Assembly: GCA_942492555.1 (NCBI GenBank)
Contig: CALOEX010000004.1
Span: 11,875-75,874, forward strand
Source: an uncultured Bacteroidota bacterium
GTDB taxonomy: Bacteria > Bacteroidota > Bacteroidia > Cytophagales > Amoebophilaceae
Reading direction: 5' to 3'
Length of the DNA stretch: 64,000 nt
Part shown: in pieces, positions 1 through 64,000 of the stretch
How positions within the stretch are numbered: the first letter of the stretch is position 1
How the letters are laid out: each line of letters opens with the position of its first letter
Notes under the pieces: model-generated
What the model was told of the DNA's origin: nothing
Database searches by the model: none
The model's input: only the letters and a program-made list of their open reading frames with translations
Translations under genes and position numbers: made by a program

Positions 1-734
1 GGATATTTTCTTTGTTTGTCATATACCATCCCGAGATTATGGAGGGTATCAGCATAGGAAGCATGTTCTTTGCCAACTGTTGTTGCATAAATGTCTCGGG
101 CCTTTTCGTATTGGGTGATAGCTTCCTGATATTTGCTCTGCTTATGATATATTGTCCCCATGTTTTGATGCGTTTGTGCAGTAATTTTTTTTGCTTTTTC
201 TTCTGTTAGAACTAAGACTTTTTTGTAATAGTCAAAGGCAAGGGAGTCATTTTCCAAAAGGGCAAAAATATTACCCAGACTGTGTAGTTTGGCACTTTTT
301 GTTTCAAGGTGGTCAGCTTGATGTTGCTCACAGATTATGTGGTTTTCCATGGCATTTCTATGCAAACATTTTGCTTGGGGAAGTGCATGACAGATTTGTA
401 AAGCATGCAAAAAGATGGGGACCATTATATCATGCGGATGCTTTTTTGTATACTGGCCAATGAGCTTATCAATCTCGTTCTTGTTGTTTTTATTTTTCGC
501 TGGAGGAATGTTGAGGGTTTTTTGTAGTATACCGGCTATTTGATTAAGTGCTTTTTTGGATTCTGGATTGTCATAATTTCTTTTTTGGGTACGTAAAACG
601 TCAATGTTTTGCAAAAGAACATCCGTATCGTTTTTACGTTGCCAGAAGACAATAGCACCACCTATAATGAGACTCAAGACGAGCAATATCATCGAGTATT
701 TTACATATTTTCTTTTTTTGTTGAGTTTGTTCAT
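1..734 (-). CDS. TPR-repeat protein with N-terminal membrane anchor (partial; C-terminus lies beyond window start)
   Basis: Absent from the ORF track because no stop lies in the window. Hand translation of the minus strand from the ATG (complement of 732-734) gives MNKLNKKRKYVKYSMILLVLSLIIGGAIVFWQRKN... It stays open to position 1, ending ...NMGTIYHKQSKYQEAITQYEKARDIYATTVGKEHASYADTLHNLGMVYDKQRKY, which reads as tandem TPR_12-like units. Confidence 0.8.
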   Translation of the reverse strand, partial: MNKLNKKRKYVKYSMILLVLSLIIGGAIVFWQRKNDTDVLLQNIDVLRTQKRNYDNPESKKALNQIAGILQKTLNIPPAKNKNNKNEIDKLIGQYTKKHPHDIMVPIFLHALQICHALPQAKCLHRNAMENHIICEQHQADHLETKSAKLHSLGNIFALLENDSLAFDYYKKVLVLTEEKAKKITAQTHQNMGTIYHKQSKYQEAITQYEKARDIYATTVGKEHASYADTLHNLGMVYDKQRKY

Positions 735-854
735 GATGTTTCAAATTAATTGGGCATACGCAAAGATCCAGCATTTAAACTGCATTCGGTCATGTAGGTT
801 ACCTAAATGCACTCTTTTTCGTTTAAAATTTAGATATTAAAGTTATTTTTTTTA

Positions 855-1200
855 AATGTATTTTGCTCCTATTGATTTTTGTCCATAAATAAAAGGAAAA
901 ACATAACAAATATAATGGTGTTGTTACAAAAAACACAAACTTGTCTACACCTCCTTCAAAATCCATGTGGTACAAACATGGTACACCACCGCATGAAATT
1001 AGCTATGAGATGTGTACAGAAAAAGATAAAAAGCACTTCGCAGAAGGACTGTTTAAAATGTACCAGTGTAATTATCCTTACCAAAAAGAAAAAAATAAAA
1101 AACCAATAGAATAATGACACATATAAAAAAAATAGGTATAGGCTATGCTTCATCATGCACAGTGTTGCTACGCCATTGTACACTCATCTAGATGCGCAAC
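855..1200 (+). pseudogene. Decayed paralog of the GTPase gene (1756-3855) fused to the first codons of a paralog of 3855-4544
   Basis: Nucleotide similarity to 1706-2093 and 3829-3950. The GTPase frame reads TKNTNLSTPPSKSMWYKHGTPPHEISYEMCTEKDKKHFAEGLFKMYQCNYPYQKEKNKKPIE-stop. About 1.7 kb is deleted internally and a second ~130-nt deletion shifts the N-terminus out of frame. The downstream copy MTHIKKIGIG is frameshifted and stops at about 1190. Confidence 0.75.
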
Positions 1201-1599
1201 GAAAAAAAAGAAAAAAAAAAATGATTGGAAATGTACAAGTGCCAGCCTGAAACTTTTTTACATTTACTCAAAGCAAGAGATTAGGTAGATGATGAACCTT
1301 GTCTCAAATACTCGTTCCATTACAGATTTGACATACCAAAAATGACACACGAAAAAGTGCATCATGCATAGTGAATGAAAATAAATAGTAACAGATCGGT
1401 ACAAAAGAGGCATACACTTTTGTCAACTTGTGTATTTACTTATAGGATTATCAAATTTCATTGGGCATATAAGTTAAAAAGTGGCATAGGGTTCCGGCCG
1501 CAACAGAGCAAGGTCACTTTAAATATCCCATATTTTTTACAAGGCCTTCTTTTTCCCACATTTTGCACACCTTGATTTTCGTTTCTATTTTTTTTGTAG

Positions 1600-1672
1600 A
1601 AGCGTGGTCTTTACCAAGGATTTTTTCCTTGTTTTCCCATGTTTCATTTTTTGTTGAGTTTGTTCACGACGT
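1600..1672 (-). pseudogene. Remnant of a TPR-gene 5' end (paralog of the start of 1-734)
   Basis: ttgttgagtttgttcacgacgtttcaaat at 1650-1680 matches ttgttgagtttgttcatgatgtttcaaat at 716-745. The start codon is changed to GTG and the reading GTG AAC AAA CTC AAC AAA AAA TGA stops after 7 codons. Confidence 0.4.
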
Positions 1673-1755
1673 TTCAAATAAAATTTAGTTATTAAAGCTA
1701 TTTATTTTTAAAAAAATGTATATTGCTTCTTAATTCGTTTCTTATGTTACAAGAT

Positions 1756-3855
1756 ATGCCAATAAATAAAAGAAAAAGTATAACAAATACAATATGTAAA
1801 TATGTATCATTGGGTTTATGCTTATTGTACACGCCTATACATGCATCAAAATGCACAAAAATCATACCTTTCAGGTATCAATATCTCAACACGGTACTTA
1901 GCCAGAGAAATTGTAGCAACATCCTACAAACAAAAAACACAGACTTGTCTGCATCTGCTCCAAAATCTATGTGGTACAAACATGGTACACTACCAGATGG
2001 AGTTAACTATGACAAATGTACAGAAGAAAAGAAAAAGCACTTCGCAGCACGACTGTTTAAAATGTATCAGTGTAATTATCCTTACCAAAAAGGAAAAAAT
2101 ACATTTTTTGTATTTGGTGCTGTGGGAACAGGAAAAAGTACTTTTATCAACGGTATGTTAAACTTTCCCCTTAACCGCAATAAAGATGGCGAAATTGAAG
2201 TAATAAAAAATTCATTGGAAGAAAATCCCCTTATAGGGCATGGTAGCAAACCTACTACGTATGGTAGCAAACTATTTTATAACCCGAAAATGGGTTATAT
2301 ATGTGATACTGAAGGATATGGAGGCAAAAGGAAAATAATAAATGAAGCAGAAATCTATGTAGATTGGTATTCGCCTTTTTTTTCTTTAAAAGTGAATAAG
2401 ATCAAAGGAGTCATTTTTCTTATGGATTATCATTTGATAGGCAATACCAAAAACCTAGATGGTGCACTCGAGGCTTTAGATGCTTTGTTGGTCCATTTTG
2501 GCACTGTAGACTTGGCACAATTGAAAAATGCTTTTTTGTTAGGAGTCACCAAAATCGATGATACCGACCCTGGAACTGTAGAAGCAAAACTTCTCAAACT
2601 GATACAAGCAGTATATGAAATTTGGGTAGAAGATCCTGCTGATATGGGCCACCAAAAAAAGAAATATTTTTTTTCTCTTTTTTTGGAAAAAGAAGTTGAT
2701 GATAAAAACATTGAAAATAAAAATAGTTATAAACTAAGAAAAGGAAGTATAGCCTTTATTAAACCCTTTAAAAAAAATGACATTCCCGGCGATAGTAGTT
2801 ATCAATACGATGTCAGCAACAGACTTGAACTCGAATCACTGATCAACCAGCTCAGCCCTATTGACCCAAAATATCTTTACACCCCAGAACCAGGAGAACT
2901 AAAAAAAGTAGTGGTATTCATTGCGCAAAATCTGTATACAGATTTGTGCATGTATAACACCGATGTAGAAACATTGCAACAACATAGCACCATATTAGCA
3001 GGTACATCATTAGAGGCATCATTGGCATCTTTTATTGAAAACAAACAGCAAAAAAGCGAAGTATTAGCAAAAACCATTCAAACCCTAGAAAATGATGATA
3101 CCCTTACGAATGTTTTTGCACACGAGTTTAAGCGATATAACCCCTATACAAAACAAGATGTTAAAAATGAGGCCGAAGATGTTTATAAAAGATTTGTAGG
3201 GGAAACGTTACTCAGTAAAATAGGTGCCCATATAGCATCAGCGAGTATCCATGTTGTTCGCAACTTTCAATTGTATAAGTATGGATGTATGTTAGAGTAC
3301 TTTCGATGCAACAAAACAATAATAGACCGCATTGAGCTCATAGCAGATTGTGGTGAGTTTTTCTACAACAACAAAGAAGCACTAGAACAATATTACTATA
3401 TCCTCAAAAAAAAGCCTAACCATTTGGTAGCTGTGCTAAAAAAAGACAGTCCTTACTATAGTTTCCCAGAAGAATTTGAAGTAACATATGTTTCAGGTTC
3501 TGTCAAAACATGCGATGTATCGGTTACTGTGCAAACAAAAAAACACAAGCTCAAAGCAACAGAAAAACATATTTCCTCTCTGATGTATGAATTGGAAGAA
3601 ACGAAAAAATCAATCAAAAATGCCATCTTTTCCAAAGAAAAATCAGAAAAACTAGTTGAAGAACTAACAAAAAAACTACCTAACTGGGAAAAAAAGTTCA
3701 AAGACATACAACTTGAGGACAAAATTTCCTTTTTAAAATGTTGGCAAACCCATTTTTTAGCAAATAGTGCTGAAGAAATAATCATTAAAAATGCGCTTGA
3801 TAGCTATGAACAGTGGCAAAAGCACCAAGAAAAAAATAAAAAACCAATAGAATAA
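1756..3855 (+). CDS. Large P-loop GTPase (TRAFAC class; dynamin/IRG/septin-like motifs) with long C-terminal alpha-helical region
   Basis: 710-aa ORF. G1 is GAVGTGKSTFINGML, G3 is DTEGYGG and G4 is TKIDD. The C-terminal ~380 aa are K/E-rich and coiled-coil-like. The start was chosen at MPINKRKS by analogy with the paralog remnant; alternatives are ATG 1744 and TTG 1723. Confidence 0.8.
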   Translation: MPINKRKSITNTICKYVSLGLCLLYTPIHASKCTKIIPFRYQYLNTVLSQRNCSNILQTKNTDLSASAPKSMWYKHGTLPDGVNYDKCTEEKKKHFAARLFKMYQCNYPYQKGKNTFFVFGAVGTGKSTFINGMLNFPLNRNKDGEIEVIKNSLEENPLIGHGSKPTTYGSKLFYNPKMGYICDTEGYGGKRKIINEAEIYVDWYSPFFSLKVNKIKGVIFLMDYHLIGNTKNLDGALEALDALLVHFGTVDLAQLKNAFLLGVTKIDDTDPGTVEAKLLKLIQAVYEIWVEDPADMGHQKKKYFFSLFLEKEVDDKNIENKNSYKLRKGSIAFIKPFKKNDIPGDSSYQYDVSNRLELESLINQLSPIDPKYLYTPEPGELKKVVVFIAQNLYTDLCMYNTDVETLQQHSTILAGTSLEASLASFIENKQQKSEVLAKTIQTLENDDTLTNVFAHEFKRYNPYTKQDVKNEAEDVYKRFVGETLLSKIGAHIASASIHVVRNFQLYKYGCMLEYFRCNKTIIDRIELIADCGEFFYNNKEALEQYYYILKKKPNHLVAVLKKDSPYYSFPEEFEVTYVSGSVKTCDVSVTVQTKKHKLKATEKHISSLMYELEETKKSIKNAIFSKEKSEKLVEELTKKLPNWEKKFKDIQLEDKISFLKCWQTHFLANSAEEIIIKNALDSYEQWQKHQEKNKKPIE

Positions 3856-4544
3856 TGACACATATAAAAAAAATAGGTATAGGCATACTATGCTTCATCA
3901 TGCACAGTGTTGCTACCCCATTGTACGCTAATCTATCAGATGCGCAAATAAGGGCAAGAATGCAAGAAATAGAAAGTATGGCAATTCGTTTTGAGCCTTA
4001 TGAGGCTGAAAGTCACAAGTTCGGTCTGAGTAATAAAAGTCTAAAGACATCCGGTAGGGAGATAAGGGAAAAAATAATTTTTTATAACAAAGAGCTGAAG
4101 GAGATAGGAATTTGGATGAAAGAAATAGAGGATATTCTAAATAAGCTTGGTAATACGCCTGATAAACAAACATTGCGAAAGGAGGTACTTAAGGTTAAGG
4201 ATGATCTCTTTGGCAAAGAATGGGATGTAGAAAATTTAATAGAAAATTTAAACTGGCGCAAAGAGGCACGAACATTGAAGAATAGGTGTAAAAAAGTACA
4301 TGATCAATGCATGCGCTATCTAACAAAAAAGCTTTCTGTTCCTGAAAATGATCCGAATTTTGCACTAAGATTGTTGCAAATGAAAATGAAAGTACATGGA
4401 GGATTAGGACTAGGATTAGGATTAGGACTAGGTGCTATGGGTTATATACTATTCAAAAAATATACAAAAGCATCTGAGTTGCAAAAAATCGAGGACGATC
4501 AAGTATCTGATAAAAAAAAAACTCTTCTAGAAGATTCGGAATAG
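3855..4544 (+). CDS. Signal-peptide / coiled-coil / C-terminal TM-anchored protein, translationally coupled to the GTPase
   Basis: The ATG overlaps the GTPase stop (TAATG at 3853-3857). The N-terminus MTHIKKIGIGILCFIMHSVATPLYA looks like a signal peptide. The C-terminus GGLGLGLGLGLGAMGYILFKKY looks like a TM anchor. Confidence 0.7.
   Translation: MTHIKKIGIGILCFIMHSVATPLYANLSDAQIRARMQEIESMAIRFEPYEAESHKFGLSNKSLKTSGREIREKIIFYNKELKEIGIWMKEIEDILNKLGNTPDKQTLRKEVLKVKDDLFGKEWDVENLIENLNWRKEARTLKNRCKKVHDQCMRYLTKKLSVPENDPNFALRLLQMKMKVHGGLGLGLGLGLGAMGYILFKKYTKASELQKIEDDQVSDKKKTLLEDSE
4401..4433. repeat. Hexanucleotide (GGAYTA)n repeat encoding (GL)5 within the TM anchor of 3855-4544
   Basis: ggattaggactaggattaggattaggactaggt read directly from the sequence. 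Confidence 0.9.
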
Positions 4545-4692
4545 GTGTGTCTTTGTTGATATTCTTATTACTCTTGCTGGGGTTGTTCATGATATTCAAG
4601 ATGAAAAATCGAAAAAAATAAAGTGTAATAAAAAACTTTTTACAGAATAAAGTCCACATAAGATGCCATGGTAATCTCATGCCTAGTTGAAA

Positions 4693-7062
4693 ATGATTGA
4701 AGATTTGGGTATTAGCGTTGTTTTCGGTAGTGTGATTCTTTACAGAAGTAAAGTGAGATTTACTGATGTCATCAATAATACTATTCTCATTGTATCTAGT
4801 ATTTCTGTTCCATTTCTAATGGGATTGTTAGGTTTGAAACCATCTAAAAAAGCATTTAAAACTAGTATATTGATTTTTTGGATTGTATTGTTGACGCTTT
4901 TTGTTTGTTATGTGTTTAATATTGCTCTTGCTAAAGATATTATCACATTCGTTAGAAGACATTTCTTTAAGGGAGAAGGATTAAAAAAAAGCTATTTTTA
5001 TCCATTGCGAGGTGCTTGGTTCATTGCCATTATCCTCCATGCCCTTACCTTTTTTGCCGTGCACTGGTGGGAAAACAAAGGATTTGTATGGGTGGACCAT
5101 GAAAGTGATGTATGGAAAGAATCAAAGCCCCACACAATTACAAGCTATTTCCAATGGTTTTTTCATCCTATCCGCTGGTGTATGCAAAAAGAAAACACCT
5201 ATGGCATTCGCCATTTTGCCACAGGTATTTTTACCTTAGGGTATTTTTGTCTTCCTTTTGTCTTAGAAGGCGTTGGTTCTTTTACACAGTTTGTAACGAT
5301 GTTACGTATGACACCTGTAGTACTTTCATTTGCCATTATGATCCGCGAACATTGGAAAAAAGAGTGGGAACACTACTTTAGTGGTTACTACTATCTCTTT
5401 ATGGGGTATGCCTGGTCCTTTGTCAGCGTGTTGAGTGTATTGCTTGTGCCACAAGGAAACGCTACATTGTGGCATTTGTCTATTGGTGTCCTCTTTTTAG
5501 GCATGATGGTAGACTGGCGTTCCTTTGTGGTGTTAGAACTGGTGGGTACAGTGGTTGCCTTGGTTGTACACTGGGTGATGACAGGGTTGTTATTGCCTAA
5601 TTTTGGCCATAATGGAGGGCTTCCTTTGCTGGTGAGCATGCTCTTACCTTGTATTGGTTTAACAGTATTCAATCGCTATAAAGACCAAATGCTAAAAAAT
5701 ACCCAACACCAACTCCATAAGATGATAGAAGCAAAAAATACGATGCTGATGACTTATGAATCTAGCCATGACCAAGTGTATAAAACATTGCATAAACATA
5801 GTAGTATGATGAGTGCTTTGCATGGGGTAATGTCTAGATTACAGTCTTCTCACGCAAAAGATGCTAAAATCATAGAAAGAGCTATGGATCACTTTTTTAA
5901 CATAGCACAACGCTCTAAGGAATTTTTGCGCCTTAATATCACAAGAAAGTCCATACATGAAATGTTGGATCATGCACGTACAAGTTTGTTGCGCCAAAAA
6001 ATAGAAGTGGATCGCATTGCTTTGCATATACATCCTGAGGTAGAAAGTATTGTGTGCGATGCTACACATATGGTAAATCTTTTGGTGAATGCAGTGTTGT
6101 GTATGCATGATATGGATGTTGCAGATGAAGGCAATATAGATTTGTGGATTGATCCTACAACGTTGTATTATGAGATGGAACCACCCTATGAAGGTAAGAC
6201 CATCCCAGCAATCCGCATTTTGTGTACTACAAACAAACAATATGTGCCAACTGTTGCGATAGATCCCTATACACCCTATGCAGGAGAAAACACTTGTTCC
6301 TTGTTGCATCACATGGGCATGGTAGAAAATAAACGCATTATAGGATCACACTATGGTTATATGAATATCGAGCGTACAGGTAAGCAAATTACACAAACCT
6401 ATGTAGTCCCTAGAGATTTAAAAGCAGTTCGTCCTACCATTGAAGATTTTGCCATTGAGGATCTAGAAGGTACTACCCCCCTGATAACACGAGAAGACCA
6501 AGCATTCTTAAAGGTTATTGCAGCAAAAAATATGGATGTAGATCGGGTTTCTTTGGCCTTGAGAGCATGTAAATACTGTCATGCAACCCAATATAGAAAA
6601 TCAGGAGAGCCTTATTATTTGCATCCAATGGAAGTAGCGAAGATTTTACTGGATTATACAGATGATGAAGAAGTGATCATCGCTGCGCTACTCCATGATA
6701 CAGTAGAAGATAGTCCTTATGCCTCTGGGCAAATCGCAGTAATTTTTGGGGAGAGGGTAGCAGGTATTGTCATGCGCGTATCCCATTTATACAACAAAAA
6801 AGAACGCCCTAAAATCAAAATGGAAAAAAGTGATACACTGGAGCGCCTTTTTGCTTCAGATCATAGAGAGTCATTACTAGTTAAAGTTGCTGACAGATTA
6901 CATAACATGCGTACACTCAAAGCTAAAGAAAGCGAGAAACAACATCGTATAGCAACGGAAACAATGCATTTTTTTGTGCCTCTTGCACGTCACTTAGGCT
7001 TACAAGAAATAGCGGAGGAACTTTTGGGGTTAAGTAAGCAAATTTTGGCATTGAAGCAGTAG
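4693..7062 (+). CDS. Multi-pass membrane protein fused to a degenerate histidine-kinase-like region and a C-terminal RelA/SpoT-type HD (ppGpp hydrolase-like) domain
   Basis: The N-terminal ~330 aa have many hydrophobic segments. The middle has an N-box-like CDATHMVNLLVNAVLCMHD and ...IIGSHYGYMNIERTGKQITQTYVVP. The C-terminus reads YRKSGEPYYLHPMEVAKILLD...AALLHDTVEDS...LLVKVADRLHNMRTL, the HD_4 signature. No synthetase domain is present. TTG 4687 is an alternative start. Confidence 0.85.
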   Translation: MIEDLGISVVFGSVILYRSKVRFTDVINNTILIVSSISVPFLMGLLGLKPSKKAFKTSILIFWIVLLTLFVCYVFNIALAKDIITFVRRHFFKGEGLKKSYFYPLRGAWFIAIILHALTFFAVHWWENKGFVWVDHESDVWKESKPHTITSYFQWFFHPIRWCMQKENTYGIRHFATGIFTLGYFCLPFVLEGVGSFTQFVTMLRMTPVVLSFAIMIREHWKKEWEHYFSGYYYLFMGYAWSFVSVLSVLLVPQGNATLWHLSIGVLFLGMMVDWRSFVVLELVGTVVALVVHWVMTGLLLPNFGHNGGLPLLVSMLLPCIGLTVFNRYKDQMLKNTQHQLHKMIEAKNTMLMTYESSHDQVYKTLHKHSSMMSALHGVMSRLQSSHAKDAKIIERAMDHFFNIAQRSKEFLRLNITRKSIHEMLDHARTSLLRQKIEVDRIALHIHPEVESIVCDATHMVNLLVNAVLCMHDMDVADEGNIDLWIDPTTLYYEMEPPYEGKTIPAIRILCTTNKQYVPTVAIDPYTPYAGENTCSLLHHMGMVENKRIIGSHYGYMNIERTGKQITQTYVVPRDLKAVRPTIEDFAIEDLEGTTPLITREDQAFLKVIAAKNMDVDRVSLALRACKYCHATQYRKSGEPYYLHPMEVAKILLDYTDDEEVIIAALLHDTVEDSPYASGQIAVIFGERVAGIVMRVSHLYNKKERPKIKMEKSDTLERLFASDHRESLLVKVADRLHNMRTLKAKESEKQHRIATETMHFFVPLARHLGLQEIAEELLGLSKQILALKQ

Positions 7063-7453
7063 CCCTTAACGAAAAAATGAAGCATTACCATGGCCTCAAA
7101 CTTCATCAACACAATCTATAAGAAAAATAAACGTTTTTATTTTCTTTTTTTCTTGCTATTATCTGTTTTTGCCCAGCAAACATCGGCAACCTCAATAACA
7201 AAAAGGGAAACGTCATCTTTTTGTGTAAAACGAGGGCAATACCCAACATTGTTTACTGGGTATTTTTGCCAGGTATTTTCCCCATACATTGCTACCTTCT
7301 ACAGGATTGACTTCTAGTAGCAACAACTCTCTGGTATTATCGTCTTTTACACACAATATATGACTTTTGCCAAACCTTGATAAAACCGTACATCCCATGT
7401 GCAAAAAGCGTCCATTACTGTGTAAGAATGATTGATTCTAGCAAGAAATTTTG

Positions 7454-7461
7454 TAACTTTG
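7454..7461 (+). promoter_or_regulatory. Candidate Bacteroidota -7 box (TAACTTTG = TAnnTTTG) upstream of 7498 CDS
   Basis: Matches the TAnnTTTG consensus 37 nt upstream of the ATG, with a TTG about 19 nt further upstream (7432-7434). Confidence 0.4.
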
Positions 7462-7497
7462 TTCGCAAAGTCATTTTTTATTTAAATTCTGTCTACT

Positions 7498-8310
7498 ATG
7501 TTAGAAAAAAAAGAAAGTATTTGGAAAAAAAGCCTGTGGGCAATGTGGGAGCAAAAAGAGTTGATAATAGTTGCTTTTTGTCTGATTTCTCCTTTCCTTT
7601 TACTTCTGAGCTACTTTTATGAGAGCTATGCACCTTTATTATTTTTTTCGCTTTCTTTCTGTCAGATTAAAATCACAAACTACTATAGCTACTATAGCTT
7701 AATTGCTTTTTGGTTGTTAACACCTGCTATTTTGTCCATGGTTTTTTCCTTAGTTACACTTTCTGTCAATCTTTATGTAGGCAAACACCAAATAACATTA
7801 GCAGATCAAATAAAAAAGTCTTGGTACGTTACTACTAGAGTTGTGGGAAGCCTATGGGCATGGTTCATGATAACATGGTTGTTCATTTTAATGGTAAAAC
7901 AGTTCGGAATTTTGTTTGATATTTCGCTTGTTTGGCAACAAATAGTAGATAAAATTGCTTTTTTCTTCTTGTATATAACAGTGGTTGAGCTTACACGCCA
8001 GTTTTCATTTGCTGTACACACCTATCTTTTTGGTAATGTTTCCTGGGAGACAGCACTTGCACAAAGTGCTAACATCACCAAGAAAAAAAAAGGGTATATA
8101 CGCATGTATGATATTTTTATTACATTTTTGTATCTTTTTGTACCTGGTTTAGTGTTGCTTTTTAGTAGTTTGGTAAAACTTCCCATCAATTATGTGCTTG
8201 CGAATGTCATGACCAAAATGGGTGTTTTGTTTTTTATGCATATTGCATTTGCTTTAGCCACAATTATACGCTCGTTTCTTTTTATAAAAATTAGCAAGAA
8301 AAACAGATAA
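7498..8310 (+). CDS. Hypothetical multi-pass membrane protein
   Basis: 270-aa ORF with repeated hydrophobic segments. No motif recognised. Confidence 0.6.
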   Translation: MLEKKESIWKKSLWAMWEQKELIIVAFCLISPFLLLLSYFYESYAPLLFFSLSFCQIKITNYYSYYSLIAFWLLTPAILSMVFSLVTLSVNLYVGKHQITLADQIKKSWYVTTRVVGSLWAWFMITWLFILMVKQFGILFDISLVWQQIVDKIAFFFLYITVVELTRQFSFAVHTYLFGNVSWETALAQSANITKKKKGYIRMYDIFITFLYLFVPGLVLLFSSLVKLPINYVLANVMTKMGVLFFMHIAFALATIIRSFLFIKISKKNR

Positions 8311-8351
8311 GCACACAAGCTTTCACCCTATAGACCCTGTTTCTATCCATT

Positions 8352-10367
8352 ATGAAATTTACATTACAATCGCCTTTTTCACCTAAAGGAGGACAACCAG
8401 AAGCCATCAAAACATTAGTAAAAAATATTAAATCAGGCATTCCTGCTCAGACACTACTAGGCGTAACAGGATCTGGCAAAACATTTACCATGGCAAATGT
8501 TATTGAGCAACTCAATTGCCCCACACTGATTTTAAGTCATAATAAAACGCTCGCAGCTCAGCTATATGCAGCATTTAAAGAATTTTTCCCTACAAATGCA
8601 ATTGAGTATTTTGTTTCTTACTATGACTACTACCAGCCAGAATCCTATAATCCGGTTACAGGCGTTTATATAGAAAAAGATTTGGCCATCAATGAAGAAA
8701 TTGAAAAAATGCGCTTGAATACTATGTTTTCACTCTTGTCAGGCCGTAGGGATGTAGTAGTTATTTCTTCCGTTTCCTGCATATATGGTTTAAGCAACCC
8801 AGAAAACTTCCGAGAGTATGTCCGTAATATTACCGTAGGCGATAAGATGTTCCGAGATGATTTCTTATTGCTCTTATCAGATTTTTTTTATAGTCGTAGC
8901 GAAATTAATTTTACACGTAGTACTTTCAGGGTTCGAGGAGATATAGTAGATCTCTACCTTGCCTATCAAGACAAAGTATATCGTTTTATATTTTTAGAAG
9001 ATAAGATTGAAACTATTCAAGAAATTGATCCTAAAACAGGCAGACGTATTGGAAAGCACAATGAGGTAACTATTTTCCCTGCTAATAACTTTATGGTCAA
9101 TAAAAGCCAATTGGAACGTGCTATTGACATTATTGAAAAAGAACTTCATGCTCAAATAAACTTTTTTTTAAAACAAGGCTGTGAAGAGGAAGCAAAAAGA
9201 CTAAAGGAAAGAACACATTTAGATATTGACATGATGAGAGAGCTAGGCTACTGCCCAGGTATTGAAAATTATTCCCGTTGTTTTGACAATCGAAAACCAG
9301 GTGAAAGACCCTATTGTTTATTAGATTATTTTCCTGAGGATTTTTTGATGATTATTGATGAGAGTCATGTAAGCATTCCCCAAATAGCCGCTATGGCAGG
9401 AGGAGATCGATCACGTAAAAATAATTTGATCGATCATGGTTTTCGCATACCTGCTGCGAGAGACAACCGTCCTCTTTCTTTGACTGAGTTTGAGTCTTTG
9501 TTACGTCAGGTTATTTACGTTAGTGCAACACCGGCAGATTATGAAATAAAAAAATCCGCAAGTGTTATTGTAGAACAATTAGTCCGTCCTACAGGGTTGT
9601 TAGATCCTGCTATTGAAGTGCATCCTACACCACATCAAATTGACCATTTGCAGGAGGCTATTCGAAAGTGTATTGCCCATAAAGAACGTGTGTTGATTAC
9701 AACACTCACAAAACGTATGGCAGAAGAATTGACAAAATATTTAGAGAGCATGTGCGTTCGTTGTCGTTATATTCATGCAGAAGTAAAAACTTTGGATAGA
9801 ATAACTATTTTAGAAGAGTTGCGGTTAGGTGTTTATGATGTGTTAGTTGGGGTTAACTTATTGAGGGAGGGACTAGATTTGCCTGAAGTTTCACTAGTGG
9901 CTATTCTTGATGCAGACAAAGAGGGTTTTTTAAGAAATTTTCGATCGCTGATACAAACGATTGGCAGGGCTGCACGCCATGTGAATGGTAAGGTGATTAT
10001 GTATGCAGATAAGATAACACCTTCTATGGAAAAAGCCATTCAAGAAACAGAGCGTCGTCGTAGCAGGCAGATACGTTACAATGAAATCCATGGCATTGTT
10101 CCACAGCCAGTGGTAAAAGCAAAAAATTATTTAGCCAAAACAGCATCAAACAATGAAGTTTATCAGATACCAGACTATATAGAGGATCTTGCCGAAGAGC
10201 CTGCGCCGATCTATCTTAGTATTGTTTCAATAAAAAAGGCTATTCGACAAAAAAAACGTGCTATGGAAAAAGCTGCGGATATGATGGACTACATAAAAGC
10301 ACAGGCGATACAAAAAGAAATACAACACTTGGAACATACTTTACAACAAAGAGAAAAAAAATCTTAG
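8352..10367 (+). CDS. uvrB: Excinuclease ABC subunit B
   Basis: LLGVTGSGKTFTMANVIEQ Walker A, DESHVSIPQ, helicase motifs, and a C-terminal UVR-like motif DYIKAQAIQKEIQHLE. Full length, 671 aa. Confidence 0.97.
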   Translation: MKFTLQSPFSPKGGQPEAIKTLVKNIKSGIPAQTLLGVTGSGKTFTMANVIEQLNCPTLILSHNKTLAAQLYAAFKEFFPTNAIEYFVSYYDYYQPESYNPVTGVYIEKDLAINEEIEKMRLNTMFSLLSGRRDVVVISSVSCIYGLSNPENFREYVRNITVGDKMFRDDFLLLLSDFFYSRSEINFTRSTFRVRGDIVDLYLAYQDKVYRFIFLEDKIETIQEIDPKTGRRIGKHNEVTIFPANNFMVNKSQLERAIDIIEKELHAQINFFLKQGCEEEAKRLKERTHLDIDMMRELGYCPGIENYSRCFDNRKPGERPYCLLDYFPEDFLMIIDESHVSIPQIAAMAGGDRSRKNNLIDHGFRIPAARDNRPLSLTEFESLLRQVIYVSATPADYEIKKSASVIVEQLVRPTGLLDPAIEVHPTPHQIDHLQEAIRKCIAHKERVLITTLTKRMAEELTKYLESMCVRCRYIHAEVKTLDRITILEELRLGVYDVLVGVNLLREGLDLPEVSLVAILDADKEGFLRNFRSLIQTIGRAARHVNGKVIMYADKITPSMEKAIQETERRRSRQIRYNEIHGIVPQPVVKAKNYLAKTASNNEVYQIPDYIEDLAEEPAPIYLSIVSIKKAIRQKKRAMEKAADMMDYIKAQAIQKEIQHLEHTLQQREKKS

Positions 10368-10853
10368 TATTTGTCACAGTTATTGCTTTCTATATCGTTA
10401 TAGTCCCTTAGCATATAAGGTGATGTTACCAACAGTTTACTACTATATGACCGTTTTTGCAAGCAACAGCAAACCTCTCACCATTTGGATACTAAGTCAT
10501 GGATAGAGCATCATAGGAGAAAAATTCTGTGGAATTTTTCTTTGTTTCATCGTAAATGTACAACTGATTTTCCTCATCTAGTAGTGCGAATTGGTTTGTT
10601 TTTTCATTGTAGAAGATTTGTGGACGTCATTTTTTTTGTGTTATAGTAGCAACAAATGTTTCCTAACAAGGTATCATTACCTACAACAGTAGGCTATGCA
10701 AGAGCTTTTTATTTCTGATTTGTTTAGGTGTCATTTTTTGTAGATTTAGAGCTACAAGTAAGCATTCTATTTTATAATACAATTTTTTGCAAAAAAAGAC
10801 TTCCTTTTAGGAAAGCGTAGTCATGAGTGGATAATCGGGAAGCTCATATATTG

Positions 10854-10998
10854 TGTACAAAAAAGGAAATTTGGAGGCCTTAAATGCAGTGAATGTTGGC
10901 TTTTTTAGGTAAAAAAACAGATGTTGGCATATTGTGGTGCAAAAGTTCTCTCTTTAGACTATGTCTATCTGGTTGTAAAATCTTGCAGTTTTAGGATG
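10854..10998. repeat. Copy 1 of a ~145-bp direct repeat in non-coding DNA
   Basis: aaaaaggaaatttggagg...gatgttggcatattgtggtgcaaaagttctctctttagactatgtctatctggttgtaaaatcttgcagttttaggatgc recurs almost identically 231 bp downstream. Confidence 0.9.
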
Positions 10999-11084
10999 CT
11001 TAAAAGGTAGCATAGGTGTCCACACCCCTAGCACGTAGCTTTGCTACTATGCTAGAGCCTAGACGTAGTGTAGCAATAGGAATG

Positions 11085-11229
11085 TGTATAAAAAAGGAAA
11101 TTTGGAGGCTTAAATACAATGAATGTTGGCTTTTTTAGGTAAAAAAACAGATGTTGGCATATTGTGGTGCAAAAGTTCTCTCTTTAGACTATGTCTATCT
11201 GGTTGTAAAATCTTGCAGTTTTAGGATGC
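11085..11229. repeat. Copy 2 of the ~145-bp direct repeat
   Basis: Near-identical to 10854-10998. Only a few differences, in ggaggccttaaatgcagtg versus ggaggcttaaatacaatg. Confidence 0.9.
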
Positions 11230-11932
11230 CATGCATAAGTGTTATAAATGTTGTGTTTTGCAGAAGCCATGGTGGAAAGGTGCTATGGCTTTGTACTTCT
11301 TTAAAGGATGTGGGTGATCCTCTCATTTTTTGGATGTAGGTTGCTACTTGTTTATGATCAATGGTGATGTGCCACAGAATGCTATAGGGGGTTGTGTTGG
11401 TATGGCTTTGGTTGATTTCATAGCGATATGAGTTGCGTATGCCTGTGTAGTTTGTGGTGCTTGTGCATTTTCTTTTTTTTGTATTTTTTGTTCTTTGTTT
11501 GTTTTTGAGGTGCTTTGCGATGTAGTAAACGATGATGAATGTGCGGAATAGTTTCCTTTGGTTTAGTGTATGTTCTGTAGGGGTGTCACTTTGCTTTTTT
11601 TTGCCTTTGGGTTCTTCTCCTACGTTGATGCGAGAACATTTGAGGCGCCATGCTTTTCTTGGTTTGTCCTTAGGGGTGGGATGTGTTTGACGTTCTGCTC
11701 TTTCTTCTCCTTCTCTTCGTTCATCATCATTATCTGGACCACTGGCTGTAGGGGCGGTTTTTTGGGGTATAGGGGGGATAGGTATGAAGGGCATTTGCTT
11801 TTCAAAAGGTGTGGTGTTGTTTTCTTTTTGATATTTTAGCTTTTTTCTTTCTATGAAGAAGTAGGTTAAGGTAGTGAATAGTATGCTTATGAAGCTTGGG
11901 ATAGTGAACACTATAATATATAATTGGTTCAT
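11195..11932 (-). CDS. Doubtful hypothetical protein (N-terminal TM helix, Pro-rich and basic low-complexity tail)
   Basis: 245-aa ORF. The N-terminus MNQLYIIVFTIPSFISILFTTLTYFFI is plausible, but the remainder is low complexity and the 3' end runs into repeat copy 2. Confidence 0.3.
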   Translation of the reverse strand: MNQLYIIVFTIPSFISILFTTLTYFFIERKKLKYQKENNTTPFEKQMPFIPIPPIPQKTAPTASGPDNDDERREGEERAERQTHPTPKDKPRKAWRLKCSRINVGEEPKGKKKQSDTPTEHTLNQRKLFRTFIIVYYIAKHLKNKQRTKNTKKRKCTSTTNYTGIRNSYRYEINQSHTNTTPYSILWHITIDHKQVATYIQKMRGSPTSFKEVQSHSTFPPWLLQNTTFITLMHGILKLQDFTTR

Positions 11933-12168
11933 ATTTATATATAAACATATATTTTTAATTTTGCAAAATTGTGGATATAAAATTATTTTATATGACTTTC
12001 CCGGATAATCTTAATGCGTTTGTATTTTGCACTTCACAAATGCTATTTCCTTATTTTTTAGAAGGATTATAGGTAAAAAAACAAAGATGTTCTATCCTTT
12101 TATCCTTTATTTGTTCATTTACAACAGCCCTTGTATATTGTCTTTGTTCAGCTTATAATTTTTTGTAC

Positions 12169-13461
12169 ATGCGTTATAAAACCATACCTTCCCAGCTTTT
12201 TATTGATAACAGGAAAAAACTTGTAGAAAAACTAATGCCTAATGCCATAGCTATCTTTAATGCAAACGACATAATGCCCAAAGATGGTGATGATATAATC
12301 GGCTTTAAACAAAACAGTGATTTTTTTTACCTCTCGGGTATTGACCAAGAAGAGAGCATCTTGCTACTGTATCCTGATGCTCCTATACAAGCAAGGAAAC
12401 AAATACTCTTTATCAAAAAAACAAATGAGAACATAGCCATTTGGGAAGGTAAGAAATATACACAAGAAGAGGCTTCTTCTATATCAGGTATTCAAGAGGT
12501 TCATTGGCTCGAGGACTTCCCCCCACTTTTTCGCCAGCTTGTACTCAAAGCCGAACATATCTACCTTAACACCAATGAGCATTTACAGGGTACCACTCTT
12601 GTAGAAACCAGGGATCAGCGCTTTTTACGTTGGTGTAAAGAACACTATCCCCTACATCAATATAGGCGTATTGCTCCTATTATGGGAACATTGCGGGCTA
12701 TCAAGTCTTCAATAGAAATTGAATTGATCCAGCAAGCATGTACTATTACCAGAGATGCTTTTTTAGAAATGCTTCCCTATGTTAAACCCGGAGTGATGGA
12801 ATATGCTTTAGAAGGAGCATTTATTCATGGTCTTATCAAAAGAGGCTCACGAGGATTTGCTTATGCGCCAATTATTGCAGGGGGAGAAAGAGCTAATATT
12901 TTGCATTATACAGCAAATGATCAACCTTGTAAGGCAGGTGATTTACTTCTGATTGATGCTGCTGGTGAATATGCAGGCTATTGTGCGGATATGACCCGTG
13001 TGATTCCTATCAACGGCATATTTACACCAAGACAAAAAACCGTTTACTTAGCTGTGTTACGGATTTTAGAAAAGGCAAAAAAATTACTGCTTCCAGGCAA
13101 AACATTGGTGTCTTATCAGAAGGAAGTTTGTCAAACAGTAGAAGAAGAGCTGGTAAATCTAGGGTTGCTTACATATGCGGAGATCAAAAATCAAAATCCC
13201 CAAAATCCAGCTTATAAAAAGTATTTCATGCATGGTATTTCCCACCATTTAGGTTTGGGTGTGCATGATTTTGCATTTGTAGATCAACCCATTGTCCCTA
13301 ATATGGTACTTACCATTGAACCAGGCATTTACATTCGAGAAGAAAAAATAGGCATACGTTTAGAAAACGATGTTGTGGTTTGTGAAAATGGCATAAAAGA
13401 TCTCATGGCAGATATTCCATTAGATCCTGAAGCAATTGAAGCATTGTTGCAGGGTAGATAA
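12169..13461 (+). CDS. pepP: Xaa-Pro aminopeptidase (M24B family)
   Basis: Creatinase/prolidase N-domain followed by the pita-bread metal ligands: ...DAAGEYAGYCADMTRV..., HGISHHLGLGVHD, TIEPGIYI, IRLEND. First ATG is at 12169; the track start at 12163 is TTG. Confidence 0.9.
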   Translation: MRYKTIPSQLFIDNRKKLVEKLMPNAIAIFNANDIMPKDGDDIIGFKQNSDFFYLSGIDQEESILLLYPDAPIQARKQILFIKKTNENIAIWEGKKYTQEEASSISGIQEVHWLEDFPPLFRQLVLKAEHIYLNTNEHLQGTTLVETRDQRFLRWCKEHYPLHQYRRIAPIMGTLRAIKSSIEIELIQQACTITRDAFLEMLPYVKPGVMEYALEGAFIHGLIKRGSRGFAYAPIIAGGERANILHYTANDQPCKAGDLLLIDAAGEYAGYCADMTRVIPINGIFTPRQKTVYLAVLRILEKAKKLLLPGKTLVSYQKEVCQTVEEELVNLGLLTYAEIKNQNPQNPAYKKYFMHGISHHLGLGVHDFAFVDQPIVPNMVLTIEPGIYIREEKIGIRLENDVVVCENGIKDLMADIPLDPEAIEALLQGR

Positions 13462-13475
13462 AAACCTTCTAGAAG

Positions 13476-14177
13476 CTAAGGATGTAAAAAAGTACCTTCT
13501 TTTCCCTCTGTGATAATTGCTTTGAGCCTGTTTTTCTTTTTAGCGTTGTACACAGCAATAGGTATGTTGTGTTCGATACATAGCATCATAGCTGTTGTGT
13601 CCAAAACACCCAATTTTTTATCTAAGGCCTCTTGTAGAAATAAATGTGAATAATAGGTGGCTTTGGGATTTTTTTTAGGGTCTGTAGCATAGACACCATC
13701 TACATTCGTACCTTTTATCAAAAGATCAACACCTAGTTCAATGGCCGTGAGTGCACCTGCAGAATCGCTGGTAAAACAAGGCACACCTGTCCCTCCACTA
13801 ATAACCAAAACATGGTCTTGCATGAGTTTACGTGCGTGAATAGGATTATATGCCATTACCATAGGTGCTATGGGTAAACGGGTTAGATGTTTGCTTGGTA
13901 TGCTATTTTTTTCCAAAGCCACCGATAGAGCAATGCCATTGATAGCAGTGGCTAACATACCCATATGATCACTGTTTATTTTATCAAGACCTAATTCTTT
14001 TCCCTCTTTTCCTCGGTAAAGATTGCCTCCTCCTATTACGATAGCTAGGTGGTATTTTTCTAAGTCTATTGTTTTGATTTCTTGCATGTAATGTGCAAGA
14101 GCAGTAGCATCAATACCTTTTTGGTTTTTTCCCGCTAATATTTCTCCACTCAGTTTTAATACAATGTTTTTTTTCAT
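13476..14177 (-). CDS. pyrH: UMP kinase
   Basis: MKKNIVLKLSGEILAG..., VIGGGNLYRG, TTDSAGAL-like FTSDSAGALTAIEL, GVYATDPKKNP. Confidence 0.95.
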   Translation of the reverse strand: MKKNIVLKLSGEILAGKNQKGIDATALAHYMQEIKTIDLEKYHLAIVIGGGNLYRGKEGKELGLDKINSDHMGMLATAINGIALSVALEKNSIPSKHLTRLPIAPMVMAYNPIHARKLMQDHVLVISGGTGVPCFTSDSAGALTAIELGVDLLIKGTNVDGVYATDPKKNPKATYYSHLFLQEALDKKLGVLDTTAMMLCIEHNIPIAVYNAKKKNRLKAIITEGKEGTFLHP

Positions 14178-14728
14178 ATCTCATTTTTATTTTTGTGATG
14201 TAAAATTAATGTTTTTTTGGATTATCCTTATCTATTTGCACGAAATAGCATTATTAAAAACGTTGGACAACCATAAGTGCTACTAAAGTTGCAAAAATAA
14301 GCCAACCTTTTTCTATTTGATTCTTTTTGTATAAGCATAAACAACACTGCTGTTTTCTATACTATTAATATGTTGTGTTTGTAGATGTCGGTTGTTTTTT
14401 TGTTCTTAGATATGCCGGTTGTACAATCCGACCCACTATTTAACAAACCTACAATTGTATTTTCATAGTGGCATAGCTTTGGCTAATTTTTCTTTGACAC
14501 TTTTCCCTTATGATTTTTTTATAAAAAGCGAATTATCTTATAGGACTTGTTCATGATTTTTGACTGCTGTATATGCAACAGTTTTAAAAAAAGGCATACA
14601 TGCTTTTGTAGGATTTCAGCAGTGGATAATAGTATAAACTTTTCGTAGTTTTTCTTTATAAAAGTTGGAAATCTACGATTCATTGCTTATCTTATAAATA
14701 GCGAGTTCTTCCAATTCTACAATGTCTT

Positions 14729-16279
14729 ATGGTGTTATTGCTAAAAAAGATATCTCTTACTAAAACAGCGTTGCTGTTAGTTGTTTTTCTCTTTATAGGA
14801 AGAGAGATGCAAGCAGCGGTGATGCAAGATAAGCCCAAAAAATCAATCAAAAAAGCAACAAAAAAATCATTAAAAAAGACCGTAGCCGATATATCGCCAT
14901 CAACAGTTTTAACACAAAGTCTTAACACAAATCATCAACACATACAAAAAGACAAACAAAGGCAAGAACTCAAACAAAAGAGTAAGTTAAAACACAAAGT
15001 GTTACAAGGACTTATTGCTACCGGCGTAGTGATAGCAAGTGGTATGGTTATTTACAATGTTTTCTTTAAAAAACCATCGTCTAAATCCATAGTGTCCTCT
15101 AAGAATCAAAATATTTCAGTTCCTGCCAATCAAACAACAACACATGCACAAACCATCCAGAATATCATGGATCAAGGAGGGAGTGAAGAATCAGTACAAG
15201 CAAACCTTTTGGGGGCTCTTTTTAACAGAGTGAGAGAAGCCCTTAAAAACCGTAATACCCCAGAAGTAGTTGTGCAAAGACCACTTGTCGAAAAAGTTAC
15301 ACAAAATAGTGCTACAATAGCTCATACATCCCAAAAATCTTTTGTAGAAAAAACATTGGCGTGGTGTATACACAACCCTTACACAGCTGTTTTCTCAAGT
15401 GTATCCGTTGCAGTATTCTTTGCAGTTTCTTATTATCAAGGCTTAGACGAGAGTGCACGTAATATGGGAACAGCAGTTGCAGGAACAATGCTTCTAAATC
15501 AATTAAACACTCCTTCTGCAATAGAAAATAAGCATGTTGACCCTCGTGTGTCCTCTCTGATAAAAGGATTCTTTGGCTATATGGGACTTAGTCTGAGCAA
15601 GCAAATAGATGTTTGGAGTGTTGTGAATAAGAGCGAAGGGTTAAAAAACTACCTAAAAGACAGAAAAGCATTCACGGCAGCAAATAAAGACTCAGCCGGA
15701 GGAAATGATAATCCTGGAGATAGAAAAAAACCACGTTATGCCCTGAATCATTTTCTAGCAGATATATTGCTAGGGAAAGGCATAGCATGGATACAAGCTA
15801 AATTTAAAGAGTGGATAAATAGTTCTCTCATTATTAGCCCCTTAGCGTGGATTGCTAGCAAGGTATTTGGAGATGGAGACAATGTGTCTTATGCCATGAT
15901 GAATATGCTCATTGCTAGTTTCTGTTCTTTTATTGCTTCTGTATTCCTATCTTTGTATGCAAAACATAAAGAAAAAGAAAACCAAAAAACCCTGCAAGAA
16001 GAAGCAAAAATTAAAGAAAAAGAAATGCAGGAACAAAAACAAAGGGAGTTAATTTACCAACAAGAAAAAAAGCGACAAGAAATAGAATCGAACACCCTAT
16101 TAAATTTTGCCAATAAACATCTTTCCACCCAAGTGCGGGCATGGATTGGAGGCATATTGGTGCGTGTAGGAGTATACATACAAACAGTCTTTCCACACCA
16201 TAAAAAAGAAAAAAGCATGCTTGAAAAATTCAATGATGGACGGTTGCATGCTATATGGAGTAGTTTGATGAAACCATAG
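14729..16279 (+). CDS. Hypothetical membrane protein with Lys-rich and coiled-coil segments
   Basis: 516-aa ORF with a signal-anchor at the N-terminus, several TM segments and a KEKE-rich stretch (QEEAKIKEKEMQEQKQRE). Confidence 0.6.
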   Translation: MVLLLKKISLTKTALLLVVFLFIGREMQAAVMQDKPKKSIKKATKKSLKKTVADISPSTVLTQSLNTNHQHIQKDKQRQELKQKSKLKHKVLQGLIATGVVIASGMVIYNVFFKKPSSKSIVSSKNQNISVPANQTTTHAQTIQNIMDQGGSEESVQANLLGALFNRVREALKNRNTPEVVVQRPLVEKVTQNSATIAHTSQKSFVEKTLAWCIHNPYTAVFSSVSVAVFFAVSYYQGLDESARNMGTAVAGTMLLNQLNTPSAIENKHVDPRVSSLIKGFFGYMGLSLSKQIDVWSVVNKSEGLKNYLKDRKAFTAANKDSAGGNDNPGDRKKPRYALNHFLADILLGKGIAWIQAKFKEWINSSLIISPLAWIASKVFGDGDNVSYAMMNMLIASFCSFIASVFLSLYAKHKEKENQKTLQEEAKIKEKEMQEQKQRELIYQQEKKRQEIESNTLLNFANKHLSTQVRAWIGGILVRVGVYIQTVFPHHKKEKSMLEKFNDGRLHAIWSSLMKP

Positions 16280-16319
16280 CTTGAGGCAATACTAGCCATT
16301 TGCATGAGGTTAATAGTTA

Positions 16320-17417
16320 CTAAGACCTACACTTAAAATGAATAATATCTCCATCCTCCACAATATAGCTTTTTCCCTCACTGCCAATTTTTCCTGCTTG
16401 ACGGCATTTTTCTTCAGACTGAAAATGTATAAAATCCGAAAATTTAATAACATCCGCCTTAATGAAATTTTTTTCAAAATCTGAGTGAATGACAGCAGCA
16501 GCTTGGGGAGCAGCACTTTTTCTGGGAATGGTCCAAGCACGAATCTCTTTTGGTCCCACTGTAAAATAAGTCATCAAACCAAGGAGGTCATACACTTTTT
16601 TAATAATAAGATTCAAACTTGTCTCAGATAGACTATAAGCTTCCAAATATGCTTTTTGCTCTTCTGCTGGCAATAAAACAATTTGTGCTTCAAGTCCCAA
16701 ACAAATGGGAAGTACCTGAGTATATTCGTTTTCAACCGCTGCTTGTAAAGCACGCACATGTTTATTTGTTCTTGTTACCAAAGAATCCTCATCGATATTT
16801 GCTACATACAAAACAGGTTTCTTTGTAAGCAACTGCCACTCTTTTGCAAAAATTTGCTCTTCGGCATGCAAAGAAATCATACGAGCATCTTGTCCCTCTT
16901 GCAAGGCCTTGATAAAAACCTCAATGATTTCTTGATATTTTAAAATATCTTTCTTGCCTGTTTTTGTCAGTTTACTAACTTTTTCCAGTTTTTTTTTCAA
17001 AGAAAAAATATCTGCCAGACGTAATTCTTGATTGATCACTTCTTGATCGAACGCAGGATCTACTTCACCTGCAACATGCATGATGCTATCGTCCTCAAAG
17101 CAACGTACAACATGTACTAGAGCATCTACTTCCCGAATATTAGCCAAAAACTGATTACCAAGACCTTCTCCTTCACTTGCACCTTTTACAAGTCCAGCAA
17201 TATCCACAAAAGAAACAGTTGTAGGCACTATACTTTCACTTTCTACATATTGGTTTAACTGCTTTAAACGTTCATCAGGAACAGTAACAACACCTACATT
17301 AGGCTCTATTGTTGAAAAGGGGAAATTAGCACTCAATCCTTGACGCTGTGTCAGCGCACTAAAAAACGTAGATTTTCCCACATTTGGCAACCCTACAATC
17401 CCACATTTGAGAGGCAT
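16320..17417 (-). CDS. ychF: Ribosome-binding ATPase YchF
   Basis: [23 protein letters not shown], the NxxE-type G4, and a C-terminal TGS-like [14 protein letters not shown]. 365 aa. Confidence 0.95.
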
Positions 17418-17455
17418 AACAAAAATGTTGAAAAGTTATGAATTACTCAGGGATT

Positions 17456-17746
17456 TTACTCTTCTTGATTATCTCTGCGCTCAAACTTTTCAAAATCGTG
17501 ATTGGGCATCAACTCTTTCAAATGCGCAAAAGCGTCATTAATCGTCTGTGTAAAACGGCTGATATCTTCTGGATAAACAAACAGTTTACTTTTTTGAAAT
17601 GAGGGGGTGTTGTTTTCATCAAAACTCCTTCTGCTTTCAGAAACTATCAAATAGTATCCACCGCCACGAGTTTCTTTAACATCTACAAAATAAGTTCTTT
17701 TTCCAGCCTTTACTTTCTTCGAATATACATTATTACTTGCTTCCAC
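17456..17746 (-). CDS. PUR-alpha-like ssDNA/RNA-binding protein (DUF3276 family)
   Basis: KAGKRTYFVDVKETRGGGYYLIVSESRR... is the characteristic Bacteroidota DUF3276 motif. 96 aa. Confidence 0.8.
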   Translation of the reverse strand: MEASNNVYSKKVKAGKRTYFVDVKETRGGGYYLIVSESRRSFDENNTPSFQKSKLFVYPEDISRFTQTINDAFAHLKELMPNHDFEKFERRDNQEE

Positions 17747-17930
17747 AATAGTTTAAATTAAACGTTCATAGCAGGACTCTGCCCACTATATAATTATATC
17801 AAAAACACATCACAAACAGCTATATACGAGTTTTTTGTAAAAATACAACCACACGATATCGTTTCTGTGCGTTTATAAACAAGCAAATGTACACAAAAAC
17901 AACCAAAAAAAGAAAAACCAAACACTCATC

Positions 17931-19184
17931 TTATGCCCCCTCTTTATTTTCTGATAAAACACGACGAAGCATAGCTTCTATTTGTGGCGTAATTAAATGT
18001 TCAATAGCTTCAGCATCATCATGAACATGTGTACTATCAATCTTTAAAAAACGCTCCAAATAAGCCTCCCAAAGCAAATGCCTTTCCATTATCCTCTTAC
18101 CATACCTACATCCATCCTTTGTCAACCGCCATTTATCCCTATCCACACAAAACGCAAGCCTTTTTGCACACAATTGTTCCATACCCTTACGTATTTTCCC
18201 AACAGGTATTTTTCTGTATTCTTTCAAAATTTTTAAATCAAGCACCTCCTCATACCCATCATCCAATTGCCCTAACTCAAAAAACATCTTCAATAAATTC
18301 TCCTGTAATATACGCCTACCATAAAGATACATATACCACTTCTTTGGAAAAAAACCCTCTCCAGGAGCAAATAAACAAGATATCAACAACAATAATACAG
18401 ATATCAATACAATACAAGGTCCTGTTGGCATCTCACCTATATAATAAGAGCAGTACATGCCCCCAACACCACTCACACAAGCAACAAAACTCGCAATAGC
18501 CAGCAATACCTTCAATTTTTTCGTCCAAAAAAAACCAGTTACTACAGGTGTAATCAACAGTGCTGTCACCAAAACAACACCCACTGTTTGTATGCCTAAA
18601 ACAATGGCCATTACAGTAATACAACGAAACAAAAAATCCAAACGATGCACAGGCATTCCAACCGTTATAGCAAACGACCTATCAAAACACAACAGTTGCC
18701 ACTCATGAAAAAAAACAAACAAAACCATCAACACCACTGCAGTCAAACAAGCAAAAACCACCACATCCTGCCTACTTAACGCCACAACATTACCCAACAA
18801 AAAATCTTTTAACCCAGACTGCTCCTCATACTCCTTATTATTTTGTACAAAAGACAACAACATAATCCCAAAACCAAAAAAGCTAGCCAATACCAGTGCC
18901 ATGGACGTATCCTTTTTAATTTTAGGGTTTGTATAAGACAAATAATCAATCAATAACATCGCCATCATACCACTCCCCAAAGCTCCAATCGACAAATAAA
19001 AAGCATTTTTTACATGCATAGCAATAAAAGCCAGAACAATACCTGGTAAAACAGCATGCGAGATAACATCCCCTGCAAGCTCTTTTTTTTGCAAGCTAGT
19101 AAAAGTGCCAACAATTGCTAAAATACTCATGGAAAGCATTACACCAATAGCTTGATAAAAAGGTATTACAACATTAAAATCCAT
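17931..19184 (-). CDS. Metal ABC transporter permease (ABC-3 / ZnuB-TroD-YtgC type) fused to a C-terminal DtxR-like repressor domain
   Basis: The N-terminal ~285 aa are a polytopic ABC-3-like permease. The C-terminal ~125 aa read ENLLKMFFELGQ...GMEQLCAKRLAFCVDRDKWRLTKDGCRYGKRIMERHLLWEAYLERFLKIDSTHVHDDAEAIEHLITPQIEAMLRRVL. This aligns by eye with the DtxR winged-helix plus dimerisation/metal-site region (RKHRLAERLL...VHDEACRWEH). Confidence 0.8.
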   Translation of the reverse strand: MDFNVVIPFYQAIGVMLSMSILAIVGTFTSLQKKELAGDVISHAVLPGIVLAFIAMHVKNAFYLSIGALGSGMMAMLLIDYLSYTNPKIKKDTSMALVLASFFGFGIMLLSFVQNNKEYEEQSGLKDFLLGNVVALSRQDVVVFACLTAVVLMVLFVFFHEWQLLCFDRSFAITVGMPVHRLDFLFRCITVMAIVLGIQTVGVVLVTALLITPVVTGFFWTKKLKVLLAIASFVACVSGVGGMYCSYYIGEMPTGPCIVLISVLLLLISCLFAPGEGFFPKKWYMYLYGRRILQENLLKMFFELGQLDDGYEEVLDLKILKEYRKIPVGKIRKGMEQLCAKRLAFCVDRDKWRLTKDGCRYGKRIMERHLLWEAYLERFLKIDSTHVHDDAEAIEHLITPQIEAMLRRVLSENKEGA

Positions 19185-19206
19185 TATGTAAACATTATAT
19201 ACTACA

Positions 19207-19214
19207 CAAATCTA
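19207..19214 (-). promoter_or_regulatory. Candidate -7 box (complement TAGATTTG = TAnnTTTG) for the permease-DtxR gene
   Basis: caaatcta on the plus strand, 23 nt upstream of the minus-strand ATG at 19184. Confidence 0.35.
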
Positions 19215-19527
19215 CAGCCACAAATCAAAAACACCACAAAGATCCCCAAAGAAAGACAATAAACATAAACAAAAGAGAACCCTAAAATTTATCCCACTAC
19301 CTATAAAAGCAACAGCTTCATTACGTGATCCATCATCAAAATCACCACACAGCCTTTTACAAAAAAATAGAAAACAAAAAAATTTCAACCAGTAGGTTTT
19401 TATTTATTTAAGCACCCACCCTTAGCCTTCAAATCAATATTATTTTCTTTCATATTTTATTTTGTCATTAAAAAATTGTATAATGTATTACATGATTTTA
19501 AAAAAATACCATAAAAAATAAAAATCA

Positions 19528-22500
19528 ATGAAAAAACAGAATAAAAAAAACACTTTAAGCACAATCTGTATAAGCAACATTATTTTTGTAATCCTAATGT
19601 TCTCCATTACCCCACTGAGTGCAACCTTGCAGTACACACATGCTCTACGCGATATATATCAACAAAACCAAACCTACCACTGCCAAGAACCCATCATCAA
19701 CGCTTTTCCAAACAGCATTCCTCTAGCAATTAACACCAACCAAAATCAACTAAACGCCTTGTTATACACCAGTAACATCCAAAAAAACCTCAGCAACAAC
19801 AACGTAGAAAAAGTAAGTGAAAACTTACAAAACCTCACCAACATCTACCAAAAAAAACTCTTAAACCCAGCAATCATCATACAAAAACTACTAGAAGCCC
19901 TCACAATCCCAACCAATCAATGGGAAACCATCCTTCTCAAACAACATATCGCACAAGCCATCCACCCCTTTATGTACATTTTGTACCATACCCCACACCA
20001 CTACAACAAAACAACATTACAAAATCAAATACAAAAAGCCCAAAACACCATAAACGAAACAAAAGCACCCCAAAACGCACTACGCTTTCACCTCGACTTC
20101 CTACAAGCCATAATAGACAACCTACCTAAAACCCCACATGAACAAAACGAAACAAAAAGCCTCATCATAGCAACCCATCAACTACTACAACAAACCAAAA
20201 ACAACCCTGTTAGCTTAGCCCAAGCAACAAAAAAAATCCATCTGCACCTCAAAAAAAAAACAAATACCACATGGTACCAAATCGTACTATACATCAACCA
20301 CCTCAAACAACAAACCCAAAACAACCCCATAGCCCTAACCTACCTGCAAGAAATACTTGAAAACTACAAAAAACCCACCCTCAAACCCCAAAACAAAATC
20401 ACCCAACAAATCAACAACCTGCTAGGTGTCAAAAACCAACACCATCACAACCCCAAAGGCAACTGGCATATACTATACGCTGGCATAGACACCCTTACAC
20501 ACATGGCCATCCATACTCCCAACCTCCAGACATACCTAAAAACCCCACACAACATCCTACACTATTTAAACATACAAAACCAACAGCAACTAAGCCACCC
20601 CGCCTACAACTGGCGCATCCGCGAAAAAATCCTCGAAAGTACCCTTTTCCTCATCCAACACAAAAACCTACAAATACAGCAACAAGCAACCCACCATCTT
20701 TTCAATAGAGCAATCAAAGAAAAAGACACACGCGTCACCAACATACTCCAACAACCAAGCCTTATCACCGCTATTACAGAAACACTCCAAAAAAATTGGC
20801 AAAACACACCAGAAACCTTCGAAAAAATCCTAGCAAAACACACCCAAAACATAGAGGAACACTTTCAAAACTTATGGGCAAAAAACAATTCCCAATACAC
20901 ACAAAATTTAGAAAAACAACAAAAAATCCATCAAAACATTGCTTCCTATATGGAAAAAAATCACCCTAAAGGTTGCCACGAATGCATCATAAAATACAAA
21001 ATCCAATTTCTTGCCATAGTAGAAAACGAAAAATACAAAATACAAGAACAACTAGATACACTTACCACACAAAACGAAAAACTAGCAAAACGATACAACA
21101 ACATCCTCGCAAAACAGCAAACAATAGCCAACATCCACAACAATCCAGCACCAACCACCCAAGAACTAAAAAACACCCTCCAAACCATACACACTTGTCT
21201 CACAAACAACCTCCAAAAAGAAATAATGCAAATATTACAAATAAACCAACAATTTAAACTAGATATCAATACTGATTTTCTACAAAAAATATACCAAAAA
21301 AGCAACACTATATTGACATCAAGAGAAAAACAAATACTTACAAAAACAATTCAAAACACCAAAGCAACAAAAGAAAACAACGACATCCTCACACTACTTC
21401 AGAAAGAAATACTAGAAAATACACCACATCAACATTATATTTCTCTCAAGGTAATATCAACCCAAGACAAAGAGAGCATCGATATAGACAAAGCGGTGCA
21501 TGATTTTCTCAAAGAAAAAAGCACAAAAAAATGCTCTCTAGTCATTAAAGGCAACTCAGGTGCAGGAAAAACCACCTACATGCACTACCTTTACCACCAA
21601 CTATGGAAAACACGCAAACCCAACGACCCTATACCCCTATTGTTGTCACTAAAAAACTTCGTCAACGTTACAGACCAGCTCGTAGAAACAGCACTTAAAC
21701 AAGAATATACCATCTGGGAAGAAAAAGCAAACCACCTACGAAAAAAATATAGATTTCTTCTATTGCTCGATGGATATGATGAAATGAACTCTACAAAATC
21801 CTTATACCAAAACTATAACCTAAACACATGGGCAGACAAAGTCATTGTAACCATACATCAAGAATATCCCATCACAACCAGTTGCTTTGTCCCATACAAA
21901 AACAACATACCACAAAAACAACTCTGCCAAGAAATAACCTTGCAACCCTTTGATCAAGAGCAAATCAACAACTACTTCAAAACAATAGCACAAGCACCCC
22001 ATAGCATTTGGCAAGATTGGCATCTATACCGCAACACCCTAGACAAAATGCCTATTATAGCGAAAATAGCAAGCAATCCTCTAACGTTGCAAATTATCTG
22101 TTATGTTTTTGCAAACAAAGAAAAAAAAAACATCTTAAAACAACATCCCACATCCATAGACATCTATACAGCCCTCATTCGCCACACAATCAACCACGAT
22201 AAAAAAAAAGCGCATATTCCCGTAGAAAAATACCTCAAATTTGCACAAAAGCTAGCCATTGCCATGCTTTGTCAAAAAGAAAAAAAAATTACTTATCAAT
22301 ACCCCAAAAAAAATAATACTTGGATCTTTACAAATCCATCATTTTACTCCTATTTTATAACCCAAGCGATCTGTGACCAAATCTTTTCCACAATCGACAC
22401 AACTTTCAACACCAACAACCTCCTTCTCAACAAAACACTCTTAAACAATGAACATGAAGTCCTACAATTACTTACAGATATCACCCTAAAAAGCACAATG

Positions 22501-24942
22501 TTTAAACAGCAACTATTCAGCTATATAGAAACCTCAAAAAATAATCCCAACATAGCCATTGCCGCTGCCAATAGCGCTACTATTCTAGCCAAAGCCAACA
22601 TACCACTTAACGATCTCGACTGGCAAGGCATCCGCATTTCAGGTGCTAATCTTGATGGTGCTTTCCTTGCACGTACAAATTTTTCTGGTAGTGACTGTCG
22701 CAATTTAAGTGTTAAAGAATCCTATCTAGAAAACACCAAATGGGTTGGTACTCAAATAAAAGGAATAGACTTTGGTGCTTATCCTTATTTAGAACACCCA
22801 TGGGAAGTTACAGAAGCCATTTGGGCACCCCACAACCTATTGGCAACAAGTAGCCAAGACAATCTCTATATTTATATTTGGGATACTGAGAGTAGCAAAC
22901 TTTTACACACTTGCAAAAAACACAAAGATAGTATCCGAGCCATCAAATGGTCACCCAAGGGCAATAAAATAGCCACTGCTAGCGATGACAGCACCATCTG
23001 TATTTGGCATAGAAATGGAAATCATATTGCTACCTGCCAAGGACACCTAGACTATGTCAACACGATCGCATGGTCCCCAGACGGGAAAAAGCTCGCCTCT
23101 GCCAGCGATGATAATACCGTGTGCATTTGGGATGCTACAACAGGCAATGTTATCAAGGTGTGTAAAGGGCATACAGAAGCAGTGAAATCTGTAACCTGGT
23201 CACCAGATAACCAATACATAGCCTCTGCCAGTGATGACAAAACCATATGTATTTGGGATGCTACAACAGGTAACCCCTATAAAAAACAGACTTATACAAG
23301 CACAATAAGCCATGTTTGTTGGTCACCCAATAGCAATAAAATAGCCATTGTATCTACTGATCAATCCATATATATATATGACACCATCCATGCTACAACC
23401 CAAGAGTGCAAAGGCCACCTAGGGCTTATCAATGCTATCCAATGGTCATCTACAAAAAAACTTGCTTCTGCCAGCAATGACCATACTATACGCATCTGGA
23501 ATGAACATGGAAAACCACTTGCTCTATGCAACGGGCATACAGGGGAAGTAAACGATGTAAAATGGTCACCCAATGCCACAAAACTCGCTTCTGCTAGTTC
23601 TGATAAAACAGTACGAGTCTGGGATGCAACAAATGGTAAACTTTTGCGAGAGTATAGAGGGCATACCTATTATGTAAATTCGGTAAGCTGGTCTGAAGAC
23701 GGTACAAAAATCGCTTCTGCCAGTGAAGATAAAACTGTGCGCATTTGGAATGGAAACATAAAAATACCACACAAATACACAACTTCCTTCTCTTGCGTAG
23801 ATTGGTCTCAAGATGGAAAAATGCTTGCTGTAGGTAGTAAAAAAAATACTGTACAACTTTGGGATAGCAAACGTGGCAAAGTTATGTGCGAATCTCCAAA
23901 ACACTGTGGTGGTATCAGTTGTATACGATGGTCACCCAACAAACAACACTTTGCTTCTGGAGGAATTGATGCCATTGTATATATCTGGCAAGGGCATACA
24001 GGTAAATTACTATACACATGTAAACAACACATTGAAGACATTAGTTGCTTAGCATGGTCACCAAACGGAAAACAACTAGCCTCTTCCTCCTACGATAGCA
24101 CTCTATGTCTTTGGGATACCAACACAGGAAAAATGATACAGCACTGCAAAGGACCCAAGCAAGGTATCAATGCCATTAGCTGGTCTTCAAATGGCGATCA
24201 AATAGCCTCTTCTAGCTGGGATAATATGATATATATTTGGCATGCTTTTACAGGCAATATTCTTTATATATACAAAGGGCATGAAAATTGGATAGTTTCA
24301 TTACAATGGTCACCCAAAGAATCCTCTAAGTTGGCATCGGGTAGTTGGGACAAAAGCGTTCACATTCTAGATATAGGAGATCAAAAAACCCATAATAGCT
24401 CCATTTTGCAATATAGAGGACATAGAGACTTTATATCTTCTATAGACTGGTCTCCAAATGGTAAAAAAATTGCTTCTGCCAGTTGGGACAAAACCACCCA
24501 AGTATGGGATATCAACACAGGAAAAATATGCTATACCTGCAAAAACCCTGGTAATATACAAATTGTTAAATGGTCTGCAAATGGAAAAAAACTCGCTTCA
24601 CTTAGCGATAACAACACCGTTACTATATGCAATGGAAATACAGGTAAAATCATTTGCATTTGTAAAAACAGAAAAGGATTGATCACTACCATTAGCTGGT
24701 GCCCAAACAACAAAAAAATCATCACTGTCAACGATGACAAAACCATGTACATTTGGGATGCACAAAAAGGGCATATCATCATGCTTTTAGGTAATCAAAA
24801 CCTCTTTTTATGGGGATTATACATAGAAAATGCACACGGTCTATCCCTTAATAACCACAAACTCATCATACAAAACAAAGGTATTGTTTCACCTTATGTT
24901 CCTACCGACTATGATAACGATGAAAAAAAAGACATAAAATAA
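19528..24942 (+). CDS. STAND NTPase: N-terminal signal-anchor + ~640-aa Q/N/T/H/K-rich region + NACHT + pentapeptide repeats + ~16 WD40 repeats
   Basis: Walker A is VIKGNSGAGKTTYMHYLY (about 21551) and Walker B is FLLLLDGYDEM (about 21755). Pentapeptide repeats GANLDGAFLARTNFSGSDCRNLSVKESYLENTKW lie at about 22618-22775. They are followed by repeated ...WSPDGKKLASASDDNTVCIWDATTG... units. Confidence 0.9.
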   Translation: MKKQNKKNTLSTICISNIIFVILMFSITPLSATLQYTHALRDIYQQNQTYHCQEPIINAFPNSIPLAINTNQNQLNALLYTSNIQKNLSNNNVEKVSENLQNLTNIYQKKLLNPAIIIQKLLEALTIPTNQWETILLKQHIAQAIHPFMYILYHTPHHYNKTTLQNQIQKAQNTINETKAPQNALRFHLDFLQAIIDNLPKTPHEQNETKSLIIATHQLLQQTKNNPVSLAQATKKIHLHLKKKTNTTWYQIVLYINHLKQQTQNNPIALTYLQEILENYKKPTLKPQNKITQQINNLLGVKNQHHHNPKGNWHILYAGIDTLTHMAIHTPNLQTYLKTPHNILHYLNIQNQQQLSHPAYNWRIREKILESTLFLIQHKNLQIQQQATHHLFNRAIKEKDTRVTNILQQPSLITAITETLQKNWQNTPETFEKILAKHTQNIEEHFQNLWAKNNSQYTQNLEKQQKIHQNIASYMEKNHPKGCHECIIKYKIQFLAIVENEKYKIQEQLDTLTTQNEKLAKRYNNILAKQQTIANIHNNPAPTTQELKNTLQTIHTCLTNNLQKEIMQILQINQQFKLDINTDFLQKIYQKSNTILTSREKQILTKTIQNTKATKENNDILTLLQKEILENTPHQHYISLKVISTQDKESIDIDKAVHDFLKEKSTKKCSLVIKGNSGAGKTTYMHYLYHQLWKTRKPNDPIPLLLSLKNFVNVTDQLVETALKQEYTIWEEKANHLRKKYRFLLLLDGYDEMNSTKSLYQNYNLNTWADKVIVTIHQEYPITTSCFVPYKNNIPQKQLCQEITLQPFDQEQINNYFKTIAQAPHSIWQDWHLYRNTLDKMPIIAKIASNPLTLQIICYVFANKEKKNILKQHPTSIDIYTALIRHTINHDKKKAHIPVEKYLKFAQKLAIAMLCQKEKKITYQYPKKNNTWIFTNPSFYSYFITQAICDQIFSTIDTTFNTNNLLLNKTLLNNEHEVLQLLTDITLKSTMFKQQLFSYIETSKNNPNIAIAAANSATILAKANIPLNDLDWQGIRISGANLDGAFLARTNFSGSDCRNLSVKESYLENTKWVGTQIKGIDFGAYPYLEHPWEVTEAIWAPHNLLATSSQDNLYIYIWDTESSKLLHTCKKHKDSIRAIKWSPKGNKIATASDDSTICIWHRNGNHIATCQGHLDYVNTIAWSPDGKKLASASDDNTVCIWDATTGNVIKVCKGHTEAVKSVTWSPDNQYIASASDDKTICIWDATTGNPYKKQTYTSTISHVCWSPNSNKIAIVSTDQSIYIYDTIHATTQECKGHLGLINAIQWSSTKKLASASNDHTIRIWNEHGKPLALCNGHTGEVNDVKWSPNATKLASASSDKTVRVWDATNGKLLREYRGHTYYVNSVSWSEDGTKIASASEDKTVRIWNGNIKIPHKYTTSFSCVDWSQDGKMLAVGSKKNTVQLWDSKRGKVMCESPKHCGGISCIRWSPNKQHFASGGIDAIVYIWQGHTGKLLYTCKQHIEDISCLAWSPNGKQLASSSYDSTLCLWDTNTGKMIQHCKGPKQGINAISWSSNGDQIASSSWDNMIYIWHAFTGNILYIYKGHENWIVSLQWSPKESSKLASGSWDKSVHILDIGDQKTHNSSILQYRGHRDFISSIDWSPNGKKIASASWDKTTQVWDINTGKICYTCKNPGNIQIVKWSANGKKLASLSDNNTVTICNGNTGKIICICKNRKGLITTISWCPNNKKIITVNDDKTMYIWDAQKGHIIMLLGNQNLFLWGLYIENAHGLSLNNHKLIIQNKGIVSPYVPTDYDNDEKKDIK
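22790..24775. repeat. Array of ~16 WD40 coding repeats (~126 bp each)
   Basis: Hand count of W(S/A)P...A(S/T)(A/S)S.D.T..IWD units. Adjacent units 3 and 4 share gcctctgccagYgatgaYaaWaccRtRtgYatttgggatgctacaacaggYaa. Confidence 0.85.
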
Positions 24943-25142
24943 CCCTTTTGTAGCTACATCAAATAAAATTGTTTCCATGGCTCTTGTAATTGTGATATAG
25001 TGTTAAGTAACATAGCATTATTTGATGTTTTTTTTATTTAATATATTGATGTTTATGAAAATTTTGCTAAACTTTTCTTTAAGTTTTTATAAAACGTATA
25101 TTGCACTAGCTATATGTAAAAAATTAAGAAAACTTAGAGAAA

Positions 25143-26276
25143 ATGGAAAGAAATAACACACCTCAAAACAAAAAACAAACTAAAAACGCCCTTTATCTTT
25201 TAGTTTGCTTTGGAGTAATAGCAATAGGATTAGGCATATATTTATTTTTATATCTTCCGCAAACAGAGTCTCAGCAAACAGAGTCTCAGCAAACAGAGTC
25301 TCAGCAAACAGTGCTAGTTTGCTTGGAAAAAAAATATGCTCAAGCTTTTGATACGCATGATCCAAACAAACCAGTAAAATCCCTCGAGGGATTTGTGCCA
25401 CTTGCTGTTGAATTCTTCAAAATGATACCACGAGCATATGAAACCTATCTCCAACAAGATCCGTTAACATTGCCACAGGAGAAAAAGTTTTATAAAGAAG
25501 TATTAGACAAAGTTGCTCAAGAGCAAGGGAAGTTGCTGATCGGTGCTGATGCGCCCTCTAGTGACATTATAAATGAAAAAAATATGGATGAATTTCTAGA
25601 TGCATGGATGCAATATGTATTGATTAACGCAAAGAGTCAATCTATGTCTAAAGAGATCTTTATCCGAAATATGAAAAGCTATTATATTGGAAGCCGAATA
25701 ATCTTAGATACGGCACAAGCACTGCGAGATTTTGGTTATGGCACAAAAGAAACAGAAGGCAAAGAAGATACACCTTATGTAGCCTATGAGAAACAACTAA
25801 CTCAACTAGCACAAGAGGGGCAAATACCAGGCATGAATCAGGAACAAACAAAGCTTGGTTCGGAAAAGGAACAATTATTTGAAAAAATAAAGCACACATT
25901 GTTTTCTCCATCTTATGTTGCACAGCTCGAATCTACACATACAGATAATCAACTGGATTTTCTTTCTTTAATAAATGAAGAGAACTTAAATAAAGCAATG
26001 AATTTTGCTATCGATAATGAAGAATGGCGTCAATTTGTACAAAATATAGCTATAGCAAACCTAAAGCTAGCTATGTGCGAAAGTATACAAAACAACAAGA
26101 AACCCAACCAGAAACAAGAGGATGCAAATATAAACACAATACCAACAACATCCTCCGGTAACAACACCGCAAAAAAAGAGCATTGTGGACCAGATACAAC
26201 AAATCAAAATGAAAGCATCCCCGGTAACAACACCTCAACAAAAAATGAAAATATAAACAACACAGAAAAACAATAA
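25143..26276 (+). CDS. Hypothetical N-terminally anchored protein with QTESQ repeat and N/T-rich tail
   Basis: 377-aa ORF with TM LYLLVCFGVIAIGLGIYLFLYL. No recognisable domain. Confidence 0.6.
   Translation: MERNNTPQNKKQTKNALYLLVCFGVIAIGLGIYLFLYLPQTESQQTESQQTESQQTVLVCLEKKYAQAFDTHDPNKPVKSLEGFVPLAVEFFKMIPRAYETYLQQDPLTLPQEKKFYKEVLDKVAQEQGKLLIGADAPSSDIINEKNMDEFLDAWMQYVLINAKSQSMSKEIFIRNMKSYYIGSRIILDTAQALRDFGYGTKETEGKEDTPYVAYEKQLTQLAQEGQIPGMNQEQTKLGSEKEQLFEKIKHTLFSPSYVAQLESTHTDNQLDFLSLINEENLNKAMNFAIDNEEWRQFVQNIAIANLKLAMCESIQNNKKPNQKQEDANINTIPTTSSGNNTAKKEHCGPDTTNQNESIPGNNTSTKNENINNTEKQ
25259..25310. repeat. 15-bp in-frame tandem repeat (gcaaacagagtctca) x about 3.4 encoding QTESQ repeats
   Basis: Read directly: aaacagagtctcagcaaacagagtctcagcaaacagagtctcagcaaacag. 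Confidence 0.9.
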
Positions 26277-26330
26277 AACAACCGAATTTTCTGTCTTTTT
26301 TAATAAATCAAGAGTACTGGCGTAAAACAA

Positions 26331-26385
26331 TGCATGTTGCTATCATCGATAGTGAAGAATGGCGTCAATTTGTAAGAGAATAGGT
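26331..26385 (+). pseudogene. Short duplicated fragment of the 3' part of 25143-26276
   Basis: atcgatagtgaagaatggcgtcaatttgta matches atcgataatgaagaatggcgtcaatttgta at about 26013-26042 (peptide DNEEWRQFV versus DSEEWRQFV, followed by a stop). Confidence 0.5.
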
Positions 26386-26530
26386 ATAAACGAAAGAATG
26401 GTTTCTTAAGTAGATACTCGTTATAGTCTAAGAGAAAGGCATAACAAATACTGCAAACCATTAAATATTACAGGTTTTTTTTAGAGCATTGTTTTCCATG
26501 GTACATATATAGGGCAAAAAAAGAGCTATT

Positions 26531-26986
26531 TCACGTTTTTTTTCCCTCTTTTTCAGTTTTTAAAATCTGTTGTGTATGCTCAACCTGCACAGATTTAATA
26601 ATACGCTCAACGTAACCCTTGGCATCAATAATAAATGTAGTACGCCGTGGAAACCAAAACATACGAGAAGTACCATAGGCTTTTGTAATTGTTTTATCTG
26701 GGTCTGCAACCAAAGGAAAAGGCAATTGATAACGCTCTGCAAATTTTTTGTGGGAATCTACTGAATCATTGCTAATACCAATCACCACATAGCCTTGGTT
26801 TATCAAAACCTCATAATGATCCCGTAAATTACATGCTTGCTTGGTACAGCCAGGCGTATTATCCTTCGGATAAAAGTAAAGCACCACCTTTTGCCCAATA
26901 AAATCAGCAAGTGAGATTTGTGTATTGTCTTGTGTTACCCCAGTAAAATCAGGGGCTTTATCACCTATTTTAATTGCCATGGTCAT
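26531..26986 (-). CDS. bcp: Thiol peroxidase / peroxiredoxin Bcp
   Basis: KIGDKAPDF..., VLYFYPKDNTPGCTKQAC with the peroxidatic Cys context. 151 aa. Confidence 0.9.
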   Translation of the reverse strand: MTMAIKIGDKAPDFTGVTQDNTQISLADFIGQKVVLYFYPKDNTPGCTKQACNLRDHYEVLINQGYVVIGISNDSVDSHKKFAERYQLPFPLVADPDKTITKAYGTSRMFWFPRRTTFIIDAKGYVERIIKSVQVEHTQQILKTEKEGKKT

Positions 26987-27281
26987 GCGTTGCTATTGCC
27001 TTATCTGGTATTCATTAAAAAACACCACGCATATGAAACTTACTTATCTTTATAAGATTGAAAATCTTCACAATGTATATTTTTTTTCCTTATGTTATAA
27101 CACAAAACAAAAAATCACTTATTGAGCTATAATAAGTAAACACCTATGATCTTTTGGTAGGTATAGACAAAAGTCGCTTATTAATCCACGAGTGCTGGGA
27201 AGTTTTTATAAAGATCCTATGGTTGTATCAAGTGAAGATGGTCTGTGTACATGCTATGCTCATAGACAACAAATAAGATGA

Positions 27282-27695
27282 TTAAGATTCATTTCCTTCA
27301 TCTTCTTCATCTTTTTCCTTATCATCTTCTTCTTCATTGGGATCAAGTCCATATTGATTGGGTCCTTCAACACTTTTTGCACATAAAAGGTAGATAAAAT
27401 AGAAAAAACCGAAAGGAATTAAATTCACAAAAAATAATAATCCTGAATATCCTGCATCATGCAACCTACGAACAAAGGCACTTATTGCCAAAAAAAGCCA
27501 CAAAAAAACTATGATAAGGACTTTTTGCCAAAACAATTTATCCGAATCCAAATCCAAGGTGGGAAGTAGAAAATAAACACCCGAATAAACAATATAATGA
27601 AAGATAAAAAAAGGAAAAAATTCCCCTCTGCGTGTTCTCCCACTAAAAGTGAATATTTGTTTATATCCTTTTAAAATACTACGAAAAATTGACAT
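27282..27695 (-). CDS. DUF805-family inner-membrane protein with acidic C-terminal tail
   Basis: FSGRTRRGEFFPFFIFHYIV... and VRRLHDAGYSG are DUF805 hallmarks. The tail is EEEDDKEKDEEDEGNES. Confidence 0.75.
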   Translation of the reverse strand: MSIFRSILKGYKQIFTFSGRTRRGEFFPFFIFHYIVYSGVYFLLPTLDLDSDKLFWQKVLIIVFLWLFLAISAFVRRLHDAGYSGLLFFVNLIPFGFFYFIYLLCAKSVEGPNQYGLDPNEEEDDKEKDEEDEGNES

Positions 27696-27988
27696 GATAC
27701 ACTACAAATTAAATTATTAATTACAACCCTCAAATTTAACAAACAAAAATATTAAAAACAAATTTTTTGGTTATTAAGAAACCATTTTTAAACTTTTCTG
27801 TATGAGAGCAAGGTTGCAAATCCAAAACATACAAAAGCATCTTAGTCTATGCAACCTAGACATAGTATCATACATTTATGTCTTTTCAATAACTTTTATG
27901 TATCAAACTTTGGTGTATACTATTAATTTGTTTAATATTGCCCTTGGTGTTTTGAAACATGTCGATTGCTATCTGCAAATGAATAATT

Positions 27989-30187
27989 ATGGCTACTTTA
28001 AAAAGTATTGTACAAGAATATTTGCGTTCTTTTCCTGTGTCGAAAGTCACAGAAAAAATCAATAAAAAAAAGAAACAAGACCAAAAATTGCAAGCTATTG
28101 TCAACATGAGCCAAGGCAAGGTTTCTCTTGATCACCTGGAGTTGCTAAATGAGAGAGAAAGAGCTGAAGTTGTTTTTAAAATTTTTGGAAAAAGTGATGT
28201 CCTAACTACAACACTTGCAAAACAAAAAAATCCTGTTTTGGATGAATACTCTTGGCAGGATTTCAATTTGATTGCTGGCAATGTCAAAAATCCTGAAAAA
28301 AATGCACTTGCAGATATTAGACGTACCCATACTACCACAGGAGGATGTGTGATGGCAACACAAATGGTAAACCCAAGCACAGATATAAAATATCTCAAAG
28401 ACAAACAAGCAACTACCAAGTTTCTTTTGGATAATGAGGAGGTGTCTAATAAAATCAATAGCCACTTAAAAACTGTTGCAAAAAGTGAGGCTATTGGTTT
28501 GTCGCTTTTTAAGAAAGACAACCACCTTACCAATAGAATCTACAAAAAAGAACTCAATGGGTTTTACTATGGCAAGGGTCATAGTTCTGGTGCTAATATG
28601 TCAACAGGATTTTTGCAGATTGGTAAGTTATGGAAAGATCTCTGTCTTCATTGGGGATTATTTTTCTCCTTATTGTTGTTTGGTTTTTCCGTGATAGTAT
28701 GGGAATGGTGGAATATGTATATATACCTAATCATGTTGACAAAAGGTTATTATCCTATAATGTTGGATGAACATGTAACAGATAACCATTATCCTAATTT
28801 TGTTCAGGATTTTTTTGCTCTAGGTCATCCTTGGTTATTAAGGTTTCAATATTATTTCATCCACAATGATTGGCTATACCCAGGTGTTGGGTTCATAAGA
28901 TTTAGCACGTCTCCTGTATTAACGGAGCAACAAATAGATTTGTTCAAGGGGGTTTTAGAATATAAACCATTGGAAAAATCACTATGGGATCAATTGGTGA
29001 AAATTTATCAAGACCCTAAAGCACATTGGGTAGACAAAATTTTTAACTACTCCTGGGCAGTTAGCTTTGTTTTATATGGGCTACTATTTTGGTTTTTTGC
29101 TATTAAAAAGTTTAATAAACATAGGAGAATACTCAACTTTTTGGCAGAGCATCTTGTGAGTATACAAGACCTTGTGTTGAGTGTTACAAAAATGAGCAAA
29201 ATAATAGAAAAACATCCTCTTTTAGAAAAACATTACGGACATCATCTAAAAGCCACAAGAACTCTTTTGGCAAAGAAACATAAGAATAAGGATGTTAACA
29301 GAATGATGGATTACTTTCAAAAAGTCCCTTTGCGTAACCGCTGGTATTTCTTCCATAATACAGGGCGCATGTTAGCAACTTACAAGCTTTTCCAAAAATA
29401 TAAATATCAATTGGCAGACTTATATTATGAAATGGGGCTTATAGATGCACAAATGTCTATATGTAAGTTAATGGTAGAATCTAGAAAATACAATGCCAAT
29501 AACTGTTTTGTTTTTGGACAACTCGAAAATAATGCCAATAACCATGCTGTTCTTGAAATGAAAAACATGTGGAACTTTGGTATAGATGCGAACAAAGTAG
29601 TGTGCAACAACATCACACTAGATAGCACCAATCGTCCACGTACCATCATCATTACCGGTCCTAATGCAGGAGGCAAAAGCACCTACATTTTAGGGGCAGG
29701 AATCAATGCAGTGCTTAACCAAGTCTATGGCATTGTTGCAGCACAAGAGGCCAAACAGAGTATCTTTTATAAGATCATCACCTATGTAAACCCGACGCAA
29801 AACCTTGCTGCTGGCCTTTCGCTAGCAGAAGCAGGTATGGAAGTACTCAAAGCACATAAAAGTTCTTTAGAAGAAACAAAGCAACCCGTTTTGGCTATTG
29901 TAGATGAGATATTGAATGGTACAGATCCTAAGGTGGCAGCAGATTTCTCTTACCAAATCTTAAAGAAAAGAAATCAAGATTATCCAAATTGTGTTACCCT
30001 ATTGACAACACACTACATGAATCTGCCAAAACTAACCCAAGAAAGCGATTTCTTTACCAACAAAAAAGTCGTTGTTACCATGCCAGGTAGCCAAGGAAGA
30101 AAATTTGACTATACTTTCAAAATTGAAGATGGTGTTACCGATCAAAATATCGTAGGGGAAATGCTGGAAGAAAAAGGCATTCTTTAA
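27989..30187 (+). CDS. MutS-related ATPase (domain V only) with internal transmembrane segments
   Basis: The C-terminus carries IIITGPNAGGKSTYILG (Walker A), LAIVDEILNGTDP (Walker B) and LLTTHY. TM-like stretches are LHWGLFFSLLLFGFSVIVWEWW and AVSFVLYGLLFWFFAI. No mismatch-binding N-domain motifs were seen. Confidence 0.8.
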   Translation: MATLKSIVQEYLRSFPVSKVTEKINKKKKQDQKLQAIVNMSQGKVSLDHLELLNERERAEVVFKIFGKSDVLTTTLAKQKNPVLDEYSWQDFNLIAGNVKNPEKNALADIRRTHTTTGGCVMATQMVNPSTDIKYLKDKQATTKFLLDNEEVSNKINSHLKTVAKSEAIGLSLFKKDNHLTNRIYKKELNGFYYGKGHSSGANMSTGFLQIGKLWKDLCLHWGLFFSLLLFGFSVIVWEWWNMYIYLIMLTKGYYPIMLDEHVTDNHYPNFVQDFFALGHPWLLRFQYYFIHNDWLYPGVGFIRFSTSPVLTEQQIDLFKGVLEYKPLEKSLWDQLVKIYQDPKAHWVDKIFNYSWAVSFVLYGLLFWFFAIKKFNKHRRILNFLAEHLVSIQDLVLSVTKMSKIIEKHPLLEKHYGHHLKATRTLLAKKHKNKDVNRMMDYFQKVPLRNRWYFFHNTGRMLATYKLFQKYKYQLADLYYEMGLIDAQMSICKLMVESRKYNANNCFVFGQLENNANNHAVLEMKNMWNFGIDANKVVCNNITLDSTNRPRTIIITGPNAGGKSTYILGAGINAVLNQVYGIVAAQEAKQSIFYKIITYVNPTQNLAAGLSLAEAGMEVLKAHKSSLEETKQPVLAIVDEILNGTDPKVAADFSYQILKKRNQDYPNCVTLLTTHYMNLPKLTQESDFFTNKKVVVTMPGSQGRKFDYTFKIEDGVTDQNIVGEMLEEKGIL

Positions 30188-30358
30188 TAACATATGGCTT
30201 AATAAGCATAGGGCAACATCATTGTTGTGTATTGTATGCAACTATAAAAAGAAGTATATTGATGCCAAGAACTAGCCATTACACAGATGGAAGTTTACAC
30301 CAGTCTGAAGTTTGGTCTTTAGTCAAAGGGTAGTTCATTTATTCATCTATATAAATTT

Positions 30359-31819
30359 ATGGAAAAAGCTTCTTTGCAAGAAATCATTGCCCATAGCAAA
30401 GCTTATGGGTTTATTGGCAATTCCAGTGAAATTTATGGTGGGGTGCAAGCCGTCTATGATTACTTGCCCTACGGTGTTTTACTCAAGCGGAAAATCCAAG
30501 AGTTTTGGTGGAAAACCATGACAAGCCTACATGACAATATAGTTGGGTTGGATGCTTCTATTATCATGTCTCCATCTACTTGGGAAGCTTCTGGACACGT
30601 TGCGGGATTTCATGATTGGATGGTGGACCATAAAACATCCCAAAAAAGATACCGTGTGGATGTTTTAATAGAAGAACATGCCCATAATTTGCAACAGAAG
30701 GGCAAACAAGAAGAAGCAGTAGCATTACTTGCACATATGAATACATTGCTGGAAGCAAGGGATGGAGAAGGGCTCACGCAATTGTTGGTAACACATCACA
30801 TTGTTTGTCCTGTAGCCAAAACAGCAATATGGACAACCGCTAAAGAATTTAATTTAATGTTGGCCACACACTTGGGTTCGGTAAAAGATGACAGTCAAAA
30901 AATCTACTTACGTCCTGAAACAGCACAGGGTATTTTTGTAAATTTTTTGAACGTTCAAAAAACAACACGTCTACAAATCCCTTTTGGAATAGCACAAATA
31001 GGCAAAGCTTTTCGCAATGAAATTGTAGCACGTCAATTTATTTTCCGTATGCGTGAATTTGAGCAGATGGAAATGCAATTTTTTGTTGAGCCAGACAAAG
31101 CCTCCTATTGGTTTGATCACTGGTTGCATATACGAAAAGCATGGTATGAGGTATTGGGCATAAAGGATGTGCGTACCAAGCCACATGAACAACTAGCGCA
31201 TTATGCAGATGCAGCTGTGGATATTGAGTACCTTTTTCCTTTTGGTTTTAAAGAGGTAGAAGGTATTCATAATCGTACTCATTTTGATTTGACAAACCAT
31301 AGTAACCTATCCAAGAAAACCTTGCAGTACTTCGATGCAAAAAACAATCGGCATTACATTCCCTATGTTATCGAAACCTCTGTAGGATGCGATCGGCTTG
31401 TACTCATGTTGTTGTGTCATGCTTTTACCAAAGAAGAACGTAATGGCAACATACGTACTTATTTGCGTTTTCCTGCACCATTGGCCCCCATACAAGTAGC
31501 GGTGCTTCCTCTATTAAGCAAGGAGCCTTTAAAGGAGAAAACTAAACATATTCTCGATATGTTACGCTACCATTTCTCTCTTAGTTATGATGATAAAGGA
31601 TCTATTGGCAAACGCTATACACGGCAAGATTTGTTGGGTACCCCCTATTGTATTACTGTTGATTTTCAGACGTTGGAAGATGATAGCGTTACTATTCGTC
31701 ATAGAGATACCATGGAGCAAATACGTCTACCTATTGCATCAGTACAAGATTTTTTGACAAAACATGTGGACATAAGTGTATTGCTTAAGCAAGTACCTAC
31801 ACAAGTTTCTGCTACATAA
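30359..31819 (+). CDS. glyQS: Glycine--tRNA ligase (class II, homodimeric type)
   Basis: YLRPETAQGIFVNF, FRNEI.ARQFIFRMREFEQMEMQFF, ETSVGCDRL, and a C-terminal anticodon-binding domain. Confidence 0.95.
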   Translation: MEKASLQEIIAHSKAYGFIGNSSEIYGGVQAVYDYLPYGVLLKRKIQEFWWKTMTSLHDNIVGLDASIIMSPSTWEASGHVAGFHDWMVDHKTSQKRYRVDVLIEEHAHNLQQKGKQEEAVALLAHMNTLLEARDGEGLTQLLVTHHIVCPVAKTAIWTTAKEFNLMLATHLGSVKDDSQKIYLRPETAQGIFVNFLNVQKTTRLQIPFGIAQIGKAFRNEIVARQFIFRMREFEQMEMQFFVEPDKASYWFDHWLHIRKAWYEVLGIKDVRTKPHEQLAHYADAAVDIEYLFPFGFKEVEGIHNRTHFDLTNHSNLSKKTLQYFDAKNNRHYIPYVIETSVGCDRLVLMLLCHAFTKEERNGNIRTYLRFPAPLAPIQVAVLPLLSKEPLKEKTKHILDMLRYHFSLSYDDKGSIGKRYTRQDLLGTPYCITVDFQTLEDDSVTIRHRDTMEQIRLPIASVQDFLTKHVDISVLLKQVPTQVSAT

Positions 31820-31858
31820 GCTCTTTCGTTGCCTAAGCTGAAATTGTTTATGTGGGTT

Positions 31859-32851
31859 CTATTGCTCTTTTTTCTTACGTTTTTGTAGCAAGAATAACAA
31901 GCCAATACCCATGAAAGCAAATACAAAAAACAACCATGCTATTTTTGTATTTTGCCCACTTTTCTTATCGGCTTGATGTGGTGCAGTTCTTGTTTTTGTT
32001 ACCTGTGACTTCTTCTGGTTTCCATGGGAATAATAGGCTATTGTAGCTAGGAGACTACCTAAAACCATTATTTTAGTAGGTAAAAATTTAAGAAGTCTTT
32101 TGCACAAAGAAATCTTAGGTTGTATGGTAGGTTTTTTTGCATTGTGCATGTTGGATTGTGTTATTTGTCTATTAGCACATTCCGTAGGTACACGAGGAAC
32201 ACAAGTCTCGGAGCAATTTATAGGTGTTGTTGCATTGTGCATGTTGGATTGTGTTATGTGTATAACTTCCTTAGGTATAGGAGCAACACAAGTCTTGGAA
32301 CAATTTATAGGTTTTTTTAGCGTGTTCCACAATGTAGCAGATTTGGAGTTGTTCTCGCATGTTGGTATGGGTACATTCTTTGATGAAAGAACCAGTACTG
32401 TGCGAGAAGAAGGACTATATAGTGTTGTTTGTAGAGTTTTTGACTTATATAGTTGATCTGTTTTATGAGTTTGAGGTGGAGTTCTTGACACTTTTATATA
32501 CTTATAGAGTTGATCTTTTATATTTTGTATCTTTGTTGCAATGTCTTTATACTTTTTTTCCACTTTTGGGTCGGAAGGATGTATAGTCTTGAGAAGATCT
32601 ATTTCTTTTTTGTATTTTTCTAAATCTTGTTTGTATGCTAAAACAGTTGGACTATTTTTTTTCGGATCTATATTTTTTGCTAATGCATTCAGGTAGTTTT
32701 GTATAGAGTTTAACGATGTTTCTATCTGTTGGAATTGCTTTTCGATAGGGCATGTAGCATGATTTTTCATCGTAGAAGCTTCTTGTGCAGTACAAGCCAT
32801 CATGGTAGTAAACCATAGTGCCCATATCATTTTTTGTTTTGTATTATACAT
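31859..32851 (-). CDS. Hypothetical secreted/lipoprotein-like protein with 31-aa internal repeat and C-terminal TM anchor
   Basis: N-terminus MIWALWFTTMMACTAQ, repeats ...ITQSNMHNA..PINCS.TCV..., C-terminus IAWLFFVFAFMGIGLLFLLQKRKKKEQ. Confidence 0.65.
   Translation of the reverse strand: MYNTKQKMIWALWFTTMMACTAQEASTMKNHATCPIEKQFQQIETSLNSIQNYLNALAKNIDPKKNSPTVLAYKQDLEKYKKEIDLLKTIHPSDPKVEKKYKDIATKIQNIKDQLYKYIKVSRTPPQTHKTDQLYKSKTLQTTLYSPSSRTVLVLSSKNVPIPTCENNSKSATLWNTLKKPINCSKTCVAPIPKEVIHITQSNMHNATTPINCSETCVPRVPTECANRQITQSNMHNAKKPTIQPKISLCKRLLKFLPTKIMVLGSLLATIAYYSHGNQKKSQVTKTRTAPHQADKKSGQNTKIAWLFFVFAFMGIGLLFLLQKRKKKEQ
32138..32323. repeat. 93-bp tandem repeat x2 inside CDS 31859-32851
   Basis: tgcattgtgcatgttggattgtgttat... 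begins at 32138 and again at 32231. Confidence 0.85.
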
Positions 32852-33194
32852 AAATTAAGAAAAAACACTTCCGAAAAAGAGGTAAATGTAATAAAAATCT
32901 ACTCAATACGTTATGGTTTTTGATTATAATAGAGAGTTACATTTCTAATGAAGCAGATATACACTATATTTTTCTTTTTATCCTCGTTTGATTAATATGG
33001 GTTGCTTGCGTGCTTTTTTATCACACATCCAATAAAGAGCTTGTGTATATGCGTGATGGATTTATGTGAACAGTGTATTGAGATGGGGGAGATTTTGTGG
33101 AATGTTAGGTGTTTTTGTAATGGGTTCATGATTGTATACAAAGGGTTTGAGATAGCTTTTTTTCTTTGATCTTTTTTCTATGTCGGGATTTGGC

Positions 33195-33202
33195 TATATT
33201 TG
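33195..33202 (+). promoter_or_regulatory. Candidate -7 box TATATTTG upstream of hslV
   Basis: Exact TAnnTTTG match 50 nt upstream of ATG 33253. Confidence 0.4.
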
Positions 33203-33252
33203 CCTCCTTACTATTATGATAATAGTTTATGATGATTAAAATTTTTGAGTAA

Positions 33253-33813
33253 ATGGATACAAAACTTAAAAGCACTACAGTGGTTGCTATACGCAAAGAT
33301 GGATTCTTCGCTATTGGTGCAGATGGACAGGCTACTTTAGGCAGTACTGTTGTAAAGGGTACTGTAAAAAAAATACGAAAGCTTGCTGGAGGGCAAATAG
33401 TTGCAGGTTTTGCGGGATCTACGGCAGATGCTTTTACGCTTTTAGAACGTTTTGAATCACAACTTAGCTCCCAATCTGGCAATATGTTTCGCTCTGCTAT
33501 TAACTTGGCAAAAGAGTGGCGTACAGATCGCTATCTACGTGTTCTGGAGGCAGTAATGATTGTGGCAGACAAAGAAGAAATATTGTTGTTATCTGGGAAT
33601 GGAGATGTTATGAAGCCAGACCGCGATATCATAGCCATAGGTTCAGGAGGCACTTATGCTCATGCGGCCGCACTAGCATTAAAAGATCATGCGACGCATT
33701 TGAATGCTAAAGAAATGGTAGAAGCAAGTTTAACAATAGCAGCAGATATATGCATATATACCAATCATAATTTTATGATAGAAACGATTGGAGAAGAACC
33801 AGTAAAAAAATAG
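33253..33813 (+). CDS. hslV: ATP-dependent protease subunit HslV
   Basis: TTVVAIRKDG..IGADGQATLGSTVVKGTVKKIRKL..G.AGSTADAF...GSGG.YA. 186 aa. Confidence 0.92.
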   Translation: MDTKLKSTTVVAIRKDGFFAIGADGQATLGSTVVKGTVKKIRKLAGGQIVAGFAGSTADAFTLLERFESQLSSQSGNMFRSAINLAKEWRTDRYLRVLEAVMIVADKEEILLLSGNGDVMKPDRDIIAIGSGGTYAHAAALALKDHATHLNAKEMVEASLTIAADICIYTNHNFMIETIGEEPVKK

Positions 33814-33854
33814 AGGTATATGGAGTCGTATAGTGGTGAAGTGTGAAAACAAAA

Positions 33855-33935
33855 GGGGAGATTCCCGAGTGGCTAAAGGGGATGGACTGTAAATCCATTG
33901 GGTAACCTTCGCAGGTTCGAATCCTGCTCTCCCCA
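33855..33935 (+). tRNA. tRNA-Tyr (GTA)
   Basis: Hand fold: acceptor ggggaga/tctcccc, anticodon stem atgga/tccat, loop ctGTAaa, long variable arm, T-loop ggttcgaatcc. Confidence 0.9.
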
Positions 33936-33947
33936 CTTAAAAATTTT

Positions 33948-34020
33948 GCGGAAGTAGCTCAGTTGGTAGAGCAATAGCCTTCCAAGCTATTGGTCGCGGG
34001 TTCGAGTCCCGTCTTCCGCT
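33948..34020 (+). tRNA. tRNA-Gly (TCC)
   Basis: Acceptor gcggaag/cttccgc, anticodon stem atagc/gctat, loop ctTCCaa, T-loop ttcgagt. Confidence 0.9.
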
Positions 34021-34024
34021 CTTG

Positions 34025-34096
<72 letters not shown>

Positions 34097-34237
34097 CTTC
34101 GTTATAAAAATTACCAAATACTTTTTTTTTTTCGAAAAAAAATGTATTATTGTACGTCTTTAGACTGGTTGTTTGTGGACATTGTAAACAAAAAGTCTTT
34201 TGAAAAAATATATTTTTACGAAATAACTTTAAAGCAT

Positions 34238-35440
34238 ATGGCAAAGAAAAAATTTGAACGTACAAAAGAACACCTTAATATAGGTACTATTGGACACGTA
34301 GACCACGGAAAAACGACGTTTTGTGCTGCACTTACTGCAGTAAGTAGCAGAATGGGGCTTAGTGAGGCCGTACCTTTTGATAAAATTGACAACGCTCCAG
34401 AAGAAAAGGAACGTGGTATTACCATTAAGGCTTCTACCATTGAGTTTGATACACTCAAAAGACATATTTCTGTCACAGACTGTCCTGGTCACAAAGACTA
34501 TATCAAAAACATGATCACAGGTGCTTCTCAAGCAGATGTTCTTGTATTGGTTATTGCTGCTACAGATGGTAAAATGCAACAAACTTCAGAACACGCTTTG
34601 CTTGCCAAGCAAATCAATGTCAAGCACTTGATTGTATTCATCAACAAAATAGATGCTTTAGAAGACGAAAGTCTACTTGAATTGGTAGAAGAAGAAGCAA
34701 GAGAACTTGCTGAAGCCAACGGATTTAAAGATGCTATCGTGCTTTCTGGGTCTGCGCTTGGTGCTTTGAATGGTGATGAAAAATACGAGGAAGGATTCAA
34801 AAAATTCATGGATATTCTTGATGGTCTTCCTTTACCTCCGCGTAAAATAGACAAGCCCTTCTTGATGCCTATCGAAGGAGTCTATGTGATTCAAGGGCGT
34901 GGTACTGTGGTAACTGGTAAAGTTGAGCAAGGTATTGTTAAAGTCAGCGACCAAATGGATCTTATTAGTCAAAAAAAAGATCCATCTAAAGTAACAGTTA
35001 CAGGTGTAGAAACCTTCAAGAAAGAAGTAGAGCAAGGGCAAGCAGGAGATAATTTAGGTATATTGCTACGTGGTATAAGCAAAAAAGACGTTAGCCGTGG
35101 CGATCTTCTTGTAGCACCTGGTAGTATTACTCCACATCATAAATTTAAAGCAGAAGTCTATATATTGACACCAGAAGAAGGTGGTAGGAAAAAAGGTTTT
35201 GCGCAAAATTATCGTCCTCAATACTTCTTCCGTACATCTGATGTAACAGGTAACGTAATAAATATCTTTGCCAAAGAAGGAGATAAGATAGAAAAGAGAG
35301 AAATGGCACTGCCTGGTGACAACGTTATTTTGGAAGTAGAGCTCATTCATAAGGTTGGTATTGATAAAGGGTTAAACTTCGCCATCCGAGAAGGTGGGCG
35401 TACGATTGGAGCAGGTGTTGTTATTGAAATTATTGAATAG
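34238..35440 (+). CDS. tuf: Elongation factor Tu (divergent)
   Basis: MAKKKFERTKEHLNIGTIGHVDHGKTT, DCPGH, NKID, GRGTVVTG, FAIREGGRTIGAGVV. It sits in the canonical position between tRNA-Thr and tRNA-Trp/secE. The start is taken at the ATG at 34238, not the track start at 34055. Confidence 0.92.
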   Translation: MAKKKFERTKEHLNIGTIGHVDHGKTTFCAALTAVSSRMGLSEAVPFDKIDNAPEEKERGITIKASTIEFDTLKRHISVTDCPGHKDYIKNMITGASQADVLVLVIAATDGKMQQTSEHALLAKQINVKHLIVFINKIDALEDESLLELVEEEARELAEANGFKDAIVLSGSALGALNGDEKYEEGFKKFMDILDGLPLPPRKIDKPFLMPIEGVYVIQGRGTVVTGKVEQGIVKVSDQMDLISQKKDPSKVTVTGVETFKKEVEQGQAGDNLGILLRGISKKDVSRGDLLVAPGSITPHHKFKAEVYILTPEEGGRKKGFAQNYRPQYFFRTSDVTGNVINIFAKEGDKIEKREMALPGDNVILEVELIHKVGIDKGLNFAIREGGRTIGAGVVIEIIE

Positions 35441-35517
35441 TTTATCATGAGCAGAACATTACATAGTATCTTTGCTCGTTGGTAAAATAAGCTAAGCAAA
35501 GCTAGGTTATTTTGTCT

Positions 35518-35590
35518 ACGGGTGTAGCTCAGTTGGTAGAGCTTTGGTCTCCAAAACCAAAGGTCGGGAGTTCGAGTCTCTCCACCCGTG
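35518..35590 (+). tRNA. tRNA-Trp (CCA)
   Basis: Acceptor acgggtg/cacccgt, anticodon stem ttggt/accaa, loop ctCCAaa, T-arm gggag-ttcgagt-ctctc. Confidence 0.9.
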
Positions 35591-35685
35591 CTACGATGGA
35601 TTATGTTATGCAAATATATAACTGCATATAGCAAGGAATGATGTTGTTAAGACAACAAGAAACTAATAGCTGTTACGTTAAAAAA

Positions 35686-35886
35686 ATGAAAATTATAAGT
35701 TTTATAAAAAATTCTTTTACAGAAGTAAGATATAAAATTACTTGGCCTTTCTATAAAAAGCTAAAAAATCTTTTGTTGTGTGTTTTTATAGGTACAGCCT
35801 TGATATCCTGTTATTTATTCTTTGCTGATGAAATAAATAAAAAAATACAAGAAGGTATATATGGATGGCTTAATCAGAAATCTTAA
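35686..35886 (+). CDS. secE: Preprotein translocase subunit SecE
   Basis: Small protein with ...EVRYKITWP... and a single TM (LLLCVFIGTALISCYLFF), in the conserved position before nusG. Start taken at the internal ATG (MKIISF). Confidence 0.8.
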   Translation: MKIISFIKNSFTEVRYKITWPFYKKLKNLLLCVFIGTALISCYLFFADEINKKIQEGIYGWLNQKS

Positions 35887-35899
35887 CCTTTAGAAAACA

Positions 35900-36466
35900 A
35901 TGGCAGAATATTTTTGGTATGGACTACGTGTGAGAGGAGGAAAAGAAGAAAAAATAAAAGAGGCAATCGAAGATGGATTTGCGGATAAGCCGTTTAAATC
36001 TGCTTTAAAGTCTGTGTATATTCCTTTTCAAAGGAAGTATGATGTACGCAAAGGCAAAAGAGAAATCAAAAAAAGCTATGTGGCATATATTTTTGTAGAA
36101 ATAGATTTAGCACAAGAAGGTGTACGAGAATATCTCATGGAAATGGAAGGTATTTTTGGATTTATAACCCCAGAAGGCTATAGCAAATATGTAATCCCAA
36201 TGCCTTTGAATCAAGTAGAAATAGACAATATGTTAGGGACACTAGATAGTGCAGAAAAAGCACATAATGATTTAGATGATGCACTAAAAGAAGGAGATCA
36301 AATAGAGATAATAGATGGACCTTTCCAAGGTAATAAGGCCATTGTACAAAAAGCCGATAAACACAGTAAAAAAATTGAAGTTCTGGTACGTATTTTCCAA
36401 AAGGAAACAAAATTAGAACTAAATGCTAATCAAGTTAAAAAAAGTAATCTATGGCAACAACCGTAA
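35900..36466 (+). CDS. nusG: Transcription termination/antitermination factor NusG
   Basis: WYGLRVRGGKEEKI NGN start, a KOW motif GDQIEIIDGPFQGNKAIVQ, and synteny. Confidence 0.92.
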   Translation: MAEYFWYGLRVRGGKEEKIKEAIEDGFADKPFKSALKSVYIPFQRKYDVRKGKREIKKSYVAYIFVEIDLAQEGVREYLMEMEGIFGFITPEGYSKYVIPMPLNQVEIDNMLGTLDSAEKAHNDLDDALKEGDQIEIIDGPFQGNKAIVQKADKHSKKIEVLVRIFQKETKLELNANQVKKSNLWQQP

Positions 36467-36864
36467 ACCTCGTAGTGCCAGGGGCAAATGCAACGCCAGG
36501 ACCACCAGTTGGTACAGCACTAGGTAGCAAAGGAATCAATACAAGAGACTTTTGTCTACAATTCAATGCAATGACGCAAAATCAAAAAGGAAAATTATTG
36601 CGTACCCTTGTTATTGTACATCCCGATAAAAGATTTGATATCATTATCAAAGGAGAGCCTACCACAAAACTTATCAAAGAGCAACTCAATATAGAAAAAG
36701 GATCTGCTGAGCCAAACCGAAATAAAGTAGGAAAACTAACCCAAACCTCTATAGATAAAATCATCCAAGCAATGGGAGATAATCTGCAAGGATTTACTAA
36801 AGAAGCAAAAAAACGCATTATTCAAGGGACAGCATCCAGTATGGGAGTGGAAATTGAAAAATAA
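36451..36864 (+). CDS. rplK: 50S ribosomal protein L11 (divergent)
   Basis: PGPPVGTALGSKGIN..FC..FNA, KGSAEPNRNKVGKLT, GTASSMGVEI. Overlaps the nusG 3' end by 16 nt. Confidence 0.88.
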   Translation: MATTVNLVVPGANATPGPPVGTALGSKGINTRDFCLQFNAMTQNQKGKLLRTLVIVHPDKRFDIIIKGEPTTKLIKEQLNIEKGSAEPNRNKVGKLTQTSIDKIIQAMGDNLQGFTKEAKKRIIQGTASSMGVEIEK

Positions 36865-36869
36865 TTATT

Positions 36870-37568
36870 ATGGCAAAACTTACAAAAAATAAACGCCTAC
36901 AAAAAGAAAAGTGTGATGTTACAAAACCATATGCACTTGCAGAAGGCATAGAAATACTAAAAGAAACACATACTGCCAAATTTGACAGTTCTGTGGATAT
37001 TGCAATTAACTTAGGTATAGATACAAACAACCCTTTACAAATGATACGTAGCACAGTTGTGTTACCACATGGTACAGGAAAAGTGCCACGCGTACTCGTT
37101 ATATGTACACCAGAAAAAGAACAAGAAGCAAAAGAAGCAGGAGCAGACCATGTAGGTCTAGATGAGTACATCAAAAAGATAGAACAGGGATGGACAGACG
37201 TTGACGTCATAGTTGCCATGCCTAGCTTAATGGTAAAATTGGGGCAATTAGGGCGTATTTTAGGACCAACTGGACTCATGCCAAACGTCAAAACAGGAAC
37301 AGTTACCCAAGAGGTAGGCAATGCAGTCCGAGAAATCAAAGCAGGTAAAATAAACCTAAGAGCAGATAAAACAGGAGGTATTATACATGCAAGCATAGGG
37401 CGTATATCCTTTTCTAGCGAACAAATTCAAGAAAATGCCAAAGAAGTAGTCAATGCAGTTTTAGTAGCTAGACATAGCACTGTAAAAGGAAACTACCTGC
37501 AAAAAGTAAGCCTTACCACAACCATGGGCTGTGGTGTAGAAATCATGTTAAACACCATAACTTCATAA
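36870..37568 (+). CDS. rplA: 50S ribosomal protein L1
   Basis: FDSSVDIAINLGID, VVLPHGTGK, LGRILGPTGLMPNVKTGTV, and synteny. Confidence 0.95.
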   Translation: MAKLTKNKRLQKEKCDVTKPYALAEGIEILKETHTAKFDSSVDIAINLGIDTNNPLQMIRSTVVLPHGTGKVPRVLVICTPEKEQEAKEAGADHVGLDEYIKKIEQGWTDVDVIVAMPSLMVKLGQLGRILGPTGLMPNVKTGTVTQEVGNAVREIKAGKINLRADKTGGIIHASIGRISFSSEQIQENAKEVVNAVLVARHSTVKGNYLQKVSLTTTMGCGVEIMLNTITS

Positions 37569-37570
37569 CT

Positions 37571-38086
37571 ATGATTAAAAAAGAGAAACAAATCCTTTTG
37601 GAAACATTAAAGCCTCTTTTTGATGGGTGCAATCTCTATATTGTTGATTGTGAAGGATTGCAAGCAAATCAAATATACATACTAAGATACCACCTGTATC
37701 AGGCAAATATAAAATGCAAGCACGTTTCCAACGCCATTTTGCAAATACTATTTCAAAACAGTATCTATACCCCATTAAAAGATGTTTTACAAAAAAGTTC
37801 ACTGCTACTTTTTGCCAAGGAAGACCCAAAAAAACCAGCACAGGTAATCAGAGACTTTAGAAAAAAACACAAAACAGACAAGCCGATTTTCAAAGGTGCT
37901 TTAGCTTATGAAGACTTATATGTAGGTGAAAAAAGCTTTGAGGAACTCATGCATATCAAGTCTCGTGAAGAGCTTATTGGAGACATTATTAGATTGTTGC
38001 AATCACCTGCCCAGCAGCTTGTCAATGTTTTGGAAAGTACACAAAACAACATTTGTGGTGTGATAAAAACCATAGAAGAAAAATAA
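37571..38086 (+). CDS. rplJ: 50S ribosomal protein L10
   Basis: Size and position between rplA and rplL; L10-like N-terminal region. Confidence 0.85.
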   Translation: MIKKEKQILLETLKPLFDGCNLYIVDCEGLQANQIYILRYHLYQANIKCKHVSNAILQILFQNSIYTPLKDVLQKSSLLLFAKEDPKKPAQVIRDFRKKHKTDKPIFKGALAYEDLYVGEKSFEELMHIKSREELIGDIIRLLQSPAQQLVNVLESTQNNICGVIKTIEEK

Positions 38087-38113
38087 ATTTTTAACCCTTA
38101 TAACCATAATATA

Positions 38114-38509
38114 ATGAGTGACGCAAACGTAAATAAAATAAAAAAACAAGCCGAAGAACTTGTGAATCTTACCATAAAAGAAGCCAAACAGCTTATTGAC
38201 ATTCTTAAGAATGACTATGGTATAGAAGCTGCTACTCCTGTTGCAGTTGCAACAGCTGGTATGCCAACTGTGGCTGCAGAAGATAAACCAGAAGAAAAAA
38301 CCATTTTTGATATAGTATTAAAATCTGGAGGAGCATCCAAGCTTGGTGTTATCAAAATTGTTAAAAACCTCTTGGAGCTAGGGCTTAAAGAAGCTAAAGA
38401 AACCGTTGATAATGCCCCAGCAACACTTAAAGAAGGAGTTCCTAAAGAACAGGCTGAAAAAATCAAAAAAGAGCTTACCGATGCTGGTGCAGAAGTAGAG
38501 CTTAAATAA
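38114..38509 (+). CDS. rplL: 50S ribosomal protein L7/L12
   Basis: LVNLTIKEAKQLIDILKNDYGIE, Ala/Pro hinge, FDIVLKSGGASKLGVIKIVK...GLKEAKETVDNAPATLKEGV.KEQAEKIKKELTDAGAEVELK. Confidence 0.97.
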   Translation: MSDANVNKIKKQAEELVNLTIKEAKQLIDILKNDYGIEAATPVAVATAGMPTVAAEDKPEEKTIFDIVLKSGGASKLGVIKIVKNLLELGLKEAKETVDNAPATLKEGVPKEQAEKIKKELTDAGAEVELK

Positions 38510-38525
38510 ACTTCATTTTTTTGCT

Positions 38526-38559
38526 TTTTGCCACTATGTATAATGATGTAGTGGCAAAA
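38526..38559 (+). terminator. Perfect 10-bp hairpin in the rplL-rpoB spacer (possible attenuator)
   Basis: ttttgccact-(14 nt loop)-agtggcaaaa. It is followed by an A-run rather than a U-run, so intrinsic-terminator status is uncertain. An rplL-rpoB attenuator is known in E. coli. Confidence 0.3.
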
Positions 38560-38597
38560 AAACAAAAAGCTTTATCCGTATATTATTACAATAAGCA

Positions 38598-41500
38598 ATG
38601 GACATAACCAATAACAACAACAGAGATTCTTTGATTATAGATCCTCTAAAAAAAAACAGTGCTAAAAAAGATTTGAAAGAAAAAGAGATTAAAAACTCCA
38701 AAGAAAAACAAATCCAAAAAGTTAGTACCCAAAAAATAGAAAAGCAAAAAAAACAGGATAGTGCAATAGAAAGAAAAAAAGAAAGAATAAGCTTTTCAAA
38801 GTTACCCTTTGAAAGTGAATATCCAGATTTACTAGCTTTACAAGTAGAGTCTTTCAAAAAATTATTTGAGATAGGAGACACACGTTTGCAAAAAGAACCC
38901 AAGAGACTTTTTAAAATCTTTGAAGAACTCTTCCCTATTTCCGATACAAGAGGAGATCTCAATTTAACCTTTTTAGGATACACCATTTTACCCCCTTGCT
39001 ACACACCCAATGAATGTCTTGAATTAGGCACAACATATGATGTTCCCCTTAAAGCTCATTTTAGGTTAACATGCAAAGATGGAGGGACTACACGCGTAGT
39101 AGAAGAAGAAGTATACCTATTAAATATCCCATACATGACCCCTAAGGGATCCTTTATTTTCAGAGGTACAGAAATTACCGTTGTATCACAACTAGAACGA
39201 TCCCCAGGTGTTTTCTTTTCACAAACAAAACACACAACAGGCGTAAATCTATACACTGCCAAAATCATCCCCGCAATAGGTACATGGAATGAATTCTTCG
39301 TTGACATGTACAATGTAATGCATGCCTATTTAGACCGAAGGAAAAAAATACCCGTAACACTTTTACTACGTGCCATAGGATATAGTAGCGACAAAGAAAT
39401 ATTACAACTTTTTGACCTAGCAGAAGAAGTCAATGTCAATAAAGTCACATTACAAAAATACAAAGGACGCACACTAGCAGGAAAAGTACTCAGAACTTGG
39501 AATGAAGAATACATCGATGTCGAAACAGATGAAGTAGTAACCATGCCACGTCACGAAGTAGTTTTAGACCGCAATACCATCCTAAACGATGAAGCTATAG
39601 AAAAAATTCTAGCATCAGGACAAAGAAAAATCATGTTATTAAAAGCAGACATAACTGAACATGACTTTTTCTTCATCTACACCACATTACAAGAAGATCC
39701 CACCAATTCAGAAAAAGAAGCTATTGAGTACATATACTGTCAATTCCGCAATTCTACACCAGGTGATGAAATAGTTACAAGAGAATTCGTAAAACAAATT
39801 CTCTTTAGTCCAAAGCGTTCTTTCCTAGGCCACATAGGTCGGCACTCACTCAACAAAAAACTAGGATATGAAACACCTAGAGAAGACTTTTTGCTCACAG
39901 AAGAAGACATTGTAGCCACCATTAAAGTCTTTCCAGACCTCATGAAAGGCAAACGAGCAACAGAAGATCTAGACAGCTTAGTAAACCGAATCGTACTTTT
40001 ATCTGGAGATCTTATATACCTAGCATTAGAACGAGGCGTAAAAGCCGCTGTACACTATGCACGAGAAACAATCAACAACCTTAGCGACGATCTTCCCACA
40101 CCCTTTGATATCATTAGTGGAAGCTATATAACATCAGTACTATCCACCTTCTTCAATATTGAGCCAAATGCACAGTATAAAGATCAAACCAATGCCCTTA
40201 GTGAGCTAGAACATAGCAGACGTATTACAAAAATAGGAAAAAACCTCACACAAGAAAGAGCTGGTATTGACGTGCGAGACGTACATCCTACACATTACGG
40301 TCGCCTATGTCCCATATCAACACCAGAAGGTGCCAACATTGGTCTTATCAGTCACTTTGCTCTCAATACACGCGTCAACGAACTAGGCTTTTTAGAAGCC
40401 CCATACAAAAAAGTAGACAACAAAAAAATCAAAATAGACCAAACAGTATACTTAACAGCAGAAGAAGAAGAAAAAAAATTAATTGCACAATATACATTAG
40501 CTGTTAACAAAGAAGGATTAATAACAGAAAATAGCATCATTGCCAGAGATTCAAAAGGAGAATTCCACCGAACATCACCTGAAAAAGTAGATTATATAGA
40601 CGTTCGTAGCGACATGGCATTTTCAGCAGCAGCCTCCTTAATACCTTTTATTTCCAATACAGAACCAGGACGTGCAACAGGAGGAGTAAACATGCAACGC
40701 CAAGCAGTTCCTCTATTGACACAACAAGCACCCATTGTAGGTACTGGGCAAGAAAAACGCATTGCAAAAGACTCCTGTGTCCTCATTGTAGCAGAAGAAG
40801 ATGGGATAGTACACTATGTAGATGCCAATAAAATCATCATCAAAGAACATGTCCCCAAAGAATTTGAAGAATTATTATATGAGCCACCCTTCAAAACCTA
40901 TCATTTAACACGTTTACAACCCACAAACCAAGGCATTGCCATTATACATAAACCCATTGTCTCCAAGGGACAAAAAATCAACAAAGGAGATTTTCTGTGC
41001 GAAGGCTACACCATTAAAGACGGAGAGCTAGCACTCGGGCAAAATTTACGTGTTGCCATCGCTGCTTGGGGAGGCTTTAACTTCGAAGATAGTATTGTAG
41101 TATCAGAAAGAGTAGTAAAAGAAGACCTGCTAACATCCATACACATCGAAGAATTCAGCGTAGACCTATTCAATACAAAATTAGGATCTGAAGAATTCAC
41201 ATCAGACATTCCAGGCGTTAGTGAACAAGCACTAAAAATATTAGATGAAAACGGTATTGTAAAACTTGGTACAGAAATAAAAGAAGGAGATATCCTCGTT
41301 GGAAAAATCACCCCACAAAGCAATGAAACACCATCTCCAGAAGCAAAGTTAATAGCGGCTATCTTCGGAGAAACCGCTAGCAATGTAAGAGACACCTCTT
41401 TCCGAGCACCCTTTGCTTGTAAAGGAACCGTTATTGGTACCAAAATACTTTATGGACAACAAGTACGCCAACAAAAATCAAAAGATATAGAAAAACAAAT

Positions 41501-42683
41501 CACCCAGTTAAACAAAACTTTCTTGCAGAAGCTATCACACCTTTGGGATATAACCATGAAGAAACTTTTTACCATCTTGCGAATAGAAGAACGAAAAGCC
41601 CCTAAGCATTCAGATGAAGCTGTAAAAAGACTCTTCAACTTACTCCAAAGGCAAAAACTTCACAATATCACAGAGAAAGACGACAAGAAAAACATGGATC
41701 ATAGCAGTGAAATAACACCAGAGTTCTTAGAAGAGTATTTCTTTTCAGTTTTTGCAAAAAAGAAAGAAACAGGCAAGAAAAATTTAGCACAAGAACCAGC
41801 TACCAACGGCTCCTACAAATTTGTAGAAGAAAAAAACGTCAATGCAAAAATCCAGTTCTTGTATGAAAAATTTAAAAAGGAATATACACAAATCAACATA
41901 CAATACAGAAGAGAAAAGAAAAAAATACAGACAGGACATGAACTTCCTCCAGGAGTACTCAAACGTGCCAAAATTTACATTGCACAAAAATGCAAAATAG
42001 AAGTAGGAGACAAACTTTCAGGTAGACACGGAAACAAAGGCGTTATCTCCAGAATAGTTCCTGAAGAAGATATGCCCTACCTCGAAGATGGCACACGCAT
42101 GGACATTATATTAAATCCCCTATCCTCTGTATCCCGTATGAATCTAGGACAACTCTTCGAACTCCTCCTAGGTTGGGCAGGCGATAAACTAGGACATAAC
42201 TATGCTGTCCCCATATTTGAAAAACCAACTATAGAACAAATAAACAAAGAGCTAGCAAAAGCAGGATTACCTGCATTTGGACTCACTAAACTTTATGATG
42301 GATTAACAGGAGAACCTTTTGAGCAACTTGTGACCTGTGGTGTAATCTATATCCTAAAATTGGTACACATGGTCAACAAAAAAATCCATGCTCGCTCCAC
42401 AGGACCCCATGCCCTCATTACACAACAACCATTAGGAGGACGTTCACGAGACGGAGGACAAAAGTTTGGAGAAATGGATTGGTGGGCATGTTCTGCACAC
42501 GGCGTAGCCTATACTACCCTAGAAATGTACACAACAAAATCAGATGATGTCCGTGGTAGAAGAGAAGCGCTAGAAGCTATTTACGAAGGTAAAAACCTAC
42601 CTACACCATCCGTTCCTGAATCATTAAAATTCCTAGAACAAATACTTTATGCTTTAAGCATTAACCTTACATTCATATCCTAA
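38598..42683 (+). CDS. rpoB: DNA-directed RNA polymerase subunit beta
   Basis: Conserved blocks include GRHGNKGVISRI, NPLSSVSRMNLGQ and GGQKFGEMDWWA. 1361 aa with a Lys-rich N-terminal extension. Confidence 0.98.
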   Translation: MDITNNNNRDSLIIDPLKKNSAKKDLKEKEIKNSKEKQIQKVSTQKIEKQKKQDSAIERKKERISFSKLPFESEYPDLLALQVESFKKLFEIGDTRLQKEPKRLFKIFEELFPISDTRGDLNLTFLGYTILPPCYTPNECLELGTTYDVPLKAHFRLTCKDGGTTRVVEEEVYLLNIPYMTPKGSFIFRGTEITVVSQLERSPGVFFSQTKHTTGVNLYTAKIIPAIGTWNEFFVDMYNVMHAYLDRRKKIPVTLLLRAIGYSSDKEILQLFDLAEEVNVNKVTLQKYKGRTLAGKVLRTWNEEYIDVETDEVVTMPRHEVVLDRNTILNDEAIEKILASGQRKIMLLKADITEHDFFFIYTTLQEDPTNSEKEAIEYIYCQFRNSTPGDEIVTREFVKQILFSPKRSFLGHIGRHSLNKKLGYETPREDFLLTEEDIVATIKVFPDLMKGKRATEDLDSLVNRIVLLSGDLIYLALERGVKAAVHYARETINNLSDDLPTPFDIISGSYITSVLSTFFNIEPNAQYKDQTNALSELEHSRRITKIGKNLTQERAGIDVRDVHPTHYGRLCPISTPEGANIGLISHFALNTRVNELGFLEAPYKKVDNKKIKIDQTVYLTAEEEEKKLIAQYTLAVNKEGLITENSIIARDSKGEFHRTSPEKVDYIDVRSDMAFSAAASLIPFISNTEPGRATGGVNMQRQAVPLLTQQAPIVGTGQEKRIAKDSCVLIVAEEDGIVHYVDANKIIIKEHVPKEFEELLYEPPFKTYHLTRLQPTNQGIAIIHKPIVSKGQKINKGDFLCEGYTIKDGELALGQNLRVAIAAWGGFNFEDSIVVSERVVKEDLLTSIHIEEFSVDLFNTKLGSEEFTSDIPGVSEQALKILDENGIVKLGTEIKEGDILVGKITPQSNETPSPEAKLIAAIFGETASNVRDTSFRAPFACKGTVIGTKILYGQQVRQQKSKDIEKQITQLNKTFLQKLSHLWDITMKKLFTILRIEERKAPKHSDEAVKRLFNLLQRQKLHNITEKDDKKNMDHSSEITPEFLEEYFFSVFAKKKETGKKNLAQEPATNGSYKFVEEKNVNAKIQFLYEKFKKEYTQINIQYRREKKKIQTGHELPPGVLKRAKIYIAQKCKIEVGDKLSGRHGNKGVISRIVPEEDMPYLEDGTRMDIILNPLSSVSRMNLGQLFELLLGWAGDKLGHNYAVPIFEKPTIEQINKELAKAGLPAFGLTKLYDGLTGEPFEQLVTCGVIYILKLVHMVNKKIHARSTGPHALITQQPLGGRSRDGGQKFGEMDWWACSAHGVAYTTLEMYTTKSDDVRGRREALEAIYEGKNLPTPSVPESLKFLEQILYALSINLTFIS

Positions 42684-42693
42684 AAACATTGAT

Positions 42694-45600
42694 ATGTCCC
42701 AAAGAAAACATCCAATAAACGCCAATTTCAAACAAATTGCCATTAGCCTAGCTTCACCAAAAAGCATATTAGAAAGATCTTTTGGTGAAGTTATCGAACC
42801 AACCACCAAAAATTATCGTACCTACAAATCCGAAGAAGGAGGACTTTTTTGCCCCCGTTTATTTGGTCCAGAAGAAAGTTGGGAATGTGCTTGCAAAAAA
42901 CTCAAAGGCATCAAATATAGAGAAAATACATGTGATCGTTGTGGCGTAGAAGTAAATGACAGAAACGTTCGTCGTGATCGAACAGCACACGTAAAAGTAG
43001 CTGTTCCTGTTGTACATCCATTCTTTTATCGTTATCAACCCAACGTCATCAGCTTATTACTCGATATTCCAGCCAAAAAACTAGAAAGTCTCATATACTA
43101 TGCCTCCTACATAGTCATACAACCAGGAGTCAAAAATAAAGAAGAAATTCAAGCAATGGATTTCCTTACCATTAAAGATTATTATAAACATTTGGCTACT
43201 TTGCCCAAAAACCAAAATCTATCCGATAATAACCCCGATAAATTCATTGCCCAAATAGGAGCAGAAGCCATTAAAACCCTATTATCCAAAATTGATTTAA
43301 CAAGTCTCTCCAAAGAGCTACGTATAAAAATAGATGAAGAAACATCACGACAACGACGAACACAAGCCATTAAAAGATTAGAAATTGTCGAATCTTTCTT
43401 AACGTCAGAACGCAATGGGCATCCCAATCAACCCGAATGGATGATATTAGAATACATTCCCGTCATATCCCCAGAATACCGCCCTGTAGTAGCACTCAAC
43501 AATGGTAGATTTGCCACCTCAGACATCACAGAGCTTCTCAAGCGTCTGATCATGCGAAACAACCGCCTTAAAAAAATTAAAAGCATGCAAGTGCCAGGGT
43601 TGATTGAATTGCATGAAAAACGTATGATCCAAGAAATAGTAGATGCACTTTTCGACAATTCTACCAGAGGTGATAAAAGCATGATGGAAAGCGGTCGTCC
43701 CCTCAAATCCTATGCAGCAATGCTCACAGGAAAAACAGGACTTTTGCGAGGGAATCTTCTCGGTAAGCGCGTAGATTACTCAGGTCGTTCCGTCATTACA
43801 GTAAACCCCAACTTAAAACTTTACGAATGCGGTCTTCCCAAAGAAATGGCCCTTATTCTTTTCCGACCTTTTGTCATTCAAAAACTCAGAAAACGAGGAC
43901 TTATCAAAACTTTTAGAGAAGGAAACAAATTCATTGAAAAAAAACCCAAAGTAGTTTGGGAAATTCTTGATAAGCTAACACAAAAGCACCCTGTTATACT
44001 CAACCGTGCTCCAACTTTGCACCGTTTAAGTATTTTAGGATTCTATCCAAGACTTACAGAAGGCAAGTCTATACAAATACATCCACTTGTTTGTACACCT
44101 TTTAACGCAGACTTCGATGGTGACCAAATGGCTGTACACGTACCTTTAAGCCAAGAAGCTATAGCCGAATGCGCCATGGTTTTACTTGCTCCCCATAACT
44201 TACTCAACCCCTCCAACGGGCAACCTATCATGTTGCCAACAAGAGAAATAGTATTGGGTATATACTATCTAACCAAAGGATGCGAAAGTTTAAATGGAAA
44301 ACCACTGCAAGGTACAGGAATGATATTTGCAGACACAGAAGAAGTCATCAGTGCTTACAACAGTAAAAAAATCCATAAAAACGCCTACATCAAAGTAAGG
44401 ATTACAAACAGCAAAAACAAGAACGAAATCATTGACACCACTGTAGGACGCGTTATTTTCAACACGTACCTCCCCGATAAAATTGATTTTGTCAACGAAA
44501 CCATCAACAGTAAAAAACTAAGAAATATTGTAATCGAAGTTTATAATAAAACAGGTATTGAGCGTACAACCATCCTTTTGGATGAACTAAAACAACTTGG
44601 TTTTCAACAAATGCACGAAGGAGGTCTCACCTTTGGCATCGAAGACATGAAAACACCCAAATTGAAAGAAAAAATTATCCAAAAAGGATACGAAGACGTA
44701 CAACAAATTAAAGATAACTTCGCTTTAGGTCTTATTACACGAAATGAAAGATACAACCAGATTCTCGATACTTGGACAAAAGTAAACAACAAACTCACAC
44801 GAGATTTACGAGAAGAACTCAAGGAAGACAAAGGAGGCTTTAACACCGTTTTCATGATGATGGATTCAGGTGCCAGAGGATCCATCGACCAAGTCAAACA
44901 AATTTGCGGTTGGCGCGGACTCATGTCCAAACCACAAAAATCATCCGATGGTAAAGAAGGTATCATCGAACAACCCATCATCGCTAGCTTTAGAGACGGT
45001 CTTTCTCCTGCTGAGTACTTTATTTCCAACCACGGTAGCCGTAAAGCTCTTTCAGACACTACACTTAAAACAGCCGATGCCGGTTACTTTAACAGAAAAC
45101 TCATAGATCTTGCCCAAAATGTCATTATATCCGAAGTTGATTGTCAAACACTCCGAGGACGTACCATTACACCTATATACAGCAGTGGACAGCTACAAAT
45201 CTCCATTGGTGACCAAGTTCTAGGACGAGAACTCGTACAAGATCTGATTGATATTAAAAACGATAGTGTATTCTTAAAGCGAGGTACACATATTACCAAA
45301 GAACTAAGCAAAAAAATCGATGATATTGGCTTAACTTCCGTGGTTGTTAGATCCCCCATCTTCTGCGAATCCCCATTCGGCATATGCTCCCATTGCTACG
45401 GAATCAACTTAGGAACACAAAAAATAGCATCTATAGGAGACGCAGTAGGAAACATCGCTGCCCAATCCATATCAGAACCAAGCACACAGTTTACATTACG
45501 TATGTTCCACTCAGGAGGTGCCGTTTCCAGTAGCAGTGTCGAAGAACTCGTTACTTCTGTAGAAGATGCCCATGTACAGCTAACCAACTTGAAACTATTA

Positions 45601-46941
45601 AAATCCAAAAATAAAAACATAGTGATCAACCGTGGTTCTGAGCTCAAAATCATTAGCGATAAATCACATCAAGAAATACAAAGCACCATTTTACCCTACG
45701 GTACCATCTTGCATGTAAAAGATAACCAACATGTCAAAAAAGGAGCTTTACTCTTTGAATGGGATCCTTATAAAATACCCATCTTAACAACAGTTGCAGG
45801 TAAAGTTATCTTTGATGCCATTGAAGAAGGCATTACCTATAGAGAAGAATACAATGAGCAAACAGGATATCGTGAAAAAATCATCATTGAATCACAAGAT
45901 AAATACAAAGTACCAACCATCATCATTGAAGATCAAAAAGGACAGCGCACACATTATATGATTCCAGAAAAAGCACATATTTCCGTAGATGCAGGACAAC
46001 AAGTAGAAGCAGGCGAAATCCTCGCTAAAATTGCACGTCCCAAAAGCACACCTGAAAACATCGTTGGTGGTCTACAGCGTATCACCAAACTATTTGAAGT
46101 ACAAGGAACCATGAACCAAGCCGTCATATCACATATTGATGGACAAGTGAGCCTAGGAGAGAAAAAACGTGCTAAAATAGAAGTAAGTGTCACTGGAAAA
46201 GACGGTAGACAAAAAAGCTATAAAATTCCCATGTCCAAACAACTCCTAGTACAGGATGGAGATTTTGTAAAAGCTACTAATATGCTTTGTGATGGACTTG
46301 TTTCTGTCAAAGATATCTTAGAAGTAAAAGGAGTGGATGGATTTTGTAACTACATGATACAACAAGTGCAAGAAGTTTATAGGTTACAAGGCATTACCAT
46401 TGCAGACAAACACTTAGAAATCATTTTGCGCCAAATGTTGCAAAAAATTAAAGTAATATCAGCAGGAGATACACACCTTATACCAGATCAAACAGTTAGC
46501 AAATATGCCTTTAGAAAAGCAAACCAACTCATTCGCAACAAACGTATCATTACAAATCCAGGTGATACACAGTTCAAAAAAAATGAAGTGGTACTACCCT
46601 TTCAACTAGAAGCAGAAAACAAAGCCATTAAAGACAGTGGTTTCAAACCAGCAGAATCTAGACCCGTGAAACCAGCTATTGGAAAATTCAAAGTACAAGG
46701 TATCACCTCTTCAGCCGTAAGTGGTGACAGCTTCTTAGCAGCCATGTCATTTCAAGAAACCATCAAAGTCATCGTTCGCTCCTCCATTGCAGGAAAAATC
46801 GACAAACTACGTGGTATCAAAGAAAATATCATTGCTTGTAAACCATTCCCCGCAGGTACAGGTATGAAGCAATACAACAACTTACGTGTTACTGCCAAAG
46901 AAGTAGAAAAAGCCTTGGTTGAACAAAACGATAAGAGTTAG
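42694..46941 (+). CDS. rpoC: DNA-directed RNA polymerase subunit beta'
   Basis: Zn-finger CACKKLKG...CDRCGVEV, NADFDGDQMAVHVP catalytic motif. 1415 aa. Confidence 0.98.
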   Translation: MSQRKHPINANFKQIAISLASPKSILERSFGEVIEPTTKNYRTYKSEEGGLFCPRLFGPEESWECACKKLKGIKYRENTCDRCGVEVNDRNVRRDRTAHVKVAVPVVHPFFYRYQPNVISLLLDIPAKKLESLIYYASYIVIQPGVKNKEEIQAMDFLTIKDYYKHLATLPKNQNLSDNNPDKFIAQIGAEAIKTLLSKIDLTSLSKELRIKIDEETSRQRRTQAIKRLEIVESFLTSERNGHPNQPEWMILEYIPVISPEYRPVVALNNGRFATSDITELLKRLIMRNNRLKKIKSMQVPGLIELHEKRMIQEIVDALFDNSTRGDKSMMESGRPLKSYAAMLTGKTGLLRGNLLGKRVDYSGRSVITVNPNLKLYECGLPKEMALILFRPFVIQKLRKRGLIKTFREGNKFIEKKPKVVWEILDKLTQKHPVILNRAPTLHRLSILGFYPRLTEGKSIQIHPLVCTPFNADFDGDQMAVHVPLSQEAIAECAMVLLAPHNLLNPSNGQPIMLPTREIVLGIYYLTKGCESLNGKPLQGTGMIFADTEEVISAYNSKKIHKNAYIKVRITNSKNKNEIIDTTVGRVIFNTYLPDKIDFVNETINSKKLRNIVIEVYNKTGIERTTILLDELKQLGFQQMHEGGLTFGIEDMKTPKLKEKIIQKGYEDVQQIKDNFALGLITRNERYNQILDTWTKVNNKLTRDLREELKEDKGGFNTVFMMMDSGARGSIDQVKQICGWRGLMSKPQKSSDGKEGIIEQPIIASFRDGLSPAEYFISNHGSRKALSDTTLKTADAGYFNRKLIDLAQNVIISEVDCQTLRGRTITPIYSSGQLQISIGDQVLGRELVQDLIDIKNDSVFLKRGTHITKELSKKIDDIGLTSVVVRSPIFCESPFGICSHCYGINLGTQKIASIGDAVGNIAAQSISEPSTQFTLRMFHSGGAVSSSSVEELVTSVEDAHVQLTNLKLLKSKNKNIVINRGSELKIISDKSHQEIQSTILPYGTILHVKDNQHVKKGALLFEWDPYKIPILTTVAGKVIFDAIEEGITYREEYNEQTGYREKIIIESQDKYKVPTIIIEDQKGQRTHYMIPEKAHISVDAGQQVEAGEILAKIARPKSTPENIVGGLQRITKLFEVQGTMNQAVISHIDGQVSLGEKKRAKIEVSVTGKDGRQKSYKIPMSKQLLVQDGDFVKATNMLCDGLVSVKDILEVKGVDGFCNYMIQQVQEVYRLQGITIADKHLEIILRQMLQKIKVISAGDTHLIPDQTVSKYAFRKANQLIRNKRIITNPGDTQFKKNEVVLPFQLEAENKAIKDSGFKPAESRPVKPAIGKFKVQGITSSAVSGDSFLAAMSFQETIKVIVRSSIAGKIDKLRGIKENIIACKPFPAGTGMKQYNNLRVTAKEVEKALVEQNDKS

Positions 46942-47015
46942 TAACCTTGTATACATTGTTTAGTCCATCATGCGTCAATAAACCTATTTATACAATAAAT
47001 TAGTTTTTCAAAAAA

Positions 47016-48422
47016 ATGGCACATGCTAATATCCCACAGACAAAACCCTACAAATTAGCCCTACATATTTTTCGTAGAGACTTTCGTTTAAAAGATAACA
47101 CAGGTTTAATACATGCTCTACAACAAGCAGAAAAAGTGATTCCCTGCTTTATTTTTGATCCGCGTCAAATCGAAGAAAACCCCTATAAATCCAACCATGC
47201 CATTACTTTCATGATACATTCATTATGTGACCTTATCGATCAACTTATAGCCAAAGGAGGTAAATTATATCTTTTTTACGGCATTGCACACGAAGTTGTT
47301 ACCAACATCATACAAAAAATACCTATAGACCTAGTAACCTACAACAAAGATTACACTCCTTTCTCCCAGCTACGAGATCAATACATTCAAAACACCTGTC
47401 AAACATACAACATAGATTGCCATGCATCCTCAGACATCCTCTTAAATGAACCAGAAACCATCCATAAAAAAGATGGTTCCCCCTATACAGTTTTCACTCC
47501 CTTTTTTAACCATGCCAGCATGTTTCACATTGCAACACCACACATCAACCAATCAACAAATTACTATAATGAACCACTAGAAAACGATAAAGGCAAAACA
47601 TTATTACATGAAATGCTACCACCTCCCAACAAACACATAGCACTACAAGGAGGAAGAAAAGAAGCTAAAAAACTCCTACACCAAATCATTTCCAATCATA
47701 CAACATGCTGTGACATACCCAGACTTCATGGAACATCACACCTCTCTGCACATCATAAATTTGGCACAATTTCCATCCGAGAGACCTACCACGCACTTAA
47801 AAACATAGATCATACCCACTATGCACCCGTGCGACAGTTGTATTGGCGTGATTTTTTTGTCCACATCGCTTATCATTTTCCCCATATATGGCATGGTCCT
47901 TTTCATAAAAAATACATCCAGATTCCTTGGAGCAATCATGTAGATCTATTTGAAAAATGGTGTCATGGAGAAACAGGATTTCCAATTATAGATGCAGGCA
48001 TGAAAGAATTAAATACAACAGGGTACATCCACAATCGCATACGCATGATTACCGCTTCCTTTTTAGTAAAACATCTTCATATAAATTGGCAGTGGGGAGA
48101 ACATTATTTTGCACAACAATTAATCGATTACGATCCTGCTGTCAATAATGGAAACTGGCAGTGGGTAGCTTCCACAGGATGTGATGCACAACCTTATTTT
48201 CGCATTTTTAACCCTTGGTTACAACAGGCTAAATTTGACCCCCAATGCACTTATATAAAAAAATGGCTTCCTCAACTATACAGTTTTTCACCTAAGCAAC
48301 TACATAATCTATACAAAGTACCTCTGTTGACAAAAACGTACCCAAAACCCATTGTAGACCATGCAACAGCCGTGAACCATACAAAAAAAATATATCAAAT
48401 TATCCGAAATATCCAAGACTAG
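47016..48422 (+). CDS. phr: Deoxyribodipyrimidine photolyase / cryptochrome family protein
   Basis: HIFRRDFRLKDNTGL, YWRDFF, GYIHNRIRMITASFLVKHL.INWQWGE.YFAQQLIDYDPAVNNGNWQWVASTG.DAQPYFRIFNP. Confidence 0.93.
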   Translation: MAHANIPQTKPYKLALHIFRRDFRLKDNTGLIHALQQAEKVIPCFIFDPRQIEENPYKSNHAITFMIHSLCDLIDQLIAKGGKLYLFYGIAHEVVTNIIQKIPIDLVTYNKDYTPFSQLRDQYIQNTCQTYNIDCHASSDILLNEPETIHKKDGSPYTVFTPFFNHASMFHIATPHINQSTNYYNEPLENDKGKTLLHEMLPPPNKHIALQGGRKEAKKLLHQIISNHTTCCDIPRLHGTSHLSAHHKFGTISIRETYHALKNIDHTHYAPVRQLYWRDFFVHIAYHFPHIWHGPFHKKYIQIPWSNHVDLFEKWCHGETGFPIIDAGMKELNTTGYIHNRIRMITASFLVKHLHINWQWGEHYFAQQLIDYDPAVNNGNWQWVASTGCDAQPYFRIFNPWLQQAKFDPQCTYIKKWLPQLYSFSPKQLHNLYKVPLLTKTYPKPIVDHATAVNHTKKIYQIIRNIQD

Positions 48423-48564
48423 GAAAATAAAGAACACCCTAATTTTCAAAAAATTACCATAGTTCAAACATGTTATGTACATTTGTGTCAGCATATCATA
48501 TAGATACAATCATCTATTGTATACTCTTGAGTTTTTGTAAAATTTTTGTTTTAAAAAGATACAT

Positions 48565-51528
48565 ATGTTTAAATATTGCAATAAAAAAAGTTTTAAAAAC
48601 TTTGCATTCCTACTTTCGCTTATTCTTTTTATTACTTTCAATAACATGGCTATTATTGAAGCAAAAGATAGTAACCAAAACGAAATCACAGAACTAAAGA
48701 TCTTAAAGGAAAGAGCTAAAAAGATAGTAGACGACATAAAACACTTCTTAATCAAGTCACAAAATAGTATAGAAGAAGAAACAAAAAACAACCTTGAAGC
48801 AATTCAAAAAGCACTTGAAGTCGCAATAAAGGACCAGAACATAACACCGAAAAAACTCAAAGCGATACTGCAAAGAGCTTCGGATGTAAGAATCCAAGCT
48901 ATCGCAGACTACGTAAAAATATACACTTTACTCCCTTATATGAGTGAAGAGACATATCAAGATCAAAATAATAAAACAAAGTTGCAAGAAATACTGCAAG
49001 AACTAGCCGTTGCTATTGGTACAGGCGATGAAGCATTGTTGAGCGCAGTAAAAAAAGATATTTCCAAAATTTATCAAGAAAATTTAGAAGCTCGAAAAAA
49101 AAGCATTTTAATAGAAACAGTACATGATTATATAAACACAATAGACCGGTTCTTAAGCCAAGAAGGGATAGATGAGGCTCAAAAAACAACATTGCAAGAA
49201 GCAAAAAAAGCATTACAAAATAGCAAAGAAGCTACACAAAGTGTACAAGAAGAAGAGGTAGAAGAGGCCTTCTTAGTTATGCAAAAAGGATTCGCAAATG
49301 AGTTATTAAAAGAAATGGATAAAATCATTTTATCTGAATCTGATCAAGTAATACTCAAAGAAATAAAAGAATCCTTAACAGCAGCAATAAAAATACAAAA
49401 ACCCTCTTGGTTTTATTCTACCCCCCTCCCGGTATCCCCATCAGGTTTAGCAAATCTAAACAAAAAAGCTATTGCAGCATGTTCTGACTTTTACAATAAT
49501 CAAACAACACAAGAAAAAAATCCAAAACGTGCAATAATGGAAAAAATATTTCCGAGGGACTCCAATAAAATGCCTTCTGAATTAGCAAAATTAGAACGTT
49601 GTTATAAAAAGATCGATCATATCAAAGAACTTACATTGCTAGCTGTAGAAAATAGCGTTGATGATGCTTTAGAGTCTATACATAATATTGAATACTATAG
49701 CTATATTTCTGATACAATACAAAAAAAGATAGAAAGTACCAAGCAAGGAATCTTAAATTCTTGGTATATCTTTGAATCAAACCAGACTTTAAAAAAATCA
49801 AGAAACAATCTAGAAAAAAAAGTAAAAGAAACGAATGAAGCATATGTAGCAATCGTCCTGATGATAGCTGACGAGGTAGCAAACCAAGCACAAACTGATT
49901 CAAAAAATAATACAAAACTACAAATAGCAGGGGAAAAAATAACATCTATTTTAAACCAACTTGAAAAACTAACTGATAAGAAACTCTTAAATCAGCTCTT
50001 AAATAGAATAGATGAGGCTTATGTACGTATTTTATCTTGCCATATTGCAAAAGAAGAAACAACTTCAGCAGACCTAGAACTTTTCCAAACAGAATTGTGT
50101 ACCGTGAAAAAAAGGATAGAAGCAAAAAAACAAAACATGTCTTACACAGATGAATCATACCGTGATCAATTGCCATATATTGAAGATGTAAAGGCACAAA
50201 GAGAGATTACGGAGGCAGATGAAATAATTCTAAACATGAAGGAAATAAATAGTAGGAAATATAGCAAAGAAACAACGTACGAAAAATTGTACTTAAAACA
50301 GCTAATAAGAGCTATCAATAAATGCTTTTCTGAACAAACAGCACATAATCTCTCAAACCTTAGCAAGGTAAAGGCAAAAATGCTAGTAGTCCTTAATAAA
50401 AAACGCTTAGAAGAAGCTAAGAGTATCATTGAAACACTAAAAAAACATCCACAAAAAAAATATAAACTTTCGATGACACTATCTCTCCTAGAATCTAAAA
50501 CAGAAGAGTATAAAGAATCCGTACAACAAAAACAATCTCAAGAGGTATCCTCCTCAAAAATATTTGACATAAAGAAGACATGGAAAAATAGGGCGATTAC
50601 TTATTCTTCTCCAGAATCAGAAGAATCACAGCTCTTAAAAGAGATCAATGAACTAGTAAAAGATCTATATCGCTCGTTGCATAAAAATGACTTTGAGATC
50701 ACCATACTAGAAAAAGCAATCAAGAAGATGCAAAAAAATAGTGCTGAGAAACTCATAATCCGTAAGATTGAATTTTTGATCGAAACTATAAAATATATGC
50801 CAAACACTGCTAACTTTAAAACTGTGCAAAATCAACTTAAAGAAGAACTAGCTAGCTACAAAAAAGATAAAACTCCCCAAGCATACCAATCCATGGTTAA
50901 GCAATTGCAAAATACAGAAAAAACATTGTTTAAGTTCCAACAACCACAAAAAAAATTCGTAAATCCAGCAAATTTGTCCCCATTACAGAAGGAATGGGGT
51001 ACATTGGAAGGCTCTTATCTAAAAAATCCCACGTCAGAAAACCAAACTAAATTACAACAAACATTAGACGAAATAAATAAAATCAAGCTCGAATCATACA
51101 AATTAAAGTGGATAATGAATCAGCCTTTTAATTCTGGGTCCCAAAGTGCTTCTATGTTAGAACAAAATCCCCAAGCAGAAAAAAACAAAAAACCAGCAAA
51201 ACCCACAATCCAAAAATTCCTCAAAATAGTAGAGCCAAGTCCTATGCATAAACAACATCCCATGTCAGAAAAAAACATAGAAATAGCAGAACCCACAACC
51301 CAAAAATTCCCCAAAATAGTAGAACCAAGTTCTGTGCATAAACAACATCCCATGTCAGAAAAAGATATAGTAACAGTAGAACCCACAACTCAGCTAGAAA
51401 AAGACACAGTACAAAAAACAAATAATGCTATTTTTGATATGGATAACCCAATGTGGATTCTTATGTTGCTATTAGGTTTCCTAAACTTGATAGTTTGGAG
51501 TCTTTACCTTTTCCGTAGGAGAAAATAA
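48565..51528 (+). CDS. Large secreted coiled-coil protein with C-terminal TM anchor
   Basis: 987-aa ORF with signal-like FAFLLSLILFITFNNMAIIEA, K/E/Q-rich helical sequence throughout, 30-aa repeats near the end and a terminal WILMLLLGFLNLIVWSLYLFRRRK. Confidence 0.7.
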   Translation: MFKYCNKKSFKNFAFLLSLILFITFNNMAIIEAKDSNQNEITELKILKERAKKIVDDIKHFLIKSQNSIEEETKNNLEAIQKALEVAIKDQNITPKKLKAILQRASDVRIQAIADYVKIYTLLPYMSEETYQDQNNKTKLQEILQELAVAIGTGDEALLSAVKKDISKIYQENLEARKKSILIETVHDYINTIDRFLSQEGIDEAQKTTLQEAKKALQNSKEATQSVQEEEVEEAFLVMQKGFANELLKEMDKIILSESDQVILKEIKESLTAAIKIQKPSWFYSTPLPVSPSGLANLNKKAIAACSDFYNNQTTQEKNPKRAIMEKIFPRDSNKMPSELAKLERCYKKIDHIKELTLLAVENSVDDALESIHNIEYYSYISDTIQKKIESTKQGILNSWYIFESNQTLKKSRNNLEKKVKETNEAYVAIVLMIADEVANQAQTDSKNNTKLQIAGEKITSILNQLEKLTDKKLLNQLLNRIDEAYVRILSCHIAKEETTSADLELFQTELCTVKKRIEAKKQNMSYTDESYRDQLPYIEDVKAQREITEADEIILNMKEINSRKYSKETTYEKLYLKQLIRAINKCFSEQTAHNLSNLSKVKAKMLVVLNKKRLEEAKSIIETLKKHPQKKYKLSMTLSLLESKTEEYKESVQQKQSQEVSSSKIFDIKKTWKNRAITYSSPESEESQLLKEINELVKDLYRSLHKNDFEITILEKAIKKMQKNSAEKLIIRKIEFLIETIKYMPNTANFKTVQNQLKEELASYKKDKTPQAYQSMVKQLQNTEKTLFKFQQPQKKFVNPANLSPLQKEWGTLEGSYLKNPTSENQTKLQQTLDEINKIKLESYKLKWIMNQPFNSGSQSASMLEQNPQAEKNKKPAKPTIQKFLKIVEPSPMHKQHPMSEKNIEIAEPTTQKFPKIVEPSSVHKQHPMSEKDIVTVEPTTQLEKDTVQKTNNAIFDMDNPMWILMLLLGFLNLIVWSLYLFRRRK
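51202..51395. repeat. 90-bp in-frame tandem repeat x about 2.2 (PT.QKF.KIVEPS..HKQHPMSEK.I...E)
   Basis: Units start at 51202, 51292 and 51382 (cccacaa...), read directly. Confidence 0.9.
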
Positions 51529-51793
51529 AGCAAAAACATCCCAAAAGGCAAATGCTACATTGGTGTCACAAAAAAATTTCCATTGGTTTATACATCTCTC
51601 TTGATCTGTGAGACTAGAAACTTAATATGCAAGCACAAAAGTGATTATAAAAAACACCTACATGAACCCATGAGAGGAGTTACAAACGTAAAAAATTATA
51701 ATTAAAAACACTCCCAAACCTTACTATGCCCATTCCAATAAAAAAAGCAATAAAATAGCATGACTTATCTTTTGAAAATATAGGAATACTTGG

Positions 51794-51801
51794 TATATTT
51801 G
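51794..51801 (+). promoter_or_regulatory. Candidate -7 box TATATTTG with TTTG -33 element for the tRNA-Glu/Pro pair
   Basis: TAnnTTTG ends 6 nt before tRNA-Glu position 1. A TTTG lies at 51771-51774, 19 nt upstream. Confidence 0.55.
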
Positions 51802-51807
51802 TGCCAT

Positions 51808-51879
51808 GGCCTGTTCGTCTAGGGGTTAGGATATCAGGTTTTCATCCTGAAGACAGGGGTTCGATTCCCCTACGGGCTA
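51808..51879 (+). tRNA. tRNA-Glu (TTC)
   Basis: ggcctgt-tc-gtctaggggttagga..., anticodon stem tcagg/cctga, loop ttTTCat, T-arm agggg-ttcgatt-cccct, 3' acceptor acgggct. Confidence 0.85.
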
Positions 51880-51893
51880 CTTTAAAAAATTTT

Positions 51894-51967
51894 CGGGATG
51901 TGGCGCAGTCCGGTAGCGCACTCGTCTGGGGGGCGAGAGGTCGTAGGTTCAAGTCCTGCCATCCCGA
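51894..51967 (+). tRNA. tRNA-Pro (GGG)
   Basis: Acceptor cgggatg/catcccg, D-arm gcgc-agtccggta-gcgc, anticodon stem ctcgt/gcgag, loop ctGGGgg. Confidence 0.85.
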
Positions 51968-52070
51968 CGACTAATGTAGCGCGTGAACAGCGTATAGAAG
52001 TTACGTTTTATAGCATGTATTTGCATTGGTATAGTGTCGTTTTTTCATATCATATCATATCATTTTTTTT

Positions 52071-55000
52071 GTGGGACATTTTACTTTTTACAAACAGCTC
52101 GATCTTAGTGCTATTGCCGAAGATATATTAGCCTTATGGAAAAAAGAGAATACTTTTGCAAAATCATTGGCACAAAGACAAAATGATCCTAAAGCTCATT
52201 TTTATGAAGGACCTCCAGGGGCAAATGGATTGCCAGGTATTCACCATGTTTTTTGTCGGACACTCAAAGATATTTTTTGTCGTTATAAAACAATGCGTGG
52301 GTATTTTGTAGAGCGTAAAAGTGGATGGGACACACATGGATTACCCGTTGAAATGACAGTAGAAAATGAGCTAGGTATAACAAAAAAAGATATTGGGCAT
52401 ACCATTAGTATTGCCAAGTATAACCAAGAGTGCAAAAAAACAGTACTACGCTACCAAAAAGAATGGGAAAGCATCACAGAGCGCATTGGCTACTGGTTAG
52501 ATTTACAAAATCCCTATGTAACCTGTGACAACCACTACATCAGTGCCGTTTGGGGAATTATCAAAGCTTTATACCAAAAAGGATATATTTATAAAGGACA
52601 TAGCATTCAGCCCTTTTCACCCGTTGCAGGCACTGGTTTAAGCAATCATGAACTTAATCAACCAGGTTGTTACAAAGAAGTAAAAGACGTGAGTTTAACA
52701 GCACAGTTCGCCATTATAGATATGCCTAATACATATTTTTTAGCATGGACAACAACACCTTGGACACTGCCTGCCAATAGTGCCTTAGCAGTAAATCCCC
52801 ACTTATCCTATGTAAAAGTCAATACCTATAACCGCTACACTTTACAGCCCATTACCGTGATTTTAGCAACATCAACCCTAGAGAGATTCTTTCAAAAAGA
52901 AAAACAGCAATTCGGCATCATGATGCCTCCCAAAGACAAAAAAGAAAAAATGCCTTGGCAAATTGTAGCAAACCATACTGGTAAAGATTTTATTGGTTGT
53001 TATTACAAGCAACTCCTTCCCTATATTAAAGTGTCAGGAGACGCTTTTCGTGTTATTCCAGGAGATTTTGTAAATGCGGATGAAGGTACAGGCATTGTAC
53101 ACATAGCCCCAACTTTTGGTGCAGATGATGCCCATGTGGCTAAACTGCACCGTATTCCTGCTGTAACCATTCTTGATGATATAGGACAAGAAGTACCCAT
53201 CGTAGATCGGCAAGGACGTTTTGTACAAGAAATTACCGATTTTGCAGGAAGATATGTCAAAAGTGCCTATGAGCCAGATAATACTACTCATACACTATCC
53301 GTAGACACAGAAATCGCCATCCATCTCAAAAAAAGCAACCGCGCTTTTTGCGTAGAAACCTATCAGCACAGCTATCCACACTGTTGGCGTACAGACAAAC
53401 CCATTCTCTACTATCCTTTAGATGCTTGGTTTATTAAAACCACTGCATGCAAAGAAAAACTCATTGCACGAAACCATGACATCCGTTGGCAACCCACCAG
53501 CACAGGGCAAGGACGCTTCGGTGATTGGCTAAAAAATTTAGTAGACTGGAACATAACACGAGATCGCTTTTGGGGAACCCCACTCCCCATTTGGTCCACA
53601 AAAGACCAGCAAGAAACCATTTGCATTGGCAGTATAGAACAACTTCGTCAAGAAGTAAAAAAATCAGTAGCAACCGGATACATGGAAACACCCCTACCTC
53701 AAGATTTCGACCTACACCGACCCTATGTAGACAATATCATCCTAGTCAGCTCAAAAAAAGAAAAAATGTTTCGTGAACCAGGCGTATTTGATGTGTGGGG
53801 AGATTCAGGTGCTATGCCCTACGCACAACACGCAACCGGAGAAAAAGAAATAGATACAAGCAAACCACCACTAGCATTCCCCGCTAACTTCATCATAGAA
53901 GGCATTGATCAAACACGTGGCTGGTTTTTTACACTACATACCCTAGCAGTTATGCTACACGATCAAGTAGCTTTTAAAAACGTACTTTCAACAGGTTTAG
54001 TACTTGATAAAAATGGGCAAAAAATGTCCAAAAGATTAGGAAACGTCATCGATCCCAACATAGTTTTAGACCAATACGGCCCCGATGTACTTCGCTGGTA
54101 CATGATTGGCAATGCAGACCCTTGGGATAATTTAAAATTTGACATCACAGCCCTATCCGAAGTAAAGCGTAAATTCTTTAGCACCCTATACAATACCTAT
54201 CAATTTTTTGCCCTCTACGCCAACTTAGACAACTTTACAGGCAAAGAAACCCTAGTACCCATCACGACAAGCGACAAATGGATACTCTCCCGTTTGCAAC
54301 ACATCATTACAAACGTTAGCAACGCCCTAGAAAACCTAGCACCTACCCAAGCCATTCGCACCATACAAGACTTCACCATCAACGAACTAAGCAACTGGTA
54401 TGTACGCCTCAATAGAAAACGCTTTTCAAAAAGACAATATAACCAAGACAAACAAAGCGCATACCAAACACTCCATCATTGCTTAGTAACCATCACAAAA
54501 CTCGCGGCTCCTATAGCACCTTTTTATATGGACCATTTATACAGGGACCTAATAAAAACAACACAAACAAAATCTGTACACTTAGTCGATTTTCCCATTG
54601 CAGACACAACACAAACGGACCACAACTTAGAAAAAGCAATGGCACAAGCACAAACCATTTGTTCTTTAGTACACAGCCTCCGTAAAAAACACAACATCAA
54701 AGTAAGACAGCCACTACAACGCATCCTCTTACCCATAACATCCATACAAAAAAAACAGATAGAAACAGTTGTCCACCTCATTTTAAACGAAACAAATGTT
54801 AAACACCTCGAATTTATCAATGAAACACACCACATTCTATCCAAAAAAATAAAGCCAAACTACACCAAACTCGGCAAAATTCATGGCCCGAAAATCAAAG
54901 AAATACAACAAATCCTACATACATTAAACCAAAAAACAATAGCACAATTCGAAAAAGAAAAAAAAATAACCCTTTTACTATCTGATAAAACACCTATTCA

Positions 55001-55382
55001 TCTAACACTAGCAGATGTAATCCTAGTCACTGAAGACATTGCAGGATGGGCAGTAGCCAAAGAAAACAACATCACTGTTGCCTTAGACCTACATCAAAAC
55101 CAAGATCTTATACAAGAAGGCATTGCACGAGAACTAGTAAGTCGCCTACAAAACATACGTAAAAAAAAAGAACTACTCGTTGATGACAAAATCACCTTAA
55201 CACTTAGCACCACAGCAGAAACATTACAAACCGCCCTCCAAAAACATCAACCATACATCATGCAAGAAGTACAAATAAAAAACATCATTTGGGAAAGCCC
55301 CTTCCATTTCAACAACCTCACCACAGCAGAATCCATCGAGTTAGATGAAGGCACAATACAAATAGCAATATCCAAAGCATAA
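52071..55382 (+). CDS. ileS: Isoleucine--tRNA ligase (long, type-2 form)
   Basis: FYEGPPGANGLPGIHHV (HIGH region), KMSKRLGN (KMSKS), editing-domain blocks. No in-frame ATG precedes the conserved N-terminus, so GTG 52071 is the likely start. Confidence 0.95.
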   Translation: MGHFTFYKQLDLSAIAEDILALWKKENTFAKSLAQRQNDPKAHFYEGPPGANGLPGIHHVFCRTLKDIFCRYKTMRGYFVERKSGWDTHGLPVEMTVENELGITKKDIGHTISIAKYNQECKKTVLRYQKEWESITERIGYWLDLQNPYVTCDNHYISAVWGIIKALYQKGYIYKGHSIQPFSPVAGTGLSNHELNQPGCYKEVKDVSLTAQFAIIDMPNTYFLAWTTTPWTLPANSALAVNPHLSYVKVNTYNRYTLQPITVILATSTLERFFQKEKQQFGIMMPPKDKKEKMPWQIVANHTGKDFIGCYYKQLLPYIKVSGDAFRVIPGDFVNADEGTGIVHIAPTFGADDAHVAKLHRIPAVTILDDIGQEVPIVDRQGRFVQEITDFAGRYVKSAYEPDNTTHTLSVDTEIAIHLKKSNRAFCVETYQHSYPHCWRTDKPILYYPLDAWFIKTTACKEKLIARNHDIRWQPTSTGQGRFGDWLKNLVDWNITRDRFWGTPLPIWSTKDQQETICIGSIEQLRQEVKKSVATGYMETPLPQDFDLHRPYVDNIILVSSKKEKMFREPGVFDVWGDSGAMPYAQHATGEKEIDTSKPPLAFPANFIIEGIDQTRGWFFTLHTLAVMLHDQVAFKNVLSTGLVLDKNGQKMSKRLGNVIDPNIVLDQYGPDVLRWYMIGNADPWDNLKFDITALSEVKRKFFSTLYNTYQFFALYANLDNFTGKETLVPITTSDKWILSRLQHIITNVSNALENLAPTQAIRTIQDFTINELSNWYVRLNRKRFSKRQYNQDKQSAYQTLHHCLVTITKLAAPIAPFYMDHLYRDLIKTTQTKSVHLVDFPIADTTQTDHNLEKAMAQAQTICSLVHSLRKKHNIKVRQPLQRILLPITSIQKKQIETVVHLILNETNVKHLEFINETHHILSKKIKPNYTKLGKIHGPKIKEIQQILHTLNQKTIAQFEKEKKITLLLSDKTPIHLTLADVILVTEDIAGWAVAKENNITVALDLHQNQDLIQEGIARELVSRLQNIRKKKELLVDDKITLTLSTTAETLQTALQKHQPYIMQEVQIKNIIWESPFHFNNLTTAESIELDEGTIQIAISKA

Positions 55383-55472
55383 GTCCATCAATGCCCTTTC
55401 TTCTACCCTGTAAACAGGAAATAAAAAAAAGAAAAAAACAATACATATATACATCTCTGTATCAATTCACTA

Positions 55473-55955
55473 TTATTCCTCACTACCCACTTTTCCCCCT
55501 ACTTCCTTAACAAAGGAAGTCACCTTCTGTTTTTCATCTTCAAGTTTTAGGGTGAGTTCCCGTATCATTTCTTCCAGCTGTTTCTTTTCCTTTTTGTGCT
55601 GGTGTACAATGTTATTCACCTCTGTTGCAAAAAGTTTACGCATCCTTTCAACTTTTTGTTTTTCTTCTTGCACTGATTTGGTAAGGTTTACAAAAGTGGC
55701 TTCTCTCTCTTTTATAAACTGTTGCGTAACCATTAAATCTTTTTTTGTTAACTGTAAAGCACTTTTAAGATCTATCACTTCTTGCGATATTTGTATTTTT
55801 TGCTTGTTCTCTTCTAACTGTTTTTTCATACAATTTTTAGGAGTAACATCATTACATTCTTTAAGATCACTTTCGCTATTGATAGCACTAGCATAAAGCT
55901 GAAAACCCAGCACAAGCACACATATGTAAAAAAGTATATATTTTTGCATTTTCAT
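55473..55955 (-). CDS. Small secreted coiled-coil protein
   Basis: MKMQKYILFYICVLVLGFQLYASA signal peptide followed by heptad-like K/E/Q-rich sequence. 160 aa. Confidence 0.6.
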   Translation of the reverse strand: MKMQKYILFYICVLVLGFQLYASAINSESDLKECNDVTPKNCMKKQLEENKQKIQISQEVIDLKSALQLTKKDLMVTQQFIKEREATFVNLTKSVQEEKQKVERMRKLFATEVNNIVHQHKKEKKQLEEMIRELTLKLEDEKQKVTSFVKEVGGKVGSEE

Positions 55956-56187
55956 GATTCAGTACATTTGTTTAAAACAAGGCTACATATTACGAATTTT
56001 TTACAAAAAATCAAATAGATAAAAAACTAAGAGGCTTTTTTTAACGCTCTATTAAATCTTTGGAAACAGAAGGATCTATAGTTGCTCTCTTGCGAAATCA
56101 GGTCACTTTTGTAACAAATCTATTTTTTTAAACTGTGACACAGTTTGATAACCTCACCTTTCCAAGGTGTTTTAAAGCTTCACACTT

Positions 56188-57141
56188 TCATGTCTGCTCT
56201 TGCAGTATTTGTGCGATAAGTGCTGGATCAACACCTGCTTTGCGCATTTTTGCTACCATGGCTTTTCTTTCTTCTTCTTTTCCTTTTTCCATACCTTCTG
56301 CAAGCCCTTCTTGTTTACCTTTCTTCATACCTTCTGTAAGCCCTTCTTTTATGCCTTTTTTTATGCCTTTTTTCATACCTTTATCCATAGCATCCGCCAG
56401 GCAAGCTTCATGGTCAAGCTCTCTTTTTTGTGCTGCATTGTAGGTATTGAGCTCTTCTTGCGTCCAATTCACCCCTTCTAGCTCATCAAATGCTTTTTGG
56501 ATAATGATGTCTTTTCCTGCGAGCTTTTCCAGTGTTTCTCTATTGATCTCTTCTGCTTTGGCGAGGAAGTAGTAGAATTTTTCCTCTAAAGAGAGAGTGC
56601 TAATATCTTCTGGACAGATTGCCAAAAATTTGGGAAGCTCCACAAAGACAAACCTTAGGGCTGTGAGGTGATGGTTGAGCGAATTTTTTTCCAGGGTAAT
56701 GTGTTCTGTTTTGTGTTTTTTTTCTTTGGGAAAAAGGATATAGTTGGTAAATGCCAAAAAAATAACCTTTTTGAGATTTTGATAAAGTCTTCCTACACTA
56801 GCTTGGTCTACATAGGCTTTTGCAGCATAATATTGGGCACGTTTCTCAAATCCTTGTCGGGAAGCAACCTGCATTTCAATAATGTATTGACAACCATCTT
56901 GGTCTTTGCACAAGACGTCCACAATGCTCTGTTTTTGCGAGCTTATTTCTGGATCTTGTATCGTTTTTAAAAACTGCACATCTTCAATAGGACCGTGAAA
57001 AGATTTTTTAAGCACAGCATTGAGCATGGCTATGAGAATCTTTTTGTTTTTTTCTTGCCCAAAGATACGTTTGAACGCAAAGTCGTTTTGTGGATTGAAA
57101 TATTTTGTAATGACCATATGCAAAGATACGATTTTGTGCAT
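56188..57141 (-). CDS. Rpn-family recombination-promoting nuclease / PD-(D/E)XK putative transposase
   Basis: N-terminal NPQNDFAFKRIFG, nuclease core DVLCKDQDGCQYIIEMQV, C-terminal G/K/E repeats KGMKKGIKKGIKEGLTEGMKKGKQEGLAEGMEKGKEEE typical of this family. Confidence 0.8.
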   Translation of the reverse strand: MHKIVSLHMVITKYFNPQNDFAFKRIFGQEKNKKILIAMLNAVLKKSFHGPIEDVQFLKTIQDPEISSQKQSIVDVLCKDQDGCQYIIEMQVASRQGFEKRAQYYAAKAYVDQASVGRLYQNLKKVIFLAFTNYILFPKEKKHKTEHITLEKNSLNHHLTALRFVFVELPKFLAICPEDISTLSLEEKFYYFLAKAEEINRETLEKLAGKDIIIQKAFDELEGVNWTQEELNTYNAAQKRELDHEACLADAMDKGMKKGIKKGIKEGLTEGMKKGKQEGLAEGMEKGKEEERKAMVAKMRKAGVDPALIAQILQEQT

Positions 57142-57191
57142 GAATGATCAAATGGCTATATTTTTTGTTAATGCTTATTGCCGGGCTTTGT

Positions 57192-57485
57192 TTATGACAT
57201 TCCTCTTTTTATAGAGAATCGATTTTCTTCAAATTTTTGTTGTAATGCATTTTTCCATAAGTAACATGTTGTGCTACCTATGACTACAATTGTACTTCCA
57301 ATCCACCGCCAATTTCTATTGGTCAATTGTGTATGGGGAGGAATGTTGCTATAAAAAGTTCGTTGGATGTGTTGTGATGTTTGGGGGATAATTTTTTTAC
57401 AAGGTTGACATGTGTTTGTGGCTTGAATGTTTAAGGCAAATATAGCGAGAAGAAATAGCTTAACTGAAACTGAATTTTTATTCAT
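57192..57485 (-). CDS. Small hypothetical protein with signal peptide and C-proximal TM segment
   Basis: MNKNSVSVKLFLLAIFALNIQA... and WRWIGSTIVVIGSTTCYLW. 97 aa. Confidence 0.45.
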   Translation of the reverse strand: MNKNSVSVKLFLLAIFALNIQATNTCQPCKKIIPQTSQHIQRTFYSNIPPHTQLTNRNWRWIGSTIVVIGSTTCYLWKNALQQKFEENRFSIKRGMS

Positions 57486-57616
57486 GGCATAAGCTGTTTA
57501 AAAATTTAAAAAATGATAGGTATTGCAATGTATGAAAATAATGCTATGTAACAAAATACTAAAACACAATCTGCCTATATTTTTTATATATTGGATTTTT
57601 TGGTAGTGAAAAACTG

Positions 57617-58876
57617 TTATGCTGTAATGATCACTTGATGAGTCCCCTCTGTTTTTAAGTATTTTTGTGCCATTGCTTGTATGGTTTTTGGTTCTATATT
57701 TTTAATAGTATGGTAGAGTTCTGTGTAGTAAGAGAGGTCTCTGTCGTGTAGATTGATTGCTTTTAGTTGGGTGGTTGCATAAAATGGATTGTCAAGAATG
57801 CTTAACAAATTGCCTAAAAGGTAGCTTTTTAAATTTTTGAGTTCTTCGTTGTGTACGAGGGTTGTTTGTAGAGTGTGGATTTCCTTTTTAATTTCTTCAC
57901 AGGTTGCTTTTACGTATTCTTTTTTTACAGATGTTGCCAAAATCCAACACCCAATATATCGTAGTGGTTGTATATAGGTTGTGATACCATAGGTATACCC
58001 TTTTTCTTCACGGATGTTTGCCATTAAACGAGAGCCAAAAAAACCTCCTAAAAGTTGGTTTGTGCAATAGAAAGGTATGTAATCAGGATGTTTGGGTGTG
58101 ATGGTGGGATGCGTCATGCGAATGATGGCTTGGGCGCATTTGCGTTGTATGTTTTTTTGTGAAGGAGGCAGTGTTGTTATGGTGGTGTCTATAGAAGTGC
58201 GTGCCTGTGGATGTATGTTACTAAAAATTTTTTTGACTTTTATGATCATTTCGTCAGTAACATGTCCACTGAGGTAAATATGTGTGTTATGCCATGCATT
58301 TTTTTCATAATGAGTTCGTATATCTTCAATAGAGAGGGAGTCCAAAACACTATTGTCAAGGATGTAGCCATAGGGGTGTTCTGGTTTGAACAATTGTTGA
58401 TTGAGTGTTTTGGAGGCTAATTTTTGGAGGTTGGCATTTTCTTGTTTGAGTTGTTGTGCTATGATGGGTTGGAGTATACGAAAGTCTTTTTGGGTAAAGG
58501 TAGGGTGTTGTAGCATATGTGCGAAAATAGGTAGAAGTTCATTGAAATGCGTTGTAGGTGTTTCTAAAGTAATGTCTAATGTGTCTTTTGTTTCTATACA
58601 ACTTAGTTGGGCACCATAGTATTCTAGCATTTGTTCTATGGTTTTATCAGTAGTGTAGGCTGTTTTTGGAAGCATTTCTGCTACGAGATAAGCAATGCCA
58701 GGTTTTGTGGCATTCCAGTCTCCTGCTTCGAAAAGAATGCTGAGGGTAACAACAGGGTAATCTGTGTTTTGTATAGTGCTTAGTTTGAGGTGGGGATTGA
58801 TTGCTTCTGTTTTTACATAGGGGATTTTCAAGTTAGGAAGCTCAGGTGTTTGTGGCATGTGTTGTCTATGTAACAT
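57617..58876 (-). CDS. M16 (pitrilysin/insulinase) family protein, probably non-catalytic
   Basis: M16 two-domain layout. The position of the HxxEH zinc motif reads GIAYLVAEM. The track start at 58912 is TTG and overlaps leuS; the first ATG is at 58876. Confidence 0.8.
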   Translation of the reverse strand: MLHRQHMPQTPELPNLKIPYVKTEAINPHLKLSTIQNTDYPVVTLSILFEAGDWNATKPGIAYLVAEMLPKTAYTTDKTIEQMLEYYGAQLSCIETKDTLDITLETPTTHFNELLPIFAHMLQHPTFTQKDFRILQPIIAQQLKQENANLQKLASKTLNQQLFKPEHPYGYILDNSVLDSLSIEDIRTHYEKNAWHNTHIYLSGHVTDEMIIKVKKIFSNIHPQARTSIDTTITTLPPSQKNIQRKCAQAIIRMTHPTITPKHPDYIPFYCTNQLLGGFFGSRLMANIREEKGYTYGITTYIQPLRYIGCWILATSVKKEYVKATCEEIKKEIHTLQTTLVHNEELKNLKSYLLGNLLSILDNPFYATTQLKAINLHDRDLSYYTELYHTIKNIEPKTIQAMAQKYLKTEGTHQVIITA

Positions 58877-58904
58877 GGTGTTATTATTGGGTGTTTTTAA
58901 TGGT

Positions 58905-61766
58905 TTATACAACGATATTGATCATGCGTTTGTGTATAAAAATAATTTTTTTAATTTTTTTTTCCTTTAGCCATTTTTGAATACAGGGGTGGGCCAGTGC
59001 TTTTTGTTTTGCATTTTCTTCATTGTCTTCCCTATCACATACAATGGTTGCCCGCAGTTTTCCATTGATGGTTACAGGATACATGATGGTTTCTTCTTCT
59101 AGATAGATAGGGTTGCATATTGGGAATCCACTGTGTATTACACTTGTTTTGTGTCCGAGTAACTGCCATAAATGTTCGGCAGTGTGAGGGGCAAACGGTG
59201 CTAATAAGCGAATGAAGTCTTCTATTGTTGTTTTATCAGGAGTGTGGGAGAGAGTACTGAACGTGTTGACAAGGATCATTAAAGCACTGATACTCGTATT
59301 GAATGTGAAGCGATCAATACCTCTTTGTACTTGTTGTATTGCTTTATGGAGAGCCTTGCAGACTTCATCTGATATTTTGTTTTGGGTGTTTGCTTTTGCT
59401 TGATATCTATCAAAGAGCATGAATACTTTTTTGATAAAACGTGCTACGCCTTGTATACCTTTTTCGCTCCATGGTTTGTCTTGTTGTGCAGGACCTAGGA
59501 AGAGGAGGTATAAACGTAGTATATCTGCCCCATATTTTTCTAGGATGGGTTCAGGGGAAATGCTGTTGTGTTTTGACTTTGACATTTTTTCTAAAAGTTC
59601 TCCACAGATGTATTCGCCATTTTCTAAAATGAAGGTTGCATCATTAAAATCTGGACGCCATTGTTTGAATGCCTCTATGTCTAAGCGGTTGTTTTTTACA
59701 AGGTTAATATCTATGCGTAGGGGTGTAGTATCATATTGGTGGTGTAAACCATGGCTTACAAATTTGTTTGTGTCTTTGATGCGATAGACAAGTTGGGAGA
59801 AATTTTGGATCATACCTTGGTTAAATAATTTCTGAAAAGGCTCATCTATTGAAATATATCCTAGGTCATATAAAAATTTTGTAAAGAATCGAGCGTAGAT
59901 CAAATGTCCTGTAGCATGTTCTTTTCCACCTACATACAGATCTACTTGTTGCCAATAATGATAGGCTTTTTTGCTGACAAATTCTTGGGTGTTTTCAGGG
60001 TCCATATAGCGTAAAAAATACCAACTTGATCCCGCCCATGCGGGCATGGTGGAAGTTTCTAGTGGATTTTCTCCTATATGCCATTGGGGTGCTCGTGCTA
60101 ATGGTGGCTCTCCTGTGGTCGTGGGTTGATAGTTGTTGATATTAGGGAGTTCTAATGGTAATTCTTTTTCCGAGAGAGGTGTGGGGATACCTTCTTTAAA
60201 GTAAATGGGCAACGGTTCTCCCCAATATCGCTGTCTGGCAAAAACGGGGTCATGCAAGCGGTATTTAATCGTTTTTTCACCTTGTTTTTTTTCTGCTAAG
60301 ACTTGCATGATTTTTTGTTGTGCTTCTGCAACAGAGAGTCCATTGGCAAAATGTGAGTGTATGAGTTTTCCTTCTTTTTCGGCATAAGCACTTTCAGTAA
60401 TGTTGTCTTGATCTATAACTTGTATGATGGGTAAGTTGAAGTGTTTTGCAAAATCATAGTCACGTTGGTCATGTGCTGGCACACCCATAATAGCACCAAG
60501 CCCATAATGCATCAATACGTAATCAGCGATAAAAATAGGGATTTTTTGTAAGGTTAAAGGGTGAATGGCATAGTGTCCTGTAAACATTCCAGGTGTGTCT
60601 TTTTGTTGCATACGCTCTTTTTCCGAAAGGCACTTCGTATGTGCTATATAATCTTTGAGCTGTTGCAAAAGTAGTGCATCAGTGGTATCAACAATAGGCA
60701 TTGCCATTTCTTCTATCTCTGGTGAAAAATCTATTTCAGATGCTAGTAAAAAATCGTTTTGTGTTGCTTCTTGGTAGGTAATGATTTTTTGTATGCATGG
60801 GTGCTCTGGTGCTAATGCTAGAAATGTGGCACCAAAGATAGTGTCTATGCGTGTAGTGAATACCTGTAGGTTGCCTAGTTTTTTGTCTAGGGTAAAGGTG
60901 ATGTCTACTCCTTGTGATTTGCCAATCCAGTTGCGTTGTGTTTCTTTAATGGATTCTGACCAGTCTAAGTTGTCTAGCCCTTCTAATAAACGATCGGCAT
61001 AAGGTTGTATACGGAGACTCCATTGCATCATTTGTTTGCGTATTACAGGATGCCCTCCTCTTTCAGAGAGTCCTTCTTTAACTTCTTCATTTGCTAAAAC
61101 GGTGCCGAGTGCTGGACACCAGTTCACGGTTTGTGGAGATAGGTAAGCAAGTCTATAGTGGGATAATATTTTTTGTTTTTCTGTTTCACTCATGTTGAGC
61201 CATTCTGTAGAGGTAAAACACTGTTGTATATAGCCTGTTGTTGCGGGGGTATTATTGCCATGGCTGGCAAAAATGGTAAGAAGTGTTTGGATAGGTGATG
61301 CACAATTTTTCTCTTTGTTGTACCAACTGTTAAAAAGCTGTAGAAAAATCCATTGTGTCCATCGGTAGTAACTAGGGTCTGTTGTGGAAAAAGAGCGTTG
61401 CCAGTCAAAGGATAAACTGGTTTCCTTTAGGAGTTTTGTGTAGTTTGCGATGTTTTTTTCCACTGTAATAGCAGGGTGTTGGCCCGTTTCTATAGCATGT
61501 TGTTCTGCAGGGAGTCCAAATGCATCAAAACCCATAGGATGCAGGACTTCATAGCCTTTCATACGTTGTTCAATAGCCACAACATCACTGGCATAATAGC
61601 CAAGGAGGTGTCCAACGTGTAAGCCTTGTCCAGAAGGATAGGGAAACATGTCTAAAATGTATTTTTTTTGTTTTTTGGCATTCGTTTTTGCTGTGAAAAT
61701 TTGTTGCTCCTGCCAAAGGCGTTGCATGTTTTTTTCGATTTTTTTAAAATGGTGTTTGTTTTGCAT
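58905..61766 (-). CDS. leuS: Leucine--tRNA ligase
   Basis: PYPSGQGLHVGHLLGY (HIGH), KMSKSKHN (KMSKS), CP1 editing blocks. ATG at 61766; the track start at 61784 is TTG. Confidence 0.96.
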   Translation of the reverse strand: MQNKHHFKKIEKNMQRLWQEQQIFTAKTNAKKQKKYILDMFPYPSGQGLHVGHLLGYYASDVVAIEQRMKGYEVLHPMGFDAFGLPAEQHAIETGQHPAITVEKNIANYTKLLKETSLSFDWQRSFSTTDPSYYRWTQWIFLQLFNSWYNKEKNCASPIQTLLTIFASHGNNTPATTGYIQQCFTSTEWLNMSETEKQKILSHYRLAYLSPQTVNWCPALGTVLANEEVKEGLSERGGHPVIRKQMMQWSLRIQPYADRLLEGLDNLDWSESIKETQRNWIGKSQGVDITFTLDKKLGNLQVFTTRIDTIFGATFLALAPEHPCIQKIITYQEATQNDFLLASEIDFSPEIEEMAMPIVDTTDALLLQQLKDYIAHTKCLSEKERMQQKDTPGMFTGHYAIHPLTLQKIPIFIADYVLMHYGLGAIMGVPAHDQRDYDFAKHFNLPIIQVIDQDNITESAYAEKEGKLIHSHFANGLSVAEAQQKIMQVLAEKKQGEKTIKYRLHDPVFARQRYWGEPLPIYFKEGIPTPLSEKELPLELPNINNYQPTTTGEPPLARAPQWHIGENPLETSTMPAWAGSSWYFLRYMDPENTQEFVSKKAYHYWQQVDLYVGGKEHATGHLIYARFFTKFLYDLGYISIDEPFQKLFNQGMIQNFSQLVYRIKDTNKFVSHGLHHQYDTTPLRIDINLVKNNRLDIEAFKQWRPDFNDATFILENGEYICGELLEKMSKSKHNSISPEPILEKYGADILRLYLLFLGPAQQDKPWSEKGIQGVARFIKKVFMLFDRYQAKANTQNKISDEVCKALHKAIQQVQRGIDRFTFNTSISALMILVNTFSTLSHTPDKTTIEDFIRLLAPFAPHTAEHLWQLLGHKTSVIHSGFPICNPIYLEEETIMYPVTINGKLRATIVCDREDNEENAKQKALAHPCIQKWLKEKKIKKIIFIHKRMINIVV

Positions 61767-61810
61767 GATTTTGTCTTTTTGCAATAAATCTATATTTTTT
61801 AAATCATTTT

Positions 61811-62296
61811 TTATGGAATGAGTTTTTTGCGTTTGAGGAGCATCGTAAAGAAAAGTATGTCTTGTGGGCTTTTAAAAATTTTTTTGGGTAAGTGTATAAA
61901 GTGGAAGGAACTCATGTATAATGTAAAAAAGTCTTCTCCTTGCTCTGCTTTGCGTACTTTTTCCCAGGTGATATTCATGCCTTGTTTAGGGTTTATTTGC
62001 ATGAGGATGTATTTGCTACTAATCTGGTAGTTAAATGGCTGAAAAAGCATTTTGTTGCCTTCTACTAATGTAAGGGCATATACTTGTATATAACGGAAAA
62101 GTATGTATCCTCCTGATAACACAATGCATCCAATAGCGGATTTTTTCCATTTTATGTAGAAGAAGAATACCATGAAGATGAGAGGTATTAAAGCATGCCA
62201 CCATTTTTTATGGATAAGTGCTTTGAATACTGTTTTGATGTACTTTGATTTTGGTAGACTGTATTTTTTTGTTTTGATAATCATGGTTTTTTGCAT
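61811..62296 (-). CDS. Hypothetical membrane protein (possibly YcxB-like)
   Basis: 161-aa ORF with two TM segments after a basic N-terminus. The C-terminal FFTLYMSSFHFIHLPKKIF resembles YcxB-like domains; this is a weak call. Confidence 0.55.
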   Translation of the reverse strand: MQKTMIIKTKKYSLPKSKYIKTVFKALIHKKWWHALIPLIFMVFFFYIKWKKSAIGCIVLSGGYILFRYIQVYALTLVEGNKMLFQPFNYQISSKYILMQINPKQGMNITWEKVRKAEQGEDFFTLYMSSFHFIHLPKKIFKSPQDILFFTMLLKRKKLIP

Positions 62297-62445
62297 GGAC
62301 TAAAATGTGTCCAAATTTAACTTTTTAGTCAAATATTAAAAAATAATACGGGGTAGTACCATGTCTTTTTGCATAAACTGGTATATTGGGGACACTTGTG
62401 CAAACATGTAGATGTGTGTATAATATTTATTTATGTGGTATATGT

Positions 62446-63126
62446 ATGGCTATGATAACTAATATTTTGAGTATGGAAACAGCTACGGATGTATGTTCTG
62501 TTGCTGTACATCAAAATGGGAATCTCCTAAGTAGTTTTGAACATCATGTAAAACGTACACATAGCCATGTGCTTCATGAAATGGTAGATGCTGTTTTAAA
62601 AGTAGCACAAATTAAAGTATGTGATTTGCAGGCTGTTGCAGTGGGTAAAGGACCAGGCTCTTATACTGGTTTGCGTGTAGGGGTTGCTTTTGCAAAAGGT
62701 ATGTGTTACGCTTGTAATATCCCTTTGCTTCCCATAGATACATTAGCGATTTTAGGTGCTTCTATCCATGATTTTTTATTGCCTGAGTCCGCTTATTGCT
62801 ATGCTTTAATTGATGCTGGTGAAAGCTATGCTTATGGTATGGTATTAAAAAAACAGCAGATTGTTCGTGATGCTCACCTTTGCCATGTTGTTACTCCCAA
62901 TATAAAAGCTTATATAAAAACTTTTTCTGGGTCTTTTTGCTTTGTAGGCAATGGTGCTGATCGCTATGCTACAGCTTTGGAAGGTATACCTGATACAATG
63001 GTGGCAAAAGGATTTTACCCTTGCGCTCGTAGTATGGGAAACTTGGCTTGGCAGGCTTTTTGTGAAAGAAAAATAGCGGATCTTGCTTCTTTTTCTCCTG
63101 TCTACCTGAGTAGGCATTGCCAGTAG
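62446..63126 (+). CDS. tsaB: tRNA threonylcarbamoyladenosine biosynthesis protein TsaB
   Basis: ILSMETATDVCSVAV..., VAVGKGPGSYTGLRVGVAFAKG. Start set at the internal ATG (MAMITN). Confidence 0.88.
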   Translation: MAMITNILSMETATDVCSVAVHQNGNLLSSFEHHVKRTHSHVLHEMVDAVLKVAQIKVCDLQAVAVGKGPGSYTGLRVGVAFAKGMCYACNIPLLPIDTLAILGASIHDFLLPESAYCYALIDAGESYAYGMVLKKQQIVRDAHLCHVVTPNIKAYIKTFSGSFCFVGNGADRYATALEGIPDTMVAKGFYPCARSMGNLAWQAFCERKIADLASFSPVYLSRHCQ

Positions 63127-63400
63127 TTATTAACAAGACGTTTTTACTGGAATAAAATGCACTATGGAAGATGGATGTTTTACATGCAGTTTGTGATTTT
63201 TCGTATAGCACCCTTATATTTGAGGGTTAAATTTACTTATATTGTACCATTGGGTGTACGTCATATACAAAATATGAACAAAAGTGTTTCCAAACACCTT
63301 CCAACAATCCTATTAAAATTTTTAAACGATAAAAAATAGACAATAACTACTCTTTTTTCATGTATATAACGCAATAAACTCATAGCAAACAAAAAACATT

Positions 63401-64000
63401 ATGGCAAACCACGCACTTTCGGAAGAAACGACAAACTTATTGATTCTAGGGGGAGGACCAGCAGGTTATACAGCTGCTCTCTATGCCTGCAGAGCAGGAT
63501 GGACACCCATATTGTACCAAGGACCTCAGCCAGGAGGGCAACTTATGATCACCAGTATGGTAGAAAATTATCCAGGCTATCCCCAAGGAGTATTAGGCCC
63601 TGCCATGATGGAGGATTTTAAGCAACAGGCACTACGATTTGGCACAGAGGTACGGATAGGTATGGCAACATCGGTTCATTTTAACAAATATCCTTTAGAA
63701 GTAACGATAGATCAAACGCATAACATTACTGCAAAAGCTGTTATCATTGCTACTGGATCTTCAGCAAAATGGCTTGGTATTCCTTCTGAGGAAAAATTAA
63801 ATGGTAAAGGTGTTTCTGCCTGTGCGGTTTGCGATGGGTTTTTTTTCAAGGACAAAGAGGTAGCTATTGTAGGAGGAGGTGACTCTGCAGCAGAAGAAGC
63901 ACTTTATTTAGCAAATACTTGCAAAAAAGTCTACATGCTTGTGCGACGAGATGTTATGCGTGCTTCTCACATTATGCAGCAACGTGTGTTTGCCCATCCT
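63401..64000 (+). CDS. trxB: Thioredoxin-disulfide reductase (partial, runs off window end)
   Basis: Not in the track because no stop lies in the window. Hand translation: MANHALSEETTNLLILGGGPAGYTAALYACRAG...GKGVSACAVCDGFFFKDKEVAIVGGGDSAAEEALYL, with the CAVC redox motif and two GxGxxA/G dinucleotide folds. Confidence 0.92.
   Translation, partial: MANHALSEETTNLLILGGGPAGYTAALYACRAGWTPILYQGPQPGGQLMITSMVENYPGYPQGVLGPAMMEDFKQQALRFGTEVRIGMATSVHFNKYPLEVTIDQTHNITAKAVIIATGSSAKWLGIPSEEKLNGKGVSACAVCDGFFFKDKEVAIVGGGDSAAEEALYLANTCKKVYMLVRRDVMRASHIMQQRVFAHP

Follow-up and report, generated by a model that had tools for sequence, protein, structure and literature searches.

A long-form GTPase of Amoebophilaceae with a predicted septin/AIG1-like G domain, probably directed at host membranes

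Introduction

What does an intracellular bacterium do with a large GTPase that carries a predicted export signal and is translationally coupled to a small coiled-coil protein? Such a pair, the GTPase P0001 and its partner P0002, lies in the stretch of Amoebophilaceae symbiont DNA analysed here (the window, 64,000 nucleotides), and the locus asks which class of GTPase this is, on whose membranes it would act and whether the pair still functions. GTPases of the GIMAP/AIG1, septin and Toc kinds commonly count as inventions of eukaryotes for organising intracellular membranes and immunity, and to our knowledge host-directed bacterial GTPases of the P0001 kind were hinted at in 2012 and have never been studied. 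In that year Aravind and co-workers proposed on computational grounds that GIMAP/AIG1-like effectors of Amoebophilus remodel host membranes, and raised the question of the direction in which such GTPases moved between hosts and symbionts (PMC3417536). GIMAPs themselves have a tail anchor and form scaffolds on membranes inside the cell (Schwefel et al. 2010, as cited in PMC3417536).

Results

An uninterrupted GTPase frame overlaps the start of its partner

The two genes are:

1756..3855, forward strand: GTPase P0001, an uninterrupted open reading frame of 699 aa when started at the ATG at 1756
3855..4544, forward strand: partner P0002, 229 aa, its start overlapping the GTPase stop by 1 nt

Other possible starts of P0001 are an ATG at 1744 (giving the 703-aa form of the NCBI record) and a TTG at 1723. 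The original prediction had described this frame from its motifs, G1 GAVGTGKST (aa 121-129), G3 DTEG (184-187) and G4 TKID (265-268), and from the stop/start overlap TAATG, and both descriptions hold: the last A of the GTPase TAA (3853-3855) is the A of the partner ATG at 3855. We found no terminator-like site between the two genes or directly 3' of the partner. An independent data set holds a 99% identical copy of P0001 with 7 differences, all non-synonymous, 6 of which fall in the consecutive codons 288-293, a cluster that probably reflects a local artefact of assembly or variants; with differences distributed in this way, dN/dS against this copy was rejected as a measure of selection.

The G domain is predicted to belong to the septin/AIG1-GIMAP/Toc34 branch

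The nucleotide-binding part of the protein was delimited by alignment of P0001 with its relatives (alignment A1) and by an AlphaFold2 model built with a multiple sequence alignment (pLDDT 75, pTM 0.64); a single-sequence model (pLDDT 34) was unusable.

2083..2850, forward strand: G domain, aa ~110-365, septin/AIG1/Toc34-like TRAFAC type
2116-2142, 2305-2316 and 2548-2559, forward strand: motifs G1, G3 and G4, the G2 threonine being T168 (alignment A1)

The TRAFAC motif order is canonical (G1, switch-I Thr, G3 DxxG), and in the model the invariant T168 lies just before strand 171-176 while TKID ends strand 260-265. All residues invariant in the family are kept in P0001 (Y74, G121, G124, G126, S128, P158, T168, D184, G187). 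The G4 Asp, on the other hand, varies within the family in alignment A1, so the nucleotide specificity of the relatives is uncertain.

Searches of Pfam and NCBIfam with P0001 gave no family match reaching a curated cut-off, the Pfam AIG1 and Septin models do not match it directly, and against PDB sequences both P0001 and the full-length family profile gave P-loop matches only. A profile of the G domain goes further, its best PDB matches past the P-loop being septins (E 3e-5 to 8e-5), and residues 86-277 of P0001 align with a Porites protein that bears both Pfam Septin and AIG1. Foldseek with the P0001 model placed Toc34/Toc33 at the top (E 6e-5, prob 1.0, TM(target) 0.44-0.48), and among its 13 matches at E<=1e-3 ranks 1-5, 8 and 11 were Toc34/Toc33 chains, all with prob 1.0. 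A picornavirus polyprotein was also among the matches (prob 0.97), which fits the GIMAP-like domain reported in duck hepatitis A virus (PMC3417536). From this transitive and structural evidence we predict that the G domain of P0001 belongs to the septin/AIG1-GIMAP/Toc34 branch of the TRAFAC GTPases.

These searches bear on two other assignments. The first takes P0001 for a routine GTPase of ribosome assembly or of prophages (Era/EngA/RsgA/YeeP-like) or for one of anti-phage defence, for which one can cite weak P-loop-level matches to RsgA_GTPase (E 0.015) and cobW and, for defence, a match of the relative P0008 to the LeoBC defence model over 54 residues. However, the RsgA_GTPase score of 15.5 bits lies below the cut-off of 30, no curated cut-off is reached in PADLOC or PHROGs either, no KH, OB or other RNA-binding or accessory domain accompanies the G domain, a predicted export signal is present, and phage defence is unlikely in an endosymbiont genome of 0.95 Mb. 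We consider this assignment very improbable, in agreement with the earlier view that P0001 is not of the Era/EngA/YeeP type, since nothing in Pfam, NCBIfam, PADLOC or the PDB sequences matches it past the P-loop. The second is membership of the dynamin, IRG or GBP families, which that view had entertained on the basis of the large-GTPase layout. Pfam Dynamin_N matches P0001 within the P-loop only, across 22 residues at E 0.37, Pfam IIGP and GBP do not match it, profile matches to IRG chains in the PDB span 20-45 residues, and the Foldseek matches to IRGB10 (8.8e-4) and GBP5 (3.8e-4) have TM-scores of 0.15-0.26. The idea of a membrane GTPase is supported by a G domain akin to that of the septin/AIG1/Toc34 group and by an overall layout like that of large membrane GTPases; membership of the dynamin, IRG or GBP families is not supported by these searches.

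The family is small and limited to Amoebophilaceae

A search of 1.84 billion representative proteins with P0001 returned 17 matches at E<=1e-3, including the full-length relatives P0004-P0014. The family profile matches 22 of 48 Amoebophilaceae genomes, in 13 of 18 genera, and at a cut-off of 1e-8 none of 400 other, free-living Bacteroidota genomes, a distribution that also argues against a routine GTPase. As judged from these searches the family is small, fast-evolving and limited to Amoebophilaceae. A word-based homologue search with P0001 found its own protein only, and a profile query added two weak matches; the yield is low because few words are common to family members. The only relatives found outside the symbionts are metazoan proteins of septin/AIG1 type, from Porites, Scylla and Darwinula, which P0001 reaches at E 1.6e-13 to 7e-4 and which exceed the Pfam Septin and AIG1 cut-offs. 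The link to these models is also seen in a paralogue from a single-contig genome of 1,884,364 bp: the family profile finds it at E 6.6e-20, Pfam MMR_HSR1 scores it at 36 bits, and AIG1 scores it at 25.0 bits, over 3-206/212, against a cut-off of 27.

The chain beyond the G domain resembles a stalk and tip

After G4 the original prediction had seen helical sequence. Long helices are indeed there, but the ~430 aa are not simply helical, as beta-rich stretches at 450-460 and 514-595 interrupt them in the model:

2896..3090, forward strand: two long antiparallel helices (outgoing stalk half), aa 381-445, pLDDT mostly 71-93
3103..3540, forward strand: tip region, aa 450-595, from alignment A1, hydropathy and the model
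3553..3837, forward strand: four C-terminal helices (returning stalk half), aa 600-694, pLDDT 73-94, conserved across alignment A1

The tip has a conserved RYNPY at aa 460 and a beta-rich domain with GxLxxFxY at aa 510, and the C-terminal helices include a conserved CW motif. All 8 full-length relatives examined for hydropathy have a Gly/Ala-rich hydrophobic insert of transmembrane grade in the tip; P0001 has none, and the corresponding segment 463-519 is of low confidence in its model. Modelled in this way, the layout of G domain, hairpin, beta tip and returning helices resembles that of dynamins, and whole-chain Foldseek gives weak matches to the Campylobacter jejuni dynamin pair, GBP5, EHD2, IRGB10, dynamin, Fzo1 and atlastin, with TM-scores of 0.13-0.21 for 5owv_C, dynamin, Fzo1 and atlastin.

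This layout is an argument that P0001 is instead a bacterial dynamin-like protein working from the cytoplasmic side on the symbiont's own membranes, in fission, fusion or repair; its hydrophobic N-terminal helix would then stay uncleaved as an anchor, and the partner would serve as a membrane adaptor. Also in favour are a match in Foldseek to DLP1/2 of C. jejuni (5owv_C, E 3.6e-4, prob 0.85) and the arrangement of the relatives in tightly coupled tandem GTPase pairs, as in many bacterial dynamin-like proteins. Against it, the match to Dynamin_N stops at the P-loop and the TM-scores are 0.16-0.18, the G domain is nearest to Toc34, septins and AIG1, the family is absent from the 400 free-living Bacteroidota genomes, and the N-termini described below would mean that the G domain lies outside the cytoplasm. 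We regard a cytoplasmic dynamin-like protein as improbable.

Leaders in every member suggest action outside the bacterial cytoplasm

1756..1848, forward strand: predicted N-terminal export signal, aa 1-31, with a KRK n-region, the core YVSLGLCLLY and the site IHA|S, read by eye

In the model a helix at residues 6-24 is followed by a disordered linker (25-68). A positive n-region, short core and AxA-like site characterise the leader of P0001, all members of the family begin with a hydrophobic leader by sequence reading, and distant paralogues carry lipoboxes. These leaders suggest that the family acts outside the bacterial cytoplasm, the host-facing side being the most plausible. In the search for a secretion route the phage-sheath model (Phage_sheath_1) found nothing, the SprA model had no match, control genomes included, and is hence uninformative, and the analysis found no way for P0001 to cross the outer membrane. 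This is a protein whose C-terminal end consists of helices and not of a T9SS C-terminal domain.

P0002 is an orphan in a slot that three relatives fill with a GTPase

3855-3929, forward strand: signal-like N-terminus of the partner, from hydropathy
4398-4454, forward strand: (GL)5 transmembrane segment of the partner, aa 182-200, from hydropathy

Both hydrophobic segments of P0002 noted at the outset are borne out: hydropathy in a 19-residue window reaches its maximum of 1.69 over aa 7-25, and the transmembrane-grade segment includes GLGLGLGLGLG, for which a hexanucleotide repeat of 5.5 copies at 4400-4432 codes. A charged helical middle lies between them, and the tail is acidic. Searches of 5.8 billion proteins, of the 48 family genomes and of the source genome found no homologue of P0002. 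The gene pair is therefore not a conserved module, and absence of co-occurrence is an outcome that the original prediction had itself named as counting against it. In 3 of 5 informative loci of the relatives a short signal-peptide GTPase paralogue follows 3-19 nt downstream, 2 of them with a C-terminal transmembrane segment, and these short forms are each other's best matches. P0002 as a degenerate short GTPase was considered and rejected (BLASTP E 0.58; no similarity by phmmer to any ORF of the genome or of the relatives' loci), and a ZorA match in PADLOC/PHROGs was dismissed as coiled-coil noise. What plausibly links P0001 to P0002 is the 1-nt overlap and their complementary hydrophobicity, both read from sequence.

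The locus is one unit of a decaying tandem array

3..734, reverse strand: N-terminal part of an intact, membrane-anchored 910-aa TPR protein, divergent to the remnant pair
700..1199, forward strand: GTPase+partner remnant, keeping the upstream region, the GTPase 5' end and the junction
1375..1682, reverse strand: remnant of a third TPR gene copy, its 3' end (1518-1648) adjoining its 5' end (1642-1682)

Our locus is one unit of a three-unit tandem array in which a TPR gene diverges from a GTPase+partner pair. The pair had been seen as duplicated as a unit and divergent to a TPR gene; duplicated it is, but together with the TPR gene and in three units, the other two copies of the pair being internally deleted remnants (window ~879-1190 and contig C4:9184-9490, identical to each other), and a TPR gene does diverge from it, but the copy directly upstream of the intact pair is only the remnant at ~1375-1680. 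In the window remnant, 926-1097 is 87% identical to 1930-2101 at the GTPase 5' end, and the junction 1086-1190 matches 3827-3935, that is, the last GTPase codons and the partner start; the deletion joins GTPase codon ~116 to the last ~9 codons and the partner start. The 3' end of the TPR remnant (1518-1648) is 96% identical to C4:9919-10049. Both intact TPR genes, of 910 and 1263 aa, are divergent to remnant pairs, and the repeats of the 910-aa protein are kinesin-light-chain-like. Decay of the array has been reciprocal: one pair and two TPR genes remain intact.

Such a history raises the possibility that the pair itself is a decaying, lineage-specific one without current function, its intact frames being all that survives of a duplicated effector island that is eroding in a genome of shrinking size, and with the array decaying the intact copy could be on its way out. 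Internal deletions have hit two of the three copies, contig C3 starts with a 110-nt piece of the P0001 gene, other P0001 paralogues in the source genome are broken (one with the P-loop K changed to I, one split by a stop), the hydrophobic tip of the relatives is lost in P0001, and the partner is an orphan. Yet a 2.1-kb stop-free frame in DNA of 66% A+T is not expected by chance, the G motifs and family-invariant residues are all kept, and the 99% identical copy comes from an independent data set; we judge a functionless pair to be unlikely, if less so than the dynamin-like protein.

Discussion

Taken together, our analysis suggests that P0001 is probably a host-directed membrane GTPase. Considering that GTP is not supplied in the periplasm, and that every member of the family carries a Sec-type or lipoprotein leader, its most likely place of work would be the cytosol of the host or the surface of the symbiont. 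In that place P0001 would bind GTP, assemble with itself, and act as a scaffold on, or remodel, membranes derived from the host, in analogy to GIMAPs, septins and dynamin-like proteins. P0001 appears to have lost its own hydrophobic tip in the source genome, and the translationally coupled coiled-coil protein with its Gly/Leu transmembrane segment, which sits in the slot held in relatives by a short tail-anchored GTPase paralogue, may plausibly serve as a membrane anchor in trans. To the combined reading, in which P0001 is a live family member with a septin-branch G domain, a host-side role, an anchor supplied in trans and a place in a decayed array, we give a probability of about one half. 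The original prediction had raised a symbiont mimic of host membrane or immunity GTPases; this agrees with the remark in PMC3417536, while membership of the dynamin, IRG or GBP families is not supported.

Far more speculatively, the long-form proteins might form a new class in which a eukaryote-type septin/GIMAP/Toc34 G domain, a stalk and a membrane-inserting tip together reshape host membranes: 'paraseptin-dynamin hybrid' machines, secreted or surface-displayed, with which obligate intracellular Bacteroidota would grip host membranes from the bacterial outside, the anchor at this locus being split off and supplied by a newly arisen tail-anchored coiled-coil protein. We hold this extension to be doubtful. 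If the preferred reading of a host-directed GTPase is right, the family would be bacterial, symbiont-restricted and exported, with a dynamin-like stalk and tip, and P0001 would offer a tractable case for studying how endosymbionts handle host membranes and in which direction GTPases were transferred between host and symbiont. The locus is also a miniature of effector-island duplication and decay in shrinking genomes, with an orphan partner replacing a conserved one.

The nearest known system is that of the GIMAP/AIG1-like effectors of 'Candidatus Amoebophilus asiaticus', which belong to the Amoebophilaceae as well and have in common with P0001 a GTPase domain of AIG1/GIMAP-septin type, predicted to be exported, and the proposed role of scaffolding or remodelling host membranes. 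The family profile links the two through the paralogue that scores on AIG1. P0001 differs from these proteins as a member of a long-form subfamily (P0004-P0014) with YxHG, a stalk, RxNPY, a C-terminal beta/helical region and a hydrophobic tip; P0001 itself matches no Pfam model, has a type I signal instead of a lipobox, and is ~34% identical to them over 90 residues. Toc34/Toc33, to which the G domain is structurally closest (E 6e-5 to 7.5e-4, prob 1.0), are similarly GTPases with a membrane anchor, located at the outside of a compartment of endosymbiotic origin. However, identity is 13-16%, Toc34 is eukaryote-encoded, has ~300 aa and its own C-terminal transmembrane segment without stalk or tip domains, and its translocon partners are absent with P0001. 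Septins and GIMAP2/GIMAP5 are related through the G1-G3 region, which matches septin chains by profile, and through the nearest outside homologues with their Septin and AIG1 domains, but neither the septin unique element nor the GIMAP helical extension was identified in P0001, which is much larger, has an export signal and carries its anchor, if any, on a separate polypeptide. Finally, bacterial dynamin-like pairs (C. jejuni DLP1/DLP2, PDB 5owv; BDLP) resemble P0001 in the predicted order of G domain and a stalk of middle and C-terminal helices, and its relatives in the hydrophobic membrane-binding tip and the tandem coupled GTPase genes, whereas P0001 has no dynamin signature, low TM-scores to them, a predicted export signal and a second gene that does not encode a GTPase.

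A probably exported GTPase and its coupled partner

Our best overall reading of the locus, at a probability of roughly 0.5, is that the long-form GTPase P0001 acts as an exported nucleotide-dependent membrane scaffold or remodeller with its partner, P0002, in a replacement role. It draws on features shown or predicted here, namely intact G motifs, a septin/AIG1/Toc34 class, a stalk-then-tip order, conserved leaders and a symbiont-restricted distribution. The source genome (949.5 kb, 15 contigs, ~36% G+C; the window is C4:11875-75874) encodes the two proteins as follows:

1756-3855, + strand: GTPase P0001, open frame of 699 aa
3855-4544, + strand: partner P0002, open frame of 229 aa

An alternative ATG at 1744 gives the 703-aa form of P0001 on record at NCBI. 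As the original prediction stated, the G1, G3 and G4 motifs of a large GTPase all lie in the 1756-3855 frame (GAVGTGKST, aa 121-129; DTEG, aa 184-187; TKID, aa 265-268), and stop and start overlap as TAATG, with the TAA at 3853-3855 and the P0002 ATG at 3855 having one base in common. Also seen, in sequence and hydropathy, were the signal-like N-terminus of P0002 and its TM-grade segment (aa 182-200) with (GL)5, which derives from a 5.5-copy hexanucleotide repeat at 4400-4432. Separately, a Logan contig (L058, ERR9670067) holds an otherwise near-identical copy of P0001 that differs by consecutive non-synonymous changes at codons 288-293 (EIWVED versus KNRRKA) plus L79P, with zero synonymous changes; the patch is either an assembly artefact or locally hypervariable.

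Family membership and distribution

P0001 had no match above cut-off in Pfam, NCBIfam, PADLOC, PHROGs or PDB sequences, which bears out the earlier view that it is not a routine translation or ribosome-assembly GTPase. Its best Pfam matches cover only short stretches of the P-loop (RsgA_GTPase, 15.5 bits where the cut-off is 30; Dynamin_N, E 0.37), and a routine or defence GTPase, lacking profile support, is very improbable. Searched exhaustively with phmmer, 1.84 billion representative proteins yielded just 17 at E≤1e-3, eight of them full-length relatives of 595-1094 aa (P0004-P0008, P0011, P0013 and P0014) from Bacteroidota MAGs and metagenomes. The family profile matched 22/48 genomes and 13/18 genera of the same bacterial family, taken to be Amoebophilaceae, frequently in multiple copies, with zero matches in the 17 genomes of one genus of that family with ~1-Mb genomes. 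Of 400 genomes (180 genera) of other Bacteroidota, none matched at 1e-8.

The source genome carries a second tandem pair of signal-peptide GTPases of 688 and 876 aa, separated by 3 nt (C3:359681-361744 and C3:361748-364375), with G domains 43% identical; they belong to the Amoebophilus/lipoprotein-type subfamily and adjoin a gene for a ~590-aa AAA-ATPase-like protein. At C3:175029-176570 lies a near-copy whose P-loop lysine is replaced (GNTGTGIST). The long-form relative P0005 (locus L052) has a WD40 beta-propeller fused C-terminally after the GTPase-stalk-tip module, and its VapE-like and HTH neighbours suggest a mobile context.

Class of the G domain

By three independent lines of evidence the P0001 G domain falls in the septin/AIG1/Toc34 class. 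Outside the symbiont family, phmmer matched only proteins of the corals Porites lobata and P. harrisoni, the crab Scylla paramamosain and the ostracod Darwinula stevensoni, whose tandem G domains exceed the Pfam cut-offs for Septin and AIG1; P0001 aa 86-277 (pre-G1 to G4) aligned to the Porites domain at 25% identity. With a profile built from 25 G domains of the family, the best PDB matches that reach past the P-loop were septin chains (E 3e-5 to 8e-5 across ~100 residues), followed at P-loop level by IRG, Toc33 and GIMAP. Foldseek of the AlphaFold2 model (13-sequence alignment, mean pLDDT 75, pTM 0.64) gave pea Toc34 and Arabidopsis Toc33 as best matches (E 6e-5 to 7.5e-4, probability 1.0, target TM 0.44-0.48). 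A distant paralogue, from a genome that we take to be 'Ca. Amoebophilus asiaticus' 5a2, scores 36 bits for MMR_HSR1 and 25 bits for AIG1 over nearly the whole model. These scores agree with a computational remark on effectors of Amoebophilus that have GIMAP/AIG1-like GTPase domains and might reshape the membranes of the host (PMC3417536).

Architecture, leader and membrane tip

Regions of P0001 from the model and the family alignment (A1)
aa 6-24: leader helix
aa 25-68: disordered linker
aa 72-77: conserved YxHG strand, then a helix at aa 90-107
aa ~110-365: G domain
aa 381-445: two long helices
aa 450-460: strand, with a conserved RYNPY motif at 460
aa 463-519: low-confidence stretch
aa 514-595: beta-rich domain, conserved GxLxxFxY motif at its start
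aa 600-694: four helices with a conserved CW motif

The sequence after the G domain, predicted earlier to be helical, is so at 381-445 and 600-694, but is interrupted in the model by the beta-rich domain. Whole-chain Foldseek also matched the C. jejuni dynamin pair (5owv_C, E 3.6e-4, probability 0.85), GBP5, EHD2, IRGB10, dynamin, Fzo1 and atlastin, all at a TM of just 0.13-0.26, and the viral structure library gave giant-virus dynamin- and GBP-like proteins among its matches. Thus from the proposed dynamin, IRG/GBP or septin-like layout we retain a septin-group G domain and a dynamin-like order (G domain, stalk, membrane-binding tip), a likeness of layout that does not by itself show membership of the dynamin superfamily. 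That order would suit a cytoplasmic bacterial dynamin-like role, but both the G-domain class and the leaders argue against it, and we consider it improbable. All close relatives of P0001 have a predicted Sec-type leader, and more distant paralogues have lipoboxes (e.g. LYSC, LQSC, LESC); searches for a way across the outer membrane, including one for phage-sheath proteins, identified none. Between RxNPY and the beta domain, every one of the eight full-length relatives has one or more Gly/Ala-rich segments of TM grade (19-residue hydropathy 1.46-2.27), immediately before GYLxxFxY wherever that motif is recognisable, and a hydropathy scan found no TM-grade tip window anywhere in P0001.

The partner and the downstream slot

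The original prediction treated GTPase and partner as a module. Our co-occurrence check found no P0002 homologue in 5.8 billion clustered proteins or 48 family genomes, and none among all ORFs of its own genome besides two remnants in a tandem array, so the pair is not a conserved module. In three of the five relatives' loci with informative flank (L017, L052, L054) a short paralogous GTPase of ~300-430 aa follows 3-19 nt downstream; it has a leader of its own and, in loci that include its C-terminus, a TM anchor there; L057 has a tandem long-form paralogue upstream, and L016 has no paralogous GTPase beside its long form. The short forms are one another's best matches, and the source genome has two:

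C14:17139-18434: intact short-form GTPase with leader and C-terminal TM, divergent from a TPR paralogue
C14:152328-153527: flanked by adk and uvrD; short-form GTPase that a single stop codon divides into 167 and 232 aa

The long form of relatives has adk (L017) or uvrD (L016) close by, which suggests that the adk-uvrD site is the ancestral place of a long-plus-short operon. P0002 as a degenerate short-form GTPase was rejected, being without similarity to the short forms of its own genome or the fetched loci. A gene that fuses a polytopic membrane domain with a RelA/SpoT-type HD_4 domain lies beside both P0001 (gene at 4687-7062) and its best relative, P0004 (gene at L016:1-2349), a shared neighbour that supports their orthology.

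Two more TPR-gene paralogues (C14:15356-18434 and C14:200533-204033) are 87% and 81% identical in nucleotides at the 5' end. The first is the one divergent from the intact short-form GTPase; the second adjoins an operon of leader-bearing coiled-coil proteins, the last a 184-aa tail-anchored protein whose TM segment, GIGLGFLIVTVVGIPLVLFKQY, is like that of P0002 in composition only.

The tandem array and its decay

The predicted duplication of the pair as a unit is real, but takes the form of a three-unit tandem array, each unit a gene for a membrane-anchored TPR protein (-) divergent from GTPase and partner (+), in which the other pairs are ~300-nt remnants. In units 1 and 2 the TPR genes are intact (1263 and 910 aa), and the pair retains its upstream region and the first ~116 GTPase codons, 87% identical to the intact gene; codon ~116 is fused at an A-rich microhomology to the final ~9 GTPase codons, after which come the TAATG and ~35 codons from the start of the partner. 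Since these remnants are mutually identical over the aligned stretch, up to the partner start, and window 1-1489 is 98% identical to C4:8306-9797, the internal deletion is older than the last duplication. In the third unit, which is our locus, the TPR gene is the remnant:

~1375-1680: TPR gene remnant of unit 3; pair intact

A further 110-nt GTPase-gene fragment starts contig C3. Such losses would be expected of a decaying pair without function, which is nevertheless unlikely at this locus given the intact frame and invariant residues.

A ~75-nt element at 1336-1407 recurs at 75-84% identity at no fewer than 12 other genome sites, on contigs C3 and C10; four of these copies are evenly spaced at C10:21.6-25.9 kb. 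It may be a small dispersed repeat or MITE-like element. Adjacent ORFs of 75 and 131 aa (L005, from contig C4, 726-1359) resemble by eye a TnpB/OrfB-type transposon protein that has been split and ends in a zinc ribbon; they lie upstream of ffh and lepA, some 4 kb from the array.

Proposed mechanism and relation to known systems

Returning to an exported scaffold or remodeller, P0001 would leave the bacterial cytoplasm. The periplasm has no available GTP, so its place of action would be the bacterial surface or the host cytosol, where it could serve as a nucleotide-dependent membrane scaffold or remodeller. P0002, as a coupled tail-anchored coiled-coil protein, may stand in for the tip insert and for the short GTPase, both lost at this locus. 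In the literature we found no account of this long-form subfamily, which combines a stalk, a hydrophobic tip and a C-terminal domain, of its pairing with short tail-anchored paralogues, or of the split form at this locus; that Amoebophilus has GIMAP/AIG1-like GTPase effectors is, as a general idea, already there in a one-paragraph computational note (PMC3417536).

Follow-up and report, generated by a model that had tools for sequence, protein, structure and literature searches.

A front-truncated Amoebophilaceae protein joining membrane helices, a degenerate kinase fold and a predicted (p)ppGpp hydrolase domain

One open reading frame (ORF) of an uncultured Amoebophilaceae bacterium bears, through its family, on the question of how host metabolism is sensed by obligate intracellular bacteria whose regulatory repertoires are minimal. 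The ORF (4687..7062, plus strand) lies in a 64,000-nucleotide stretch of DNA, the window, and runs uninterrupted from TTG 4687 or ATG 4693 to a stop codon at 7060-7062, giving 791 or 789 aa. The original prediction read its product as a membrane sensor fused to a degenerate histidine kinase-like module and a stand-alone SpoT-type HD domain, an unusual architecture that would couple an envelope signal directly to alarmone hydrolysis. What, then, is this protein built from, and what might its membrane part sense? On balance, we favor the reading that the ORF is a front-truncated copy of an Amoebophilaceae SSF/TM/pseudokinase/HD_4 family, whose members would be dimeric one-component transceptors that switch (p)ppGpp hydrolysis. 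Coupling of a membrane signal to alarmone hydrolysis is still the best reading of the role of the window protein; since the native front of these proteins is an SLC5/SSF domain, however, the likely input is not an envelope signal but a solute that is transported.

Domains and truncation of the open reading frame

All the motifs that had been singled out in the translation (NLLVNAV, SHYGYMNIERTGKQITQTYVVP, HPMEVAKILLD, LLHDTVED, and VADRLHNM) were found there. At the C terminus, Pfam and NCBIfam recovered the expected RelA/SpoT-type HD domain (HD_4/HD match at residues 622 to 770, 6556..7002, plus strand; E=3e-29), with a Pfam HD_4 score of 102 bits against a curated cutoff of 27.2. A second model, that of RelA/SpoT, was matched over its N-terminal ~170 positions only, and neither library detected a synthetase, TGS, or ACT domain in the protein, as the original prediction had it. 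The catalytic residues of the HD domain have not been lost: all eight (R635, H644, H668, D669, E672, D673, D734, and N738) are intact and align to Rel structures, and they are invariant across the paralogs of the genome. The nearest solved structures were Rel/SpoT hydrolase domains (E=2e-32 to 2e-27), with which the window domain agrees in the RKSGEPY..HP, LLHD..ED, and ADRLHNMRT motifs. Judged by these alignments, it is a predicted (p)ppGpp hydrolase domain with a complete active site. In a tree of HD domains, the family and one 205-aa HD-only Rickettsiaceae protein, its nearest neighbor, were separated from 79 long RSHs with support of 100/98, a grouping that includes a single rickSpo-type sequence and could reflect long-branch attraction.

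The polytopic N terminus was likewise borne out, with eight hydropathy peaks in the first ~330 aa (a ninth lies beyond them, at residues 455 to 473) and ~10 helices in a confident AlphaFold model (pLDDT 86). What did not hold is the view of this part as a native sensor, because it is the remainder left by the loss of an SLC5/SSF domain of ~375 aa. Only the last helices of that domain are left in the window protein (residues 1 to 75; 4693..4917, plus strand), where they align to positions ~376 to 450 of full-length paralogs; the complete domain is carried by 10/10 full-length paralogs and by the independently assembled contig L134, and SSF occurred together with HD_4 in 8/8 tested relatives from other genera. 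The SSF remnant is followed by a family-specific membrane module (residues ~100 to 330; 4990..5682, plus strand) of ~7 helices and a conserved loop (NKGF ... P.RW), which the family and the real SSF-histidine kinases of the clade have in common by shared descent. A fold search with this module against solved structures gave no match (best E=1).

The breakpoint lies at 4704/4705, 12 to 18 nt downstream of the new start codon (ATG or TTG). L134 (run ERR9669565) is 99.8% identical to window positions 4705-8554; upstream of the breakpoint, it is SSF coding, in frame into the window ORF save for one homopolymer frameshift, and collinear with the paralogs. In the window, this SSF-coding sequence is replaced by sequence that is unique in the genome (4545..4704), and a search upstream of the ORF revealed no remnants of the SSF core. 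Since the near-identical L134 keeps SSF directly upstream of 4705, either the truncation happened very recently or it is an artifact of assembly. Over the 3.85 kb that the two versions share, they differ by two substitutions only, both synonymous, so the intact frame of the window copy is uninformative on function. We rejected the notion that the L134 version is a frameshifted pseudogene, since every indel falls in a homopolymer run and neighboring genes are affected too.

There is thus a considerable, if lesser, chance that the window copy is nonfunctional as it stands, either because the contig was misjoined at ~4705 and the true gene is full length with SSF or because the 5' third and the promoter were lost in a very recent deletion that left an undecayed remnant. 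The in-frame SSF sequence of L134 points this way, as does its absence from the whole assembly; the six closest genomes gave only 73 to 74% matches to paralogs, and an exact-match scan of metagenome contigs for the breakpoint returned nothing. Two synonymous substitutions would also mean that decay has had no time, and one split paralog and one fragment are present in the same genome. A repeat-induced misjoin is unlikely, however, because the upstream 400 nt are unique and continuous into the neighboring gene, and the in-frame start codon just ahead of the breakpoint also speaks against a nonfunctional copy. Moreover, at least two other SSF-less representatives of the family start with Met (P0020, 827 aa; P0080, 835 aa), and this genome encodes an SSF-less kinase of 456 aa that also carries this membrane module. 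Given a real truncation and an expressed gene, the window copy, devoid of the SSF core, would be a hydrolase with no regulation or with a different one; otherwise, it would be a very recent remnant or an assembly artifact of a full-length gene. The message of the window gene itself is modest, that of a truncated family member.

The middle region

The region between the membrane module and the hydrolase comprises a DHp-like helical hairpin (residues 329 to 412; 5677..5928, plus strand), in which the phospho-acceptor histidine is not conserved, and a CA-like alpha/beta domain (residues 416 to 577; 5938..6423, plus strand), a putative pseudo-ATPase without the G1/G2 glycine motifs. Its suspected resemblance to histidine kinases was upheld by structure prediction: in a Foldseek search with the AlphaFold model (core pLDDT 85 to 94), kinase DHp-CA structures filled the top 50 positions and 180 matches reached E<=1e-3, with RetS giving the best E value (4e-9) and ZraS, HK853, DivL, and CckA also among the matches. 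The CA-like domain keeps NLLVNAV as an N-box remnant and contains the conserved motifs ALR.TITT and N.RI.KAHYGY...YV.P. DxGxG is absent from the window protein, as the first reading of the sequence had noted, and so is GxGxG. Because the kinase motifs are missing while the model fits DHp-CA, we read the middle region as a pseudokinase.

The sequence comparisons were less telling than the predicted fold. A profile of the family pseudokinase aligned collinearly with the real kinases of the clade at E=1e-3, with a profile-profile probability of only 21%, and a sequence profile of the middle region run against the PDB yielded kinase matches below significance only (E=0.12 and 0.22). In about a dozen family proteins, including that of the window, Pfam and NCBIfam found no match to HisKA, HATPase_c, or any other kinase model. 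Since the pseudokinase region, searched as a profile against 1.84 billion representatives, returned family members only and no canonical kinase, an HMM alone cannot show kinase homology; with the sequence profiles this weak, it is chiefly the predicted fold, together with the sensor module held in common, that speaks for a kinase origin.

Could the region instead be a histidine kinase that has diverged but still works, with one of the two response regulators of the genome as its target? The predicted DHp-CA fold would allow for it, and the genome does encode two single-domain receiver proteins, but we give this reading hardly any credence. Across 18 family members, no column of the DHp helix holds a conserved histidine, and the G1, G2, and H boxes occur in 1 to 2 of 18 family sequences (G1 and G2 in one each, so that DxGxG and GxGxG are each missing in 17/18), compared with 7 to 9 of 13 real kinases. 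In the CA-like domain, glycine is about half as abundant as in real kinases, and the uniform lack of kinase matches in the domain libraries points the same way. With the H, G1, and G2 motifs missing from nearly all of these sequences, an active kinase was rejected.

Family and proposed function

The architecture is neither stand-alone nor unusual in its own lineage. The 0.95-Mb genome holds ~12 paralogs, 10 of them full length and the others split, fragmentary, or truncated (one split, one fragment), which together make up ~4% of the genome. Full-length members are ~1,150 aa long and follow the order SLC5/SSF, ~7-helix membrane module, pseudokinase, HD_4; the family as a whole spans 790 to 1,170 aa, with the HD domain in the C-terminal ~170 aa. 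The family was present in 20/24 other Amoebophilaceae genomes and in 0/16 genomes from other families of the order; it is a lineage-specific expansion confined to Amoebophilaceae, with 4 to 16 loci per genome. A RelA_SpoT synthetase was detected in 18 of the 19 genomes that have at least two HD_4 matches. The genome of the window has one such domain, in a 716-aa Rel (C3:337717-339867). Several relatives retain only the NTD of Rel, as would suit a possible shift of alarmone control to the membrane.

The gating of (p)ppGpp hydrolysis by transporter-type sensors is the most likely function that we can propose for this family, which probably links nutrient sensing directly to the breakdown of the starvation signal. 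Its members would act as dimeric, one-component "transceptors," in which a host-derived solute, bound or transported by the SSF domain, sends a signal that crosses the membrane module, passes down the DHp-like coiled coil, and switches the HD domain; the latter, once switched, would break down (p)ppGpp synthesized by Rel. Only the analogous SLC5 sensor kinases lead us to infer that signaling runs from sensor to hydrolase. In a comparison of six close paralogs, the SSF domain (dS 0.88; dN/dS 0.23, indicating purifying selection) has diverged far more than the output module (dS 0.05); by this measure, the output module is homogenized among paralogs while the SSF domains are different. Because different SSF domains sit on a homogenized output module, the paralogs would amount to a set of sensors, each responding to another solute. 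The pseudokinase looks like a repurposed transmission device between a transporter-type sensor and a predicted alarmone hydrolase.

Signaling could also run in reverse, with the pseudokinase-HD tail binding alarmone and tuning the SSF transporter to the (p)ppGpp level, and with hydrolysis at most resetting the switch. Purifying selection on the SSF domains would be expected for working transporters, and the SSS domain of CbrA is a genuine histidine transporter whose function does not depend on the kinase (PMC7918813). Moreover, roughly one in four family members retains the HD domain despite lost catalytic residues, so catalysis appears dispensable for some copies. Still, the full catalytic set, including residues needed for chemistry only, is kept in 95/126 members (75%) and in all 11 HD-bearing copies of the genome, and the tail is kept in SSF-less forms, where it would make little sense as a mere transporter regulator; we therefore regard reverse signaling as unlikely. 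We hold it still more improbable that the HD substrate is something other than (p)ppGpp, e.g., (p)ppApp, pGpp, or NADPH, as has been reported for enzymes of the Mesh1 type. The promiscuity of small alarmone hydrolases has been documented (PMC9765508), and one genome (G009, 96% complete) has a single family member and no detected synthetase. The HD domain nevertheless matches the hydrolase domains of long Rel/SpoT enzymes (E~1e-30) far more closely than it matches Mesh1 (E~1e-12), and there remains the co-occurrence of Rel with the family in all but one of the 19 genomes.

If forward gating of (p)ppGpp hydrolysis is correct, the family would provide a one-component route by which a nutrient acts on (p)ppGpp with neither the ribosome nor two-component phosphotransfer in between, as well as a natural case of a kinase scaffold rewired to control another enzyme. 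As a tentative extension, alarmone control in Amoebophilaceae may have moved from the ribosome to the membrane, where 10 to 16 SLC5-type transceptors that differ in solute specificity would all gate the one kind of pseudokinase-coupled (p)ppGpp hydrolase module and host nutrients would directly lower (p)ppGpp. The output module would then derive from SSF-histidine kinases by kinase death and gain of a SpoT domain, possibly exchanged with Rickettsiales.

Comparison with known systems

The expansion itself is already on record as "rickSpo" (Atkinson et al. 2011, PMC3153485), a group of hydrolase-only RSHs (see also Jimmy et al. 2020, PMC7229694), and Brown et al. 2018 mentioned it as "spoT/sodium glucose cotransporter" homologs (PMC6232779). 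Like rickSpo, the family has a Rel/SpoT-type HD domain, lacks a synthetase, and is massively duplicated in obligate intracellular bacteria. However, rickSpo proteins were described as small single-domain hydrolases, and the SSF, extra TM, and pseudokinase modules go unmentioned in PMC3153485 and PMC7229694; the window protein, at 789 aa (paralogs, ~1,150 aa), has membrane and pseudokinase modules before its HD domain. We found no paper that describes the pseudokinase or the extra membrane module, and the architecture has apparently been overlooked because the RSH literature enters these proteins only as "small" hydrolases.

In its "transceptor" logic and its N-terminal SLC5/SSS domain fused to a cytoplasmic DHp-CA region, the family resembles the SLC5/STAC kinases CbrA, CrbS/MxtR, and RpuS (PMC7918813, PMC9100948). 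It differs in its extra ~7-helix module, its dead kinase, and its output, a predicted alarmone hydrolase where those kinases pass phosphate on to a response regulator; in the window copy, the SSF core is missing as well. The extra TM helices occupy the position where STAC/PAS would sit, and Pfam gave no STAC or PAS match at E<=0.1 in the window protein and 8 full-length relatives, with a library that may not include a STAC model. Closer to home, multicopy Amoebophilaceae kinases with SSF, the TM module, and HATPase_c (L110, 946 aa; L113, 931 aa) share the SSF and membrane parts, with 38 to 44% identity in the last helices, but keep the H, N, G1, F, and G2 boxes and lack an HD domain. Where a genome has many such kinases, its HD-type copies are few.

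RetS and DivL have kinase folds yet do not rely on normal autophosphorylation to signal. They act by contacting other two-component proteins, and neither is fused to a hydrolase. Both (6dk7, 4q20) are among the best structural matches to the middle region, but they have no sequence relationship to the family beyond the fold. The closest sequence relatives of the HD domain are the long RSHs Rel and SpoT, which have an identical set of catalytic motifs; the SYNTH, TGS, helical, ZFD/CC, and ACT/RRM domains of these enzymes are missing from the window protein. Whereas long RSHs are regulated by the ribosome or through the synthetase domain, the window family instead has a front end made of a membrane sensor and a pseudokinase.

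The hydrolase domain of the window gene

The plus-strand ORF is open throughout, from 4687 (TTG) or 4693 (ATG) to 7062, and all of the peptide motifs quoted for it in the original prediction are present in its translation. Domain searches against Pfam and NCBIfam placed HD_4 at residues 622 to 770 (E = 3e-29), confirming the RelA/SpoT-type HD domain; the TIGR00691 match (NCBIfam) spans model positions 1 to 168 of 687. In agreement with the original prediction, neither library detected a synthetase, TGS or ACT domain; HisKA and HATPase_c were not matched either, and the Rel/SpoT-type HD is the sole domain of this protein that Pfam and NCBIfam detect.

Among PDB sequences, the HD domain is closest to the hydrolase domains found in long Rel/SpoT enzymes, with 7oiw ranking best (E = 2e-32), Bacillus subtilis Rel (8acu/6yxa) and Acinetobacter baumannii SpoT (7qpr) among the best matches, and RelSeq (1vj7) matching at 2e-27; in contrast, Mesh1-type small hydrolases matched far more weakly (1e-12). 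The RKSGEPY..HP, LLHD..ED and ADRLHNMRT segments are in register with the Rel/SpoT structures in the PDB sequence search. In a 10-sequence family alignment, R635, H644, H668, D669, E672, D673, D734 and N738 are invariant, and the window protein keeps all of the HD catalytic residues, whose loss had been the concern raised about this domain. Among 126 complete HD regions, drawn from paralogs in the window's own assembly, other-genus relatives and cluster representatives, the eight catalytic residues are complete in 95, including every copy in the window's assembly, and the remaining regions are degenerate to varying degrees. About a quarter of the family has some or all of these residues replaced while keeping the domain (e.g., the family representatives L102, P0080 and P0031); in one such replacement, SYHEKSDR stands in place of RHHDEDDN. 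The domain calls on the window gene are right, and the feature is real.

The middle module and the membrane part

No sequence library labels the middle region a kinase. An alignment of this region from 18 family sequences has a conserved layout, in which CD...LL.N(A/S) is followed by ALR.TITT and then by N.RI.KAHYGY...YV.P..L..VRP. Its profile ranked histidine kinases first and third among PDB sequences, in the correct register but at E values of only 0.12 and 0.22, and hhalign found it collinear with the clade's real kinases over 246 columns (E = 1e-3, probability 21%). The AlphaFold2 model of residues 328 to 618 (mean pLDDT 70.8; core, 85 to 94) is a long helical hairpin that leads into an alpha/beta sandwich. 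Its 50 best Foldseek matches in the PDB are without exception kinase DHp-CA modules, led by RetS (6dk7, 4e-9) and then ZraS, HK853, DivL, CckA and NtrB, and 180 matches fall at E ≤ 1e-3. In a motif census, DxGxG and GxGxG each occurred in 1 of the 18 family sequences versus 8 to 9 of 13 real kinases; the DHp helix of the 18 sequences lacks a conserved histidine column, and their CA-like domain contains about half as much glycine as that of real kinases. The module as modeled is therefore a pseudokinase, and the "degenerate HK-like module" of the original prediction is borne out by the predicted DHp-CA fold and the loss of motifs. A search of 1.84 billion cluster representatives with the pseudokinase profile recovered only 290 proteins, all of the family type.

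The N-terminal part is polytopic, as proposed: the AlphaFold2 model of residues 1 to 338 (27 sequences, pLDDT 86.4) comprises ~10 helices and a small beta-hairpin loop. The end of an SSF domain accounts for the first ~75 residues. The membrane part beyond it (residues ~100 to 330, window 4990 to 5682) is a family-specific module that the real kinases of the clade also carry; Foldseek detected no relative of it among solved structures in the PDB (best E = 1), and it has no Pfam family. Past the last helix, a basic stretch is conserved (consensus ...LLFARRK; RRKQ in the 18-sequence alignment), which by the positive-inside rule suggests that the C-terminal tail is cytoplasmic.

A lineage-specific family and its truncated copy in the window

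The window's own assembly (G000; 0.95 Mb, 15 contigs, 36% G+C, 92% complete) encodes one canonical long RSH of 716 aa with HD_4 and synthetase domains, and the proposed inventory of RSH synthetases yielded only this protein. Besides it, the assembly has 11 HD_4 loci. Ten paralogs are full length (1,142 to 1,172 aa) and lie in tandem arrays on contigs C14, C9 and C3; a paralog in the C14 array (C14:45921-49435) is split by a frameshift or stop into ORFs of 846 and 284 aa; the window copy is an SSF-less HD_4 locus; and of a twelfth paralog only an SSF fragment remains, where contig C12 ends. An SLC5/SSF domain opens the full-length members (Pfam SSF; TIGR00813; best subfamily match PutP, weak). 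The window protein aligns with residues ~376 to 1170 of the paralogs at 48 to 50% identity; the ~375 residues before these are missing from it, and the sequence upstream of its ORF holds no remnant of them. The domain order originally described stood, but the architecture is not singular: the gene is one of about 12 copies in this genome. Within a lineage-specific family, the window gene is thus a truncated member.

The window's genome belongs to Amoebophilaceae (Cytophagales, Bacteroidota). Of 24 further genomes in that taxonomic family (0.6 to 2.7 Mb), 20 carry between 4 and 16 loci each that match the non-HD part (residues 1 to 615); 16 genomes from the order's other families carry none. 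In other genera, each of the eight ~1,150-aa relatives tested combines SSF and HD_4, one genome of the same family (G041) has 16 HD_4 matches, and the sole named full-architecture match among GTDB species representatives is an Amoebophilaceae MAG. The genus has just one other genome (G001; 0.6 Mb, 87% complete), which shows one HD_4 match, in Rel, with no pseudokinase-HD copies and several SSF-kinase matches, a pattern that suggests rapid turnover or incompleteness.

The truncation was assessed against a contig of an independent assembly (L134; Logan, ERR9669565) that is 99.8% identical to window 4705 to 8554. Just two substitutions separate the sequences, both synonymous and at third codon positions, and the indels resemble sequencing noise, because they are confined to homopolymer runs and occur in neighbouring genes as well. 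L134:1-251 has no window match and encodes SSF sequence (...SFFLLAMIAIVMSTVDSFLNALAIMWVNDF...) where the window has intergenic sequence. This piece is 59% identical to paralog residues 290 to 356, is not found anywhere in the G000 assembly, and continues in frame into LGISVVFGSVILYRSK of the window ORF if one further homopolymer frameshift is allowed. With SSF sequence thus lying upstream of the shared stretch, the window form is a derived 5' truncation, produced by a very recent deletion or by a mis-join. The window sequence upstream of 4705 is unique and non-repetitive, and a scan of metagenome contigs for the breakpoint gave no match. Since the two versions are almost identical, the intactness of the window reading frame does not speak for function. 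On the other side, SSF-less forms with an initial Met recur among family representatives (P0020, P0080), and G000 encodes a 456-aa SSF-less kinase-like protein. That protein (C14:57062-58432, plus strand), head-to-head with a four-copy tandem array, carries a weak HATPase_c match and the membrane module of the family, complete with its NPIRW loop motif. It is the only kinase-like gene of G000, which has only two receiver proteins, both single-domain (C14:135916 and C4:104735).

Among six close paralogs (C14:42204-56899; C9:3986-11224 and 36926-40435; L014 and L015), the SSF domain has a dS of 0.88 and a dN/dS of 0.23, and the C-terminal ~700 residues of the six have a dS of 0.05. These values indicate that the output module undergoes concerted evolution by gene conversion, with old sensor-domain differences kept by selection.

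Origin, function and known systems

In clade proteins of ~930 to 950 aa, the family's SSF and membrane modules are joined to a genuine HATPase_c domain that has its H, N, G1, F and G2 boxes, and these SSF-kinases are multicopy. The genomes richest in them (G005, G011 and G014; 13 to 17 matches) have only 1 to 2 HD_4 matches, and G004, G012, G020 and G023 have 13 to 17 HD_4 matches and few real kinases; across Amoebophilaceae genomes, kinase and HD outputs of the common sensor module are roughly complementary. The shared modules and this complementarity support the view that the pseudokinase-HD proteins descend from SSF-kinases. The family comes out as monophyletic (99/85) in an HD-domain tree, where G000 Rel groups with Bacteroidota Rel; the nearest neighbour of the family is a 205-aa HD-only Rickettsiaceae protein (split 100/98), a placement that carries a warning of long-branch attraction.

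Of the 19 genomes at family level that have two or more HD_4 matches, 18 also encode a RelA_SpoT synthetase domain (the exception is 84% complete), and two family-level genomes lack both domains. Co-occurrence with Rel and the intact active site support the prediction that the family hydrolyses self-made (p)ppGpp. In G006, G013, G015, G016, G020, G021, G023 and G041, the sole synthetase-domain ORF is only ~375 to 435 aa, suggestive of an NTD-only Rel without TGS/ACT; by contrast, G000 has a full-length Rel of 716 aa.

If the proteins work like the SLC5 sensor kinases CbrA and CrbS (PMC7918813), a solute signal would pass from the SSF domain through the membrane module and the DHp-like coiled coil to the HD domain. 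A serious rival is the reverse direction, in which the tail would sense the alarmone and control the transporter; the catalytically dead HD copies favour it.

We found no publication joining an alarmone hydrolase, a transmembrane part and a symporter. The words "transmembrane" and "symporter" are absent from the RSH classifications of Atkinson et al. and Jimmy et al., and a 2025 Cardinium review leaves SpoT, ppGpp, symporters and kinases unmentioned. A hydrolase-only RSH expansion, rickSpo, was described by Atkinson et al. in 2011 (PMC3153485) and is among the groups derived from long RSHs (Jimmy et al. 2020, PMC7229694). The mechanism is not dissected in the literature found (Atkinson, Jimmy, Brown); the existence of the family is already on record, as Brown et al. 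in 2018 (PMC6232779) reported 18 "spoT ... /sodium glucose cotransporter" homologs in Amoebophilus and 2 to 7 in Cardinium strains.

Follow-up and report, generated by a model that had tools for sequence, protein, structure and literature searches.

The window, that is, the whole 64,000-nucleotide stretch of DNA that was analysed, comes from an uncultured Bacteroidota bacterium and carries on its minus strand a gene whose single, unbroken frame of 417 codons starts with ATG (Table 1). The ABC-3 profile (PF00950) matches the N-terminal part of the product with an E-value of 2.6e-59 over profile positions 13-257 of 258 (Pfam), and the manganese permease PsaC (7kyp) is retrieved with an E-value of 3.1e-30 when the protein is compared by phmmer with the PDB sequences. 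With a match of nearly full profile length, and PsaC recovered by both sequence and fold, the N-terminus is the complete permease that a sequence-only reading of the locus had proposed. Downstream lie genes for DUF3276 and YchF; upstream lies a divergently oriented gene for a NACHT/WD40 protein of 1804 amino acids. As that reading had also stated, neither an ATPase gene nor a binding-protein gene adjoins the fused gene.

Table 1. Features of the fused gene in the window and of its importer partners elsewhere in the same genome (G000; C3 and C14 are contigs).
Feature	Position	Strand	Basis or remark
Whole gene, 417-aa ABC-3 permease with DtxR-like tail	17931..19184	-	ORF, domains, orthology; stop codon included
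ABC-3 permease domain, residues 15-272, type II importer fold	18369..19142	-	PF00950; PsaC by sequence and fold
Junction, residues 273-292: FAPGEG, then basic stretch	18309..18368	-	Model secondary structure; Bacteroidota/Chlamydiota alignment without indels
Winged-helix part of tail, residues 293-357	18114..18308	-	Model elements, fold match to DtxR/MntR, invariant columns
Metal-binding/dimerisation part, residues 358-412	17949..18113	-	PF02742, E 1.3e-13; ligands H369, E373, H388, E392, E395, H396
Presumed promoter of fused gene, 343-bp intergenic region common to the divergent NACHT/WD40 gene	19185..19527	.	Operator scan
ZnuA-family binding protein	G000:C3:124939-125883		Overlaps ATPase gene
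ABC ATPase of importer	G000:C3:124178-124963		
Second ABC-3 permease	C14:119360-120229		Alone between trigger factor and Sua5

The permease had been described as orphaned from its transporter partners, which is true of the locus and not of the genome. The genome to which the window belongs (949,510 bp in 15 contigs, 92% complete) was searched for ytgA/ytgB-like genes; both are present on C3, and a second permease lies on C14, so the system is not orphaned. The importer is complete in the genome, its genes being dispersed over three contigs. The best NCBIfam names, all below curated cut-offs, are AztC, SloC and MntC for the binding protein and MntA for the ATPase. The window genome has no arrangement resembling the ytgABCD operon; many relatives in the family keep the first permease in the operon. 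The 2.4 kb upstream of znuA contain a small XRE-like ORF, a probable CRISPR array and Cas1/Cas2-like ORFs. The set of components is that of the PsaBC/Tro/Znu cluster A-I importers, with a permease of the PsaC fold, a ZnuA-family binding protein, an MntA-like ATPase and a second ABC-3 permease. PsaC, however, has no cytoplasmic tail, whereas the window importer has two different permeases of which one is tailed.

The tail is matched by the Fe_dep_repr_C profile (PF02742) at residues 355-412 (51.2 bits against a cut-off of 27; Pfam). The helix-turn-helix model PF01325 gave no match in the tail at E <= 1, and none in six-frame searches of the family's fused tails, so that of the two profiles expected over residues 290-417 or thereabouts one was detected and the other was silent. 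Residues 290-412 do match regulators of the DtxR/MntR family in the PDB over both the winged-helix and the metal-binding parts (phmmer), the spans on the window protein being 290-402 for Thermoplasma acidophilum IdeR (4o5v), 294-405 for SloR and 295-410 for ScaR. NCBIfam returned only sub-threshold matches, to metal permeases (SloB, AztB, ZnuB) and to MntR/DtxR. Because PF01325 misses the tail, it took pairwise sequence search and fold comparison to recognise its DNA-binding half; this silence of the profile is one of the observations that weigh against a repressor role. The presence of DtxR/MntR DNA-binding and dimerisation domains in the C-terminal ~125 residues, as first proposed, is nevertheless borne out by PF02742, the PDB matches and the DtxR fold.

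An AlphaFold2 model built from 51 homologues has a mean pLDDT of 91.4 and a pTM of 0.84, and is confident up to residue ~380. In Foldseek comparisons, its N-terminal half superimposes on PsaC with TM scores of 0.82-0.91 (0.87 for most chains) and an rmsd of about 2 A. The predicted topology of the tail is that of DtxR: helices 1, 2 and 3, a beta-hairpin wing, a long helix 4 and two more helices, the elements of the winged-helix part being helices 278-308, 317-323 and 328-340 and strands 344-348 and 351-354. The tail matches DNA-bound DtxR (1ddn, 1f5t) with TM scores of 0.79-0.80 and MntR with about 0.68-0.75, and DR2539 was matched as well. The model thus confirms, as a prediction, a DNA-binding-type fold that profile search alone would have missed. 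Following the last transmembrane helix, the predicted helix 278-308 starts in the junction and runs without a break into helix 1 of the tail. Such a short, continuous tie to the membrane does not favour a repressor.

Among 51 fused Bacteroidota proteins, residues E295, N296, K299, L338, G358, H369, L371, W372, E373, H388, E395, H396 and T399 are invariant. The SloR ligands H76, E80, H95, E99, E102 and H103 align to H369, E373, H388, E392, E395 and H396; E392, the equivalent of SloR E99, is present in the window protein without being invariant. N296 takes the place of SloR D7, an Asn for an Asp, and the stand-alone regulators of Bacteroidota have Asn there too. The six ligand positions are unchanged in the window genome and in G001, ENA contig L016, G009 and G011, as well as in the three Chlamydiota proteins aligned; G003 carries E373Q. 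The tail has Glu at the position of DtxR Cys102, which is the Mn-type pattern. Metal specificity is unreadable from this, because the chlamydial protein, reported to be iron-dependent, also has Glu there. In its domain 1 and 2 fold (TM 0.68-0.80 for DtxR, MntR and DR2539), the tail resembles the stand-alone DtxR, IdeR, MntR, SloR, ScaR, TroR and DR2539; its SloR-equivalent ligands and the Glu are likewise those of stand-alone DtxR/MntR regulators, including the one found at the operon head in Bacteroidota. It differs from them in being joined to a permease, in lacking an SH3/FeoA domain, in an HTH that PF01325 misses and in its faster evolution. Whereas they are free soluble dimers, it is encoded on a polytopic membrane protein.

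The sequence-only reading had drawn a parallel to the chlamydial YtgC-YtgR fusion (YtgCR, CT069/CTL0325, of the C. trachomatis ytgABCD operon). For comparison we selected Chlamydiota genomes by a 16S signature from published primers, an assignment that was confirmed. All 18 genomes searched encode a fused homologue, 27-35% identical and co-linear with the query over residues ~12-412, and in 16 of the 18 a second permease follows the fused gene within a few hundred bases. The junction is alike in Bacteroidota and Chlamydiota and is aligned without indels (FAPxxG, some 20 residues, then EN.LK), and the two phyla have the motifs RLHRLWELYL and VH..AE..EH..TP in common, as well as the lack of an SH3 domain. 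A DPH...IP motif at the end of the protein, corresponding to the linker that precedes the SH3 domain in free regulators, is found in Chlamydiota and in five aligned Bacteroidota proteins (Marivirga and G028 outside the family of the window genome; G008, G014 and G021 inside it), and is absent from the window protein in the same alignment. The parallel is well founded: with two-part architecture, junction and some 400 co-linear residues in common, the window protein is the Bacteroidota orthologue of YtgC-YtgR. The two differ in their low identity, in the dispersal of the window importer genes in place of a ytgABCD operon, and in the missing DPH...IP and operator on the window side; a WWW motif has no relevance to the window protein.

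Since the operon of free-living Marivirga carries both, the ancestral Bacteroidota state was a free regulator together with a fused tail: the Marivirga gene order is stand-alone DtxR regulator (PF01325, PF02742 and FeoA/SH3 domains), ZnuA, ATPase, fused permease, cupredoxin and second permease. We examined the fate of these two parts in the family of the window genome (48 genomes of 0.6-2.7 Mb). Both are present in 20 genomes; six (the window genome, its sister G001, G003, G009, G011 and G022) have the fused tail only; 15, all of the genus g16, have the free regulator only, and the two g16 permeases examined (G016, G023) have no tail; three have lost the whole system. Neither domain was detected in the remaining four, two of which are very incomplete assemblies. 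The other two, the g16 genomes G051 and G053 (93% and 91% complete), keep both permeases; they weaken a strict rule that any genome encoding the transporter must retain a DtxR-type domain, and a metal sensor may not be indispensable. Because the g16 permeases nest inside the fused clade, their tail was lost secondarily. In a tree of the permease halves, five of the fused-only genomes group with ENA contig L016 in a Bacteroidota subclade (support 97/93) that includes the window protein, so that these five share one loss of the free regulator; L016 enters the tree as a contig alone, so that genome-wide regulator content is known for the five other members. G022 represents a second, independent loss: there the order is znuA, ATPase, fused permease, and an unrelated gene occupies the regulator's place.

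In the window genome, tblastn with 16 free regulators finds only the fused tail, which also disposes of the idea that a stand-alone dtxR persists as a pseudogene, whether ahead of znuA or at another place. No Fur-family gene was found in this 92% complete assembly. The fused tail is thus the sole DtxR- or Fur-type metal sensor that can be recognised in the genome, and in Chlamydia the fused domain has likewise been reported as the sole DtxR/Fur-type regulator (PMC6504234). The lack of another such regulator, together with a winged helix retained in full, fits a repressor.

The promoters were examined for DtxR-type operators. Among 17 relatives with a free regulator, 15 have, ahead of the first gene of the operon, 14-bp cores of the form TTAR-N6-YTAA (for example TTTTAAGTTAGCCTAAAAC), often in arrays about 21 bp apart and resembling the classical DtxR box. 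A weight matrix built from 24 such sites in relatives scores its training sites at 12-22.5 bits, and the best values at the window-genome promoters are 4.1 bits for the fused gene, 4.2 for znuA and 7.2 for the second permease, the last being a degenerate operator copy with a 1-bp insertion. The best match in the whole genome (19.0 bits, C4:105929) lies inside dnaJ, where it encodes the conserved YAILGVSKN, and was set aside as chance. The operator upstream of znuA is absent from the other fused-only genomes too; since these lack both, the free regulator and its sites disappeared together. The start of znuA is preceded, at a distance of 16-29 bp (G000:C3:125899-125912), by a perfect 14-bp palindrome, ATGTTTCGAAACAT, that occurs nowhere else in the genome. 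The other two transporter promoters have no copy of it with up to three mismatches, no similar palindrome occurs upstream of znuA in five relatives (only the znuA promoters being covered), and the genome has 133 perfect 14-bp palindromes in all, or about 0.8% per 60-bp window; the palindrome at znuA is no more than a candidate for a new operator. A de novo search for a motif common to the three transporter promoters gave nothing above dinucleotide shuffles (17/60, 11/60), and a sigma-70-like promoter scan gave 9 matches against 8.1 expected, not above shuffles. The search for DtxR-type operators by matrix and de novo motif thus turned up no recognisable site at the three promoters, and these sequences do not allow an operator to be assigned to the tail. 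Both the missing common motif, with a znuA palindrome that has no counterpart, and the presence in most Bacteroidota of a dedicated regulator with well-defined operators, which already does the repressing, are observations unfavourable to a repressor.

The explanation that we favour overall, at roughly even odds (about 0.5), is that the window protein is a YtgC-YtgR orthologue, a subunit of a cluster A-I importer whose metal-sensing tail acts as a repressor. The fused protein is a membrane subunit, one of two, in an ABC importer of cluster A-I (Mn/Fe/Zn-type), and its C-terminus comprises the first two domains of a DtxR/MntR-family metalloregulator, a winged helix-turn-helix and a metal-binding/dimerisation domain, with no SH3 domain. 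The tail would bind imported Mn2+ or Fe2+ through N296, E392, E395 and H396 and through H369, E373 and H388, and in its metal-loaded form would exert negative feedback on uptake. Either freed by proteolysis or acting at the membrane, it would dimerise when loaded with metal and then repress transcription. This last part, a released or membrane-acting repressor as in the chlamydial orthologue, is plausible by analogy, with a likelihood slightly short of an even chance. Chlamydial YtgC-YtgR is cleaved to a 28-30 kDa C-terminal product seen on immunoblots (PMC5599777, PMC7755916), and YtgR dimerises and brings about iron- and operator-dependent repression (PMC5599777, PMC6504234, PMC7755916).

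The strongest competing explanation is that the tail is never released and is instead a built-in cytoplasmic metal sensor which, held beneath the pump by a rigid helix and loaded with the imported metal, directly throttles transport (trans-inhibition) without sequence-specific DNA binding. We consider this a tentative possibility, to be taken seriously. In most Bacteroidota the same operon already has a separate DtxR regulator and conserved operators. The window genome has lost the ancestral operator, and its three promoters have no new motif in common. Pairwise identities, given as means over the 16 genomes carrying both a fused tail and a free regulator, show where the constraint lies. Helix 1 is 69% identical among fused tails and 56% among free regulators, and the metal-binding half 60% and 65%, whereas the winged-helix core (residues 306-357) has drifted to 33% in the tails against 54% in the regulators. 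This drift of the core also counts against a repressor. DtxR proteins bind DNA as dimers, and only one of the two permeases here carries a tail, giving one tail per heterodimeric transporter; the continuous helix 278-308 of the model links that tail to the last transmembrane helix. Of 200 Bacteroidota genomes sampled evenly, 11 had a match extending to at least query residue 400, and three more have tails that go no further than the winged helix, with frames of 371-405 aa matched as far as residues 364-368; such tails are hard to square with a metal-dependent dimeric repressor. On the other hand, all members of the reduced clade keep the winged helix entire, including its basic third helix, and we know of no ABC-3 importer that is gated by an attached tail, which we count against a sensor acting in place. 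The chlamydial orthologue has been reported to be cleaved and to act as an iron- and operator-dependent repressor (PMC5599777, PMC6504234, PMC7755916).

The same idea can be put more broadly: in Bacteroidota, and perhaps in all fusion lineages, the tail would be a permanent importer-bound sensor that shuts the pump as cytoplasmic Mn or Fe rises, and not a transcription factor. We find this wider version rather doubtful. If it were true, the window clade, in which the free regulator and its operators were lost and the tail was kept, would be a natural experiment showing that post-translational control is sufficient alone. Substrate-sensing domains with demonstrated trans-inhibition, the C2 domain of MetNI and the TOBE domains of ModBC, are placed on the ATPase. 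They offer a functional analogy only, as transporter-attached cytoplasmic domains that could bind substrate and feed back on uptake; their fold is unrelated, the window tail sits on a permease, and for it such a mechanism is a hypothesis.

It is highly improbable that the tail has decayed into a functionless remnant, or that the ORF is an assembly or frameshift artefact, despite a long branch for the tail (1.31 against a median of 0.26 in the tree of DtxR halves; the permease half is long-branched too), the missing DPH...IP of free-living relatives and the g16 permeases examined that have no tail. The family's invariant residues are retained, and the model is confident well into the tail. Moreover, with the permease half as the yardstick, conservation of the metal-binding half is higher in the fused-only clade than where both regulators are present (metal-half/permease identity ratios of 1.26 and 1.03, p 0.03). 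Because this constraint persists where the regulator is gone, the tail is most probably functional, under purifying selection and independent of the free regulator; for the same reason, a tail working only by pairing with the free regulator is unlikely. The joining of two genes by a frameshift or assembly error can be set aside as well. The sister genome shares the architecture, and the best 120 matches among 5.8 billion proteins are all two-domain proteins of 414-449 aa that are 37-51% identical to the query. The fused permease-DtxR ORF is confirmed as real.

The fusion is widespread. Named sources among the best 120 matches are free-living Cytophagales, Chitinophagales, Saprospiraceae, Microscillaceae, Flavobacteriales, Marivirga and Parapedobacter, and 10 of 16 genomes of the same order from outside the family have a match extending to at least query residue 400. 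According to Thompson et al. (2012), as summarised in a 2017 review (PMC5599777), orthologous permease-repressor fusions occur in 11 phyla. The permease-DtxR fusion as such is already known from many phyla, and the window case is mostly ordinary.

Phylogenies of the two halves, computed separately, bear on the origin of the fusion. In the tree of DtxR halves (57 rows, with outgroups drawn from PDB alignments), the fused domains of both phyla are split from every stand-alone regulator with support 100/99, and a Bacteroidota fused clade, also at 100/99, includes the window protein. In the tree of permease halves (54 rows, including PsaC and second permeases), the fused proteins form a clade (100/99) separate from PsaC and the second permeases, with the Chlamydiota in a clade of their own (100/100). 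YtgC-YtgR thus falls into one group with the Bacteroidota fusions in both trees. The junction and motifs common to both phyla argue for a single origin and not convergence, and since the half-trees agree in placing the window protein inside Bacteroidota, they argue for vertical inheritance. Together, the alignments and trees indicate one old fusion event common to Bacteroidota and Chlamydiota and inherited vertically here. That the fusion was convergent, or was exchanged between intracellular Chlamydiota and the symbiont lineage of the window, has almost no probability left: both lineages are host-associated with reduced genomes, and in both the fused domain is the sole DtxR/Fur-type regulator found (for Chlamydia, PMC6504234), but the best matches, 37-51% identical, have free-living Bacteroidota as their named sources against 27-35% identity for Chlamydiota, the window protein falls within Bacteroidota, apart from the Chlamydiota clade, in the trees of both halves, junction and motifs are common to both phyla, and relatives in the family keep synteny with the ancestral operon. 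Judged by these comparisons, the parallel first proposed is right, being one of orthology, and the evolutionary interpretation attached to it, convergence or exchange between intracellular bacteria, is wrong.

Taken alone, the fusion in the window matters little, and the new point is a modest one: the window clade lost the free DtxR regulator and the TTAR-N6-YTAA operators yet kept the fused tail. The useful part is the comparison within the family. Three outcomes are found in one symbiont-type family: both regulators; the tail only, after at least two losses (the window clade and G022); and the free regulator only (g16). This three-way pattern separates the function of the tail from that of the free regulator and provides a clean set of genomes in which to ask what the tail does.

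In relatives of the window genome, an operator, TTAR-N6-YTAA, is conserved upstream of the stand-alone dtxR gene in 15 of 17 genomes (the comparison covered loci L018-L027, L029, L031, L037, L017 and L180). The operator is often arrayed, with 2-4 sites at a spacing of about 21 bp; genomes G006 and G020 have four each. TTAR-N6-YTAA is a clean candidate marker for the regulon of the Bacteroidota Mn/Fe regulator. When the weight matrix built from such sites was applied to the window genome (G000), the highest-scoring match fell inside dnaJ, where the DNA encodes YAILGVSKN of the J-domain, a warning that conserved coding sequence can yield a DtxR-type operator motif.

Features located in the window genome and in genus g16 of the same family (C, contig; L, extracted locus)
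Feature	Genome position	Locus position	Remark
Second permease	G000:C14:119360-120229	L186 2861-3730	intact
CRISPR-Cas-like region	G000:C3:126087-128974	L185 4088-6975	outside window; directly upstream of znuA
Top match to DtxR-type operator matrix, 19.0 bits	G000:C4:105929-105948	L187 2930-2949	outside window; inside dnaJ
Perfect 14-bp palindrome	G000:C3:125899-125912	L185 3900-3913	16-29 bp upstream of znuA start codon
Orthologous permease without DtxR tail, g16	G023:C1	L178 1445-2311	
Orthologous permease without DtxR tail, g16	G016:C2	L179 56-1036	

The palindrome preceding znuA, ATGTTTCGAAACAT, occurs only once in the G000 genome. Another palindrome, AAGCATTAAGAATGCTT (17 bp), lies at a comparable distance from znuA in G011. 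These two palindromes could be lineage-specific operators, or they could be due to chance. The DNA upstream of G000 znuA also contains, adjoining the gene, a 78-aa XRE-type HTH ORF, beyond which lies a stretch of ≈1.4 kb whose translations show recurring short motifs and which is probably a CRISPR array. Past this stretch are a Cas2-like ORF (116 aa) and a Cas1-like ORF. Together these make up a putative CRISPR-Cas locus in a symbiont-type genome of 0.95 Mb.

The second permease of G000 has a very long branch in the permease tree (1.68 vs a median of 0.33). In genus g16 (17 genomes), which is probably Cardinium, the orthologous permease has no DtxR tail, and the free regulator is kept in the same operon as two ZnuA genes and the ATPase gene. 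Since the g16 permeases nest within the fused clade of the tree, the loss of the tail in this genus is secondary. In three genomes of the phylum sample (G117, G193 and G197), homologous permeases encoded by frames of 371-405 aa match the fused permease only as far as query residues 364-368; they seem to have a tail made up of just the winged helix, the metal-binding half being missing.

Among the closest database relatives of the fused gene is a 48% identical copy on an ENA metagenome contig (L016). A few kb from this fused permease, the contig carries a ferritin gene and one for a TLC-type ATP/ADP translocase, which fits intracellular life in this clade.

What the first reader, a model, noticed from the sequence alone, without database searches (positions are those of the whole stretch)
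19528..24942. 1804-aa bacterial NLR-like protein: signal-anchor + 640-aa low-complexity domain + NACHT + pentapeptide + ~16 WD40
The NACHT Walker A/B motifs and a double-propeller-sized WD40 sensor match the STAND/NLR architecture used in eukaryotic innate immunity and in bacterial anti-phage bNACHT/Avs systems. Where an effector domain would be expected, there is instead a hydrophobic N-terminal anchor (ICISNIIFVILMFSITPL). It is followed by ~640 aa made almost only of Q/N/T/H/K/P/I/L, with weak periodicity (for example QQTKNNPVSLAQATKKIH and KQQTQNNPIALTYLQEIL). A pentapeptide-repeat spacer between NACHT and WD40 is also unusual. The function could be defence, programmed death or host manipulation; none of these is established.
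Basis: partly seen in the sequence, partly recalled or inferred. Interest (0 to 1): 0.7.

Follow-up and report, generated by a model that had tools for sequence, protein, structure and literature searches.

The report
Exported NLR-like protein, new helical head
A deep-branching Bacteroidota bacterium encodes an intact 1804-residue NLR-type switch protein whose "low-complexity" front third is in fact an export signal plus a conserved, previously undescribed 400-residue helical-repeat domain, found in about 20 other protein clusters (one in a eukaryote), which suggests an NLR-like machine that works outside the bacterial cytoplasm.

Summary
The ORF (19528-24942, +) is real, intact and 1804 aa long. 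NACHT (Walker A GNSGAGKT, Walker B DGYDE), a pentapeptide module and 16 WD40 blades are all confirmed.

It is not low-complexity filler. Residues 1-33 form a Sec-type signal. Residues about 60-470 form a conserved all-alpha, ARM/HEAT-like domain (AlphaFold pLDDT 80, pTM 0.81) with no Pfam, PDB or Foldseek match. Residues 471-650 form a helical linker. The Q/N/T/H/K/P bias is lineage-specific drift laid over that fold.

The domain defines a rare family: 22 clusters among 1.84 billion representatives. It is fused to NACHT-pentapeptide-WD40, NB-ARC-TPR or ankyrin modules. Twelve of about 18 complete members start with a signal peptide or lipobox. One member is a genuine Hexamita nuclear gene that starts MGICCSS.

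The window gene has no PADLOC hit and no defence-island context.

Best reading (0.42): an exported or surface-tethered STAND switch with a non-enzymatic adaptor head, probably directed at a host. The main rival is a membrane-tethered anti-phage NLR (0.30).

It is a new variant of a known kind.

The parts
19528..24942 (+). Complete gene: 1804-aa exported NACHT-pentapeptide-WD40 STAND protein
   Evidence: Uninterrupted ORF. Collinear with 1810-aa homolog P0001 over 92% of its length.
19528..19626 (+). Sec-type N-terminal signal (res 1-33): n-region MKKQNKK, h-region ICISNIIFVILMFSIT, c-region PLSAT. Either a cleavable signal peptide or a signal anchor.
   Evidence: KD15 maximum of 2.66 with 4 K/R before it; the only hydrophobic segment in the protein. 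P0001 has the same n-h-c layout ending in LSAT although the sequence is only 24% identical. 12 of ~18 complete family N-termini carry a signal peptide or lipobox. No dedicated predictor was available.
19705..20937 (+). New N-terminal alpha-solenoid domain (res ~60-470), ~19 helices. Motifs: NALRFHLD (183-190), WYQIVLYINHLK (249-260), GNWHILYAGIDTL (311-323), NWRIREK (361-367), EKDTRV (398-403).
   Evidence: Full HMMER search found 22 clusters with E<=1e-3. 17-sequence alignment A3. AlphaFold2 pLDDT 80.1, pTM 0.81. No Pfam, PDB-sequence or Foldseek match with E<0.001; the weak top hits are ARM/HEAT proteins.
20938..21477 (+). Helical, possibly coiled-coil linker (res 471-650), ending in the conserved pre-NACHT motif (HYISLKV..SIDIDKAVHDFL)
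   Evidence: Long helices predicted at low confidence. Weak 3.5-residue hydrophobic periodicity, p about 0.04. The linker motif is shared with P0001, P0150 and with ORFs in L002 and L003.
21478..22527 (+). NACHT NTPase module with its C-terminal helical region (res 651-1000). Pfam NACHT core is res 671-819.
   Evidence: PF05729 44 bits against a cutoff of 26.7. Family-specific NACHT alignment.
21550..21576 (+). Walker A GNSGAGKTT (res 675-683, Lys681)
21757..21786 (+). Walker B LLLLDGYDEM (res 744-753), carrying the NACHT signature D[GAS]hDE
   Evidence: The signature definition is read from Kibby et al..
21841..21864 (+). Sensor-1 strand VIVTIHQE (res 772-779). His778 stands where most relatives have Arg.
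   Evidence: In the alignment of family NACHT modules, P0001, P0150, P0151, P0155, P0159 and P0161 have R at this position, while P0162 has T and P0158 has Q.
22528..22761 (+). Family-specific helical cap plus pentapeptide-repeat module (res 1001-1078; NPNIAIAAANSATILAKANI...GANLDGAFLARTNFSGSDC...)
   Evidence: PF00805 21.8 bits against a cutoff of 20.2. The module HMM finds it in P0001, P0151, P0161 and twice in P0162.
22762..24759 (+). 16 WD40 blades (res 1079-1744): the presumed ligand sensor, large enough for two propellers
   Evidence: Pfam WD40 1e-123 in 14 stretches. Blade list. 24-54% identical to P0001, against 76-98% in the N-domain core.
24760..24939 (+). C-terminal tail (res 1745-1804). 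No T9SS C-terminal sorting domain was detected.
   Evidence: The NCBIfam scan of the whole protein at E<=0.1 gave no T9SS CTD model.

Best explanation
The gene encodes a working-length STAND (NLR-type) switch built from five units. In order, they are a Sec-type export signal, a conserved ~400-aa ARM/HEAT-like alpha-solenoid 'head' that defines a previously undescribed family, a helical linker, a NACHT NTPase, and a pentapeptide beta-helix followed by 16 WD40 blades.

Shown:
- The anatomy, and the reality and fold class of the head domain.
- Its modular fusion to NACHT, NB-ARC-TPR or ankyrin modules.
- The prevalence of signal peptides and lipoboxes in the family.
- The absence of any recognisable enzymatic effector.
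- The absence of defence-system hits and of defence-gene context.

Inferred mechanism: the WD40/pentapeptide sensor holds the NACHT module in an off state. Ligand binding allows nucleotide exchange and oligomerisation, as in Apaf-1 and other NLR-type proteins. Oligomerisation clusters the N-terminal solenoid and linker, which act as a non-enzymatic adaptor or scaffold at a membrane surface.

Inferred location: the protein and most relatives carry Sec or lipoprotein signals, a NACHT switch needs NTP, and the periplasm has none. The most likely site of action is therefore outside the bacterial cytoplasm, on the surface of or released from a host-associated, probably intracellular, Bacteroidota and facing host cytosol. 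On this reading it is a host-directed effector or surface receptor and not an anti-phage system. The Hexamita homolog starts with an N-myristoylation/palmitoylation-like motif, which fits the same theme of a membrane-tethered, cytosol-facing STAND protein.
For: Anatomy.

The head domain is real and conserved. Full HMMER search found 22 clusters, with alignment A3 and an AlphaFold2 model at pLDDT 80.1 and pTM 0.81. The weak Foldseek hits are all ARM/HEAT solenoids. No residues typical of a catalytic site are conserved; the invariant residues are P, L, W, E and V, plus W/R/R/Y. Net charge is not conserved across the family.

Modularity: NACHT, NB-ARC-TPR and ankyrin partners. Split or abutting N-domain and NACHT-WD40 genes occur in L002 and L003.

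Export:
- The window protein has an n-h-c signal, and P0001 shares the layout and the LSAT site despite 24% identity there.
- Lipoboxes occur in P0149, P0156 and P0160, and signal peptides in P0150, P0152, P0154, P0157, P0164, P0165 and P0167.
- Several members have Gln at or next to the predicted cleavage site. This fits the Bacteroidetes 'Q-rule', which I cite from memory.
- L001 also encodes WD40 lipoproteins.

Not defence-like: no PADLOC hit for the N-terminal or NACHT parts, and housekeeping neighbours with no defence models.

Organism: RpoB is only 60% identical to its nearest relative and 46-49% to ordinary Bacteroidota. G+C is 36%, there are many orphan ORFs with signal-like N-termini, and the genome is absent from the GTDB representatives.

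Precedent: NACHT/WD40 proteins have been proposed as effectors of a protist endosymbiont (bioRxiv 10.64898/2026.04.11.717937). NACHT genes are noted in obligate intracellular bacteria (Kibby et al.).

Eukaryotic member: 24 in-frame TAA/TAG codons read through only under code 6, and the protein starts MGICCSS.
Against: - Export is inferred from sequence features only. No signal-peptide predictor and no experiment were available, and six family members lack any signal.
- No route across the outer membrane is identified. No T9SS C-terminal domain was found, and the rest of the genome could not be examined.
- The intracellular or host-associated lifestyle is not demonstrated. The window also carries a photolyase and ordinary housekeeping genes.
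- Sensor-1 Arg is His in this protein, so NTP hydrolysis may be impaired.
- A caspase gene and a second NACHT-WD40 gene lie next to a family member in L002. That resembles bacterial cell-death/conflict loci.
- The sensor diverges faster than the head domain between the two close copies, which is also the pattern seen in immune receptors.
Confidence: 0.42

Rival explanations
1. It is a bacterial immune or abortive-infection NLR (bNACHT/Avs-like) tethered to the inner membrane by its N-terminal helix, with the bulk of the protein in the cytoplasm. The WD40 blades sense a phage or mobile-element protein, NACHT oligomerises, and the clustered N-terminal solenoid and linker damage the membrane or recruit a partner such as a caspase, which kills or arrests the cell.
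For: It has the STAND architecture with a repeat sensor and an N-terminal non-NTPase domain in the effector position. Beta-propeller and pentapeptide sensors are catalogued in bacterial NACHT proteins, and non-enzymatic 'adaptor' N-termini are known. In L002 a caspase (Peptidase_C14) gene and a second NACHT-WD40 gene lie next to a family member. The sensor is more divergent than the head domain between the window protein and P0001. P0151 lies beside a transposase.
Against: No PADLOC model matches the NACHT or N-terminal regions. The window neighbours are housekeeping genes with no defence hits. The positive-inside rule (4 Lys before the hydrophobic segment, about neutral after it) places the bulk of the protein outside the membrane, not inside. 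Three relatives have unambiguous lipoboxes, meaning the protein is exported and then lipidated. The family also includes ankyrin-only partners and a eukaryotic nuclear gene, which an anti-phage role does not predict.
Confidence: 0.3
2. It is a periplasmic or surface scaffold or adhesin in which the NACHT module has lost its switching function and serves only as an oligomerisation or structural unit. The WD40 blades and the solenoid would then be binding surfaces for envelope or environmental ligands.
For: It has an export signal and the periplasm lacks NTP (plus established knowledge). Sensor-1 Arg is replaced by His. No enzymatic effector is present. Other exported WD40 lipoproteins occur in L001.
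Against: Walker A and the full D-G-h-D-E Walker B are intact in the window protein and are conserved across most family members. That argues for retained nucleotide binding under selection. The same head domain is fused to a second, independent STAND class (NB-ARC) with an intact P-loop, which suggests that the NTPase matters.
Confidence: 0.12
3. The N-terminal 640 aa is non-functional: low-complexity drift, a mis-joined ORF, or a decaying pseudogene. Only the NACHT-WD40 part would be meaningful.
For: The region has a strong Q/N/T/H/K/P/I/L bias of 75%. Pfam gives no hit. Relatives in L002 and L003 appear fragmented.
Against: The reading frame is intact. Residues 100-450 are the most conserved part of the protein against P0001, at 76-98% identity. 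Homologs with normal composition exist. The fold prediction is confident. The same N-domain to NACHT fusion occurs in at least six independent proteins.
Confidence: 0.03

Closest known systems
Bacterial NACHT (bNACHT) NLR-related proteins (Kibby et al., 25 NACHT clades; bioRxiv 10.1101/2022.07.19.500537)
   Same: It has a central NACHT with the D[GAS]hDE Walker B signature and C-terminal repeats that form superstructures; beta-propeller and pentapeptide repeats are both listed as sensors. It also has an N-terminal non-NTPase domain in the effector/adaptor position. That paper already notes NACHT genes in obligate intracellular bacteria.
   Different: No PADLOC defence model matches and there is no defence-island context. 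The N-terminal domain is not one of the catalogued enzymatic effectors or known adaptors: it matches no Pfam family. A Sec or lipoprotein signal precedes it. In the text I read, TM regions are described only as multi-pass sensor elements, not as N-terminal export signals. Clade assignment was not possible with these tools.
Apaf-1 / fungal NWD and HET-E type NACHT- or NB-ARC-WD40 proteins
   Same: It has a STAND NTPase followed by a double-propeller-sized WD40 array. The best non-family hits of the whole protein are fungal and cyanobacterial NACHT/nSTAND-WD40 proteins. The presumed logic is ligand-triggered oligomerisation that clusters an N-terminal adaptor.
   Different: Similarity is confined to the WD40 part (22-34% identity over 16-37% of the query). 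The N-terminal domain is neither CARD, HET, HeLo nor any other known adaptor. A pentapeptide module lies between NACHT and WD40. An export signal is present. No solved structure is close by sequence (best E 0.17).
Eukaryote-like repeat/NLR-like candidate effectors of intracellular protist symbionts (e.g. the Legionellales symbiont of Anaeramoeba, bioRxiv 10.64898/2026.04.11.717937)
   Same: Those are large multidomain proteins with WD40, ankyrin, ARM and NACHT elements, encoded by host-associated bacteria and proposed to act in the host cell. In this family, ankyrin-fused members and a homolog in a metamonad eukaryote fit that theme.
   Different: Those candidates are in Gammaproteobacteria with a Dot/Icm type IV system. 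Here the organism is a divergent Bacteroidota, the targeting feature is a Sec or lipoprotein signal, and no translocation system is identified. No sequence relationship was shown.
ARM/HEAT alpha-solenoid scaffolds (importin-alpha/beta, APC, designed armadillo proteins)
   Same: The fold is all-alpha with ~40-aa helical-hairpin repeats. The weak top Foldseek hits are all of this class (E 0.03-0.3, probability up to 0.91). The WRIREKxxES...ExDxRV motif resembles HEAT-repeat consensus; that resemblance is my own knowledge and serves only as a lead.
   Different: Global superposition is poor (TM about 0.2), and no hit reaches E<0.001. No Pfam ARM/HEAT model is matched consistently. The domain is a discrete ~400-aa unit with its own sharply conserved motifs.

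Membership tests
NACHT clade of STAND NTPases | Walker A P-loop GxxxxGK[ST] | tested here: met
   GNSGAGKT at res 675-682.
NACHT clade of STAND NTPases | Walker B with the D[GAS]hDE signature (definition read from Kibby et al.) | tested here: met
   LLLLDGYDEM at res 744-753, giving D-G-Y-D-E.
NACHT clade of STAND NTPases | Match to Pfam PF05729 above its gathering score | tested here: met
   44.0 bits against a cutoff of 26.7, covering profile positions 3-162 of 167.
NACHT clade of STAND NTPases | Sensor-1 arginine after strand 4 (typical of STAND/AAA+ proteins, but not the defining signature) | tested here: not met
   The window protein has VTIHQE, with His778. P0001, P0150, P0151, P0155, P0159 and P0161 have Arg at that position. 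This lowers confidence in hydrolysis competence, not in homology.
NACHT clade of STAND NTPases | Winged-helix domain C-terminal to the NTPase core | not tested
Residues 820-1000 were not modelled.
Anti-phage bNACHT / Avs defence systems | Sequence match to catalogued defence-system models | tested here: not met
   PADLOC-DB v2 gave only a WD40-region hit to HEAT-ARM_XIII. Nothing matched the N-terminal or NACHT segments even at E<=10.
Anti-phage bNACHT / Avs defence systems | Location among other defence genes or mobile elements | tested here: not met
   The neighbours are a Tro-like ABC permease, YchF, AhpC, DUF805, a MutS-like protein, ProRS and two orphan ORFs. No PADLOC hits were found apart from one marginal 18.5-bit P-loop match.
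Anti-phage bNACHT / Avs defence systems | Protection against phage that depends on NTP binding | not testable with these tools
   This requires heterologous expression and phage challenge.
WD40 beta-propeller | Tandem ~40-aa WD repeats in numbers that close a propeller | tested here: met
   16 blades of 38-45 aa at res 1079-1744. PF00400 E 1e-123 in 14 stretches.
Pentapeptide repeat (PF00805) | Tandem A(D/N)LXX pentapeptides above the Pfam cutoff | tested here: met
   21.8 bits against a cutoff of 20.2, which is marginal. The conserved module is shared with 4 relatives.
Sec-exported proteins (signal peptide or lipoprotein) | Positively charged n-region, 10-20-aa hydrophobic h-region, and a c-region with small residues at -3 and -1 | tested here: inconclusive
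   The n- and h-regions are clear (4 Lys; KD15 2.66). The c-region PLSAT has Pro at -5, Ser at -3 and Thr at -1. Whether it is cleaved or acts as a signal anchor could not be decided, because no SignalP, LipoP or TMHMM was available. Relatives P0149, P0156 and P0160 have lipoboxes.
Type IX secretion substrates (Bacteroidota) | Conserved C-terminal sorting domain (for example TIGR04183) | tested here: not met
   The NCBIfam scan of the whole protein at E<=0.1 returned no CTD model. The tail after the last blade is only 60 aa.
ARM/HEAT alpha-solenoid superfamily (N-domain) | Significant structural or profile similarity to known ARM/HEAT repeats | tested here: inconclusive
   The best Foldseek hits are all ARM/HEAT proteins, but with E 0.03-0.3 and TM about 0.2. 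No Pfam ARM/HEAT model is matched by more than one member.

The most novel reading that the evidence does not exclude
This gene is the type example of a class of NLR-like STAND NTPases that are exported by the Sec or lipoprotein pathway and operate outside the bacterial cytoplasm. They would be tethered to the symbiont surface or released into a eukaryotic host's cytosol. There a bacterial NLR-type oligomerising machine, with its own conserved alpha-solenoid head, would sense and rewire host components. The family has also crossed kingdoms: a descendant in the diplomonad Hexamita is retargeted to membranes by N-terminal acylation. That would make it a living example of symbiont-to-host traffic of NLR-type modules.
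Probability: 0.27. Interest if true: 0.85.

Novelty: new variant of a known kind. Interest (0 to 1): 0.64.

Why it matters
Every STAND/NLR protein characterised so far, in animals, plants, fungi and bacteria, works inside the cytoplasm of the cell that makes it. This family carries Sec or lipoprotein export signals in front of a complete NACHT or NB-ARC switch. If the signals function, either NLR-type machines are deployed by bacteria into or onto another cell, or there is an unrecognised way of running a STAND switch outside the cytoplasm.

The work also defines a new ~400-residue N-terminal domain, absent from Pfam, with a confident predicted fold and sharply conserved motifs. The domain can now be searched for, modelled and tested.

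The bona fide Hexamita nuclear homolog gives a concrete case for studying transfer of NLR-type modules between bacteria and protists. That question bears on the proposed bacterial (endosymbiont) origins of eukaryotic NLRs.

If the protein instead turns out to be a membrane-tethered anti-phage NLR, it would still add a new adaptor/effector domain to the bacterial immune repertoire.

Tried and rejected
1. Two genome-contig scans for the N-domain, one with a single sequence and one with the 2-sequence alignment, found nothing.
2. The look-up of encoding contigs for P0001 and for the window protein returned 'not on record'. I could not obtain P0001's DNA, so dN/dS and gene-conversion tests were impossible. 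Whether P0001 is a paralog in the same genome remains an inference. It rests on there being no RpoB between 60% and 100% identity in the database, and on both proteins being NCBI-only on different contigs.
3. The search for homologous proteins with family alignment A3 returned nothing, not even P0001. I treat this as a limitation of the word index and not as a negative result.
4. AlphaFold2 on residues 1-660 with a 2-sequence alignment gave a useless model (pLDDT 42.7). It was replaced by the 17-sequence run.
5. Foldseek against PDB and BFVD, a PDB sequence search with the family profile, a PDB sequence search with the NACHT module, and Pfam scans of every family member gave no specific homolog.
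6. The JGI metagenome scan with alignment A4 found nothing. The scan with the NNWRIREK DNA pattern gave 42 loci, all chance matches when screened with the family HMM.
7. I first took P0149 to be a stand-alone N-domain lipoprotein. I rejected that reading. The ORFs that follow it in L002 are fragments of a family-type NACHT and WD40 region in alternating frames, so it is a fragmented full-length member, either a pseudogene or a long-read assembly error.
8. I considered a T9SS substrate and rejected it because there is no C-terminal sorting domain.
9. I asked whether the odd A+C-rich composition marks a foreign island. It does not. Several other window genes, including the photolyase gene and two unannotated large ORFs that I guessed to be tRNA synthetases, share the bias.
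10. The orphan neighbours (516 aa upstream, 377 aa downstream) do not recur next to family members elsewhere, so I do not count them as parts of the system.
11. Net charge and Cys/His content of the head domain are not conserved, so there is no support for a nucleic-acid-binding, lipid-binding or metal-dependent catalytic role.
Full report
OBSERVATION

The ORF at 19528-24942 (+) is present exactly as described. It starts at ATG and runs for 1804 codons with no internal stop. A stop codon lies two codons upstream of the ATG, so the frame cannot be extended 5'.

When the whole protein is scanned, WD40 propeller families swamp the Pfam table (PF00400, E 1e-123, 14 stretches). When the central piece is scanned alone, NACHT (PF05729, 44 bits against a cutoff of 26.7) and Pentapeptide (PF00805, 21.8 against 20.2) both pass their curated cutoffs.

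Listing the blades gives 16 WD40 repeats of 38-45 aa at residues 1079-1744. Walker A is GNSGAGKT (675-682). Walker B is LLLLDGYDEM (744-753). That carries the D[GAS]hDE signature which Kibby et al. use to separate NACHT from other STAND NTPases.

One deviation was found. The sensor-1 arginine present in most relatives is a histidine here (VTIHQE, His778).

The N-terminus has four lysines followed by an 18-residue hydrophobic stretch and then PLSAT. It is the only hydrophobic segment in the protein.

THE N-TERMINAL THIRD IS A REAL DOMAIN

The word-indexed search of 5.8 billion proteins found a single full-length relative, P0001 (1810 aa, 51% identity, 92% coverage). Every other hit aligns only to the WD40/NACHT part.

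The identity profile against P0001 is strikingly mosaic. It is 76-98% over residues 100-450, but 24-62% in the linker, NACHT and WD40 regions, apart from 80% over residues 1001-1050 in the pentapeptide-module cap. The supposedly low-complexity segment is therefore the most conserved part of the protein.

A full HMMER search of residues 35-640 against 1.84 billion representatives found 22 clusters at E<=1e-3. Nine reach 1e-10 and four reach 1e-30. Iterated local searching delimits a ~400-aa unit, at window residues ~60-470. One protein, P0153, carries two copies.

The 17-sequence alignment (A3) shows sharp motifs: NGLRFELD, WYEVVLYIDYLK, GNWHILYAGIDAL, NNWRIREKxxES, ExDxRV and a following P..I.T. 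The invariant residues are P, L, W, E and V, and W/R/R/Y are nearly invariant.

With only two sequences AlphaFold2 failed (pLDDT 42.7). With A3 it gave a confident all-alpha model of about 19 helices (pLDDT 80.1, pTM 0.81).

The 'weak periodicity' is thus a structural repeat.

Foldseek against PDB and BFVD found nothing at E<0.001. The weak top hits are all ARM/HEAT solenoids, including designed armadillo proteins, importin-alpha/beta and APC (E 0.03-0.3, TM about 0.2). No Pfam family is matched by more than one member. The family profile finds no PDB sequence.

The compositional bias is specific to this lineage. Q/N/T/H/K/P/I/L account for 76-77% of the domain in the window protein and P0001, but 41-53% in the other fifteen domains. 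Several other genes in the window, including the photolyase gene, share the A+C-rich coding strand.

Conclusion: this is a previously undescribed ARM/HEAT-like alpha-solenoid domain. It is followed by a helical linker (residues 471-650) predicted at low confidence, with only weak heptad-like periodicity.

WHAT THE DOMAIN IS ATTACHED TO

The family's architectures are:
- N-domain, linker, NACHT, pentapeptide module, beta-propeller: the window protein, P0001, P0151, P0161 and P0162. P0162 has an extra N-terminal region and two pentapeptide/propeller units.
- N-domain plus NACHT, in proteins or fragments that end before any repeats: P0150, P0155 and P0159.
- N-domain, NB-ARC, TPR: P0154 by Pfam. 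P0169 looks similar from its sequence but was not scanned.
- N-domain plus ankyrin repeats: P0167.
- N-domain plus long Q/E-rich helices: P0152.

The pentapeptide element belongs to a conserved ~100-aa module (AANSxTILNxA...) shared across the family. It is barely detectable in one unrelated NACHT-WD40 protein.

Genomic contexts add fusion/fission evidence. In L003 a protein with two N-domains abuts and overlaps a separate NACHT-WD40 gene. In L002 the apparent stand-alone P0149 is followed by ORFs in alternating frames that are pieces of a family-type NACHT and WD40 region. It is therefore a fragmented full-length member. A Peptidase_C14 (caspase) gene and a second NACHT-WD40 gene lie just upstream of it.

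The head domain is thus a constant N-terminal unit linked to STAND switches of two classes. It has no conserved residues typical of a catalytic site and no conserved net charge. This points to an adaptor or scaffold rather than an enzyme.

EXPORT SIGNALS

Twelve of about eighteen complete N-termini in the family begin with a Sec-type signal:
- The window protein and P0001 share the n-h-c layout and the LSAT site although this segment is only 24% identical.
- P0150, P0152, P0154, P0157, P0164, P0165 and P0167 have signal peptides.
- P0149, P0156 and P0160 have lipoboxes (LLTVLAC, FFTAC, LTILGC).

These include proteins with NACHT and with NB-ARC. Several have Gln at or next to the predicted cleavage site (SAT|Q, LQAT|Q, LYAT|Q). 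This fits the Bacteroidetes 'Q-rule' for signal peptidase I substrates, which I cite from memory and not from a tool.

The locus of P0151 also encodes two WD40 proteins that start with a lipobox (LLAGC). No T9SS C-terminal domain is present in the window protein.

I could not run a dedicated signal-peptide predictor. Cleavage versus signal anchor therefore remains open, and six members have no signal.

ORGANISM AND CONTEXT

The window is chromosomal. It carries a tRNA cluster followed by ORFs that look like tuf and rpoB/rpoC, plus UvrB, a photolyase, ProRS and YchF.

RpoB is only 60% identical to its nearest database relative and 46-49% to ordinary Bacteroidota. That nearest relative sits in the same ENA assembly (ERZ26692640) as family member P0151. 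I could not show that the two contigs belong to one organism.

The genome is not among the GTDB representatives. No RpoB lies between 60% and 100% identity, so P0001 (also NCBI-only, on a 375,765-bp contig against 122,341 bp for the window's contig) is most simply a paralog in the same genome. This is an inference.

The window gene lies between a Tro-like ABC permease and YchF on one side and an orphan ORF, AhpC, DUF805 and a MutS-like gene on the other. There are no defence-system hits. No PADLOC model matches its N-terminal or NACHT parts. No terminator-like site separates it from the downstream 377-aa orphan ORF, but that ORF does not recur beside relatives.

A EUKARYOTIC MEMBER

One cluster (P0158 plus two more sequences) is annotated from Hexamita inflata. 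The gene on CAXDID020000560.1 has 24 in-frame TAA/TAG codons that read through only under the diplomonad nuclear code. It sits in 29.5% G+C DNA. It is therefore a genuine nuclear gene and not contamination.

It starts MGICCSS, which resembles a myristoylation/palmitoylation motif (my reading of the motif). It ends inside a degenerate NACHT module.

MECHANISM

Shown: the anatomy, the conservation, fold class and modularity of the head domain, the prevalence of export signals, and the lack of defence-system signatures.

Inferred: a standard STAND cycle. The sensor keeps the switch off, ligand binding allows nucleotide exchange and oligomerisation, and oligomerisation clusters the N-terminal units, with the solenoid and linker acting as a non-enzymatic adaptor at a membrane surface.

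A NACHT switch needs NTP, and the family is predominantly exported or lipid-anchored. I therefore favour action outside the bacterial cytoplasm, on or from a host-associated bacterium and facing host cytosol (confidence 0.42).

The main rival is an inner-membrane-tethered abortive-infection NLR (0.30). It is supported by the caspase and NACHT neighbours in L002 and by the sensor diverging faster than the head domain. It is weakened by the positive-inside orientation, the lipoboxes, the absent defence context, the ankyrin-fused member and the eukaryotic member.

A structural role with a dead NTPase is possible (0.12). Junk or a pseudogene is essentially excluded (0.03).

COMPARISON WITH KNOWN SYSTEMS AND NOVELTY

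Membership in the NACHT clade is supported by three tests: the P-loop, the D-G-h-D-E signature and the Pfam cutoff. Membership in catalogued anti-phage bNACHT/Avs systems is not supported.

Beta-propeller and pentapeptide sensors and non-enzymatic N-terminal adaptors are already known for bacterial NACHT proteins. NACHT/WD40 proteins have been proposed as effectors of a protist endosymbiont. NACHT genes in obligate intracellular bacteria have been noted.

What is new:
- the head domain itself;
- its consistent association with Sec or lipoprotein signals in front of complete STAND switches;
- its presence in a diplomonad genome.

I found no paper describing any of these.

I rate it a new variant of a known kind, with interest 0.64.

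Noticed in passing
L048 (Hexamita inflata GCA_963988835.2, CAXDID020000560.1) 510-2396: A homolog of the N-domain plus a partial NACHT is a genuine diplomonad nuclear gene. It has 24 in-frame TAA/TAG codons that read as Gln under code 6. It starts MGICCSS, an acylation-like motif, and ends after the sensor-1 region. Three near-identical copies lie on different large contigs.
   Followed up: partly
L002 690-13491: Three consecutive genes start with lipobox-like signals (LMANC, LLISC, LLTVLAC). The lipobox ORF at 2037-2273 is in the same frame as the Peptidase_C14 ORF at 2334-3611, separated by a single TAG. The family member after P0149 is broken into ORFs in alternating frames. This could be pseudogenisation or long-read assembly errors. 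If the fusions are real, the caspase would also be an exported lipoprotein.
   Followed up: partly
L001 16136-18518: There are two tandem, nearly identical 369-aa WD40 proteins with lipoprotein-type N-termini (MLYLNKKIALSLLAGC...). They lie in the same locus as family member P0151, which has an rve-family transposase immediately upstream. Four more WD40 genes lie further upstream.
   Followed up: no
window 38598-42683: RpoB is 1361 aa, about 70-90 aa longer than its Bacteroidota relatives (1260-1300 aa). It has a Lys/Asn-rich N-terminal extension. It is only 60% identical to its nearest database relative and 46-49% to typical Bacteroidota, which points to a very deep or fast-evolving lineage.
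   Followed up: partly
window 893-1247 (+) versus 1723-4544 (+): Short ORF fragments at 893-1111 and 1110-1247 resemble the orphan genes at 1723-3855 (710 aa) and 3855-4544 (229 aa). They are an apparent decayed tandem duplicate of that gene pair.
   Followed up: no
window 11195-11932 (-), 31859-32851 (-), 47016-48422 (+), 57617-61784 (-): A subset of genes, including the photolyase gene and two unannotated large ORFs (57617-58912 and 58905-61784) that I guessed to be tRNA synthetases, share the strongly A+C-rich, G-poor coding strand seen in the NACHT gene (C 0.20-0.27, G 0.12-0.16). Other genes in the window do not. The cause of this two-class composition is unexplained.
   Followed up: no
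window 17931-19184 (-): An ABC-3 (TroC/ZnuB-like) metal-transporter permease is fused to a C-terminal iron-dependent repressor domain (Fe_dep_repr_C). This puts a transporter and a regulator in one polypeptide, immediately upstream and divergent from the NACHT gene.
   Followed up: no
window 1723-3855, 3855-4544, 14729-16279, 25143-26276, 48565-51528, 55473-55955: Six orphan ORFs (160-987 aa) have no Pfam match. Most have signal-peptide-like or TM-like N-termini. The 377-aa ORF just downstream of the NACHT gene contains a TESQQ x3 repeat after its TM segment.
   Followed up: partly
L005 1699-9636 (P0162): A 2645-aa family member carries an extra ~370-aa N-terminal region with a GNCAFHAA motif, which resembles an OTU/cysteine-protease motif (my reading). 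It also has two successive pentapeptide-plus-propeller units after its NACHT module.
   Followed up: no
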